Shown: positions 1 to 64,000, counted from the first letter of the stretch. The stretch: DNA of 64,000 nt from Styela clava (GCF_964204865.1 NC_135256.1:22196001-22260000), one strand, 5' to 3'. Program-made: numbers and translations. The notes: generated by a model not told the origin, from the letters alone.

Positions 1-447
1 TGTTAACAAAGTGCAAATGTTACATGCACCAAACGACATGCCAAGACGAAAAATAATTTGCAGGGAACACGCTGCAGCGAGTTTCTGAGGATGAAGCATT
101 CCTCAATCGAGTCTGTTTCAGTTATGGGGCAACTTTTCATGTCTCAAGAAAGTTAAACAAACAAAATGTAAGAAATTTTGGATCAGAAAAAAACAATTAG
201 AGTAGAGAATAGAGATAGTCCAAAAGTTTGATATCATATGCAATCGAATAATTGTGCTTCGTGCAACTAAAGGTGCCCATATAGAAGTGTATTGAATAGA
301 GTAGGCCTAATGATATTTTTAATTAAACGTTCAGAAGTGTATTAAATGTGTCAATAAAAACTTTATAAAATACCGATTATAATGAAACAACCCTGATTGC
401 GATTTATCATTATGACATTTTTTTAAATTGTAAAGAGACTTTATAGA

Positions 448-1776
448 TAGGGTTTTGTTTTTTATCAATTCTAAAAATAACATCGTGTTTTAAAACGAGG
501 GCTTGTTTTAAATCGATTTTTTTCTGTATTTTTTATTGAAATACCCCTTTCATCGCAGCAAAACTACGCCAAAACGTTGCATTCTGGCAGCTGCACGCGC
601 AGCCGGAATTATAATTTCAAAAATGTAAGTAAAATTTATATTGACATTTACCACTATTGCGTACATTTATCGTCACTTTATCACCATCTTTATCTCCACC
701 AAAGTCATAATATTTCACCCGGAATGTTTAGCCGAGATATCAGAGAGACGTTTTGAGTAAGAAAAATCAGGAAAATTAGCTCACGAGCCTACTACAAAAG
801 CAATTCGATCAAGTGCAGCCAAAGGCGTAGCCAGCCCAAAATTTTGGTGGGGCCAAATATTGTAATTTCAAGCAATGATATTGGATTTGAGATATTTCAA
901 GATCAACTTCTTTAGGCAGAAAAAGACCACATTTGATCAATAAGGAAAATAATGTTCAACAACTTAGCTGGCTTTTTGTAAAAACAAAATTAATTTCCAG
1001 AACAACTTTTTCTTTGATACAACAAATATTTATCTGATCAATCTGAATCAGTAAAAGAAATAAAAAAAACTGCCTTGGGTTAGGAATGGCGGGCAGTTGT
1101 GACGTAACAATGCAATGTAATCAGCGAGCAGGACTGCGACAAAAATGAGGATCTTGGAAATTTGGGAGCGCCCCCCCCCCCCCCTGGTTACGCCTATGAG
1201 TGCAGCCTTTCGGCAAAACGAGTGGGTTGCGATAATGAAGAATATGCTTATATCGGCGGTAATCTACTGATATGAAGGATGAGACACCCTAACCTAGCCT
1301 ATGTTAATTGTAAGAATCCTCTAATTTAATGCAAATCTTTTACTGCACAAATCCATACGTCGTGCAACCTCACCGTTAGATATATATTCATTCTAGTTCT
1401 ATTGACTATTAAGGTTTTGGCTAGGGATTTCTTCAAAACGAATTGTTTTAAAACAATTGGTTTAAATCACATTTCAATTTTCTCAAGATGGTTCCATCGC
1501 TGCAGGGTCGTTCACGTAATGGCTTATCGGTTGCGTCTCACTGCGCCAAGCACTGAACTACAGCTTGAGCAGGTGTGCATGAGCCTCTATCGATGTGTGT
1601 GGCGTTTTGAAGGATTCATTGCAAACAAGAAGCGCTTAGCATGTTTTTACATCCATTTTTCTTCAACCTATTTAATACAAAAAAATCAAATAGTACAGCC
1701 ATTTTGAACAAAACAGGCAAAAAAAACTTGATTTAAAACAATTGTTTTAAAACAATTCTTTTTGAACAAATCCCTA
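448..1776. mobile_element. Non-autonomous hAT-type element
   Basis: Ends tagggttttg.../...caaatcccta; 8-bp TSD tttataga/tttatgga (7/8). A second left-end copy at 1422 forms a ~47-bp inverted repeat with the right end. Confidence 0.7.
820..1198. mobile_element. hAT (Tip100/Ac-like) MITE nested in the 448-1776 element
   Basis: TIRs caaaggcgtagccag / ctggttacgcctatg (13/15); perfect 8-bp TSD agtgcagc at 812-819 and 1199-1206. Confidence 0.85.
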
Positions 1777-3796
1777 TTTATGGACACCCGAATATATATG
1801 TATCACACATAATCCATATACGCAATGATCTTATTTTAAATTCAATTAGATGTAAAGACTTTGGCTTGAAGTTGATCAAGCTGGATCAACCCAAAACGTA
1901 AAAAAACAGAATTTTTGCAAGTGTATATATATAGGCACCCATCGCATAAATTTGATGATTTTCCAGATAAATCTCTGAATTCAATAACCCCCAGTGATGT
2001 TTGTTTGTGACTTCAATATTGATGTGATGAGATATCAAATTGATTATAAAATGTAACCAAATATGTCGGTAGTATCTATTCTTTTGTTTTTATGTGGTAT
2101 GAATAAACCCACACAGGTTACTTATTCAACAGCTACTTTGGTTAGATTTGACCTCGAACGCCTCGCACTTTTTCCCATTTATATTTCCATATTATATCCC
2201 AGGCGAATTATGTTCTCTCTTTATTATATTAATTTCCTGTTGACAGTGACTCATTATTGCGCCATAGTGAAGACTTAGGGAGCGAAACTTTTCCCGGGGT
2301 TTTGAGATGACTCTCATCTGATTCTTTGTTTTATACATACGGCACTGTGGAACTGCGAAAGTGTCGTTTAATACTGAGATTTGCCTTGGATATAGTTTAC
2401 ATTAGGTGTGTGGGCTTCGTGAAATCTGTCATATTAAGTAATAAGTTAGCTTAGTTAGGTCCTATTTAGTATTGGCTATTATAGCTTGTTATTGTGAATG
2501 TTATTTCATCATTCTTCCATTGCCTATTTATATATTTATAATAGTGCATCCGTGTCAATATAAATTAGTTTTATCGTCTGTCTTCAAGTTTCTGTGCTGT
2601 AGCAACATTTTACTCATATGTGGAGATTGTTGATGAATACAGTTCGTTTTCTGAGGATCTCGTTGCCTCTTTACTACTTTGGTTGGGCAGTTACTAGGAC
2701 CTGAGAGATCGCGCATAATTCTTCAAGGCGGGTGCAAATAGGACTCCACTACAACAACGTTGAGTGGATTGGAATTCACGTTCCAACTTTATTAGATCAT
2801 TTTTATTTCAATAACTTAGATTTTTAGTTAGAATATAAAACAAATAATAGTGTTATCAAATAGGACATTTCAGACCCTTTTCCCCTCCTAGAGTCTTGGC
2901 TCATCTTCACCTCAAATGCAAGATATCCCAAATCAGAACACAGAGAGTGATTATAGTATTTTTAATTCTGACAATTTTAGAGATCACTTAAGCTTTGTAG
3001 TTGATAAAGATGACACAATATCCAGCGATATAAACTAAAAATTCAACACAGGTATAAATGCAATCAAATCTTTGGTTGACCAGCATATTCCCTCTATAAC
3101 TAATTCAAATAATAGTATACTGAAGCTAACGTCATGGAATTTCAAGGATCTTTACAAATCGATTAAAACCGAAGATAAAATGTACAGTAAATGTTGCCAA
3201 AGCAGATTTCAATTAATTAAGAGAATGCAAAAAGTATCGGAACAAATATCTTGGACTCTTACAAAAGATTATTACAAAACCGTCTTTCCTAGGTACCAAG
3301 AAGATATTATTTCTAAAATTCGAATTCGTGTTACCAAAGCAAACTACAGTCTCATCTTATAGTAAATACCAATAAATTAATGACAGCAATGCAACCTGTA
3401 GCCTCTCAACCAACATTTCTTGAAAGTCGGTTCTAAACATACTTCACAAAAAGTTCAGCTGCAACAGTCCACATTTAAAGTCTTGGGCAAACACCAAATG
3501 GTCTAATACCATTCCCCTGGAAATATAACAACAAATTGATAAATGTATGCGAAAAAGGTTGTAGGTAGCGATAATATACCTAGGAAAAAAGTTTCAAAAT
3601 TGCCAAACTTGTTTTGTCATCTATTTTGTCTAAAATGTTTTACCAAAGTTTCTATGAAAGTGTGTACCGCTGGATTTTTAAAATAGCAAACGTGGTGCCA
3701 TTGCATAAGCAGGGGTCTAATTAGTATACGCTTATTTCTCTACTGTCAGGTGTTCAAGTCTGTCCCAGTTTGGTGTTAGAAATAATCATTCTACTG

Positions 3797-4088
3797 AACA
3801 AGAGAGCATATGGACACGAAGACCAAAACGATTTGCAGTCAAAAAACTTCCGATTTTAGCGAAAGAGGTCAAAAAATCGCTATAAATAATTTATATAAAG
3901 ATCCAAGAGAACATAATTCAAAGTGAAAAATTAATTTTGCAGATCGCACAGAAACCTCTGGAATAAACAAAAATAATATCTTTTTAGCGAATAGTTAATA
4001 AGATAATTGTCATAGAGCAAAATACGGAAGAAAATACCCAGAACAACAACACAATAACAAAACGATCCTAGGTCGATTTCGTGTCCAA
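3797..4088 (+). mobile_element. DINE-1/Helentron-like non-autonomous element, family A (duplicate at 12599-12913)
   Basis: 5' aacaagagagc..ggacacgaa and 3' aacgatcc..ttcgtgtccaa (subterminal inverted repeat). Related copies at 34684-34963, 37573-39386(-), 50434-51063 and 28210-28360(-). Confidence 0.55.
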
Positions 4089-4591
4089 CTAGCAATGCCT
4101 AGGATTAGGGAAATTTTTTCGGATCTTGCTAAAGCAATCGACACATTTCAATCCTACTTGATGAATTTTTGACAGCCACTGATATCTTGAAAAATCTCTC
4201 TACAGACTTACTTTGCTGCTGAAGTTATCCAAGGCATACAAGCGCGCATGGTTCATTTGGTGAGAGGATTATTGTTAACAAGCCAGCAAAAAAGTCAGTT
4301 TTCAGTAAATCGTTTCAAGAATAGAGTAAAATGGTGTTGGAAAAGGCGCAAGAATTGATGTCTGATTGCAAATGCCGCAAAATACAATAAAAGAATGTTG
4401 ATTGGGGGGAGGGGGGGGGATTGGGGGGGGGGGGCATGTATCCTCAGGAACCCCTCTGCCCTCAAATTAGTTCAGAAGGACAATATTAACAACAAGACAA
4501 TCAAGAACAACAACGTAATAACAAAACACCGTGTCCAATAAGTCATTCGTTCTTTAGTTCAGGGCTTTTGCAATAAAATCTAATTGAGATG

Positions 4592-4713
4592 TATGTATGT
4601 ATGTATGTTTATTTGTCTCGTAAAAGCAATATAAAAGAGTAAGTAATTGTAAATACTGAAGACACAAGACCATATTGGCCTAAAACACAGATGTGCGGCA
4701 TACACCCCTCTCT
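4592..4713 (-). mobile_element. Short insertion with a (CATA)n tail, probably a 5'-truncated retroposon 3' end
   Basis: Present only in unit 1; the empty site in unit 2 reads ttagatgatctgg. Flanked by gatg/gatg; the reverse strand ends aaataaa-catacatacatac. Confidence 0.55.
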
Positions 4714-6146
4714 GATGATCTGGTGAATGAGCGTTTTTGGTGATGAAGTTTTTCAACATTAATGAACATTAGTTTTCTAGATCAGAAACAGTTCAAATGA
4801 CAATTTCTATACGCTGGAATGTGCCTGTAAGCACTTTACAATGGCTAATTGTTGAACTTCTGTTTGCATATTATGTTATTTTATTCTCTTCATGTGCAGG
4901 CTAAAAGAAATCTTAGTAAAATGCGATTTTTTTTTGTTACACATCGTTATGACTTGACAAGATGCATATTGCCCTACACGTCGATTTCCTTGTTGGGGAA
5001 ATACTCTTAAAATAAGTATTGAAAACTTCTTAATAGTGAAAAAAGGGAAAGTGTTTCAGAGATCTCAGAATCGAGGAAACATTCATTGCTTGCGCACATT
5101 TAATTAATTAAAGAGTAAATAAACGCAGTAGTTTCAACTACCAATTACTTTTGAATGACATGGGTTCAATTGCTCATGTATTATTATATATCACTAATTA
5201 ACGATGTTAATCAGGTTTTCTGTTTCATTGGGTTGGGTTTTAAACCAGCGGGTTTATTAAATATATATTTATTGGCAATTTAGTAACTTGTCCCGTAGAA
5301 TATGTCGAAATACACTCAATCGATTGCTCGGTAAAAATTATCGAGTGGTGGGTAAGTAGGACTGATGATTCAATAGTGCGCCATAATTATAGTTATTTAT
5401 TTTTCGGCATAACTAATATTTTTTGTACATTGATCAACTCAATAATCGCCAGTTTGCTAATATTAGAGTAAAGGTAAACTTGTTATTTATCCTAAATGGA
5501 ATCGGTAATAGTCTAAATGATCAGCTAAAAGACTAATAAGTACGGCAAATCTTCCTATTATTACTGATAAACAATAATTATATATTAAAATATACATTTC
5601 TATATTGGTTTGCAAATTAGCATTTATATATGCATCAAATCAATCTTGTTAGTTTATCGATTATCACTTAACTACATTGTTGAAAAATATATAAACTTAA
5701 CTTTCGTTTCAAAATACCAAATACAGTAAAACTTAGTTGTCTTGATGTTTTGCTTGAAGTATTCAACAATAAGTAAGATTACTGATCTTTTTTGCAGTTT
5801 TTCATCAACGTCTACATAAGCATCTACGAAATGCCGTCCGAACAAAATTTTACGATACTCGCAGCGGCGTGCTATTTATTTATTTTATTGTCGAAAGTGA
5901 CGAATAAATTAATTTGACAAGATGCCGCTCATATGGTATGATGTCTCAAGTTTTTTTGAACTTGAGTTTACCATTGTGATAATTAAATAAGCATTCAGAA
6001 TAGTTGTTCATACTGGAATAGGTTGATTTACGATACGATACTCCAAGTTTGTTCACTGCTATTATCCAAACTAAAGTTATTGCATTTTACAGTGAATGGG
6101 CACGTTTAATCCATTTTGTTAACCCCTATATATTGTGGATATTAGA

Positions 6147-9100
6147 ATGGAAAACAGCTCGATGTCATTTATTAATTATTCATCAACTGTTGAAATAACA
6201 ACGTTGGAAAGGTATAGTAGTTATATATTTTACATATACTTATTTCCTTATTATGATACTGACATGAAATTGCTCCATTAGCACAAGACAAACGTCCACT
6301 GTGATTTATTGCCTTGCAAATCAATTTGGATATTGATGATCCTGTTTATTTAGATGTGTCGTTTGAAAAATCCTCTAAATTTCAAAATTTATTCGTCCCG
6401 TTACTTTATAATTTCAAAGACAGCCTTTATTTTTCAGAGATGTATGGAAAATGGGTATTTTCTCTTGGTCAGATGCAGTTATTTGTTCTGTATTCGTTGG
6501 CATCATGACGGTATTTGGACTAGTGGCAAATCTGACGACAATCGTAGTGATTGTAAAAACACCGAAGTTGAAATCGTGAGAAGAAGAATTATACTCTTTA
6601 AAATAGTTTTCGCAACCTATTCATTTAGGTGTGGGGTGAAGTTTGGCGGCTTATGATAGTTTATTAGAAGTAGTCGGTGAATCGCATTATCGATCATGAC
6701 GAGATTCTATGTGCAATATAACTTTCATTACCATGAGGACTTGAATTTGACACTGAACTCGACTACTTCATTTGTCTATCAGCATCTATTTCAAAGTTCA
6801 AACTTACCCTCTTCCCAAAATAAATTAGATATTTTTGTATGCTAGCTTTTGTTTTTCTTAACAAAAACCAACACAGTTAAGAAGACCTCATAGGTACGCC
6901 CAGTGATTTCCCTACACCCCCCCCCCCCCCCCCTATAGGGGGTGAACACCCCCCCTAAAATTTCAAACACCCTCCCTAATTTTGAGGTGCGATTCCACAC
7001 TGAGGGGTTCTAAGCCGCAGTCTGCGGGCCAATTACGGCCCGCGTGACGATTTAAAATAGCCCGCCGAACTTGAGTGAAATAGTTTAATCCTTCATGTGG
7101 TACCTTTTGAGTTTTGGATACCGTCTATTGTTACATCATTATCACAGTTTAAGCACGTTTATTCGTAACAATTGAATTATTCCGGTATCTTATGTATACG
7201 TATGGGTATTAGGATAACACACTGCGGTATTTTAGATATCAGCCGTATATTAAGAAAGCTTGAAGATGTCACAAAACGAAAACTAGGCACTGAAAACAGA
7301 CGTTTTTTAGAAGAATGACAGCGTTTTTATTTCTTTATTGAAAAGAATCAAACTTCAGCGATTTGTCTTCTTACCAACAAAATATTTCAGTTCTGAAGGA
7401 ATACAACATTATGCGACATTATGATCAGTTGACGAGTGTATTTCAAAATTTAATTCATACAAAAGTCAACAAACCTGTTCAAAAAAATTAGAAATGTGTA
7501 ACAAAACAAGCCATAAGTAGCCATTCATACAATGCCAGATGAGCAAGTAACTTAATTCATTAGTCACCATCAGTTGCAAATTAATTGTTGAAACGTAGTA
7601 GTATATATTTACGGTTTAAAGCCGTGCTCGTTATCTATTCCCCGGGAATTCTATCAGCTAAATATTATAATTATTGATTTCATTACATAACAAACTGCGA
7701 TGCTAGGTGTATCTAAAATCAAGCTTAGAGCCTATTTTGGTGCCTATTTCTCAAAATTTTCTCAGAGCGCTTAAGCGCGCCCTGAACCCCAGCCGTGTCG
7801 TCCCGCACTTTTACTCGCTCCCCTTTTTTGGCCCTACAATTTCGTTCTGCTGTGGATTTTGGCTTGCCGTCATTCAACTTGGGGGGCCCCATGTACATCG
7901 TTTCTTAAATACATACCATTTTTTTAAGAATACAAATAGCCTAGTTTTATCTCTAATAGCAAATTATTTACCACCCCCTAAATTTTGAAACACCCCCCCT
8001 AAAAAGAAAAGCTGGGGAACATACTGGGTACGCCCTCGAGGGCCAATATCATTCTCCCCTACAGTCAAGATCTAGACTCTAGGTCTATTATAGATGATGA
8101 ACTGGATATCAGTTTACTGGAATAGGCATTCTTGTTCAGATTTACAATTTCAAATAATCAACCAAAATCTCGCTTCATATTATGTTTACTCCAGATTGCC
8201 ATTCAACGCATTAATAGCCAGCTTGTGCGTCTCTGACATCATCGCATCCTGCAACAGTCCTCTCATGCTTTATTGGAAGACATTTGGATACTACAGATAC
8301 CAGTTGCCAGAATTCTTTTGCAAGGTCTCAATTTAAATTTAATAAAATTTCTCTGGTGCGCGGATCTTTGAAACAGACATAGGTCAAAATTTATCTAAAT
8401 TTTACTTCAAAAAGTACTCCTGAAATGAATAGTTTTTGTGATGTTTTGTATTGATAATTGTTACAAGCCTCGGTCATTCTACCGAAAGGGTCGCAACCCG
8501 TGAAATATTACTCCTATAGGACTATTTTCATAGATATCACGTTTATCTTTGAAGTACCTGTTTTTTTACAATCGAGAATCAATTAATACAATATATCCAT
8601 ATGCGCTAAAATTATCATGGTAATTATGATATGACAATCATTTCAAGTCAATCGGGCATATTGTATAGTACTACTTTCGTTGATTTTTTGCGATCTGGAC
8701 CTAAAGTCACGCGAATTGTGTTATGAGCGAAGTTGTTTTTAGGTTACTTTACCGATAAACAGTTGGACCAATACTTCTACAATTCAACATATTCTGGCCT
8801 TCATGCTGATTCGACTCGGTGCTATCAGTTATCCCCATCGTTTAAAAGATTTCACCCTTCGAAGGGCAAAGGTTAGCTTTCTATAGTTTTGTTGTGTTTT
8901 TATTTTTTATTTTAGTAAATGAGTTAATGAAAGGCTAATAAATAATCTAATAAAAAACTTCCTACTTCAGATTCTGATCACTGTAATATGGATTGTAACC
9001 TTTATCGGAAATAGTTGCTTCCCGATGTGGTTCTTAGGAGTACATGACACGGAAGCAGGGAGTTTCACGCGTTCAGCGTGCGTTACTGATAAGTCTGTGT

Positions 9101-10819
9101 AAGTTACAATTTCCAATACAAATTATCAGTGTAATGTTTAAAAACTACTTTTTGTTGAAATGAGTTTTCGAGAAGTGTATGGATATTAGTTATCAAGTTA
9201 CTAGCTCATCTAATGTGTAAATTATTTTTTGAAGATGGTTCATCGTAAGAAAAGTTTCATACGTGAGACAGATTATCTTCTTGTACATTCCAATGGTTCT
9301 CATCGTCACATCTACGCTTCTTCTCATTAGACTGTTGATAATTCGTCGAAACAAGAAACAACAAGGTAAGAAGAAGCGTAAAAATGGATACTGGGTAATA
9401 TAACAGAGTTGCAACAAAATCATTTTCATATATTTCAGAAAAAAATGATAATTCTGACGTCAGCAAAGAGAATGCTGCATTGATTCAACTATCGTTAATC
9501 GTAACTTCGTTCTTAATTGGATATTTACCGGATTTTGGTATATATTTTTATTCACCATTTATTATTTTTACTCACTGTTCTTCCCCGTGTTGTAACTATA
9601 GGATGGCTTCCAAAAGTAAAAGTTGCCTTTGTTGATATTTGCTATAGAAACAATTTAACAATGTATATGAGATATCATAGGAAAATCAAATATATATTGC
9701 AATCAAATGAACTATCAAATTGCAATTACTAATCAAATACAAGTAAACACAGAAATTCTATTTTGACGTAAATGAGAATTTATTTTTGTCGCCAACAATT
9801 AGGCACATTCAAGATACATTGGTGATCAAAATAAATTGGAGATCAAAATTAAACTGTCACATGTACGCACACCATAGGATCTCAGGTTCAATTATAAAAA
9901 GGCTGAAGACACATATCGAATTGTCCTGAGACATTCGATGTACAAATCGGACCCAAGATTGCGTGTAATCGATGGTATGGTTTCGTGGCTATGCTATCAA
10001 CTCGGTGGTGTGGCGAATTCCTCTCCCTCGCCACAGCACCGCTAATTACCCTGCGTGGGTTTGCAGGTTCGAATATCGTGGGGGATAATCATGTGCGAGA
10101 GGATTGCTGGACTACTTGCCGCCGTATAGTGGTTCACGTCATCGATAGTCGATTACGGCTTCCTCCACCATCAAGTCCATGCATCTGAAAACAAAATAAC
10201 TGTCTAACTGATCCCATACCCGACATGGACTTGTAACTGGACGAGAGGCCGTGGTTCGCCATATGATTAAGTCGTTCTCACGACTATCCTCTCCCCCGGG
10301 ATATAAATGTAAATCCTATCCTTTTACCTATAGTTGTGGCTACTCTTTGGTGGTATCAGATGCGTTACTTTGACTAGCTTGTGTATAATGACAAAGTAGC
10401 ATATCATTTATACATTTCCGCCAGATTGTGTATCTTGCAATGTCTATGACAGCTGATCTACTTTTGCAGGATTCAGAATTTCGGTAATGATCAAATCACT
10501 GGGTATTAAATTTGGCGGAAGAAGTGCTTGGTTACTCAGTATGTTATCTCATCTTGTTCAGAGATCCACAGAATGTCTGAATCCTATATTTTACAACCTA
10601 GGATCTAGGTTAGTTTTTTTCTAGTATATATCACTTATTATTTATTCCATAAAGCATGATGTAATAACTGATTTCTAATATCCCTTGTTTACAATTATAT
10701 TCAGTCAGCTGAGAGAAGCTACCAAACAATTTCTCGGCTTCGAGGAGGTAGTGTACGCTTCTTCGACTAAATCGAGTGAAATGCAAATGAAGAACCAACA
10801 TACCAATGTAAGTGTATAA
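6147..10819 (+). CDS. Rhodopsin-family (class A) orphan GPCR, copy 1, 357 aa; exons 6147-6211, 6438-6575, 8195-8324, 8743-8871, 8971-9098, 9235-9365, 9439-9537, 10470-10608, 10705-10819
   Basis: All introns GT-AG with consistent phases. TM1 GLVAN, TM2 LCVSD, ECL1/TM3 Cys (FCK), TM3 R3.50 (IRL), TM4 W, TM5 FLYIP, TM6 FLIGYLP, TM7 NPIFY; N-terminal N-glycosylation sequons. Confidence 0.9.
6901..8026. mobile_element. Non-autonomous hAT element in GPCR copy 1 intron 2, carrying a Buster/Charlie-type transposase fragment
   Basis: Perfect 8-bp TSD ggtacgcc (6893-6900, 8027-8034); imperfect TIRs cagtgatttccc / gggaacatactg; absent from unit 2. ~7270-7425 reads KRKLGTENRRFLEE*QRFYFFIE...ICLL...SVLKEYNIMRHYD (degenerate BED finger). 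Confidence 0.85.
9970..10322 (+). mobile_element. tRNA-derived SINE (window family) in GPCR copy 1 intron 7; deleted remnant at 17586-17664 in copy 2
   Basis: Aligns by eye with 62344-62703: B-box-like ggttcgaat, core aagtccatgc..gaaaacaaa..gacgagaggccgtggttcgccatatg, tail gtaaatcctatcc. Confidence 0.85.
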
Positions 10820-10914
10820 TCAGATGGAAACAGAAATTTCATGTTGGACAGAGGAAAGACTGAAACTGAGTTGTACACATGTAATTTTGCATTATTATAT
10901 TATACTTATCAGAA

Positions 10915-11173
10915 ACATTGTATATTGTTATATATATTTAATATTTGGTTATTAAGTTTTATTTTTATTTGCATAAATTATGTATTGCTATGATTTGAAT
11001 TGAGATATTGAAGAATGGTAAATTTACAGTTGGTAAGACATTGTATATTGTTATATTTGACTTTTGGTTGAAGTTTTATTGCTATTTGATATTTATTACA
11101 ACACTGCATAAATTATGTATCGTTATGATATAAATTGAGATATTGAAGATTAGTGAAGATTTACAGTTGGTAA
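10915..11173 (+). repeat. Two-copy ~125-bp direct repeat in the GPCR 3' UTR region (also ~18277-18540)
   Basis: acattgtatattgttata...gagatattgaaga...tttacagttggtaa occurs twice in tandem in both duplication units. Confidence 0.8.
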
Positions 11174-14100
11174 CCAGAATCATTTAAAGAAATATTTTTA
11201 TATGAAAGCTTCCATGAATTGATGAGAGTTGCGACTTTCATGAAAAAGTGTTCGGCATGTTTCAGTAATGTATAATCTTGTATTCGTAGTTGTCGATTGG
11301 TTATTGGGCTAACCTCGTCGGTTGTTATTATATATGCGATTGTTTTATCGTATTTTCTGCGTAGTTCAGGGATGGCTGTGTGCAGGATATAGCTGGATTA
11401 TTCGTTATCACTGAGTAGTTCGCGCAACGATTAACTGATGGCAGTTATCTCATCTGGATAACCGGATAACATCATTATCTCTATTCTATCTGGTGGTCTG
11501 TTAAATTAGCACAGTACGTCAAAGGCACAATGACATAACATGCAGTGTGTATATGCTACCTTGGTAATGCCAAATGATGGAAGTTATATTGCATTTTCGT
11601 CATAACATTAGCTGCCTCAGTTACAAAATTTTCAACTGATACAATATATGAACGCAAGGCACGGACTTCGTTACAGTCCAACCACGATTAAATAATACGT
11701 GTCTCTCAGTGATTATGGAAGATTACGGAAGGGAGCCCAGAGAGAAAATTATAGCTTCATTTAAGCAACTTTCATGTTCATCTAATAATATTACAAAGTG
11801 ATTGGTCTATAGTGCGTATCGATTAGCATTGGAAGCATTATCAAATTGTCAATAAAATTAAAAGATATATAATTTTAAATTCCAATTCTTTTTATAATAT
11901 TGTTGCATACTTAATGTAGGAAATTGCCTGACTGATACAGAATTAGTTTTGCATCTTATAACGCCCATAAAAAGGGACGAATGAAGTAAAAATGCAACTC
12001 CTCAAAAAGTTAATTACCCTGCCACAGAAAAATCTGTAACGGATTTGATCAAAATAAACAGAATTTCTGTGGTTGTTGTTTAATTAATGGTTTCTTATAG
12101 AACTGAAAAAACATTCCTGCGAGCATTCATTCCTAATGCCACCATATTGTTTTCGGGGCGTGTATTGCTCTCATTTTCGTACCAACCGCTTGGAAATCAC
12201 GGTTCATGGCATATTACTGGTTCCATGCGGTTTTGAATTCAATAATTAGGAAACAAAGAAATAAATATTTATTTTATTTTATATATATGATGCATAGCCT
12301 TGTTTGCCCTTACTGTAGTGAAAATAGGTTTAAAAAATAATTTTAATTACAAATCCGGGTGTCACTATGAAAGTGTGTACCGCTGGATTTTTAAAATAGC
12401 AAACGTGGTGCCACTGCATAAGCAGGGGTCTAAATATGATCCAAATTAGTATAGGCTTATTTCTCTACTGTCACAAGACAAGTTGCCAAAATGTATGAGA
12501 ATAATTTATATATATATATAATCCAATCTCTTTTTTTGAAAAAAAAAACAGGTGTTCAAGTCAGTCCCAGTTTGGTGTTAGAAATAATCATTCTACTGAA
12601 CAAGAGAGCGGTGCTCAAATATATGGACACAAAGACTAAAACGATTTGCAGTATCCGGTATCGTCAAAAAACTTCCGATTTTAGCGAAAGAGGTCAAAAA
12701 TAGCTATAAATAATTTATATAAAGATCCAAGAGAACATAATTCAAAGTGAAAAATTAATTTTGCAGATCGCACAGAAACCTCTGGAATAAGCAAAAATAA
12801 TATCTTTTTAGCGAATAGTTGATAAGATAATTGTCATACAGTAGAATACGGAAGAAAGTACCTAGAACAACAACACAATAACAAAACGATCCATAGGTCG
12901 ATTTCGTGTCCAACTAGCAATGCCTAGGCTCATGGAAATTTTTTCGGACTTTGCTAAAGCAATCGACACATTTCAATCTTACTTGATAAATTTTTGACAG
13001 CCACTGATATCTTGAAAAATTTCTCCACAGACTTACTTTGCTGCCGAAGTTATCCAAGGTATACAAGCGCGCATGGTTCATTTGGTGAGAGAATTATTGT
13101 TAACAAGCCAGCAAAAAAGTCAGTTTTCAGTAAATCGTTTCAAGAATAGAGTAAAATGGTGTTGGAAAAGGCACAAGAATTGGTGTGTCATTGCAAATGC
13201 CGGAAAATTGCAATAAAAGAATGTTGGAATTTTTTTTTTCTGGGGAGTTTGGGGGGCATGTATCCTCAGGAACCCCTCTGCTCCCAAATTAATTCAGAAG
13301 GACAATATTAACAACAAGACAAACAAGAACAACAACGTAATAACAAAACATCGTGTCCAATAAGTCGTTCGTTCTTTAGTTCAGGGCTTTTGCAATAAAA
13401 TCTAATTTAGATGATCTGGTGAATGAGCGTTTTTGGTGATGAAGTTTTTCAACATCAATGAACATTAGTTTTCTAGATCATAAACAGTTCAAATGACACT
13501 TTCTATACGCTGAAATGTGCCTGTAAGCACTTTACAATAGCTAATTGTTGAACTTCTGTTTGCATATTATGTTATTCTCTTCATGTGCATAACAGCTAAA
13601 AAGAAATCTTAGTAAAATGCGATTTTTTTGTTATGACTTGACAAGATGCATATTGCCTTATACGTCGATTTCCTTGTTGGGGAAATACTTTTAAAATAAG
13701 TATTGAAAACTTATTAATAGTGAAAAAAGGGAAAGTGTTTTTGAGATCTCAAGATCGAGGAAACATTCATTGCTTGTGCACATTTAATTAATTAAAGAGT
13801 AAATAAACGCAGTAGTTTCAACTACCAATTACTTTTGAATGACATGGGTTCAATTGCTCATGTATTATTATATATCACTAATTAACAATGTTAAACAGGT
13901 TTTCTGTTTCATTGGGTTGGGTTTTAAACCAGCGGGTTTATTAAATATATATTTATTGGCAATTTAGTAACTTGTCCCATAGAATATGTCAAAATACACT
14001 CAATCGATTGCTCGGTAAAACTAATCGAGGGTGGGTAAGTACTGATAATTCCATAGTGCGCCATAATTATAGTTATTTATTTTTCGGCATTACTAACATT

Positions 14101-14822
14101 TTTTGTACATTAATCAACTCATTAATCGCCAGTTTGCTAATGTAAGAGTAAAAGTAAACTTGTTATTTATCCTATATGGAATCGGTAATAGTCTAAATGA
14201 TCAGCTATAAGACTAAATAAGTACGACAAATCTTCCTATTATTACTGATGAACCAATAATTATATATTGAAAATATTCATTTCTATATTGGTTTGCAAAT
14301 TAGCATTTATATATGCATCAAATCAATCTTGTTAGTTTATCGATTATCACTTAACTACATTGTTGAAAAATATATAAACTTAAATTTCGTTTCAAAATAC
14401 CAAATACAGTCAATCTTGAATTGTCTTGATGTTGCTTGAGGTATTCAACAATAAGTGAGATTACTGATCTTTTTTGCAGTTTTTCATCAACGTCTACATA
14501 AGCGAAATGCCGTCCGAACAAAATTTTACGATACTCGCAGCGGCGTGCTATTTATTTATTTTATTGTCGAAAGTGACGAATAAATTAATTTGACAAGGTG
14601 CCATTCATATGGTACGATGTCTCAAGTTTTATTAAACTTAAGTTTACCATTGTGACAATTAAATAAGCATTCAGAATATTTGTCCATACTGGAATAGGTT
14701 GATTTACGATACGATACTCCAAGTCTATTCACTGCTATTAAACAAACTAAAGTTATTGCATTTTACAGTGAATGGGCACGTTTAATCCATTTTGTCAACC
14801 CCTATATATTGTGGATATTAGA

Positions 14823-17800
14823 ATGGAAAACAGCTCGATGTCATTAATTAATTATTCATCAACTGTTGAAACAACAACGTTGGAAAGGTATAGTAGTTAT
14901 ATATTTTACATATACTTATTTCCTTATATAGTACTGACATGAAATTACTCCATTAGCACAAGACAAACGTCCTCTGTGATTTATTGACTTGCAAATCAAT
15001 TTGGATATTGATGATCATGTTTATTTAGATGTGTCGTTTGAAAAATCCTCTAAATTTCAAAATTTATTCGTCCCGTTACTTTATAATTTCAAAGACAGCC
15101 TTTATTTTTCAGAGATGTATGGAAAATGGGTAACTTCTCTTGGTCAGATGCAGTTATTTGTTCTGTATTCGTGGGAATCATGACGGTATTTGGAATAGTG
15201 TCAAATCTGACGACAATCGCAGTGATTGTGAAAACATCGAAGTTGAAATCGTAAGAAAAGAATTATATGCTTTAAAATAGTTTTCGCAACCTATTCAGTT
15301 AGGTGCTGGGTGAGGTGACCGTACATTTGAACCCATGTACATTTGAACCCATGCGTATATCCACGGGTTCAATCTATATGCGGGTGCTAAAACCCATGGG
15401 TTAGGGTTAGTATGGGTTTAACTATCCGTGAAACAAAAAAAATTCCATAGGTGCAATAGCATACAGGTGCAATTGTCATGGGTTCAAATGTACGTGGGTT
15501 CAAATGTAATGGAACCGCTGGGTGAAGTTTGGCGGCTTATGATAGTTTATTAGAAGTAGCCGGTGAATCGCATATTCGATCAAGACGAGGTACTATGTGC
15601 AATATATCTTCATTATCTTGCATTACCATAAACATGTTTACTGAATGGACTCGAATTTGACACTGAACTCGACTACTTCATTTGCCTATCAGCATCAATT
15701 TCAAAGTTCAAACTACCCCTCTTTCTGACTTAAATATTTTTGTATGCTAGCTTTTTTTTTAGCAAAAACCAACACAGAATAATAATGATGATCTGGATAT
15801 CAATTTACTGGAATAGGCATTCTTGTTTAGATTTACAATTTCAATTTTCACCTAAAATCTCGCTTTATATTATATTTTATGTTTACTCCAGATTGCCATT
15901 CAACGCATTAATAGCCAGCTTGTGCGTCTCTGACATCATCGCATCCTGCAACAGTCCTCTCATGCTTTATTGGAAGACATTTGGATATTACAGATACCAG
16001 TTGCCAGAATTCTTTTGCAAGGTCTTAGTTTAAATTTAATAAAATTTCTCTGGTGCGTGGATCTTTGAGTCATACATATATATGTCAAAATTTATCTAAA
16101 TTGTACTTAAAAAAGTACTCCTGAAATGAATAGTTTTTGTGATGTTTTGTATTGATAAGTGTTACAAGCCTCGGTCATCCCACCGATCTGGTCGCATCCC
16201 GTGTAATATTACTCCTATAAGACTCCTATAAGACTCCTATATTTTCTTAGATATCGCGTTTATCTTCGAAGTACCTGTTTTTTACAATCGAGGATCAATC
16301 AATACAATATATCCATATGCGCTAAAATTATCATGGTAATTATGATATGACAATCATTTCAAGTCAATCGGGCATATTGTATAATACTACTTTCGTTAAT
16401 TTTTTGCGATCTGGACCTAAAGTCACACGTATTGTGTTATGAGCGAAGTTGTTTTTAGGTTACTTTACCAATAAACAGTTGGACAAATACTTCTACAATT
16501 CAACATATTCTGGCCTTCATGCTAATTCGACTCGGTGCCATCAGTTATCCCCATCGTTTAAAAGAATTCACCCTTCGAAGAGCAAAGGTTTGTTTCTATA
16601 GTTTTGTTGTGTTATTGTATTTCAGTATATGGGTTAATAAATAATCTGATAAAAAACTTTTTACTTCAGATTCTGATTACTGTAATATGGATTGTAACTT
16701 TTATCGGAAATAGTTGCTTCCCGATGTGGTTCTTAAGAGTACATGGCGCAGACGAGAAGAGTTTCACTGGTACAGCGTGCGCTACTGATAAGGCTAAGTA
16801 AGTTACAATTTCCAATATAAATTTCCAGAGTGATTTTTCAAAACTTCATTTTATTGAAATAAGTTTTCGGGAAGTGTATGAATATTAAATATCAAGATAC
16901 TATGGTTTATCTAATGTGTCCATTATTTTTTGAAGATGGCCAATCGTAAGAAAAGTTTCCTACGTGAGACAGACTTTTTTCTTGTATATTCCAATGATTC
17001 TCATCGTCACATCTACGCTCCTTCTCATTAGACTGTTGATAATTCGTCGAAACAAGAAACAACAAGGTAAAAAAGGCGTAGAAACAGATACCAGGTAGTA
17101 CAACAGAGTCCCAACAATTTTTTTTTTCATATATTTCAGAAAAAAATGACAATTCCGACGTCAACAAAGAAAATGCTGCATTGATTCAACTGTCGTTCAT
17201 CGTAGCTTCGTTCTTAATTGGATATTTACCGGATTTTGGTATATATTTTTTATTCGCCATTCATTGTTTTTAGTCACTGATCTTGCCCGTGTTGTAACTA
17301 TATGATTGCTTTCCAAAGTGAAATTTCTTTTATTGATATTCGACATAGAAACAATTTAACAATATAAATAATGAGCTATCATATGAAAATCAAATATTGC
17401 AACCAAATGAACTATCAAATTGCAATTACTAATTAAATACAAATAAACACATAAATTCGATTTTGACATTAATAAGAATCTATTTTCATCGCCAGCAATA
17501 AGGCACATTGAAGATACATTGCTGATCGAAATAAACTGGGTATCAAAATTAAATTGTCACATGTACGTTTAAGAAAGGATCTACCGGGATGGACTGGTAA
17601 TAGGACGAGAGGCCACCGAGGCTTTTCTCTCCCCCGGGATAAATATGTGAATCCTATCCTATCTTTTTACCTATAGTTGTGGCTACTCTTTGGTGGTATC
17701 AGATACGTTGGTATTCATTTGTGTTTTAACTGTGACTAGCTTGTGTATAGTGACAAAGCAGTATATCATTCATACATTTCCGCCAGCTTGTATGTATCTT

Positions 17801-18184
17801 GCAATGTGTTATGACAGCTGATCTACTTTTGCAGGATTCAGAATTACGTTAATGATCACAAATAGCATGGGTATTGAATTCCGAGGAAGAGGTCCTTGGT
17901 TATTCAGTATGTTATCTCATCTTGTTCAGAGAGTCACAGAATGTCTGAATCCAATATTTTACAATCTAGGATCTAGGTAAGTTTATTTTTTAGTATCACT
18001 CATTTTTTATTCAATAAAGCAAGATGTGATAACTGCTTTCTAATATTCTTTGTTCCCAATTATATTCAGTCATCTGAGAGAAGCTACCAAACAATTTCTC
18101 GGCTTCGGGGAGGAAGTGAACGCTTCATCGATTAAATTGAGTGAAATGCAGAAAAATAACCAACATACCAATGTAAGTGTATAA
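14823..18184 (+). CDS. Class A orphan GPCR, copy 2, 358 aa (375 aa if the in-frame ATG at 14772 is used); exons 14823-14887, 15113-15250, 15892-16021, 16459-16587, 16670-16797, 16936-17066, 17140-17238, 17835-17976, 18070-18184
   Basis: Same exon sizes, phases and TM motifs as copy 1; no frameshift or premature stop seen. Confidence 0.9.
15314..15516. mobile_element. Mutator-like MITE in GPCR copy 2 intron 2
   Basis: Perfect 9-bp TSD gctgggtga (15305-15313, 15517-15525); ~40-bp TIRs built of tacatttgaaccca repeats; empty site in unit 1 near 6630. Confidence 0.9.
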
Positions 18185-21157
18185 TCAGATGGAAACAGAA
18201 ATTTCATGTTGGACAGAGGGAAGACTGAAACTGAATTGCACAAATGTAATTTTTCATTATTATATACTTATCAGAAACATTATATATTGTTATATTTGAT
18301 ATTTGATTTTTAAGTTTTATTTTTATTTGCCTAAATTATGTATTGCTATGATTTGAATTGAGATATTGAAGACTGGTAAAGATTTACAGTTGGTAAGACA
18401 TTGTATATTGTTATATTTGACTTTTGGTTAAAGTTTTATTGCTATTTGATATTTATAATTTATTACAACACTGCATAAATTATGTATCGTTATGATATAA
18501 ATTGAGATATTGAAGATTAGTGAAGATTTACAGTTGGTAACCAGAATTATTTAAAGAAATATTTTTATATGAAAGCTTCCATGAATTGATGAGAGTTGCG
18601 ACTTTCATGAAAAAGTGTTCGGCATGTTTAAGTAATGTATATATAATCTTGTATTCGTAATTGTTGACTAGTTATTGGGCTAACTTTACCGGTTTTTATT
18701 ATATATGCGATTGTTTTATCGTATTTTCTGCGTAGTTCAGGGATGGCTGTGTGCAGGATATAGCTGGATTATTCATTATCACTGAGTAGTTCGCGCAACG
18801 ATTAACTGGTGGCAGTTATCTCATCTGGATAACCGGATAACATCATTATTTCTATTCTTATCTGGTGGTCTGTTAAATTAGCATGATACGTCAAAGGCAC
18901 AATGACATAACATGCAGTGTGTATATGCTACCTTGGTAATGCCAAATGATGGAAGTTATATTGCATTTTCGTCATAACATTACCTGCCTCAGTTACAAAA
19001 TTTTCAACTGATACAAGAGCACAATAAAAAAATATATAAACGCAAGGCACGGACTTCGTTACAATCCAACCGCGATTAAATACATGTCTCTCGGTGATTA
19101 TGGGAGATTACGGAAGAGAGCCCAGAGTGAAAATTATAGCTTCATTTAGGCAACTTTCATGTCCATCTAATGATATTACAAAGTGATTAGTCTATAGTGC
19201 GTATCGATTAGCATTGGAAGCATTATCAATTTGTCAATAATATTGAAAGAGATATAATTTTAAATTCCAATTCCTTTTATAATATTGTTGCATATCTAAT
19301 GTAGGAAATTGCCTGACTGATACAGAATTAGTTTTGCATCTTATAACGCCCATAAAAAGGGACGAATGAAGTAAAAATGCAACTCCTCAAAAAGTTAATT
19401 ACCCTGCCACAGAAAAATCTGTAACGGATTTGATCAAAATAAACAGAATTTCTGTGGTTGTTTAATTAATGGTTTCTTATAGAACTGAAAAAACATTCCT
19501 GCGAGCATTCATTCCTAATGCCACCATATTGTTTTCGGGGCGTGTATTGCTCTCATTTTCGTACCAACCGCTTGAAAATCACGCTTCGTGGCATATTACT
19601 GGTTCCATGCGGTTTTGAATTCAATAATTAGGAAACAAAGAAATAAATATTTATTTTATTTTATATATATGATGCATAGCCTTGTTTGACCTTACTGTAA
19701 TGAAAACATGTTTAAAAAATAATTTTAATTGCAAATCCGTGTATAAATATTATAAGATTAAATTGTTTAAATTAAATTTCCAATAAAAATGAAGTTAGAT
19801 TTACCTAGTTTTCTTAAATATATTATGTTTATAATATTTCTATGTAACGGAAACAAAAACTCGCGTTAGCGCTCCAGTTTCTGGAAATATTCAATGATCA
19901 TACAGCCTGAGGCGACTGACACGGATACTTATCCGATAATCTGCATCCGCAAAGGGGATAATTATCATCAGAGCAGATAATTTTTGGCGACGAAAAAAGT
20001 TATTTCTAGACTTTCTATGTCTTTATTGCTTGAAATTAGACAATATATCGTGACTTATATGAGTTATTGAAATTTAATTACAAATGTTCGTGCAAAAGTA
20101 CATATTCGCTTTCTAATGACACACTTAATTTCTGGAAAGTCAAAATCTTGAGAAAATGAGACGTATTTGTTCAGCTCGGCGCACCAAGTATGTATAGAAA
20201 AATACCTTAAAAACAAGTACTCTATATAGAAATTAATGTGAAGTATAGCTGAGAGTATTCCCGAATTGAATAATATAATTCACGTTGATGTAATTCTAAT
20301 CAAAAATGTTTAGAACTAATTATTTTATATGAAAAATTTCAAAAAGTTCACAAAGTTGAGGCAACCATCATGTTATGAAAATTACTAATTTATTTTTCAT
20401 TTTTAATCAAAAATCTTTCGTACTAGGATACTAAAGCTCATGACGCTTCCTATAGTTGAAGATTATACCAAATGTACGTAAAATCGAATCGGGCAAAAGT
20501 TGTTATTTTCTTCAAAACTGTTTACTGATGATTTTCATTATTCTCAAGCTTCCTAAGGTTTTAACATGATATAGCGCGGGAGAGCGTTAAAATTTGAAAG
20601 TGATTACACTTTTCCTGAAACCAAAAAACCATAATTGGCAACTTTTAGATATGTAATTTAACCAATTTAAAGTGAATTATATAACTGACAATTAATCGGT
20701 CATTTCCATAAAATTAGGTTGTGTTAAAATGATATCAAATGTAAGAACCTTTTTTTGTATCTTTTAGCGAAATTATACTATCTCGTTTCATTAGTTTCAC
20801 AAACAGTTTTACTTTTCTGCGGGGAAAAATAGAAACGTAGCATCAAGGAACTTTACAAATTATTATAAAGAAGAAATGGAATTAGCTTTTGTTGATCTGG
20901 CAGGTTAATTCAATATTATAGCCATAGATTGAAAAAGAGAAGAATATATTTCCTGAATGACACTCGTGTAGATATCTAGTTAAAATACACCAGAACTGTC
21001 GCAGGCCATTAAAATTACATTTTTCAAGTCTCAAAATATTTGTAAAAAAACCTATTTATTAAAACTTTTGAATTGTGTATTGTAGGTTCCTCCATATATC
21101 AGAAAAACTTTAAATTCATTATCTTTAATCGCGAATGCTGTTTGTGATTATTCTATA

Positions 21158-24100
21158 ATGGCTGATCTTGTACTGGAAGTGCAAAAACACGGAAATGTGA
21201 CAGAATCTTTAACAAGTATTGATGCAGATACAGCAATCAATGCTTCAACTGCTGTTCTCAACAATATGACGTCATATTACACGACTACAATATCATCAAC
21301 AGCAACAAGAAAGTACGTATTTATAAGCATCAGAAAATAACTAATTAAACACCGAGCATTTGCTCTTCACAAAAAATGGCTTCACTCATATATATACAGG
21401 GGTTGTAGATAGAAAAGCAGAAAATTTGAAAGTCAGATGAGATCACGAATAAAATGCATATATATAGGTAGAACTGCAACGATATCCCACAAGTTAACCT
21501 TAAAAACGCTGCACGAGCTTGGATTTCTAGATGAAGACACTTTTCTGAAGTGCACGGGCTACATTTTGAGCATCTATGAGTTGAATATAACATATGCCTT
21601 TAAAAACCTAATAAAAGTCTCAGAAGCTGTACTTATTATAATCCAAAACATATCATTGATTTTTAAATAAATATAAAAATCTTGTAAAAACTTTACGATA
21701 TGTTTCGGATCAGGATAGGCACTATTGTTGCTAAAGTTTGTTGAGATTGCATACCGAGGAGAAACGGTATTTTTTATAGTTAGTAGTAGTAGTTTTATAC
21801 ATATTACGACGACATGTTTTAACTGAGCCTTGTGTTCTCATTTCTTCTCAAACATATTTCATGGATAAACAGAATAGAAACTATGTCTACTTTTACCCTC
21901 ATTGATGAATATAGATACTCAGACACAAAATCGTATTTTCGATTAATATGATGAATATTTTTATTGGTAAAATAAATAATGATATCATAGCTTCGGTTGC
22001 ATTAAGCTTGCCATCATTGTTATTGGTAATATTACAATATTCAATGAAATTGAAATAATTTTTTTTCTACAGTGAAGCATGGGAAAGAGGACTCTTCAAT
22101 TTGGCTGAAGCGGTTTCATTTTCTGTTGCTATTGGTGTCATGGTCATATTTGGACTTGTTGCGAATCTGCTCACAATTGCTGCCATTGTCAAATCGAGAA
22201 AACTAAGATCGTAAGAATGTTTTATATCGCCCATGGGCGTGCTTTAAATGTATTAAAATGTTTTCCTATTATTCGTTGCATGCACGTAATATGAAATAAG
22301 ATTAAAAATTTAAATCTAAATTATGGGAAATTACCTTATAAAGTCTTATTTATACTTCGAATTCTAAAGAAAGCTGAGTTGTTGTAAGTTAGATTTTAGA
22401 ATAAAAAAAATACTTTGATGTAAAATTACAAACATTGAAATGATAGCGACTAAAATTTTCATTATTTTATGAACAGGAAACGCGAAAATTTGGAATACCA
22501 GTTAGTATACTCAAACTATTATTTCGATACAGCCCGTTAAACTGAAATCTTAAAATGTTATTCTATTGGTAAACTAATCGATAAAAGATTTGACAGACCT
22601 AATGAACTGACATTCCACTGGTGGAATGCATGACGCAAGATGCTGAAGTATAAACAAAAATATATATAGGCAATGTGAAGCCATATATTAAAGCTTTCTG
22701 ATATTAAGTATCATATACTAGAACTATTTTTATCTATTTTAAGGTCGCCTTTTAATGTGATGATCATTAGCTTGTGCGTCTCTGATCTAATTTCAACAGC
22801 AAACAGTCCTTTTGTTCTGTATTGGAAAACATGGGGTGTATTTGAGTTTAATCTCCCTCTTTGCTTTTGCAAGGTAAATACTATTTTTAAATTGAAGAAC
22901 ATTTTCCGCTAAGTTTCTTTATATCATATAAAATTCACGATAAGTGTTCTATCTTTGTCTAACACATGGCATTATTTTATAGTCTACCTTGTCGATAGAT
23001 ATATGGACAAACGCCGTAACTATTCAACATATTCTGGTATTTATATCTATACGATTACTTGCTGTTAAATATCCTCGACGCATGAAAGACTTCACTCTTC
23101 GTAAATCGAAGGTTAGCATGTTGGTTGATTAATATTAAATATATGTTCTTTGAATTATTGAGATATTTTGGCGGATAATCATATGCCATCGATCTCCACA
23201 ATCACTCAGCTCAGTGGTCAAAGTTTACATGTATGGCCAGAAAACCTTAATATTAGTGATGTCTATGGTGGCCCATCGTTGTCACGTGTAAAAGTTAAAA
23301 AAAAAATGAAAAAATAAAATGAAAAAGCGAAAATTAAAAAATAGTTGTGAAAAAACATAAAAATAATTGAAAAAAAAGAAATAAAAAAAAAATTTTAATT
23401 AAAAAAAAAATTGAAAAAATTTGCTTCTGCTTGGGACCAACGTTGTCAGGCATAATCCTACACGCACAAATGTGTTTCCTGGGTTTCTAACTCACTACTG
23501 ATTTTCATGAGCAATATCCAATAAATTCAACATGAAAAATGTTTTACAAATTCTCCATGCTACAAGTTCAACCACAAGCAATATATTTATAATAAGGATA
23601 AGAGAATATAGAATTGGATACGAAAATTCGTTTTTACGTGTAGAAGGTAATTTAATTGGAAAATGCTGCTTAACTGCTCAGACACTCGTGCGATGCCGGT
23701 ACGGTATCGTCCGACCGTACCGGTACCCATGCAATCACTCGTGAAAGAATGGGAGATGATGAGTGATTGTATGGCTACCGGTACGGTCAGACGCAAAGCG
23801 ACTATAACCGACTACCGGTATTTGGTAAGACGGTACGGTACCGGCATCGCGAGTGTCCAGTCAACTGAGTAGTTAAGCAGCATTCTCCAATTAAATTACC
23901 TTATACACGTAAAAACAAATTTTCCGAATTTTCGTATTCTTGTTGAACTTGTAGCATGGAGAATTTATAGAACATTTTCATATTGAATATTGCTCAAGAA
24001 AATCAGTAGTGAGTTTGAAACCCAGGGAACATTTGTGCGCGTAGGATTATGCCTGACAACGTTGGTCCCAAGCAGAAGCAAATTTTCTGAAAATAAAAAC

Positions 24101-27100
24101 GCGTGACAACGATGGGCCACGAGGCGGACCATCGTTGTCAACCTTTTTATTTTCTTTTTATTCAATTTTTTTTTTTTAATTTTTTTTTTTTTTTTTTTTC
24201 GTTTTTATTTATTTATTTTTTTTTAATTTCAATTTTTTTTTTTATTTTTTTTTTAATTATTTTCATGTTTTTTTACAAAAAAATTTTTATTATCGGTTTT
24301 TCATTTTATTTTTATTTTCAATTTTACGCGTGACAACGATGGGCCACCATAGATGTCTCTTTCATCTGCTACTATTTATAAAATGTGTTTACTGAACCCA
24401 AGAAATTTAAAAGCAATATAGTGTTCCATATCCTATTTGAATACACTCCATAAAAATTAATATATATATCATCGTTTTATTATAATTATATTATTGTGGC
24501 TCGATTAGGATAATATGGGATTTTCATATCTATCCCCGGGGAGTGGAAAACCGATAAGGCTTAATCATATGGCGAACCACGGCCTCTCGTACGGTTACCA
24601 TTCCATGTCGGGTATGGGATTAGTAAGTTGTTCGTTTTAGTAGTCATGGACTTGATGGTGGAGGAAGCCGTGACAACCAGCGGTCACGTGAACCACCTTA
24701 TGACGGCGAGGAGTCCAGTAATCCTCTCGCACATAACTATCCCGCATGGGACTCGAACCTGCGAACCCACGCAGTGTAATCAGAGGTGCGGTGGCGAGCG
24801 TATTCCAAAAGCTTAGCACGGTGAGCCACACCGCCGCGCGCAGCAAGATCGCAAATGAGTGTGAAAATTTGCTATTTATAATGAAAGTACTATAATTAAA
24901 TTCGTTATGCGTCATTAGAAAATCATATGATTTTCATTCTAATCATGCGTTTTCTTTATAGATCGCGATATTTGTGATATGGGTAGAAGCGGGAGTAGTA
25001 AATCTTGGTGCCATGGCGTGGAGTTTGCACAAATACCCATCAGGATCACTTAGTCCAACAGGAAAATCTTGCAGTGTTTACGGGCCAAAGTGTGTATTAG
25101 ACTAATTTTTCAGTAATCGTCTGCACGCCAGATGCGTTTGTCGTGTAATAGTAGGGAGACAAACAGGAAAAAATAATATTTTTTACAAAATGTACAAAAA
25201 CTTTTATTTGTATATATAACAGATTTATAAAAATCACGGAAAAGCGTATATATATTGCGATGTACAACTCCTCTTCTTGGTATGGTGTAGTGTAGAACAC
25301 AAAATAATTCCATAATTGGTGCATATCTGATGATGGTTTTTAAAATATGAACCATATATACCTGTATATATATAACAAGCACCAATCAAGTTATTTACTA
25401 GAACCGTAATTTAAATGTTTAAATTCGCTTTTGGTAATATTGTATGAAATTAGTAGTCTGTAACTCTGTATTAGTATATATATATATAGTTCATGTGTAA
25501 TTGCAGATTCCTAAATATTCTTTTCAGGAGTCCAACATTGCGAATGTTTACTTATATTACATGGCCTTTATATTTTTACCTCCCTACTTTGATCATTGTG
25601 ATATTGACGTTCGTTCTGGTGCGAATACTCATCAAAAGGCGATCTCTTAAACAACAAGGTAAGATTTGTGCACTGACTGTTATGGCAAATATTTAGAAAA
25701 TTTAATTTAACCGGTAGGTATATTTTTAATTGTGAATATGCAGTTCTATGTGAATAAGTTAACTTATCGTTATCACAGAAAGGAAGATGCAAATTATTAG
25801 ACAAATTGGGAAAAGAGACATGAGTAAAAGAGTATTCCTGACAATATAGCAAAAATGTAGAATTGAATAACGTTAATTTAAAAGATGAAGGTTGAAAATC
25901 GTAAATTTACCGGTAACGTGGTTCCGTCATACTTTATAAATTCTAATTTGATAATCATATACCAGATTCTTTAGTTTCAAACACATGTGTATTTTTACGA
26001 TAACTTTTGGAAGAATCTTCATAAAACTGAATACTTGATTCTCCTATGAAACAAAATCTATCTATAAAGTATCAAAAATAGTTGGATTTGTGTAGTTCAA
26101 ATCCATTCATACTTGAATATATTCGAATTTTACTAATCCGAACTCAAAATTCAACTGACGTGTCAGACGTTTGGTGTCAATTTCAGCTAAATGTATAAAT
26201 GATATCCAAGTTATAGAAAAGTTAGTCATATCCTTTTAAAACTATCTGCGACTCGCAAATAGATCTAGCCTATTTTCAAAAATATCCGGTACTCCCCCGT
26301 ATTCCTTGAGTTTTGTGTGATATATGAGACTATATGTATGAATCGAAACAACATCAAAACGCACTAAGCTTAAAAGTTTCAGTGATAAAAACACAAAACA
26401 AAATCACTATTTTTTTTATTACAGCCAAGAAAATTGATGCAAGCATAAGGAAAGAAACTGGCGCACTTGTTCAACTATCCTTTATTGTTGCTTCTTTCTT
26501 GATTGGATATTTACCGGACTTTGGTACGTTTTGAATCAATTGCTTTATTTTAAATTGTGGTGGTCGAGTGCATACGACCAATTCTCAGACAAAGAAGCCC
26601 CATAGGAATTGGAAAAACTAGAGTCAACATTTTAGTTTAATAAAACTTTAGTATAATATTCAATCACTCATTACCTATTTCGAAATAAAAAACAGCACTG
26701 ATCGGAGTTATGAAATGTACAAGTCGTTTCAAATCGATTTTAGTGTTTTCTTTCATTTTAATATATTTAATGGAAGGCATCATTTTTGTGCGGTTAATAA
26801 ATATGAACCCTCTAGGTAGCATATTATCGGGGATAACATTGTGCTTATAAATATAACAACACTTTCCCAACTCAAATTTACTTTCCCGAGTAGTCCAAAA
26901 ATACCAATAAAATTTATTTGAGCGCCTGAGATGGCGTCAATGTTTTGTTTTGAGCCAAGGTTGTTAGACAACGAACCCCGCATTAAAAAAAAATCTTGTA
27001 GTATTTAAAAGACATTGTTGTCAAAATTTCGTTTTTCTTAAAATATGCCTTTAACATTTTTTTCTGTCACGGAGGAGGGGATAATGAGTAGCCACTTTCA

Positions 27101-27975
27101 TTGGGCTCTGTACAAACTTGAAAGATAAATTCTTCTGTAAAAAGGCTGATAAATATTAACCTGTTCAATTAACTGAAGACATGGCAGGCTCATCAATTTC
27201 GAGATCTATCTGCAGATGGATATGTGAATGTGCAGCATGGTAACAACGTGACTAATAATAATAAATATATATACATAATATATATGCTTTTGCAGGTTAC
27301 AGGCTAACTATGGTAATAACGAGTCTACTTGGAATTAAATTTTATGGAAGAGGACCATGGTTATTTAGTATCACGTCTCATGTCTTCGTTAGAATATCGG
27401 AATGCTTGAATCCTATATTCTACAATCTCGGATCCAGGTATGAAAATTACACTATTTTCCTATAGAATTATGTATATACCAGCAGGAAACAACTTAGTTC
27501 TGTGTTTAGTGCCTAACCCTACAAAGGCATTGTAGATTAGTCATTTGGGTTTGGAGTCGTATTCGTGAGCATAATACAAACTCACAGTTCAAATGCCTGT
27601 TCAATTACGCAAGTATAGAATGACGTGGTAATCTGTGATAAGCCTAAAACAGCAGCCATTTCAAATCAAGTAAACATAGTAACGTTTAGCCTCAAATAGA
27701 GGGACGCTTTGAAATAGTCTGCTTCGAGGGTGACAAGGAGCAGCAAACCCCAGACCAACTGTAGGCTATATATATATATATATAACTGGAAATTCATACA
27801 GAACATTTTTTTTATTATTAATAACAGTCAGATGAGGAAGGCTACGAAAGATCTTCTTGGAATAGAAGATAATAAGCGTTCAACATCTACTCCGATAGAA
27901 ACGAAATCGAAGAAGAAAGAGAATATCGAAACATCTATCCCAATATCATCAAGTAAAGATAAAACTCGCCTATAG
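21158..27975 (+). CDS. Class A orphan GPCR, copy 3 (older paralogue), 399 aa; exons 21158-21312, 22073-22210, 22744-22873, 22983-23111, 24962-25089, 25528-25658, 26425-26523, 27296-27437, 27828-27975
   Basis: Internal exon sizes (138,130,129,128,131,99,142) are identical to copy 2. Motifs GLVAN, LCVSD, FCK, IRL, FYLP, FLIGYLP, ECLNPIFY; Ser/Thr-rich N-terminus with NxS/T sequons. Confidence 0.9.
23263..24352. mobile_element. Foldback-type long inverted-repeat element in GPCR copy 3 intron 4
   Basis: Arms ~23263-23711 and ~23830-24352 are reverse complements (ctatggtggcccatcgttgtcacg / cgtgacaacgatgggccaccatag; A-rich vs T-rich tracts); candidate 4-bp TSD atgt. Confidence 0.85.
24506..24836 (-). 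mobile_element. tRNA-derived SINE (window family)
   Basis: Near full-length reverse complement of 62344-62703. Confidence 0.9.
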
Positions 27976-28779
27976 AGGTGCTGTAAATAACGATATCTCG
28001 TCCCATGATTCCTTACAAATTGCACATTTTATACTGTTATACAACGTTCTCATGCGATTGACCGAGGTAAGCGATTGTTCCAGTCCAGTAAACTTTTCAT
28101 AACTCATGCCTCTGATTCTGAAGCTAATATGAGAACAGAATATTGGTTGTTTTGCCTCGTATACAGATAAATTAAGGAAAACGATCCTTTGATTCTACGA
28201 CAATACTCAATTATTGGACACGAAATGCACATGTATATGGAATGTTTTGCCAAATTTCTGTTGTTGTTGAAGTTTGTCTTGTAGTTATTTGGAAAAATCG
28301 CTTTTTGCTGCAACACACGGAACAATCGATTTTAAATTTTCAGTAGTTAAAAACGGGAGAAGTCGCTCGAAAACTACATTTTATTTCTCATTTAACGCTC
28401 ATTCGACCGATTCTGTATTGCTAGTCTGCTGATCCTTTCAGCGAACTCAGTGATTCTTGACTTCAACGCGTCGGTACCGGTACCGATGTGCACCCTTTGT
28501 GTTTTATAAATTTGAGCGTTGCTCACTTATTTCTCTTATATTATTATATTTTAAACAGCGTCTCAGGTTTTCTTTGTCTACACAGTTTCCTAATCAAATG
28601 CTTCTATTGCATATTGTGCCCAAATAAACGTACACTTATTCACATCCATGATAGCAATGGCATTTTGGAGTGTCAAAAAATGCGGTGTGTACGGTGACTT
28701 ACCACCTCTCTTACCAAGTAGTGATAGAGGTTGGTACAGTAAACTTCTTTAGCGCAATCTTGTAAGAATTGAAAATTAT

Positions 28780-29230
28780 GGTGAGATAATCGAATTTTTT
28801 CGAGGTTTTCCGGTCCCGGGAGCAAACATTTGAATTTACCTGTAAATAGGGGACTAACATAAAATCTTATTGAAATAATAATTGTCGTGACATCCTGCGA
28901 TTTTTTAAATGTTTCAGAGTTCGAATATTGGCAATTTTGTAAAAATAGAAATGTTTGTCAAAATAATCGAATTATTTCGAACTTTTCCGTTCCCTGGGAC
29001 AAAAATATGATTTCACCATTGAACAGACAACCAACATTTCGATCTATTTTGGGTTCGAATATTGGCAATTTTGTGACCATTTTGACAAGATAATGGAATT
29101 ATTTGGAAGTTTTCCGTCTCGGGGACAAAAATTTGAATTTAACTGTAAATAGAGAATTACTATATATTATATATATATATATAATTTATCGCAATAAAAC
29201 AATTCTCGAGACATCCTGCGATTTTTCGAG
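28780..29230. repeat. Degenerate tandem repeat, with an inverted related unit at ~29860-29950
   Basis: Recurrent ataatcgaatt..ttcg..ttttccg..ggga.aaaaa..tga.tt.ac units at ~28785, ~28963 and ~29090. Confidence 0.55.
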
Positions 29231-29237
29231 TAATAGT

Positions 29238-29850
29238 GCGGCGCCCCATTTAGAAGCCACTGTACAAGCGTGAGGATCACACTCGTCATCGAATCTCTGA
29301 TTACCCCACATGGGCTAGCAGGTTCGAATCCCGCGAGGGGGTTTCTGGAATCCTAGCCGCCTTAGGGTGGTTCATGTAGCCGCTGGTCGGTGACGGCTTC
29401 CTCCAACATCAAGTCCATGTATCTGAAACCGATAACTGACTAATAACCGTGTTTCCCCGAAAATAAGACCTAGCCAACAGCGCAAATTTTTTTTTGATCT
29501 AGTGACCTAGTCGATAGCAAGAGATCTCTTATACACGTTTTAAATGATTAATCTAAAACGTGTGAGAGAGGAAAACGTTTTTATAAGTAAATGGATATCG
29601 GTTTTCGTATTTTTTATAATTTATTTGAAAATCTCGTAATTCTCTACTTCGTATTTTTGTTTTTGGAGAATAAAAATAAAAGACATCCCTAAAAACAGGC
29701 CCTGGTGTCATTTTTCGAATAAAAATTGAAGTAATACCCAGTTTTATTCTCTGGGAAACACAGTAATCACATACCCACTCGGACGAGAGGCCGTAGTTCC
29801 CTCAATGATTTAATCGCCATATCGACTTGATAGGCCCCTGGGATAGGTAT
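29238..29850 (+). mobile_element. tRNA-derived SINE interrupted by a Tc1/mariner-pogo MITE
   Basis: SINE head and core at 29238-29446; the SINE resumes at 29764 (cataccc..gacgagaggccg). Confidence 0.8.
29447..29763. mobile_element. Tc1/mariner-pogo MITE
   Basis: TIR ccgtgtttccccgaaaataagac with degenerate right end ttattctctgggaaacacag followed by TA; same TIR as 35859-35951. Confidence 0.8.
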
Positions 29851-31404
29851 GTATATCGTATTCAACGGTGAAATCGTATTTTTTCCAGCGGGGATAATAA
29901 AAAAAAATAATTTGATCATCTCGTAAACAAGGGCAATTTCTACGAACTTGCAACCATTCGTATTGCAATGAGTCCGAAACTCACAGAATGTCACAATTAG
30001 ATGTCATGTTAGTCCTCTATTGTAAAAATATAACTTAAAAATTCTGATCTTTATTTTACGTAATTTGACCTGATTTGATGCAATTCTGATAAATACGACA
30101 CGATTCTCATCACAGTGTGGTACTACATCAATCAGAATGCCTTTATACATATTTCCACCGTGTCCAAGAACCTCTTTGGAAGGTTGGATCAATCTGCGCC
30201 ACCTTGATGTAACTAATCCTGTTTGTTTTCTGTAATAGGCCATGGGCCCATTGCTAATATATATTATCCGATTTTATATCCTTTGACTAAAATAGTTGAA
30301 AATATATATCCTTGACTATATATCATTTATTATCAAATGGCTTTTCTACAAACTGAGTCACATTTCTGGCATAAACATTAAAGCAACAGCATTACTATAC
30401 ACTATTAAAGCTTACTGTGAATAAGGTAAGCAGAGTTTCAAAGAATAAATCATGTAGAAAGTCATCATCTGAAGTGGCTTATCAATATCCATTTATATGA
30501 GACAGTGCAACAACAAAAAGCATGGAAAATAAAACATCAGAGGTGTAGTACAGGGTCAGCATGTCAGATCTAGTAGGCAATGCAGAGAACCAGGAAATGC
30601 CGTTTAAAAAACAAAAAAACCCACTTCAGTCAGGTAGTACAAAATAGGATAGGAAATAATGAAAATTCAGAAACATAATACCATTACATGATATTTCGCT
30701 ATATATCAGTGCTGGCTTCTTGTCTAGAGCCCAAAACCAAGAATTCAGATACATTGAAAGAAAATATGGCTATTTGCTGCCATGTAACGCAACACAAAAT
30801 AACAGGAATGATAAAGCTATATTTGAGATAAATTGGCAATACATCTGAACATCAACAAAACAGGCTTAATTTAGTCAAAAATGAATAATTTTCAAGTGCT
30901 ATATACCAAAACAATTAATTGCCCTAAAAAGTATGCATAATCAATGGCCAAATTTAACAATCAGCAGTATATAATGATTGTCAATATTACAGCTTTTCTG
31001 TCACATTCTGACCTATCGTGTAACAAAATTAATAGTGTATATAGCAGTGGTTACAACCGAAGCCCATGGCCCTTCAATGGGGCCACAGAACATTAGCTAG
31101 CCCCAAATCTAATTTCACTTTATACTTAAGAAAAATCCTCATTTCATGCTTGATAAGGTTATTTCACAGGGTGTTTTGACTTTGTTAAGCATGACTTATT
31201 TGAACATACTGGGATTTGGAATCCACCAATAAAAATAACACCATAAATACCACTGGAATGATAAACAGGAAACCATCATTGCTGAGAACCTCCGAATGGG
31301 GGGAACATCAGTGCCAAAAGCCTCAGGAAGAGGGGCCACGAGCCAAAAAGAGTTGGGAACCATGGGTATGGTGGATTATTAGTAATATAGTAGTAACCCT
31401 TGAC

Positions 31405-31820
31405 TAGGGTTACCATATTTTTCTAACTTCAAAGCGGGACGATACAAATGATCCGAATAATGAAATAGTCTGCCGTTTTCAAGCATTGAGATTTACATAT
31501 TCGCCCAAGCATGCTTTTCTGTAGATAACGCCTTCAAAAAGACGTTGTTCAATGTTCAACAGGACCAATTAGAATCGATTTGACATGTGATACGTTTGCT
31601 AACAATTTTAGCGGGAAACAACGAAACAAACAAAATAACACATTCACCTTCTGTAAGTAGGCTAGCGTTGCGCTACCCAGCAACAACAGTAATGAAAGCA
31701 TGTTCGTTTATTATGCTGGATGGCTAAACGCCAAAGCCGGACCTGAGTTGGCTGATTTATCGGGACAAGATGCTAAAAAGCGGGACCGTCCTGCCTGAAG
31801 CGGGACGTATGGTAAGTCTA
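31405..31820. mobile_element. hAT-Blackjack-like MITE
   Basis: TIRs tagggttaccata / tatggtaagtcta; TSD cccttgac/cctttgac (7/8); subterminal cgggac repeats. Confidence 0.85.
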
Positions 31821-32271
31821 CCTTTGACATAACATGGAATGCTTTGTAAAATGGCCAATTTTTTAAAAACAATTATACTGAAGTTTTGTTATATTGCAAA
31901 CATTCAGGAGGTAATTACTCATTGTTTTATCGATTGTGTGTTGCAAATACTTTCAACAAGAACAGACTTACTGTAGTGCAAGGAATTGGGTAAATAATAA
32001 TTTTACAATGATTTGATTAAATAAAAAAATGCAATATATATTTATTAGTTCATAAAACATCTATAATGATTAGTATAAAATCAAGAAAAAATAGCTAATA
32101 CATAATGCTAATGATATACAAATATCAGCTAAAAGCTAAAACTTTAATGCATAAGATATACAGCAAATTAGGATAAGAAACTACATGTTATTGACATATT
32201 GGCAGTGGGATTATGGCAATTTGATTCTATAAATCAAACCTACCAATCTCATTTGAATGGAATCCAGCCGA

Positions 32272-33351
32272 TTACCCTTTCTTAGAGGAATGATGTTTTT
32301 GTGCAATTCCATATGGGACATGAGCTGAAGGAACACCATGTTTTTGTCCACTTTCAACATTCTTAATTTGATCATCAAAAAATATGTGAGGTTGTATTTT
32401 TTGTAAAATTGGTCCTTTTGGCGCACCCGCTAAAAACAGGGCTTCGTCAATGTCAAGTCCCCAACCACGAAGAGTTTTCAAAGCTCGTATTCCAGAACTT
32501 GCACCGCTTCGTGCAGTCACAAGATAAGTCCTGATAGGGCAATCTTCAATCAAACCTTTATCATGGAACTTTTTTTTCATTTTACCAAGTGTCATTGCAA
32601 ATTGGTGAAGGGGTCCGACATCAAGAGGTTTATCTGCCATTTCGAACTCGTGCTCGAAAAACTTATTTAACCCTTGAGTCTTCGCAAGAATTTCAGCCTC
32701 ATCTGAAAAAAGAACTGCATCTCCATCAAAAGCTACTCGGAGCTGTTTGCTGGACGAGTCAACATGACTGACTGGTGAGACAACAGCTGAAGCGATTCCA
32801 TCACTTAAAGCTTCAATAACACTGCAGGAGTCAACAGATAGATATAAATCAGTATCATAAGCTTTCAAATACCCAATAACACTGTTTCCAGCAGTGAGGC
32901 AAATTCTTTCTACCGTCAGGTCATGGTAGTTTATTGAATTTATCAATGCAACACCTATTTGAGCATGATTGTTACTCATGAGAACAATATCGAATAAATG
33001 TTTTTCATTTAAATCCATTTCCAACAACCTCTCATTCACGGAGTTCAAAGCTCTAACAAATGGAAATGCCGCCCCAGGTTTGAGTGGTTCATCTTCGTGT
33101 TTCAAAACATGATCAAGATATGGCTTTAGTCCTTCTTCCGCATAAATTTGCCGTTCTTTAGTCATGTCAAAGAGAGCACGTGAAGAAACGCAAACAATTA
33201 TAGCATCCTCAGGTTTTGGAATGGGCCATTTCTGAATTTTCTTTGTTTCTGGAGACTCGCTGGAATCAGGTGTCTTGGCTACTTTTGTCAGCTTTACTTT
33301 TTCTGCAGATTTTGTTGCAGATCCTAACATTGTTGGGTTTTTTAATTTCAT
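32272..33351 (-). CDS. NT5C1: Cytosolic 5'-nucleotidase 1 (NT5C1A/B family, HAD superfamily), single coding exon, 359 aa
   Basis: Family motifs [30 protein letters not shown] (HAD motif I), [43 protein letters not shown]. Confidence 0.95.
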
Positions 33352-33726
33352 ATGGACTCAATGTTTTCTATTTTCTGGTAATCAAAAACAAATTTTCCAA
33401 ATTTACTGTCATACCGGTAGCCTACCGATACCGGTATAGCAGCGTCTTCATAGTCCTGTAGTCTAAATACATATTAGTTATTACCCTCTCCACAAGTCAG
33501 CAAGTGGAAATCATTAATGCATCAGAGTGATCTGACACTAGAATAATCTTAACCCACTGACCTAGGGCTTTAACCTAAAAAAAATTTAAATACTCGATAA
33601 CGCACTATTAATGCAGGAATGGGCCATGACTCAAGCAGTTAATTCATAATTGCATTCTACAGTTCTAGCTTCATAGCTTAGAATAAGTCAGTCATAGGCC
33701 TACCGGTACGGTACATTGTTGAGAAG

Positions 33727-34186
33727 GGATCTCATGTAGTTTCGTACCTAGCATACTTCTAGTGGGCGTAGCATAACAATTTTTTCACGTGGCAATCCTA
33801 ACCCCCACCTGCCCACCTGACCACACCATCCAAAAATTACGTCACTACGACGTCCGAGTGACGTAATAGAGCCCTTCAAACTATGCGAACTGTCATCCAA
33901 CGCGCGCAGACGAGAACTCGAAATCGAACAGCCATTTCTCTCGTTTTCTCGTCGCAACGATCCCGATAGGAGAGAGATCGCTGACGTTAGTCAGTTCTTT
34001 ATCGTCGGCGCCGATGCCATTTCGGGCGATCGTACGAGAATTTGGCAAGCTCTATGACGTGATTGTGACGTCGTAGTGACGTAATTTTGGAATGGCGTAG
34101 TCAGGTGAGGGTTAGGATTGGCATGTCAAAAAATTGTTATGCTACGCCTATTAGAAGTACGTTACGTACGAAACTACACGAGACCC
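33727..34186. mobile_element. Mutator-like MITE with ~130-bp TIRs, just upstream of NT5C1
   Basis: ggatctcatgtagtttcgtac... / ...gtacgaaactacacgagaccc; candidate 9-bp TSD gttgagaag/attaagaag (7/9); related left end near 63698. Confidence 0.8.
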
Positions 34187-34582
34187 ATTAAGAAGACCGT
34201 GTTTCACAGCAGATATGCTGAATATGTGCAATTAAAATAATTTCGACATTTCTAAAATTGATATTTATGTGGGAACAATGAGAAATAAGGCGGTGGTTGT
34301 ATATTCAATATCATGGTTTGGTGCATGTATAATCAGATTGTAGGCCCTGACTCGTACCGTAACTTTTCAAAACACCCAAGCATACAAAACTCGCTATAGT
34401 AAAGTTAGGGAGAATCTTCCCGGGGTCAAGGGTCGGGGAAAAGTCCATACTTGTGTTAATGTGTTACGATCCCGGGGAATTCTGAGCCCGGGATCTCGGA
34501 ATTTATTATATGATTAATACATGAACTCATAAACACGAACATATCACGTTAGTTGTACTGTCGTTACATCATCAAAATGTGT

Positions 34583-35172
34583 AAACGAGCTAGCGATCAG
34601 AGACCGACGACTTATCGATCTAGTGGCGTGTATCTATCGCTCTGACTCAATAGCGATACCGCGTGTTCCACCACTAATTAATTAACATGAGATCTATGCT
34701 CAAATATATGGACACGTCACAAGATGTCGCTATTTTTCATTCTGACACATAAAAAACGAATCTCTTGAAGTCCACAGAAATTTTTGAAATAAGTAAAAGT
34801 AATAGCCTTCTGGAAAAAAAATTAATCTTCATCCACTGAAATTTCGAAGCAATTCGTCTAGTATTCGAAGAGAAAAGCGATTTTATCATGACGAAGGAGA
34901 AGAATAACAAGAACAACAACATAATATTGAAACGATCGTTATGTACACTGACGTGTCCAATAACTCGCTAATTATACGACATAATTCATCCAAAATCAAT
35001 AGGCTTCTGGTCCCAATGATGATGAATGCACATGCAAAATTTGGAGATGATTCAACCTCGCTTTCGTGAGATATCGCGTGCATCTAACAGACAGACAGAC
35101 AAAAAGTCAGACAAACAGACAGACAGACACATACCTATGGACATACTTACCGATCTAAAGATCGATAAGTAA
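34583..35172 (+). mobile_element. DINE-1/Helentron-like element, family B, containing a family A copy at 34684-34963
   Basis: Subterminal IR acttatcgatc / gatcgataagt, (GACA)n microsatellite and 3' hairpin tacttaccgatc-taaa-gatcgataagta; the inner element is bounded by ggacacgtca / tgacgtgtcc. Confidence 0.6.
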
Positions 35173-35858
35173 CAATGTGCACGTTTTCCAATGATTTGAA
35201 AATTACTATGAGTCGGAATTGAACCAAGGTTTGTCCAAACCTCACTGTCCCGTTTTTTTTTTGTTTCATATAAATGGTAAGCCCATACAAATGTCCATAA
35301 AACGCATTACACATGTTGCACAAACCCCTTACATACATAAATTCATAGCCTACAAGAATCCCTCTACAGATAGACACCGATAGTTGTGGACTGTCTTCGA
35401 TTTCAAACGCAACGTTATTTTGGAAAAAAGCCTCGTATTATGATCAAGATATCGATAAGTTTGGATGCATTGTGAGTCGTAATAAAATTGCTGACTTGGC
35501 GATAAATATATCTCACAGATTGTTCGGTACTGAAGAATCCAATGGAGAAACACTTAAAAATGCTGAATATTTGATCCAAAAAAATAGCAGCCTCGACGAT
35601 AACACTCAAATGACATTGGCACAAGAACTTCATGCTTCCGTTGCACGGGATGAAAACGAATAGGGACAAAGGTGTCCTTTTTATGGAGGTTGAATGGTGG
35701 TGGTTGGGAACAATAATAAAACCAACCTCAGTTGAGGCTGAGAGTGCATTTTCGGCTCTTGGATTTTTTACCAGCCATATGTGAAATTGTGATGACACTC
35801 TCGATGCTCTCATTGTTTTTGCGTCAGTTTTATAAGAAATAAACATGACGGCTTATTA

Positions 35859-35951
35859 CCGCGTTTCCCCGAAAATAAGACTGGGGGGTGGGGCTCATAT
35901 TAAGAGCATTTTTAAAAATTCAGGCTAGGTCTTAGTTTCGGGGAAACACGG
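35859..35951. mobile_element. 93-bp Tc1/mariner-pogo MITE
   Basis: TA-ccgcgtttccccgaaaataagac ... gtcttagtttcggggaaacacgg-TA. Confidence 0.9.
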
Positions 35952-36679
35952 TATATTTTTGTATGTTTCCTAATCCTATTAATCCCGGGATTAGATGTTG
36001 AAAATTCCGAGCCCGGGATTTCAGATCTAATACCGAAATAAAAACCCTAGTCCATACGCGCAGGTGCAGTTAAAATAAAGTACAAGCAGATGGTAGGTAA
36101 GTTTATTCCGATTAACCGTTACAACAAAATGAAGAAACAATACAGGGCAAAACAAGCAAATAGACCTATACAAAAAACAAGGACAGTGGCAAAAATCAAT
36201 AAGATTTGAGGCGTGCTGATACACGTGCACACAAAACAGTAAACATACTCGGCATGGAGTAGAAATCAGATGAGAACCCGGGGTTCGTGGTTCACATGAT
36301 CAAGCGCTGGCTTTCTCTCTCTCCAGAGATGAATATGTAAATTATGATCCTCCTAACAAGATTGATGATTCGGAGCCACGTAAAAAATATAGAGTAGGAT
36401 TGGTAACATAACAGACAAAAATATGCATTGCGACAAAATAGCAACATGCCACATAGCGACAACTAGATATGTATATAAAGCCATATGATGATGTGCATAC
36501 TCAGCCAATGTCATATGCAGCCAATCAGATATACATATACGACCATTCAAGTATAATGTACGCATATAACGCCATATGTATGTACAGTCAACCCAAATAT
36601 AGGCATAAAGACATTTCAGTAATTTACATACAGATAGGCCTACTTCAACTTTCATCGAGAGAAATTTTATGTTTATAGA

Positions 36680-37150
36680 TTCAGCTTTTTAGGTCTACAT
36701 CCACCTCATATTTCGCCGGGAAAAATTTGATGCAGGGTTCATTTCATGTTTTCTTTTAGTAACTTTCAACAATCTTTCGACGGACGAAATTTCATTCACT
36801 TCTTCAACTACTCCTCATTCCGTCTGCAAGTCTTAAGTGATTTCAACCACCCCATTCGGTCGAGAGTATTTCACTCACTTTTTCCTTTTCAGGTTCAGCC
36901 TTTTAGTGACTTCAATACCCACCTCCCTTTTAAACGAATATCATCCACTTTTTCTTTTTAAGCTCAGCCTTTTAGTGACTTCAAATACCTCTCTTTCCGT
37001 CGGTCAAAATTTCATCAACTTCGTCGTTTTATTATATAATCAACCACCCACCTTCCTTCGGTAGAGATTTCATTCACTTCCTTTTCGGGTACAGTCTTAT
37101 AGTGACTTCAGCCACCCCATTTTCCACCGGAAAAATTCCATCCACTTTCT
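36680..37150. repeat. Degenerate ~64-bp minisatellite (about 6-7 units)
   Basis: Recurrent ttcagccttttagtgacttca..cacc..ttcggt.ga..atttca.tcactt units. Confidence 0.7.
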
Positions 37151-37598
37151 TATGGTTTTACTTGTTTTAGTTTTGACATATTTATTACGAAAAATAAAAT
37201 ATTAAAGTCATTTTAAACAAAACAGGCAAAAAAAAACGTGATACTAAACAACTGCTCTAAAACAATTCAAACAAATATTACGACCTCCAAGCGCAATACA
37301 CATTACACACCCAAGTAATCCAAATTTTCATGTACTTGCCTTTATACGAGAACGTTACTTTTGTTTTGTTCTGAATGCGGGAAAACTAATTATTAGTAAT
37401 ACCATAGATCCGTAAAAAGCACATCAATAAACCTGTGATATGACAAAGTAGCAGCGACGCACTCAAGCAAGGTCAATTGTCTCAAAACAAGCGGGGGGTT
37501 GCGAAACTGATACGATGGAAATGGCGGTATTAGACACGTATTGGGGCGAAGCTAATACGATGGGAATGGAGGTATTAGACACGTATTGGGCCTATATT

Positions 37599-38935
37599 TA
37601 GACTTACCATAATTTCTTGGGCATAATCCGGGACAAACTCAAAACTATGAATGAAATAGCTGGACAAAAGGCCGAAGGCCTGAGCTTGGCAAATTTTATT
37701 CCATATTTATTTATATTTATAAGCTTTAATATTGCATAATAAAGTATTCTACTTAGATTGAATAAAAATTTTTATTACTTTATTTAAAGGAAAATACATG
37801 TTAATTTAAGCAACACCAAGTCACAAATCAGACATTTATATGAAAGAAAGTACAAACACTGAGAACAAAGAAATAACACCAATTCACAAATCAAACATTT
37901 ATACGGGGATGCATTCAGAAACCATTGGCTTTTGTGTTTGACCTTTTGTATTTTTCACTTGAATGAACTTTCCGCAGAAATTGTTTATTATTTCTTATTT
38001 TTGTGAAAAATTCGCAACAGCTCAAGCCAATATTGAGTATGCAAATCAATAAACCCGCTACTGTTGACTTCTTCATCGTATTCTTTTCATCTGTCCAAAT
38101 AGTCTTCATCCTATAAAAAGCTCTTTCAGCAAAAGCCGAAGTGCCTGGTAGATAAAATATATATTTCATTACTTTTCTAAGATTAGCCACAGATATATTT
38201 TGATTTTTAAAATGACGGAAAACCTTGACCCATTTTTCTTCACAATGTTTTTCTTTCCATTCAGCTCAGCAGATCTGGAGCAACTTGATACAACTCTGCT
38301 ACAGTTAAAACATAGATATTTCGCTTCTAATAATTACTAATTAACAGCAACTGCTGAACTCTCTCTAAATTACTACCTGTTCGGAACTATTTTTTGCAGT
38401 ATACCCTAATCAAAGTAGCCTTTCTAAACCACTTTAATTAGTGCTTATATGTAAAAAGAATCTATTCACCGTACTGTTAGCCTACTAAATTACTCTACAG
38501 AATTTCAAGTTCTAGATTACTTCCAGCAAATATGAATCAAACAAAACCAAATGAAAGTTATTATGCCTTCTCCAACTCCAAGCATACCTGAAATGGATTC
38601 TAATGCAGCAATTGCTGTAGTTACATTGAAGTCAATAGAATAATGACGCAAACGTTACTCATTATTCCCTAACTAGAGGATATTTCAAGCTATGCGCGAT
38701 ATTTTACTCAACATAATAAGCTAAAATAAATTAAGATATTAAAATAAGCCTTGAGTTAAAGTAAAGTTATGCCTCTTGGGACAAAATTATTTCATAATTT
38801 CGCGTCACGTCGGAGTAAATTTTGAAAATTTCATTGAAGTAAAATTCCGGGACATTTCGCTAACCGGGACGTGACACCGGGACAGACGTTTAAACCGGGG
38901 CTGTCCCGGCCAAACCGGGACGTATGGTAGGTCTA
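37599..38935 (-). mobile_element. Internally deleted hAT-Blackjack-like transposon with a C-terminal transposase remnant
   Basis: TIRs tagacttaccata / tatggtaggtcta (12/13); TSD cctatatt/cctataga; ORF 37915-38190 has LPGTSAFAERAF.RMKTIWTDEK (hAT dimerisation domain); ccgggac subterminal repeats. Confidence 0.85.
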
Positions 38936-39972
38936 CCTATAGATCGTTTCAATATTATGTTGTTAGAATTCTTTGTCATGTTCTTGTTGTTATGAAAATT
39001 TCTCTTCAACTACTAGACCAATTGCTTCGAAATTTCCAATGGTTAAAGATTGTATTTTTTGCTAGGAGGCTATCGCTTATATATATATTTCTAAATTTTA
39101 AATGAAATCCATGAGATTTGATATTTCATCCAAAATTTCACTGATTATTTTCTATTCGCGGGAATACATGCTTTAATCCGGCAAAATTGACGGCTGTCTT
39201 CCTTTTTGATTTTGCAAAATCTTTCTATGCGACAGTCGGAAATTTTCAGTACTGTACTGGTGCTAGTAAGTTACGATGGTCTACTCTAGACTTTCAGCTT
39301 TGTCCAAGATATGAGTTTGGGGAAATTGTGGGTAAAATATTTCGTTTTGGCTTTCGTGTCCATATATTTGAGCATTGCTCTCTTGGTATTTGTCCAACAG
39401 GACAAACCACTGTCTGGCATTCTTAGCCTAGCCCACTGTGAAATATTCATAACGTTGGCGAGTAGATGTGACCTTTCTAATCTTGACATGGAGTTGTGTG
39501 AAGCTTATGAGGAACAATGGACCTGGTTTCAGTGAGACATGCTCCAATGGGCATAACTTGACAGTGTTTCACCCATTGATTGAAATTATTCGTAACAGCA
39601 TAATCCCAAAGTAAAACAATGAATTTATTTCAAATTTAATAAAAAGAATTGAAAATATTTGACAACTAATTCTACAATAGCATTGCTTTTGATAGGTATG
39701 TTGCCAAAGTGGTTTTATGTTGTCAATGCGGAAATTTTGTATTAATAATTTATTGGAAAAGATCTGAAATATTTTGGCTTTCGAAAATATTAAATCTCCA
39801 AAATCGGAGTCTCACAGTTTTTTTAGATATTGATTTGTTGCTAATTTTAACGGGATATTTCGTCATAGATTGCCCCATTGTGCACAAGGGGAGTGTCCGA
39901 ATGTGCCCCACCCGCGATTTGAATCCGGTGTATATTAAAGATAGAAAATTTGTTATTAACGTTGGTTTGGAA

Positions 39973-42147
39973 TAGGCTTGCACGTAATTTACGGATTTAC
40001 GGAATTACGTAATTATTTTGAGTTACGGAAGGGAAGTTACGAATTCCGTAAAGTCGTAATTATTGCATTGAAACGAGCTTTCTTCAAAGCAGTCAATTTC
40101 GTCGATTGCGAAAAATGAAAGCTCAACAAGTAGAAGTTAGAGTTCCGGTATTCGCAGCCGTTTTTCTCTCTCTTGTTACGTAGGTGAAGGAGGGCATGAC
40201 GCGTTGCCATTCACTAACCTATTATCAACTTCTCTGGCATGGCCAATGTAAATTATTAACGTAGTTAAGGGGGAAGAACTGAGTAGGGCCGTTTGACGCC
40301 AACACTCCTGGTTTTAACTTCTCCCGTAACTTAACCGTAGATAAGGGATAGAATTGCGTTAAGACCGATTGACGCCAACACACCTGGTTTCAACTTCTCT
40401 CGCATCTTATCTAGCATGGCCATGGCCAATGTACATAATAACCGTAGATAGGGGGAAGAATTGTGTTAAGACCGATGGACGCTAACACGCCCGGTTTCAA
40501 CTTCTTCGGGTGAAATGACTAATGAACGCAGGAGATCAATCTTTCAAACATGGTCTATCAAACATTTGTATCCATTTTACTTTTATTTATTATTTACTTG
40601 TTCCAGTTTTCCGTTACTTATGGTATATATGTTCCGTTTCTATTTTATTTTATAGTCACGCGTTTAAATAGTGGGAATTCCCCACCAAGTGTGGATTAGC
40701 AATGCTTAACCATTCTTTGATGTTAATATCAACACTTGATATATGAACATGGAATATCATACTGTTTTTGGCTGTTTTATTTCAGACTTGGGGTATAAAC
40801 AAGAAAATATCCATAACCGTTCAACACGACGATTTTGTGAAATTTAACGAAGAGCTTTCGCGACGAATTGGAACCAAATAAGCCAAAAGAGCCATTGATC
40901 ACTCGCGCCAATACCTCGCCGTGATAATTAATGTCGCGCTTATCAAATCGCAATATGACGACAAAAGAGAGATTGCGTAATGAACCAACGCAACTTCGTC
41001 TTCTCGGCATCGGTAAAGCGATTGAGACGGCAGAGAAACAGCAAAACGACGGATTCCTCGCGGACCGCAAAAAAATTTAACTGCTATCATATATAATCAA
41101 ATATGAGCCAGTGTGTTTATTCTGTGCGAGATCCATTTGCTATTACAAAATCTTGATGTTCTGTTAACGGTTTTATCGTTATATATCAGTCCGGACTTGG
41201 TCTTGCGCATGATGTTTTTCACAATTCCTCTCAATATTTCGGCCATATATGATTAACTGTCTTACCAAATGCGGCAACTTATTTTGATTTATCGTCTACC
41301 TGAATACCACCGGCACTCGACACCAAACTTGTGTCAATCTTGGCCGATAGGATCGCCGACTTGAGTTAGCAAATAAATGTCGTGGGTGTGAAATAAATGT
41401 CACAAAATGCATTGTTTTGCGATATAACTTTTGTATTTTCGGAGAAGGCATATCATATAAGTTCGATATTTAAATTATACTCAAATAAATAATATTTAAT
41501 CTAAATTTATCGCAAATAATGTTTTAAACATTCAGTCCGCGAAATGATTAAATGTAAAATGAAGCATGGTAATCGGAATATCGTCAATAAGTCGACATCA
41601 ATAATTATTATTATAAAATGCTAACAAGGCAGTAATGTCGGATAATGCAGAAGAAGCTGCAAAAACAAGTCTTCGTCGCGAGGAAATCGCAAGTATAATC
41701 AAATGAGTGAATACGCTCGTCGTTGGTTAATAAATTAGAAACCCTTAATTTTTATTCAGTACTAAGGTGGTTTTAAAAAACTATCGTTTCCATAAATAAC
41801 CGTATACCAGTGTCGGTAATGATAAAATAAAATTGATCGCATAAAAATCGGACGGTTAATTTGCGAAGGTGATAAAGGAAAACCAAAGCTAACACAAAAG
41901 ATAAAAATCAGAATAAAATTAATTTGAATTCACTCCTTGATATTTGTCTTTAACATCTGCCGATGGCGTGTAGTACTGCCAAGAATATGAAAACCCAACT
42001 TCAATGTCCCATTCGGAAAAGAAGTGGATTCCATTGGTTGTTATGATAGGTTTGAATGCGTGGAAAAATATCGCAATTACGGGGTCATTACGTAATTGAT
42101 TTTGCCGTAATTACGGAATTGATTTTTGTCAATTACGTGCAAGCCTA
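39973..42147. mobile_element. Young non-autonomous hAT-type element, 2175 bp
   Basis: Perfect 17-bp TIRs taggcttgcacgtaatt / aattacgtgcaagccta; perfect 8-bp TSD gtttggaa; subterminal ttacg repeats; internal 3-unit tandem repeat at 40235-40505. Confidence 0.92.
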
Positions 42148-42391
42148 GTTTGGAATACAGTGTTTTTTCCACTGCTGCGATGAGGTTTTTCTCCAAGTAT
42201 CCCAAAGGTAAAAATACCACAAAACAAGTCATTTGATACGGCATGTTAATCTCCAAGCACCTCAGACATGCATCAAGGTTTGATGTACAAATGGAACAAG
42301 ATTTTTATATAAAAAAAATCCTAAAACGGAAAAAAAAAGTTAAATTACGTTTTAAGGCATTGACAGATGTATTTTTCTTTTTTTAATATGT

Positions 42392-45300
42392 TTAGCGTTT
42401 CTCGCTAATATTGGAATTTGGAAATGACTTTGACATGAGAACGGATGCAAGGGCGGATGCAACCCTTTCGTGAATAGCACCTACGGCTCTATTCTTGTTG
42501 CTATGATCCGAATTCCCTTCAAATAAATCTACTTTGCCAGAGGATATGCTTCCCCTGTTTGGTCTTGGTTTTCGTTTTTCTAAACTGCCGTACACCATAT
42601 CTCGAACCATAGTGTTCATTTTGGTTTCTAATGCTGGATCTATGTCGGAAAGACTGCTAGTAGTCAAACGATGTTGCAGATGGCGCCTATTTAGAGATGA
42701 GTTCCCGTTAGATTTAATCACTTCCCTTGCCAGCTGTGATGGCTGCTGCGGTCCTGAATATCGTGTGACAAACTGGTCCATTCTTGAGGCATTTCCAAAA
42801 CTTCTTTCAAAGAAGTGCTTTTCACGCAAACGAGGTATAAACGGGCCGTTGGGTGAATTTGCAGACGAATGTTTTTTCCGTCCTTCAATGCGTTTCCTTG
42901 TAGGTATATCACCTGTATAAATTCATATTCATTATTTTTTAAATACTCATACGTCTCATGATTTACAGTAGCCTACATAGAGTGATAGATCACCCTGTTC
43001 ATATCACCGTGTTTAGGATGACGTCATAAATAATGCACATTTCCACGCCACATTTTCATCACCATCACCTGAATACAGTATTGTTCGGAATTCTAAATAG
43101 TGCTCCTAGTATTATTTCACGAAAAAAATTATATATTTTTAATTACCTGCTGTTTGATGTGATAGTTGATACCTTGATCCATGGTAGTACGAGTTATTAG
43201 GTTCATGCCAATACGTCGGTTTATTATTCTGTCGGCGTACCGTGGGGAGGTTGGACACCATCTGCATATTAATAATTGAATCGGTTTTCATAAGTTAGCG
43301 AAATTCTCGAGGTGTGCGTTTGGTAAATCCAAGCTCAATTACTTTATAAATAATAAATATATATAAAAGTAAGCTAAAACTTCCCTTTACACACAAGTTT
43401 ATCCTTATTAGGTGGTATAGGCTAGAAATTTCAAGCTTACTTGTAGACATAAAAAAAATCGATCGTTGCAGATTTTTCGGATAAGTAAAACTCATTTATG
43501 AGATTCCTAAATAAAATTTATGTTAGTTAATCAGAACCATTTTTTTGAAATAATATTTTCTGAATCCCACAAATGAAATATAGTAACACTAACGTGACTA
43601 ACTGTACGTAAACCGATCATACATTTTGCCATGAAAATAATTCTTTTCCAAAATGATTCCGATATTATTTCTTGCGTTCCACATTTTACAATGGAATACC
43701 AACGAAGGGGAAAACCAATTACGAAAGAACAAAGACGTTTTGGGAACACAAAATCGTGTTTTTAAAAACACTTATTCATAATTTTACTGACATTTTATTC
43801 TTACCTGATCATCTCCTCTCCAAATCCTTGAAGAATGTGGTAACTGCGCATACAACTCGTCATCGGAGCTGGAAACGCTCGTAGTGTCACTGTCCGAGAC
43901 GGATGGATGGTAATATATACCAGAAGTGTTTCTTGAATTATGTCTTTCACGACGACCGAGTTCGCCAATTCGAATATGTCTTTCTTCTGACAAATCTGCA
44001 TCCGTATAAGGATCAAATCCGTACGTAGATGGTGGCGTTAATTTGCGTCTCGATTTATTTCTTCTTGAACGGCTCGGAACGTACCGTCCATATCTGTCGT
44101 ACGCAGAATCTGCAGGATCATATTTTGTACGCCCAATAGGGGAAGACAGTGAAAAATTATTTAACTGACTGCTCCAAAACATTGGTTTATATTGTCGCCT
44201 TTTTGTATATCGTCGCCTTTCTTCGCGTGTGGATGGTGTAACCGAATTTTGTAAAGCTTTTCTAAAGTTCATGTCGTTACGCACTCTAAGTTTTCGATAT
44301 TCCGCATCATATCGAGAAGAAGACAGTCCAAAGTCTCGTTGACCAAAGCCCGTGAACGAACTGCTTTTCAAACCCTTTGCCTTCAACCTAGTAAGAACGC
44401 CTTTATTTTTTTTATACTCATCATTGTTTTCCCCCGGAGGAGAATAGCCGTCTTCTTCTTCACTTGCGTGAACACTCGACGTGGTGATACTTTTTGATGA
44501 CACGCTTGAAGACGAACTCGCTTTTTGACTTTCCGAATCGTTCTTACTGGTTCTACGACTTGACTTTTTTGATGAACTATCTTCTTCTGTGCTATCATCA
44601 TTCTTTCTGTATTTTCGTGGTAACGTTGGTAGTACTTTTATACTCGATGCAGCACCCATTAAATATGATGGCTCAATACCTGCACTTGTTGTCAAATCCA
44701 GTTTTCCATGTTCCGATTTGACGTTAGTAGAACGGTCACTGCTCTGTCGATCAACCCCAATGATACTGTTCCGTTGAACAATACGTTCTGACAACGGAAT
44801 AATAATTCAATCAATCAGTGAACTGCATCCTTTCAGAGGGGAGGTTGTACGTGAATAAATAATAGGAATCACGTAACAAAGTATAGGACATGTGACTGAT
44901 CGATTTTATTTACTAATAAAAATATTACACACATAAAGAACTCTTCATTTGATGCAGAAATTGGATAAATTTTAATAGAAAAAAATACCTTCAAACCTTT
45001 ATTAAAACTGAAATTTGCTTCAGCTGTTTGCGGAGTCATATTTTAAACACCTAAATATTTTATGAGAAATTCGATTGAATGCGTTAACAACACCCCAGGT
45101 CTAGGAAATACATGCCTGTGCTAGAAGGAAAACTACGTTGTTATATTGCAATCCTCTATTTGCTGTGAAGATAATTGTACTCAAAATAAAAAAACAGCTG
45201 ATCATGTATACTTCAAGTGGTTGCTTTTACATGGCCAAAGCGATGACAAATCACAGTATATAAAAACAATTCCCATTGTTTCAATAAAATCCTACCTGTA

Positions 45301-47631
45301 TAATTAATCGGTATCGGTATGTCTGTGGAAACCATTATATCCTGATCTGGTTCTTCTTCTAAGGGAATACTTCGATTTCGGAAACTGAAACATAGCAAGT
45401 ATCGAAATAAATTCAATAGCTTACAAGTTAAAAATTAAAATGGGATACGATTTTATATTTAACTCGGACAAGGCATCAGGTGGTAAATTTCAGCTCTCCG
45501 TCCGGTGATTTCATTCCCGATGATCCGAGTACTAAAATATTATTATTTTACTTTTATTCTTTTTTAGCGACTCGGACGGAGTTAACCGTAAAAAACTAAC
45601 TAAATTGGACAAGTACATAGCCTACATGGGGGATTGTTCTTCTTCCTTTTCTTCAGTTTCGTCGTCAGATATGAGGATTTCGAGATCACGCAACCAATTC
45701 ATAATCACTTTTGGTCTTGGTTTAGGATACTGTAATATGAATATGAAGTTTTTTTTCATTATATATAGTAAAATGACTGTTCAATCTAGTGACTGACTGT
45801 TGTATTGAGAATCAAGACTGCTATGAGCATTATTACATATTTGTAATTATTGTTGCAAATGTAGTTTAAGTATTACCTTTGAATTTGTCCATCTGTTATC
45901 AATCGAGTGCGACGGAGACACTGAAGAACTATGATCTGGAGTGAATATACATTAGAATGAATAAATCATACATCTGATATGAAGTTTCGTGTTTCAGTTG
46001 ATATTACAGTCTTACGTTTGTGTAATACGATGAGCATTTATAAATCGCAATATAAAAAATATTTCTCGTAGTTTTATACAACTAATCAAAGATATTTTGA
46101 TTTATTTAATTTTGTATTTGTTTCGAAACATGAAGATGAAAATCACACGACCCACTCTCAATCAATCATTTTAACATCTCACCGTCTGTTATTTTAATCG
46201 TTGACTTACCGTGATATATTCTCAAGTGCGTATCATCGTCATGATTTAAACTGAAAACACAAAACAAATAAAAAACAGTAAGATATTTCATATTTACGGT
46301 TTGAAAATATCCAACCAGTTTACAGAAGAAGTGAGGTTTTACATTGGTCGACAAGGGAAGCCAAAACGCAAACTCAAATAACGCATTGTCAACATTATGT
46401 TTTGGTAACTGATGCCTCATAAAATTGAATTTACTAATATCCACTAAATTTCTTTTTCACTTCTGGTCTGAATATGAAATGAACCTGAAATTTGGCTTAG
46501 GTGCCGTGCGTCTAATAGAAATAATTATTTTATGGTTTGATACAGAGCAGTTGGTAGAAAATAATATTTTTAGTTTGACTGTTCCGTATATAAATTTTGA
46601 AAATTATTCTTCTTTACTTTGTCATCGATTCTATTCTTTGCTGATCCTTCAGCCAATTGAGATGATCTTTCTCTCCGTTAAAAGACAACTTCACCCAGTT
46701 ATTTTCCGATGGAGCAGCTGAGCCTCTTCTAGATGCCTGGTAAGACTGAATCATTTCACTTGTCGTGGGAAGAATAACTGCATCTCTTCTGTGGGCATTC
46801 GATTCCAGAAGAGCGCTGACCTTAAAACATGTGCAATTTTGCTTTTCGACAAGTATACTTAGCATAATATATATATGTATATTGATTCAGTGCGAAATCG
46901 AAGGATGGTACGGGAGGGGTCGAACTTATTTTTAACCTATTACTTGGAAAAATTAAAAATTATTCGATTGTAGCGGCACTTAGTTGAAATCAAGATTTTT
47001 CAAGTTACTAAGTTCTGCTAAGCAGTGACTGTTCGACAATTAATGTCAAAACCACTGTTTGTTGGATAATTCTACCATGCAATAAGTGCGACTTTGATTT
47101 TTGTTCAAAGTTGAAACAATGACTCGACTTGGTCACATGCCTCAGCTTGACTTTAGTCAATGTTGGAAATTTTTAAAAGAATTCAGTCAGCTTGGATTCT
47201 ATTCTCAGTATTATAGGTAAGTGAATTTTATGATAGTTCTTCCGCAGTGCTGTGCCCAATTGCATTGTCTCTGGTCTAATGACTTGTATCGAAAAATGGC
47301 ATGCGACCAAGCTTTGAGTTGCTATTTTAAATTAATGGACTTGGATCAACTTTTAGCATAGTTAACTAAAGGCAATTGCGTTTTATGGTTAACTGAACAC
47401 AGTAATTGATAACTTGTTACCAACTTACCGTATTTTCAATAGTCTACAACGAATCAATGACCATACTATTGTATATTAATTTTGGTAATGTTAGTTTTTC
47501 ATATTTATAAATCAACTTACCTTCCGTCCGAGATCTTCTTCTGCCCATTTAGAAGCAGCATTCTGATTTTTCCACTGTTTTTTCTTTCTATACTGAGCAC
47601 TATTTTGATTACGACTTGCCGTGTGCCCCAT
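42392..47631 (-). CDS. Uncharacterised Ser/Arg-rich, probably disordered protein (~741-746 aa); exons 47631-47521, (47443-47429), 46820-46618, 46250-46210, 45935-45877, 45729-45626, 45384-45296, 44787-43805, 43261-43147, 42912-42392
   Basis: Every intron is GT-AG and all phases chain into one open frame that joins track ORFs 46614-46865, 46166-46444, 45213-45416, 43784-44794 and 42392-42829. No domain recognised; the start codon is less certain. Confidence 0.8.
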
Positions 47632-48399
47632 TGAATGCTTTGCTAAGTGTAATCTTTGCTTTCCACTTATAAGATTTATACGAGGCTACGTTATCTAGAC
47701 GCGTTGAACGCAGATTGGAAAAACAAACTTTGAAACGTTCGATGAATTATTCATCCTGGCTGCAGCCTTAGGAACCAATACGTGTTCTCGAAACAAAAAC
47801 ATGCTAAATTTCAAACCATATTTCTGTCTTTGAGGCGTAACCAATTTGACTAGTTATATAAACTTCAAAAAGAAAACAACCCTATGAAATATGAGTAATA
47901 TGATAGGTGACACAATTACAGGTCCACATTAATTTTGCATGAGTTTAACCTCGCTGTCATCAGGTGATTAAAATAGTCAAAGTCTCACGTTTCCTGTCCA
48001 TTGACAGGAGTTGGAAACGTACTAATTGTTAGAGATATTAGAATGCACAACATAGCAGCGCATCCTGTATTTTTACGTATTCGCTTTGAACAACGCTTTT
48101 GAGAATCAGACACTTCCATGGCAAAATTTATTGGATTTGAAAGTATGCGAATTTTGGGCGTATGTTGTCCCTCTTTTTCGTGTTACCTTATGAAAATAAA
48201 TCGCTTTTCTTATTCACTAATGTAACAATTGCTACGCAAAAATTTGTTTTGAATTTCGTGTCCATCCGTACAGGAGAAGCTGACCATGGAGGAGTCCAGA
48301 CCATATATATAGCATTAATTGTTGCTGCGTGAGCGGCCATTTTCTTTTGTCCGGTTACGTCGGGGCTAGTCAAAACTTCACTGCATGGAACAATATGAA

Positions 48400-48900
48400 A
48401 CGTCCAACTTGCGCCATGTGCCTCACCCAGCACCCAGTTGTAGAAAAGCAAATAATTATCAGAAAAGCCAAAAAAGAATATGGTATTCCGCTTGTGACCG
48501 TCATTAGATATGTTAAAAAGTACGAGGTGAATTCTGATGGTGAACACGCGGGTGCAGAAAAAATGCGATGATCAATGCTGAATTGACCTCAGATGGGGAA
48601 TTATGTTTATGTCTATTCACGACACCTCTGGCGACAGCAAGGAAGACACGGGGAAAAGGTGAAATCATTCGAGGAGGGTGATTTTGTTGTAGTCCGATTT
48701 CGATTGATCACGCACTATGTTGGGAAAACTTTGGAAGTTTCTGGTACGAGCGACGCAGAAACCATAAAGTTGAAAACAAGATTTTTGAGACGAGTAGATA
48801 TGAGAAAAACCAAAGCCAAACCCATGTGAAGAAAAGGACTTTTTGCATCGAAAAGATGAAGTAGAAATGAAGCTCCCTGCGCATAGGTGGAACTACCAGG
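48400..48900 (+). pseudogene. Probable pogo/Tigger-like transposase relic (psq-type HTH plus C-terminal fragment, DDE core missing)
   Basis: VVEKQIIIRKAKKEYGIPLVTVIRYVKK resembles HTH_psq; EGDFVVVRF..HYVGK...FLRR resembles C-termini of invertebrate pogo-like transposases (recognised from memory). Confidence 0.45.
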
Positions 48901-49254
48901 TGTGCTGAAAAAGCATTATATATATTCGTTCATTCGAGATCCAATTTTAAGCAAACGCAATACGGAACGTTACAGGTTACCGTTAGGCGGGGCAAGTACG
49001 TAGGGCGCGAAAATTGTTGTGATGCGTTATATGACTGCGGTATTCGCAGAAATATTTACCAAAAAAGTAGTCAGCTGTTTCATCTATCACTAAGGACGCC
49101 AAGTATGAATATTACAAGTATTTGATTCCTAAACTTCCGAATCTTCATTCCTCGACACACCTAAGCAATACCATATGAAATTGAACATTTTTCAACTTCA
49201 ATTTCAAACATTTGAGTGTTTGTATTTTCTTGTCATATATTTCGCCACCGTGTG

Positions 49255-49739
49255 CAGTGCAGGTTCCCAAAAGGTGCGCCGTGACGAGTTGCTAGGCGCA
49301 CCGCGAAAATTAACATAATTGTGATGAACATAATTGAAATATAATTGAATATTCTACGAATTGTATTTATTTTAAATGTTTAATTGTTTCTTCTTCCAAA
49401 TGCTGTGTATATGAATCAATAAATTAATTTCACCTTTCTATGTCGTTTATTTTTTGTCTGCCGCTGTTGTTACGTAACAATATGGGTAACCACTTTTTGC
49501 TGGAATTAGGTGATCTGCAGTCCATTTATCTGCTGAGTTTAGCGAACACGAGTGATTTTTTTTAGCATTTGATATTGCATAGGCCCACATGTGTACAAAC
49601 TCTTAAAGGCACAAAGTACGCACTAACGATCACAAAATTGAGTTTTGTTTGAAAGCAGCATTTTTTTCGTGTAAGTGCGCCGTGAGTTTTTCTCCCTGGT
49701 AATATAGCGCCTCTAGAACAAAAAGTTTGGGAACCGCTG
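49255..49739. mobile_element. hAT-Charlie-like MITE (degenerate left end)
   Basis: ggttcccaaa..gtgcgccg at the left and aaaagtttgggaaccgctg at the right; no clear TSD. Confidence 0.6.
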
Positions 49740-52029
49740 ATTTAGCTCCAATAATACACCCCTTTTTTAATTGTGCACAAGCGAACTGGATTAATATTTT
49801 TACCTGTTGTGTGGTGTCGTTTAATTCATGTTATTACCATTCGCATCACGTATTCGACGTGTAGGGTTATCGAAATTGTCCATGTCGTGGGCTGTTTTTA
49901 CGTATCGTTGAACTGTTGTATTTTAATTTCATTTACTTTACCCGAATTAAAAAACGTCAGAGAGTTTTGTCTTTGTGGGTTTTGTAGCAATCAGCGATAG
50001 AACTGTCGATTTCAATAGCCTGGGTCAAAACCGCTGTTTTTTGCCTTCACCTGTTTTTCGCCACTTTATAAAGTGGCCGGCTGCTACTGATTTTTCGTTA
50101 ATTGTTGAATTTGTGACATCTAAATATAAGAAGCTGATTTTATGACTGTCCTATTGTATATGAAGTTGACAGTTGGGGCCAGGAGTGGCGCAATCAATAT
50201 GTTTTTCAATATGTTCCGTCTATGGAGACTGGGCTATTAGACGTGACACACGTCTTTAATCAATGATCAGTTACAACAGCAAAACCTTATCAAATTTCAA
50301 TCGAATGTATTTTTTTACATCCAGAGGTGCACAGGTTAGATCAGCACAAACTTTAATAGTTTCTTGCACTTCCATAAATAGAAATTGCTGCATGCTACAT
50401 TAAACATAGATAAATCCATGCAATCTAAATATGAAACAGAGCAATGCTGCTCCTGGACACGGAAATCGAAACGAAGCAGTATGGTATGCAATCTTTCATC
50501 GTAGACTACCGGTACCGCAGTCGTTACGACTTCGCATGACCATAATTATTCAGTACAAATATGGCATGACACATGTTGCCCCCTTTAGTTGTATACTATA
50601 AATGAAATGTTTTAATACACCATTCAACTTACCATGACCATCAGAAAGCAGCGATCGCGAAGGCGGCACCGTCACAGGGTGCGCAATTTTTAATTACGAT
50701 GACGTCATTGCACACAAACAGTCCTGTAGTGTAGACTGTAGAGCGCACAGAAAATAAATGAATAAAAGTTATATGGCCTTCTGGCAAAAAATACAATTTT
50801 TAACCACTGAAAATTTCAAATTGGTCCTGTAGTTGATGAGAAAAGTGACGTCATCCCATAAAACTCACAGAAATATTTGAAATAAATAAAAGTAATAACC
50901 TTCTAGCGGATCTTCAACCACTGAAAATTTCAAAGCAAGTGGTACAGTAAATAGAGAGAAAGCGATTTCTTCATAACAATAGGAAGAAAAATTCTAACAT
51001 AAACAACAAGTACAACAACATAATAATAACAAAACGATCCAAGTGTACATTTCGTGTTCAATAACGAAACGATTCATAGGTACATTTCGTATGTTCAAAT
51101 ATGCATTTTGCGAACAAGAGTGGCAGAATAACTTTTTGAAAAATATGAAAATTTTATAGAGTAAATTTTTGCATATAAGCAGTTAGATCCTTATGTGACT
51201 CAAAATGCGAAAGATTAGACATTACAATATAATTTCAACGATAGAATTCAAGTCAATGATGAGCAGAGAATGTGCTCCAACAGCGGCCCCATGTCACCAA
51301 TGTAACAACAACTTTGGAACGTTGCACAGGCGCATCAAATATAAAAAACTCAAAATATTTCTTTCACAAAAGAATAGCTCATTCTCATTGACGTAATGTT
51401 GCTTTGCTTTGTATATTATTGTATTAAAAAGGACTCTGCTGTTAAGTATACAGATGTCGTACGAGTTTACCAGTTAGCTCCCATTCCCCTAAATCGGAGA
51501 GTAGCTGGTCGGAATCGACAACCATACTTCTCTTACATGGTTTCATTAGATTTTAGAGTTCTAGTAGCAGCCCTAAATAGACAGCCCTCTTCCTAAAAAT
51601 TTGTATATAAATAAAGATTTTTGTTGTTTGCCTGATTTTTAGTGTGTTTTGATTTTGTATGTACATGAATGGTGATTCTTTCATTATATTTTATTGGTAT
51701 TTTTATTAAATTCACATTGCAGCATTAATTACGAAAATAAAAGACAATTCCACTTGAAAAGAATTTGAAAATGACATTTTGCTTTATACATGAACGGGCA
51801 GTGAAATTAGTAATGGCATAATTTTTCATACAGTGACCAGAGCCATTAATGGCTCTGCAGTGACAGCTAATTTCTACCCAAGTTTGTTGAACAGATTTTA
51901 TTTTCTCTAAGGAAGCATTATTTTGACAGAATGAAGCTAAACATACATTTATGAAATATTTTTCACTTTTAAATACGATCGTTCACCATTAAATGAATTC
52001 ACTGAAAAATATACAGAATACCATTATGT

Positions 52030-52146
52030 TGACTCACTTCAAGTGCACCTCCAATAGTCGTGACGTCATAGTGGGAGGAAAATCCAAAAGTGGGGGATTT
52101 GTGATCTGGGGGCTGTGTGGTTTAGTATGGTGAAGCATTCCACGTG
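52030..52146 (+). promoter_or_regulatory. Candidate proximal promoter motifs of MB21D2
   Basis: TGACTCA (52030), TGACGTCA (52061) and CACGTG (52141) lie within ~280 bp upstream of the ATG; motif matches only. Confidence 0.35.
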
Positions 52147-52310
52147 ATTCGATTCGCCAAAATTTTGTGAATTGATTCTGAATCAACGGTTGTCTTTGTT
52201 GTGTGTATTCCAGTATTCCGGCTCGATAGATCTGCTAAGTCTTTCTGTAGTACGTTAGATACCTATCAGGAATTTGAAGGTGCCTGCATACGTCCCGCCT
52301 TTCATTTGTC

Positions 52311-55300
52311 ATGACCGATATGGACAGAGTTGATTTCAGGTAGAGTTGTTGTTCATTGTGACGTTAGTCGTTTCAAGGTTTAATTGGCTGACGTCTGGAG
52401 GCGATACAATACTGCAATAGTTTAATCTATCGCTTGTTAAAGAATTGAGATGCCGTGGCTTGCCGCCATTTCTCAGTTCATATTCAGATATTACAGATTT
52501 CTACAGTTATTATACCGGCATACAAAAATTTTTTTCAATTATGGTTGATTAGATAACTATTTGTCAACATTGTCGTACAATTTTTAAATGATTTGGATGT
52601 GAAATTTATGATTTAAAAAATTGCAAAGTTAAAATATGATTTCACATATTTACAGATCGGGGTGTGATATGAAGTCATTGGAAAATCTTGTAAATGTATT
52701 TGATGAATATGACCGACATGAATTTGATGATTGTATGGCAATGGAAGTACATTCAATGAAAGAACACATTTTCAATATATTAGGTATGTTTATATTGTAT
52801 ATTGGTTGCTGTCGATGCTACCAAGTGTACTTTAAATTACTATTTAGTTTGTGAAGGAGAAGGTTAAATTATAATTTCCTGAGTAGGGAACAGTTCCCCT
52901 ATTCCAAGATATCCCGACATTTGGTTCAATAAAACAAACTTTATTTGTCTCTGAAACAGGGGGCATCTTGAACAATGGCAGATGCGCCAGATTGTGCCAT
53001 GCTTGCCTCGATAATAATTTAAATCAATCACAACGTGCGTCGGCCACATGACCAAAATTGCGTTTATTTGCGAAAAGCTCTGGAACAGTAAAAAACTACA
53101 GTAAAATTTAAATCGGATTATTTTTTTCCAATTCAATGGTTAAATTGCACTCCTTTTTAGTTTATTGCGAATTTGATTTGTGGCACTATGGATGCCCAAA
53201 CTGTCTCGCAAAGAAGGGGTTTGCACTCTGTGTTATAATTGATGTCTTTCAATGTGGGGGCTATTCTTAGAATCTGAGAACTGTGTCGTACTGAACCTAA
53301 TGAAATGCAGCAAATTTTGCTGATGAACAAGTCTCTGTTGATATGAGAAACATTTTGAAGTTCCATTCTCCACTTGTTATACATATTATGTTTTTTAATG
53401 CTTCAGGTGATGTGCAGAAGGCTGATGGGAAACTTCCGGTGGCAAACGAATATCTTCTTCTATCAGGGGGTAGTAGAGATGGTACATTAGATGTCGAAGT
53501 AGATGCTCAGTGTGAATACACCAGGTAAATAAATTGATTGCTGTTTGAAAGTTGCTTCTTCCTCAGGCAAAGCTCCCGTTAAAACACACTGCTACATTGG
53601 GAATGAATGGTCAAAACCCAGGAGTCAATAATATAAAATATGGCAGCCACCAGTAGATTAATTTTTGACGGTGTTACAGGATGATGACAATTTGAACTCT
53701 GCTTCTCTAACTGAGAAAAAAAAAGCTAGGGCTGCATTAAAGCATGTATATTATCCGGCGTTTGTAATGAGTTTGAAATCCGGTTTTGTGATAGGCATAT
53801 GTAAAATCAAAGGACAAATTGGTATCATTTGCCATGCCATTTTCATTTGATGTCAATACTGTGCCAGATGAATTGCAAATGAATATGTTGAAGCCCAATT
53901 ATATTTTAGTTCCGATTCCGATAAACTTTTATAAAAAAAAATATGCCCAGAAATTCATCTATCCTCATCTGTATGGCAATGCAAAATGTATAATGTGCAT
54001 CGTGCATGTAATGTCAAATTTTAACTTCGTACTCGCTTGTCAAATTGCTATTTCAGCAGCATACTGCAGATATCATCAACAAAGTTGCCAGTTAATTTTA
54101 ATGTTCTGTTCATCGCCCCAAAACAGCATCCTTCAAATTGATGATAAGAAAATAAAAACGATGTATTGTATTTGATAATAAATAGGAAACGGCCACATAC
54201 ATGCCCTCATTATGACAGGCAATTAATACAGGAATAGAAGTCGCGAGTGCTCTATTATTTGAGGTTCTATGTGGCGATTACGGTAAGTGGGTAAAGTTTG
54301 GTGACCACTGGGCTAGACCTTTGGGTTTATTGGATCCCTACAAAATGATACTTTGATTTACGTTTATTTAAGTTTAAATTAAGGAAATATTCAAATTCTT
54401 ACAAGTTTTGTTTTTTTATTTATAGGGGGAATGACTTTGATCTTGATTATACTTTACTTGTTCCTATACTTAAACTTCATGATAGAAATCAACCAGTTGT
54501 TCTTGATATGCGGCATTCTACACCTTGCCATTCATGGCTGAGCTTGCGGTGAGAGTTTTTCCACTGGACTGTATGACTATTTTATATATTAGTTAGTATT
54601 TCAACTTTCTTTCATACCCATCAATTTTATCTCTAAAATATCATTTATTCTTGTTAAATGATTAATTTTCTCAAATCTCCTCATACTTTTCAAATAATTA
54701 CTCTGTAATAGAGATTAAGTTATTCTGCACAGAAATTGGTTGTTAAAATTAACTATATTATGAGGGAATATGCGAAACTGAAGTTTACCCCATGTCCTCG
54801 TCAAAATAATACTTGACAACCTATCCTCCTAGGTTTATGTAAAACATCCTAATTGCCTTCAAATTGACTGTTGTGTGCAAAGTCCAGCTCTCAGCTGTGT
54901 CCAGCGAACTGTTTTGTGTAAGTTGGAAAAGTTTATAAAAACGCGGCACAAAACAATAAAAAAAAGAAATTTATAATAAATTTCCTGTTACAGATTATTT
55001 GATGATGACACAGTAATGAAATGGGAATCATGTTGCTGCATTGTAGAACATCAAAATGAAAAGAATCATTATCTGTCGCCACCTAAAGTTTGTCAATGGT
55101 TTTCAGAAACAGTTACACAAGTAAGATTTAAAATCCAAAATGTTATGTTTTTTTAGAATGTTTTTTGATTCCTTAGAGAGAGTTTACTTAACCCTCTGTT
55201 GACAGTGAAACTAGGTCTTTGATGACTTAGTTTTTATTTTTATTGTTGATGTGAAAATTTATGACAGTGTCTAAGCTTCCATAAGAGCAGTTGTTTCTGA

Positions 55301-58300
55301 ACCACCTTTATCAAACTGAATGTTCGAGACAATAAATATCACTACACTGTTTTCTCACATTCAAGTTTGTCCAGCTGTTGATGTTGTTTTATTTTTATAT
55401 ATGTACGGCATGATAGCTTCATGCTATGCGTACTTTTTCAAATGAACATTCACTATATTGTCCTGAGATTTATATAATGATGAGATTCCTTCATCTCTTT
55501 TTTATTAGTGTCTGTTTTTATGTTTCTTATAAGCAAACTTTTTATTATATTTTTTAAAAATTGAAATTCAGGTGGTCCAGTCCATGCAAAAATCACACAG
55601 GCAAGGTGACCCTCTTATAACAGAGATTCATTCAAATGGAAGCGTAACTACTATTATACTTGCGTATGGTGGAACTCGAATTATGTATGATCTTGTTCCT
55701 GTAATATCATTTCGTGGATGGCCAGCTGTGGCAATGGGTTGGTTGACAGAAAATCATTATTGGGATGGAATCATACCAGAAGAAGAAGGTACATTGTATG
55801 TTGTAACATCATTTGTTTCCATTTGCACAACTCACAATAGGAAGATACGCTTTCTAAATTTGCGGGACTTCATCTATACAGATCAGAAAGGATTTCATAT
55901 AAACACCTCATGAACAATGTCCTATCTGAACGGCTCGGCTGCCACAAGGAACTAGCTGAGCGAGGTTTTTGTGTGACCTAAATGTTCTCTGGCATTATAT
56001 GTATATGCAAAAGTAAAGGCCTGGTATTTCACTATATTACTTCTTCCGAGTGGAAAATCATGCCCGTCTTACTGACTCAGTGTTGCTTGACGATATGGAT
56101 TTTAACTGCTCTGGACTCAGCTGCAGCCTGCAATCATTTATCGACCATAATTTATGTTGAATAGTTGTTATTGGTAAATTCCTAATATCAATTCCATTTT
56201 TTTTTCAGTGATAACAGGTTTTCATCTGGTGCCAGCATGTAGCACAGTTGGTCGCAAGGATGTTGAATGGCGTTTATCATTTTCTCGGAGTGAAGTTCAA
56301 CTGAAAAGATTCATACCAGAGGCTTTCATGAAAACATTTTATGCATTCAAGGCTATCATGAACAGAGCACTGGGGAGGCACACAAAGGTAATTGTATTAT
56401 AATTAAGCATCGCCCAAAATTGATAGAATATATTGAATCGATGTGAAATTATTTAAATTGGATATATAAATTCCTGATTTTAGTAATAACTTAGAGTGGT
56501 TTCGTTTGAAAAATTATTAATTAATGAAAGTAATTAAAACTTCCATAGCAAGACCAAAATCAAAATGCCTCATATTATAAAACTTGAAAAATGGATCATA
56601 TTGTGGTCTATCTGCATCTTCCACACATGTCCATGTTGAACGCGACCCAGTTCAGAATATTTGAATGTATTTGAAATAATAATTCAGTTTTGGCCATCAG
56701 ATGCAAGATATTGTAAAATGCATCTCTTGTAGAAGTAATATTCTTTTACTAATAAACATAAGGCATTTGCTTGGATTTATGCTATTTATGTCAATGTTGG
56801 GCCGATTAAAATTTTTGCTACCTAATATAATTTTATAGAGAATAGATGGAAATAATAGTAACAGCTGTTTCAGTATTTTACCATAAAATCCTAATCATAA
56901 TATCATTAGATTGGATTTGTGGGCTTGTTGATTGATTTTTATTTTGAAACACCTGGGTAATCATGTCATTACTTTTTGACAAGCTGGTAAAATTCAATAG
57001 TATAGCCAGTATGGTCAATTCACATCATAGGATGATACGCTGTGCACTTGTAATATCCTAAGGAATAAGTATATTATTAGGACATTTCAGATCAATGAAT
57101 AATTAAAAGGCAAGAGATTACCTCTGTTATTGTTTTATCTGTAATATTCACACAATGTTTATACTTTGAAAAACAAGTGAAGCAAAATTAATTTCTACTG
57201 TGAATTTATTACAGATTGTCAAACCTTACATATTACGAGCTTTATTATTATGGGCATGCGATCGAGTCAAACTTCAATGTCTGGCATCTGATGATAATGT
57301 CCCAGATACATTACTTGGATTGATAGATGATGTACTTCAGTGTTTATTGAGCAGGTAAATGTTACTATATAATGTTATAGGTGATATCAAAATAGCTGTT
57401 TCCTTTCTTTTCCGTATACGGTAATTATCAATTTCCTACCTTATAAATGTTCATCTGATCAAGTCTCATGTCATCCGGCCATCACTGGTGTGTGATGTGC
57501 CACCGTTATTTTACATGGTGTCTGTAACTTTACTCAGAGAGGAGTTTTCATTACCTCTGAGTGAGTCCACTATCTTCCAAAAAATATAGATGGCCGAACA
57601 ACGGCTTTGCTATTGTTTTCTTGCCATTTAAAGCAGAACTATATCTTTGAGTTTTCAAAACTTACCGGTATGTATATTAGGAAATGGATTTACATCCTGT
57701 TTTGTGGTCGTGATGTAGCAAAGCAAAACTACATTTTAATTGATTTACCTTTTGTAAAACACAAAACCTTAATATTGAAATGGTAGAAGTTGGTATTGAT
57801 ATAGCAAATTATTTTGACTATTGATCTGAAGTGTGGCCTGTCCATAAATTGGTTGTTTTTCTAGTTATTATATAGAAGTTGCTATGAATCATTTTTTTGC
57901 AAAGTAATCAGGTCGGTTAAGATAGTGTGCAAACAAAGTATGCCGTACAATGTTTGCTTATAAATAACTTTTGTTAATTTTGCAATTTCTTATCACAGAT
58001 CTTGTCCCAACTACTTCATACCGCAATACAATATGCTGAGCCATTTAGACGATCAAACTGTTTTAAAATTATGTCAAGTTGTTTTAATGGTGAGTATCGT
58101 GAGGCAATTTAAGCAAAGTACAGACACTTTCTGAAATTAAAATTGCTTTTTGAGATGTAACTGATAATGATAATATATTAACATGAGAGACTCGTGAATA
58201 AAATTGATTTAATACATGTTAATATGTATTGAAAAATACGCTCACAGCATGTGATTCAAACACATCTCCATGGAAAATTTGAGTTTTTGAATGAAGTTCC

Positions 58301-58775
58301 ATTTTTTCTCTCCGCTACAGGTTCGGAGTGATCCAGCTGAACATGTGAGAAACGCAGTTGATCAAGTGAAAGCTGCTCGGGAAATGACGAAGGAATACAG
58401 AGACAATAATTTAAAAAGAAGAACATCACTTCATAATAAACCTGCGTGAGTTAATATTAGCCTTACCCTAAACCCACAATAATGATTGGCATTTGTTTCA
58501 CTATCGAACTTAGATATTAAATATTCCTGTTGGTAATTTCTCATTCTACTCTAGTGTTTAATTTTTTATTTATGATAATCTATTCAAGAACTTAACCACC
58601 TTTCAGGCAAAATGGTGTGGGTGGTAAAGTTGGTTCAAATTCTAGACAAGAAATGGACATAGCTGAAAGGATGCGTAAATTAGTCGATGAAAATCCAGGA
58701 AAGAGTATATCTGTTTTTCTTAATCCAGAAGACGGCTCAACTCCACATTTTAGAATTGATGGAAAGTTTTATTGA
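52311..58775 (+). CDS. MB21D2: MB21D2 orthologue (Mab-21/cGAS-like nucleotidyltransferase fold), 481 aa; exons 52311-52339, 52656-52783, 53407-53524, 54426-54548, 54994-55120, 55572-55788, 56209-56387, 57215-57354, 57999-58089, 58321-58445, 58607-58775
   Basis: Phase-consistent GT-AG model with MB21D2-diagnostic peptides KLPVANEYLLLSGG, LKLHDRNQPV.LDMRHS..CHSWLSLR, YDLVPVISF.GWPAVA, EWRLSFSRSEVQLK, CPNYFIPQ, VRSDPAEH, ENPGKSISVF.NP, PHFRID.KF. Confidence 0.95.
53620..54310 (+). mobile_element. Decayed Buster/Charlie-type hAT fragment in MB21D2 intron 3
   Basis: FAMPFSFDVNTVPDELQM peptide typical of GTF2IRD2/SPIN-like transposases; right end aaagtttggtgaccactg. Confidence 0.55.
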
Positions 58776-59728
58776 GTTTCCCATCAACATAGTACTTCTG
58801 GTGTATCATAGAGAAATATCTACGCTAAAAATAGTTACAGCAAGATCGCTTGGAAAGAAGACAATCTACAGAATGTCTCCCAATGATGGAAATTAGGAAT
58901 TATTCCTCATCCAAATGTGCTAGCTAGTATTCTTGATGACAACCTGTGTTGGTGAAATTTTCAAATCCTGTATTTTTGTGCCGATTGGTTGAAGATGATT
59001 CAATCCAAACACTTATCAAACAATTCGAGAGCAATCTGAAGGGGCATGTCTCAAATATTTTGCCGTACTCTGCATTGAACCAGGCTGGGTTCCATGCTAG
59101 ATGGAGTACTGCGAGGTAGCACATATTTGAAGCTTTTGTTACAAAATATCTTGTTCTATAGATTTTATATTTATTGCACTGATTATAAGAAGCTCACTCT
59201 TATTTGTAATTTTTTGAAGCATGACTGTGTTTGTGTTTAACTTTGTACCATTCCGTTCCTCTATTACTGATTAAATAAATAAATAAATAGCCATAATCTG
59301 GATATGCTCTCATTCTCTTGCTAATGGTAGAAAAATATTACAAGCATGACACGTGAAGGTAGTCCTATGGAGGAGAAGACTAAACGCTGCTACTATCTGG
59401 ACCCTTGACTTCCATCCACATCCATTTTACACAATTGCAGTTTTTTATTATTATTCATTACAATAAATTAAGTGAATTATTTACATTGATGCCTTTTGAG
59501 CTTTTGGCACATGCACCATTCATTATTATATCTTTTCACAAGCCATCACAATAGCAGCTGTCGAAAAAACTGATATGAATTTGGTATTGAGGAGTTTGGG
59601 TCATGTTATGCTCACAGCTTACAAGAAAGACATTCATTTGCAGGGGATGTTTAATTAAAAGCATAAGCTGCCAGCGTACGGCAGCAATCATTGCACTACG
59701 TTGAGATAATAGAGTTACCGAATCTTCA

Positions 59729-60922
<1,194 letters not shown>

Positions 60923-61492
60923 TTATACAACAGGTGTTAACTATACCGAGCAGTTATTAAAACAGCTCAATACAAAAATGCCAAAAATATTTCTAAACTA
61001 AGTCCACCAACTATTATACCAATTAACAGGAATACAAATGATGATCTATATTAATTTTCACAAGCTTTAAGGCATAGGCACTGTTCAGAGCTGTTTGACA
61101 TAAATATGCAGGGCTCTGAAACGATATACACTATATCATGTTATAAGTTTCTGACAATCAATCAATGTATAATTCAAATTCAGAAGATAAAGTTTTGGCA
61201 CAAATATGTTACTAAAATTATCAATTTTTAGTCTTGATTTTGCTTTATTAATACTGAAATATCAATTTATGCAAGAACTTTCCCACAAATATAGATATTC
61301 AAGCGGTATTAGGAACCCTTTCAGCATGTCTTTTCATTAACTCCTAATTTATGATTTTATAAAATCAAATAATCTATGTATTTCAGCTTATAGGGGCAGT
61401 ATTAGGTATCAGACACAAATTGAAAATTGCTATTCTGTGGTGCTCTCAACTATTATAAATGAATAAAATCAGTTCAGTCATCTCAGTGTTGA

Positions 61493-61909
61493 TCAACTTA
61501 AATAAGTTTCCTTATTATTCATTATTTTGTCTAACATAAATTCCATTTTATTTTTCATAACCGGCTGGCCCTTTTTGGTCCATTTACTCAATTTTTGATG
61601 GTCTATCTTTTTTAATTTTTTCTTTTCAAGACGAATTCGGTTTCTTTCCTCTTGTTCCTTCAAAATTTCTTCTCTTGATTTTCGTTTTGTTTTTGATTGT
61701 TCATAGGTTTGTATTAGTCTATTAGTATTCTTTTTGGGCATTTTAGTCCCGGATGTTTGTTGATTTCTTCCCTCATTTTGTTTTGATGAATCTTGTTGTG
61801 TCTGCAATCCCTCCTTACGAAGCAGTTTTTTGTACTTGTAATATGATCTCTTTTTCAAAGGATCGTCAGCGAACTTGGATTTCTGAAGTCTTCCTTTAAC
61901 TTTACCCAT
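61493..61909 (-). CDS. CCDC59: CCDC59/TAP26 (Fyv7-like rRNA-processing family) small basic coiled-coil protein, 138 aa
   Basis: Lys/Arg-rich; N-terminal YKKLLRKE and C-terminal L.KWTKKGQPVMKNKMEFMLDKI signature. Confidence 0.75.
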   Translation of the reverse strand: MGKVKGRLQKSKFADDPLKKRSYYKYKKLLRKEGLQTQQDSSKQNEGRNQQTSGTKMPKKNTNRLIQTYEQSKTKRKSREEILKEQEERNRIRLEKKKLKKIDHQKLSKWTKKGQPVMKNKMEFMLDKIMNNKETYLS

Positions 61910-62343
61910 TGCCCAATTCGACTAACTGAACTAATAGTGTAGTGTAATATATAATGCAGTAATGCGGTACCGGTACCTTACGACTTGAAGAGAACGGTAG
62001 GTCTGATTATAATTACCGGTACCGTACTTAGTCGCGAATCACGATGCTTACACTCACGGCAGCCTAAAAGTCTGTAGCAACTTGCAAGCAGCGCATTATC
62101 AGCAATGACGCGCGTGGACGTTTCACATAGTTTCACTATAGAGGGTCAATCATTCTCTGTGGTTTCACCGACCCTTGATCCCTGAAAAATTCTTTCTATT
62201 CCTTCCCGTTGCAAAATTGTAACTACTTATTTTGAAAGTGTTTTGTAGAGTTAGCACTTACAAACTGACTCACATGTAGAAAACTATCATTTTTATTCAA
62301 AACGTTAAACCACGTGCCGCACAGGTACTGGTAGAAAATTTTA

Positions 62344-62703
62344 GGCTCGGCGGTGTGGCGCAGCGTGCTAAGCGTTAGGAATACGCTCGCCACCGCATCT
62401 CTGATAACCTCGTTGCTGATAACCCTTCGTGGGATCGCAGGTTCGAATCCCATGTGGGGATGATCATGTGCGAGAGGATTGCTGGACTCCTCGCCGCCGT
62501 AGGGTGGTTCACGTCACCGCTGGTCGGTTACGGCTTCCTCTACCATTAAGTCCATGCTTCCGAAAACAAATAACTGGCTAACTAATCCCATACCCGACCT
62601 GAACTGGTAACCGGACGAGAGGCCGTGGTTCGCCATATGATTAAGCCGTCTTATCGGCTTTCCTCTCCCCCGGGATAAATATGTAAATCCTATCCTATCT
62701 ATC
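62344..62703 (+). mobile_element. Full-length tRNA-derived SINE
   Basis: A-box-like tggcgcagcgtg, B-box ggttcgaatcc, ~250-bp body shared with at least 5 other copies in the window, (ATCCT)n tail. Confidence 0.9.
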
Positions 62704-62924
62704 ACAATCACAACGTTTGCGGTATAAATTTTAATTTAAGTATAAGTTTACTTCGACTCCATAATAAACATAACATAGTTTTTGAGCGTAGTTTTCTTGT
62801 CTAATTAAAACCTATTCTTTGGAAACGCAATTGAAAACTGACAAATAACACGTAAAACTACGAAAACGAGGCAATCTTTACAATCATGCTTGAATCAAAG
62901 TTTGTAGTCACTTTGGCTTGAATA

Positions 62925-63196
62925 GGTTCGGCGGTGTGGTGCATCGTGCGTTGAAAATACGCACACCACCTCTGATTGCCCCGTGTGGGTTCGCAAGGTT
63001 CGAATCCCATGCAGAGATGGTTATGTGCGAGAGGATTGCTGGACTCCTCGCCGTCGTTGGGTGGTTCACGTAACCGCTGGTCGGTTACGGCTTCCTCCAC
63101 CACCAAGTCCATGCTTCCGAAAACAAACAATATAACTAATCTCGGCTTATCGGCTTTTCTCTCCCCGGGATAAATATGTAAATCCTAATCCTAATC
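62925..63196 (+). mobile_element. tRNA-derived SINE with internal deletions
   Basis: Same head, core and tail as 62344-62703; lacks ~60 bp before cttatcggc. Confidence 0.9.
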
Positions 63197-64000
63197 AAAT
63201 CGAGCCCGATTCATTATAGATTTCATAAACAATAGTAAAATGCATGAATGAATTGTCAATAGTGTGCCATCCAAATACGTCCTCATTGTTAATAACGTGC
63301 CATTTCTAACCTAACCACGCATTGTTCCCTATGTACTGTTGATAATGTGCCATTGTTAATAATGCACCATTCTCATGCTGATTCACTGAATACTGAAGGC
63401 TGAGCGCGTGGATTCCGATACAAGGTCAGATTAGTCCTTTGGTACGTATCGTTAGATGTCGCTCGTGCGTAACAATTTGAGAATTTTGCGATCGGACTTT
63501 GACCCGAGCATGTATGTCTATATATTCTTTGGAATCGGGTTGCGCCCGTTTTGACCCACAATAATTCTACAATGTTCTGCCCTGAGAGGTCGTAGATTAA
63601 ATGGCAATCGTTTTGTCGTTGGTAGTTGTAGTTCTGTAGCTATTGTGATTATTCCTAAGTACAGGCACACAAGGTAAAAATCGGAATTAGATTAATAGGG
63701 TCTCGTGTAGTGTCTTACCACAATGACTTATCTAGTCTGCAAGTGGGCGTGGCGTAACAATGTTTGCATATATCATTCCTGACTGACCCCATGTTATCTT
63801 TTTCAGAACTGGTTGCTTTTTCAGAACTTTAGTTGATATTTTCTGCAATGATATAGGCCTAATAATGGTTCAGCTTCTATTAATCATTTGGTTACTTTAG
63901 TTTATAATTAATTTTGGCTAAGTATTTGTTAATTCAATTTAATTTAATAGAAACAACAAAAATGTTTCGAAGTGTCAAATTGATTACATCAATGCCAGCA

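What the first reader, a model, noticed from the sequence alone, without database searches (positions are those of the whole stretch)
8971..17976. Extracellular-loop hypervariability between two young GPCR paralogues: candidate diversifying chemosensory or recognition receptor family
Exon 3 (TM2) has 0 amino-acid changes and 1 synonymous change; exon 4 (TM3/ICL2) has 1 conservative change and 5 synonymous changes. In contrast, ECL2 reads GVHDTEAGSFTRSACVTDKSV vs RVHGADEKSFTGTACATDKAK (11 of 21 residues differ, disulfide Cys kept), and TM6-ECL3-TM7 reads ISVMIK-SLGIKFGGRSAWLL vs ITLMITNSMGIEFRGRGPWLF. Both frames are intact. This is the pattern of positive selection on ligand-contacting surfaces, as in chemoreceptors or self/non-self receptors. 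It would be equally notable as a balanced polymorphism if the copies are alleles. This is the best candidate for an undescribed system in the window.
Basis: partly seen in the sequence, partly recalled or inferred. Interest (0 to 1): 0.8.

Follow-up and report, generated by a model that had tools for sequence, protein, structure and literature searches.

The report
Two sea-squirt receptor twins, loops diverged
Two neighbouring, already-annotated receptor genes of the sea squirt Styela clava are recent copies that differ mainly in two outward-facing loops; the pattern is real, but it fits ordinary divergence after duplication about as well as adaptive selection.

Summary
The window holds a tandem duplication (3652-12368 and 12365-19750). 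It carries two intact, spliced, transcribed 9-exon class-A GPCR genes. My models are identical to RefSeq XP_039251280.2 (copy A, 357 aa) and XP_039251279.2 (copy B) of Styela clava. A third paralogue, C, lies at 21158-27975.

Of 44 amino-acid differences, 18 plus one codon indel fall in ECL2 and ECL3, which make up 38 of 357 residues. Family site rates predict 7.8 (17 of the 18 were scorable; P=0.0004).

Positive selection is not shown.
- Loop dN/dS is 1.04 against local synonymous sites.
- It is about 2 against neighbouring introns (P=0.004). A neutral simulation gives P=0.03-0.05.
- The cytoplasmic tail also diverges (7 of 25 residues).
- Non-coding divergence is mosaic: flanks 3.6%, introns 3-7 14.2%. 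The near-identical TM2 exon therefore partly reflects homogenisation.

No conversion donor exists in the genome. Both copies are expressed at about 1:1.

The family has at least 49 loci in tandem arrays, and the only named members come from ascidians. Its nearest solved relatives are peptide receptors (ghrelin, motilin, neurotensin), not known chemoreceptors. ECL2 is conserved between paralogues C and D.

The scan had already noted this subfamily on another piece of the genome (s1-823072).

Verdict: an ordinary young GPCR pair, with suggestive but unproven adaptive change in the loops.

The parts
3652..12368 (+). Tandem duplication unit A
   Evidence: Self-BLAST shows it colinear with 12365-19750 at 88-94% identity. 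Mismatch profile.
12365..19750 (+). Tandem duplication unit B
   Evidence: DNA contigs of run X4 give each copy a depth of 200-217, the A/B-identical stretch 547, and the single-copy flank 246-274.
6147..10819 (+). Copy A gene, 9 coding exons: 6147-6211, 6438-6575, 8195-8324, 8743-8871, 8971-9098, 9235-9365, 9439-9537, 10470-10608, 10705-10819. Product 357 aa.
   Evidence: All introns are GT-AG and the ORF is intact. The product is identical to XP_039251280.2. Pfam 7tm_1 scores 82 bits on that protein.
14772..18184 (+). Copy B gene, 9 coding exons: 14823 (RefSeq start 14772)-14887, 15113-15250, 15892-16021, 16459-16587, 16670-16797, 16936-17066, 17140-17238, 17835-17976, 18070-18184. Product 358 aa, or 375 aa from the upstream ATG.
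   Evidence: With the start at 14772 the product is identical to XP_039251279.2. RNA contigs show the TM1-TM2, TM6-TM7 and TM7-tail exon junctions.
9031..9244 (+). ECL2 coding part of A (9031-9098 and 9235-9244, with an intron between); residues 175-200
   Evidence: 12 of 26 residues differ from B, and Cys191 is kept. The AlphaFold model shows a beta-hairpin at 176-180/189-193.
16730..16945 (+). ECL2 coding part of B (16730-16797 and 16936-16945)
   Evidence: The only genomic match to this block is copy A, at 82%.
10493..10528 (+). ECL3 coding part of A, residues 282-293
   Evidence: 6 of 12 residues differ and A lacks one codon. Outgroup C shows that A has the deletion.
17858..17896 (+). ECL3 coding part of B
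   Evidence: An RNA contig matches B here with 0 differences over 141 nt.
8782..10819 (+). High-divergence block of unit A (partner about 16498-18184 in B), covering exons and introns alike
   Evidence: Windows show 9-17% mismatch. Introns 3-7 give 135/948 = 14.2% against 89/2461 = 3.6% in the flanks, P=6e-26.
21158..27975 (+). Copy C, third paralogue with the same exon phases: 21158-21312, 22073-22210, 22744-22873, 22983-23111, 24962-25089, 25528-25658, 26425-26523, 27296-27437, 27828-27975. Product 399 aa.
   Evidence: Found by tblastn and modelled. The product is identical to XP_039251132.2. About 48% identical to A.

Best explanation
Copies A and B are two functional, co-expressed tandem duplicates in Styela clava. 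They belong to an expanded clade of class-A GPCRs whose named members all come from ascidians. The nearest solved relatives of that clade are peptide receptors (ghrelin, motilin, neurotensin, somatostatin, opioid).

Shown:
- Since duplication, the seven-helix core and the intracellular loops have stayed under purifying selection.
- The ECL2 beta-hairpin, ECL3 and the middle of the cytoplasmic tail have changed at roughly the neutral rate, or slightly above it.
- The duplicated unit is a mosaic. The flanks and the TM2 exon region diverge by a few percent, whereas the 3' two-thirds of the gene diverges by 13-21%.

Inferred:
- The loops form the rim of the ligand entrance, so the two receptors probably differ in ligand preference or binding kinetics while keeping the same activation core and the same C-terminal S/T-x-V tail motif.
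- The low-divergence parts have been homogenised between the copies by gene conversion or unequal crossing-over. The loops sit in the part that was not.
- Adaptive change in the loops is possible but not required.
For: - Gene models are identical to RefSeq proteins.
- Pfam 7tm_1 gives E=6.5e-23 on copy A's public protein.
- The AlphaFold2 model has pLDDT 86.9, seven helices and an ECL2 hairpin.
- The family profile is best matched by GHSR at 3.8e-43, then the motilin receptor, NTSR1 and SSTR2. Foldseek gives the same group.
- omega is 0.20 in the TM helices, 1.04 in ECL2+3 and 0.67 in the tail.
- The loop excess over family site rates has P=0.0004.
- Against introns of the same block, neutral expectation is 12.2-12.7 loop replacements and 18 are observed (P=0.03-0.05).
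- Mosaic divergence: P=6e-26.
- In another individual, the A allele carries the B state at two diagnostic residues near the block edges (T17, K348).
- Derived changes occur on both lineages: 28 in A and 20 in B.
- Both copies are seen in RNA at about 1:1 at diagnostic letters of the TM6 exon.
Against: - Loop nucleotides are more diverged than the neighbouring introns (30 vs 18.5 expected, P about 0.004). Replacements at loop nonsynonymous sites exceed the intron rate about twofold (P=0.004). Pure neutrality does not predict either result.
- In the ECL2/TM5 exons, copy A took 11 derived changes and B took 2 (P=0.02). This looks like a burst on one lineage.
- Gene conversion is inferred from the mosaic pattern only. 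No tract was dated or polarised.
Confidence: 0.55

Rival explanations
1. ECL2 and ECL3 are under recurrent positive or diversifying selection because the family acts as a chemosensory or recognition-receptor repertoire, and A and B are one snapshot of that arms-race-like turnover.
For: - Replacements are concentrated in ECL2/3 beyond family site rates.
- Loop pN is 0.265 against 0.142 in introns (P=0.004).
- Charge and N-glycosylation-site changes occur in the outward-facing parts.
- The family is large (at least 49 exon-2 loci) and lies in tandem arrays.
- Ascidians lack vertebrate-type olfactory receptors (PMC2396169).
Against: - omega is 1.04 on local synonymous sites, and the neutral simulation is only borderline.
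- The intracellular tail diverges as well.
- ECL1 and the N-terminus are conserved.
- ECL2 is conserved between paralogues C and D, with 12 of 17 pre-Cys residues identical.
- The very young pairs D1/D2/D3 and F1/F2 show no loop bias, though they carry few differences.
- Alleles from two assemblies barely differ in the loops.
- The nearest relatives are peptide receptors.
Confidence: 0.25
2. The divergent gene-body block is older than the duplication. Either it is an ancient, possibly balanced, haplotype pair that unequal crossing-over captured as two tandem copies, or one copy received the block from a paralogue or allele that is no longer in this genome.
For: - Neutral divergence peaks over the loop-bearing exons (introns 3-7 at 14.2%) and falls to 3.6% in the flanks on both sides. 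That is the shape expected around an old selected polymorphism.
- Synonymous divergence in the loops is also high (0.26).
Against: - No donor is found anywhere in the 377 Mb assembly.
- Both copies, with the same loops, are present in two assemblies and in RNA of further individuals.
- Derived changes are shared out between both copies rather than one copy matching an outgroup.
- Homogenisation of the flanks explains the same mosaic more simply.
Confidence: 0.12
3. Assembly artefact: A and B are the two alleles of one gene, wrongly laid side by side.
For: Ascidian genomes are highly heterozygous, and false duplications are a known fault of long-read assemblies (general knowledge). The flank divergence of 3.6% is in the allelic range.
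Against: - The window has no gaps.
- Copy-specific transposon insertions are present.
- In DNA run X4 each copy has about the same contig depth (200-217) as the single-copy flank (246-274), and the A/B-identical stretch has twice that (547).
- Both genes are separate RefSeq loci in the older assembly as well.
- Both types appear in each of two RNA samples.
Confidence: 0.03

Closest known systems
Urochordate-specific class-A receptor clades for Ciona-specific neuropeptides (Ci-LF-Rs, Ci-YFV-Rs, Ci-NTLP-2-R; PMC6475428), and the 'Other/Unclassified Rhodopsins' of Ciona (PMC2396169)
   Same: These are rhodopsin-class receptors restricted to tunicates, multiplied within lineages and lacking vertebrate orthologues. 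NCBI auto-names for members of the present family are inconsistent in the same way. The present family also has a Ciona member (XP_078481676.1) and a Clavelina member.
   Different: I could not compare sequences with the deorphanised Ciona receptors because the paper's supplement is not held. Membership of any of those clades is therefore untested. No ligand is known here.
Ghrelin / motilin / neurotensin / neuromedin-U receptor group of peptide GPCRs
   Same: These are the best profile matches (GHSR E=3.8e-43) and the best fold matches. They share the ECL2 beta-hairpin and the Cys3.25-ECL2 disulfide pair. A basic residue sits at 6.55 (Arg276 in A). In GHSR and NTSR1 a basic residue there contacts the peptide (my own knowledge).
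   Different: - Identity is only 15-23%.
- DRY is replaced by IRL.
- Trp6.48 is replaced by Tyr.
- The family has its own charged core (D6.51, H7.39, R7.43, E7.46), and A and B have Asn at 3.32.
- There is no orthology. The family has only 132 cluster representatives among 1.84 billion proteins.
Young mammalian GPCR paralogue families with replacement excess in extracellular parts (MRGPRX, formyl-peptide receptors, TAAR and V1R chemoreceptors)
   Same: Tandem duplicates with conserved helices and divergent extracellular loops. PMC11910321 (abstract seen) treats MRGPRX1 and MRGPRX2 as paralogues that recognise unrelated peptides.
   Different: In those families Ka/Ks above 1 was shown with many sequences (my own knowledge, not checked here). 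Here omega in the loops is about 1 on local synonymous sites, from a single pair.

Membership tests
Class A (rhodopsin-family) GPCR, Pfam PF00001 | Score above the Pfam gathering threshold for 7tm_1 | tested here: met
   Copy A's public protein (P0004, identical to my model) scores 82 bits against a cut-off of 30.5, over residues 53-315. Exon by exon the signal is weak: E=0.06 for A's TM2 exon, and 9 of 13 family members match in that exon.
Class A (rhodopsin-family) GPCR, Pfam PF00001 | Seven transmembrane helices plus helix 8 | tested here: met
   AlphaFold2 model with pLDDT 86.9 and pTM 0.84. Helices at 32-62, 70-96, 107-140, 150-175, 195-241, 245-282, 291-318 and 320-330. TM-scores (normalised by target length) of 0.78-0.86 to most top-ranked solved peptide GPCRs.
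Class A (rhodopsin-family) GPCR, Pfam PF00001 | Landmark residues N1.50, D2.50, W4.50, P5.50, P6.50, NPxxY and the Cys3.25-ECL2 Cys pair | tested here: met
   N53, D82, W161, P216, P271, NPIFY 311-315, C110 and C191 are present in A and B. They are invariant or nearly so in 42 family proteins.
Class A (rhodopsin-family) GPCR, Pfam PF00001 | E/DRY at 3.49-3.51 and CWxP in TM6 | tested here: not met
   IRL replaces DRY, keeping only Arg3.50. GYLP replaces CWxP, with Tyr at 6.48. These motifs are common in class A but not obligatory, so class membership stands.
Ghrelin/motilin/neurotensin receptor subfamily (orthology) | Consistent closest relationship to that subfamily | tested here: inconclusive
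   GHSR is the top profile and fold match, but at 23% identity or less. NTSR1, SSTR2 and opioid receptors follow closely. No tree with outgroups was built.
Chemosensory GPCR repertoire | Large, tandemly arrayed, lineage-specific family | tested here: met
   At least 49 TM2-exon loci on at least 10 contigs, many in arrays.
Chemosensory GPCR repertoire | dN/dS above 1 at ligand-facing sites across the family | tested here: inconclusive
   For A vs B, loop omega is 1.04 on local synonymous sites and about 2 against introns. Other young pairs are too similar to test. ECL2 is conserved between C and D.
Chemosensory GPCR repertoire | Expression in sensory cells | not testable with these tools
   RNA runs X5 and X6 show transcription, but their tissue is not given.
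Polymorphic self/non-self recognition receptor | High allelic polymorphism in the recognition surface | tested here: not met
   Between two assemblies, B differs at 1 residue (TM6) and A at 4 residues, one of them in ECL2. This compares only two haplotypes per gene.

The most novel reading that the evidence does not exclude
The ECL2 and ECL3 changes are adaptive. Copy A in particular went through a burst of selected replacements (11 derived changes against 2 in the ECL2/TM5 exons) that retuned it to a new peptide or environmental cue. Gene conversion keeps the rest of the two genes alike, and selection protects the loop-bearing block from being homogenised. The wider family has at least 49 loci, lies in tandem arrays, has its own charged core, and is named so far only from ascidians. 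On this reading it would be a main chemosensory or lineage-specific peptide-receptor repertoire of ascidians, which lack vertebrate-type odorant receptors.
Probability: 0.15. Interest if true: 0.6.

Novelty: new member of a known kind. Interest (0 to 1): 0.3.

Why it matters
Ascidians are the closest invertebrate relatives of vertebrates. They have no recognised odorant receptors, and most of their lineage-specific rhodopsin-class receptors are orphans.

A transcribed pair that keeps an identical activation core but differs in half of the ECL2 and ECL3 residues is a convenient natural experiment. It could show which loop residues set ligand choice in this clade. The mosaic of homogenised and diverged segments is a compact case of concerted evolution stopping at a functional module.

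As it stands, the finding describes an ordinary kind of post-duplication divergence in genes that RefSeq already lists. It does not reveal a new system.

Tried and rejected
- **Pfam exon by exon.** Only E=0.06 on one exon, too weak alone. Exon-level family profiles and then public full-length proteins replaced it.
- **tblastx for the start exon.** Found nothing. A phase-aware scan for ATG...GT candidates, compared across paralogues, found it, and RefSeq confirmed it.
- **Fetching 200 kb of paralogue clusters.** I used the 3 kb loci already held plus five small gap fills.
- **Other young pairs as replicates.** D1/D2/D3 and F1/F2 have too few differences. E1 is a pseudogene with stops and D3 has a disrupted TM7 exon.
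- **Hi-C raw reads (X10) for a depth test.** Only about 6% of the run was read and depth was near zero. Contig depths of X4 were used instead, which is weaker evidence.
- **Conversion from paralogue C or others.** Rejected. No match to either ECL2 block exists beyond the partner copy, and there is no one-sided similarity to outgroups.
- **Haplotig artefact.** Rejected.
- **Motif look-up in the Ciona deorphanisation paper.** The supplement is not held.
- **Family variability by raw pairwise difference.** Saturated, so maximum-likelihood site rates replaced it.
Full report
**What is there.** A self-comparison of the window shows a tandem segmental duplication. Unit A is 3652-12368 and unit B is 12365-19750. 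They are colinear and 88-94% identical, with copy-specific insertions. The window has no N.

Each unit carries one gene on the + strand. I first built 8-exon models from conserved open frames and GT-AG junctions. The paralogues then showed that the codon I had taken as the start is Arg elsewhere, and that it follows a conserved phase-2 acceptor. A phase-aware scan found a short upstream start exon, MENSS..., rich in N-x-S/T sequons. It lies at 6147-6211 in A and 14823-14887 in B, and has counterparts in other paralogues.

**How the spliced models were handled.** Searches used single exons or exon-level family alignments.

Inside scripts the exons were concatenated only to check frames, count codons, estimate site rates and test identity with public proteins. 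No joined sequence was printed.

The exon-2 family profile, searched against 1.84 billion representatives, returned public full-length proteins. One of them, XP_039251280.2 of Styela clava, is identical to my copy A model. XP_039251279.2 is identical to copy B when B starts at the upstream ATG at 14772. XP_039251132.2 is identical to the third paralogue C at 21158-27975.

All later whole-protein work (Pfam, PDB profile, structure) used those public proteins by their ids.

**Check of the observation.**
- The TM2 exon has 1 synonymous change and no replacement.
- The TM3/ICL2 exon has 5 synonymous changes and one D>E.
- ECL2 differs at 11 of the 21 quoted residues and keeps the Cys.
- ECL3 differs as quoted and has one codon indel.

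Over the whole CDS there are 44 replacements and one indel, with dS 0.146, dN 0.064 and omega 0.44.

I assigned topology from class-A landmark residues, and the AlphaFold2 model later confirmed it. Replacements by region:

| Region | Residues differing |
|---|---|
| ECL2 | 12 of 26 |
| ECL3 | 6 of 12, plus the indel |
| C-tail | 7 of 25 |
| ECL1 | 0 of 8 |
| N-terminus | 3 of 32 |
| TM2, TM3, TM4 | 0 |

Site rates were estimated on 12 other paralogues. They predict 7.8 differences in ECL2+ECL3 among the 41 scorable differences, and 17 are observed (P=0.0004). The clustering is real.

**Is it positive selection?** By Nei-Gojobori counting, ECL2+ECL3 have pN 0.265 and pS 0.256, so omega is 1.04. 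The helices have omega 0.20 and the tail 0.67. The loops look unconstrained rather than clearly adaptive when measured against their own synonymous sites.

Other neutral yardsticks show an excess.
- Loop nonsynonymous sites change about twice as often as introns 3-7 (23/88 vs 135/948, P=0.004).
- A simulation using the substitution spectrum of those introns expects 12.2-12.7 replacements in the 38 loop codons, against 18 observed (P=0.03-0.05).
- The same simulation expects 18.5 nucleotide differences, against 30 observed (P about 0.004).

These are nominal values for one pair. They are suggestive, not decisive.

Polarising with paralogues C and D1 puts derived changes on both lineages: 28 in A and 20 in B. 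Copy A took 11 against 2 in the two exons that encode ECL2 and TM5 (P=0.02).

**Mosaic divergence.** Non-coding divergence is far from uniform:

| Segment | Divergence |
|---|---|
| 5' flank | 3.7% |
| 3' flank | 3.5% |
| Intron between the TM2 and TM3 exons | 6.5% |
| The five introns from the TM3 exon to the last exon | 13-21% (pooled 14.2%) |

The flanks differ from those introns with P=6e-26.

The loops lie inside a block, about 8782-10819 in A, in which everything is 3-4 times more diverged than the flanks. The near-identity of the TM2 exon therefore reflects more than purifying selection. Its synonymous divergence is also only 0.04.

The simplest reading is an older duplication whose flanks and 5' part were later homogenised by gene conversion or unequal crossing-over. 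In support, the A allele of the older assembly (XP_039251280.1) differs from the window's A at four residues. Two of them carry the B state (T17 and K348) and lie near the edges of the block.

Conversion from another paralogue is not supported. Neither the 1.45 kb gene core, nor the 91-nt ECL2 blocks, nor the ECL2 exon peptide match anything in the 377 Mb genome except the partner copy.

**Are the copies real and expressed?** Runs X5 and X6 behave as RNA. Their depth is confined to the exons and about 600 nt of 3' UTR. They show a GT..AG joint for the last intron, and loose ends that read into the next exon at the TM1-TM2 and TM6-TM7 junctions.

At four diagnostic letters of the TM6 exon, A-type depth against B-type depth is 88.8 vs 80 in X5 and 118.9 vs 135 in X6. 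An exon-7 contig matches B exactly, and an exon-9 plus UTR contig is A-type. Both genes are therefore transcribed at similar levels.

In DNA run X4, contig depths are 200 for A-only pieces, 217 for B-only pieces and 547 for a stretch where A and B are identical. The single-copy flank has 246-274. This fits two real loci rather than two alleles. It is an inference from contig depths. The raw Hi-C run was too thinly sampled to use.

Both genes are also separate RefSeq loci in the earlier assembly.

**What family?** Exon searches of the genome find at least 49 loci with the TM2 exon and 27 with the TM7 exon. Many lie in tandem arrays on contigs C3, C5, C10, C14, C16 and C17. The 16 paralogue loci I modelled (C, D1-D3, E1-E3, F1-F2, H-O) show the same exon pattern where the exons could be placed, and in the complete models the boundaries keep the same phases.

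Shared features:
- SLCVSD in TM2
- FFCK at the start of TM3
- WT..VTIQHIL.F...RL in TM3
- KEN.AL.QL...SFL.GYLPD in TM6
- R.SECLNPIFYN in TM7
- a C-terminal S/T-x-V

Only 132 cluster representatives among 1.84 billion proteins match the TM2-exon profile. All 16 that I looked up and that carry a name come from ascidians: Styela clava, Ciona intestinalis and Clavelina lepadiformis. Their automatic names are inconsistent: ghrelin-, galanin-, PAF-, GPR183-, histamine H2-, dopamine-, somatostatin- and FFAR3-like.

A profile of 42 public members is best matched by the ghrelin receptor (E=3.8e-43). The motilin, neurotensin, somatostatin and opioid receptors follow. The AlphaFold2 model of copy A (pLDDT 86.9) has an ECL2 beta-hairpin and superposes best on the same peptide receptors.

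An earlier first-stage note of this scan (s1-823072) described, on another piece of the genome, an orphan subfamily with D3.32, D6.51, H7.39, R7.43, E7.46 and DRY replaced by LRL/LRI. A and B have D272 (6.51), H301 (7.39), R305 (7.43), E308 (7.46) and IRL, so they belong to that subfamily. At 3.32 they have Asn, where most members have Asp.

Background from papers: Ciona has no vertebrate-type odorant receptors, and it has many unclassifiable rhodopsin-class receptors (PMC2396169). Several urochordate-specific class-A clades proved to be receptors for lineage-specific neuropeptides (PMC6475428).

**Family-wide loop behaviour.** ECL2 and ECL3 are the fastest regions family-wide, with relative rates of 1.65 and 1.99. 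The tail (1.48), ICL3 (1.47) and the N-terminus (1.40) follow. This is the usual class-A profile.

ECL2 is not hypervariable everywhere. Paralogue C on this contig and the D genes on contig C3 share 12 of the 17 residues before the ECL2 Cys (YPS..LSPTGKSC), which is more than their overall identity.

The very young pairs D1/D2/D3 and F1/F2 differ at a handful of scattered residues and cannot test the idea.

The most likely account is ordinary divergence of two functional, peptide-receptor-like orphan GPCRs after tandem duplication. The ligand-entrance loops are free to change, or mildly selected to change. The remainder of the unit has been partly homogenised.

Recurrent diversifying selection of the chemoreceptor kind remains possible (about one in four), but a single pair cannot show it. 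The genes are already annotated, and the kind of pattern is well known in GPCR families. I therefore rate this as a new member of a known kind with modest interest.

Noticed in passing
window 21158-27975: A third paralogue, C, with the same nine-exon plan. It equals XP_039251132.2, which RefSeq names 'alpha-1A adrenergic receptor-like'. It is about 48% identical to A. Its ECL2 resembles that of the D genes on another contig more than that of A or B.
   Followed up: yes
window 9439-9537 (TM6 exon of A): RefSeq lists an isoform X2 of copy A (XP_039251281.2, 324 aa) that skips exactly this 99-nt exon. That isoform would lack TM6 and could not form a seven-helix receptor.
   Followed up: partly
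window 6096-6146 vs 14772-14822: An in-frame ATG lies 17 codons upstream of MENSS. It is open in B, and RefSeq starts B there. In A it is closed by a stop (TAA in A, CAA in B). Other paralogues start at ME(N/F).S, so B's extension may be an upstream ORF or an annotation choice.
   Followed up: partly
window 15892-16021 (TM2 exon), RNA runs X5 and X6: The only RNA contig over this exon differs from B at 7 of 130 bases. The changes include M>V at 15962 and two Y>H changes in ECL1 (15986, 15989). Reference A and B differ from each other here by a single base, and the proteins from both assemblies carry the reference letters. This could be polymorphism shared by both copies, or a further copy in those animals.
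   Followed up: no
window 15314-15517 and 17620-17663; also 6877-8093 and 9868-10288: Copy-specific repeat insertions. The two in B attract thousands-fold depth in every run, so they are high-copy elements. The 9868-10288 element in A has relatives at 24515-24798, 29333-29443, 62415-62696 and 62962-63127.
   Followed up: partly
L008/L034, L007/L035, L026/L036 (contig C3, 16.54-16.56 Mb); L013/L033 (contig C16): Three nearly identical tandem family members (D1-D3) repeat with a 7.3 kb period, and D3 has a disrupted TM7 exon. Member E1 has stop codons in its TM1 exon and a TM2 exon for which no in-frame splice boundaries could be placed, so it is a likely pseudogene.
   Followed up: partly
last codons of A (10799-10816), B (18164-18181) and most paralogues: The family ends in S/T-x-V (NVSV, ASSV, QTTV, QSAV, TSSV). 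This resembles a class I PDZ-binding tail. It is conserved in A and B even though the middle of the tail differs.
   Followed up: no
window 8758-8760 / 16474-16476 (residue 117, position 3.32): A and B have Asn at 3.32, where most family members have Asp. This change in the presumed binding pocket is shared by both copies and predates their split.
   Followed up: partly
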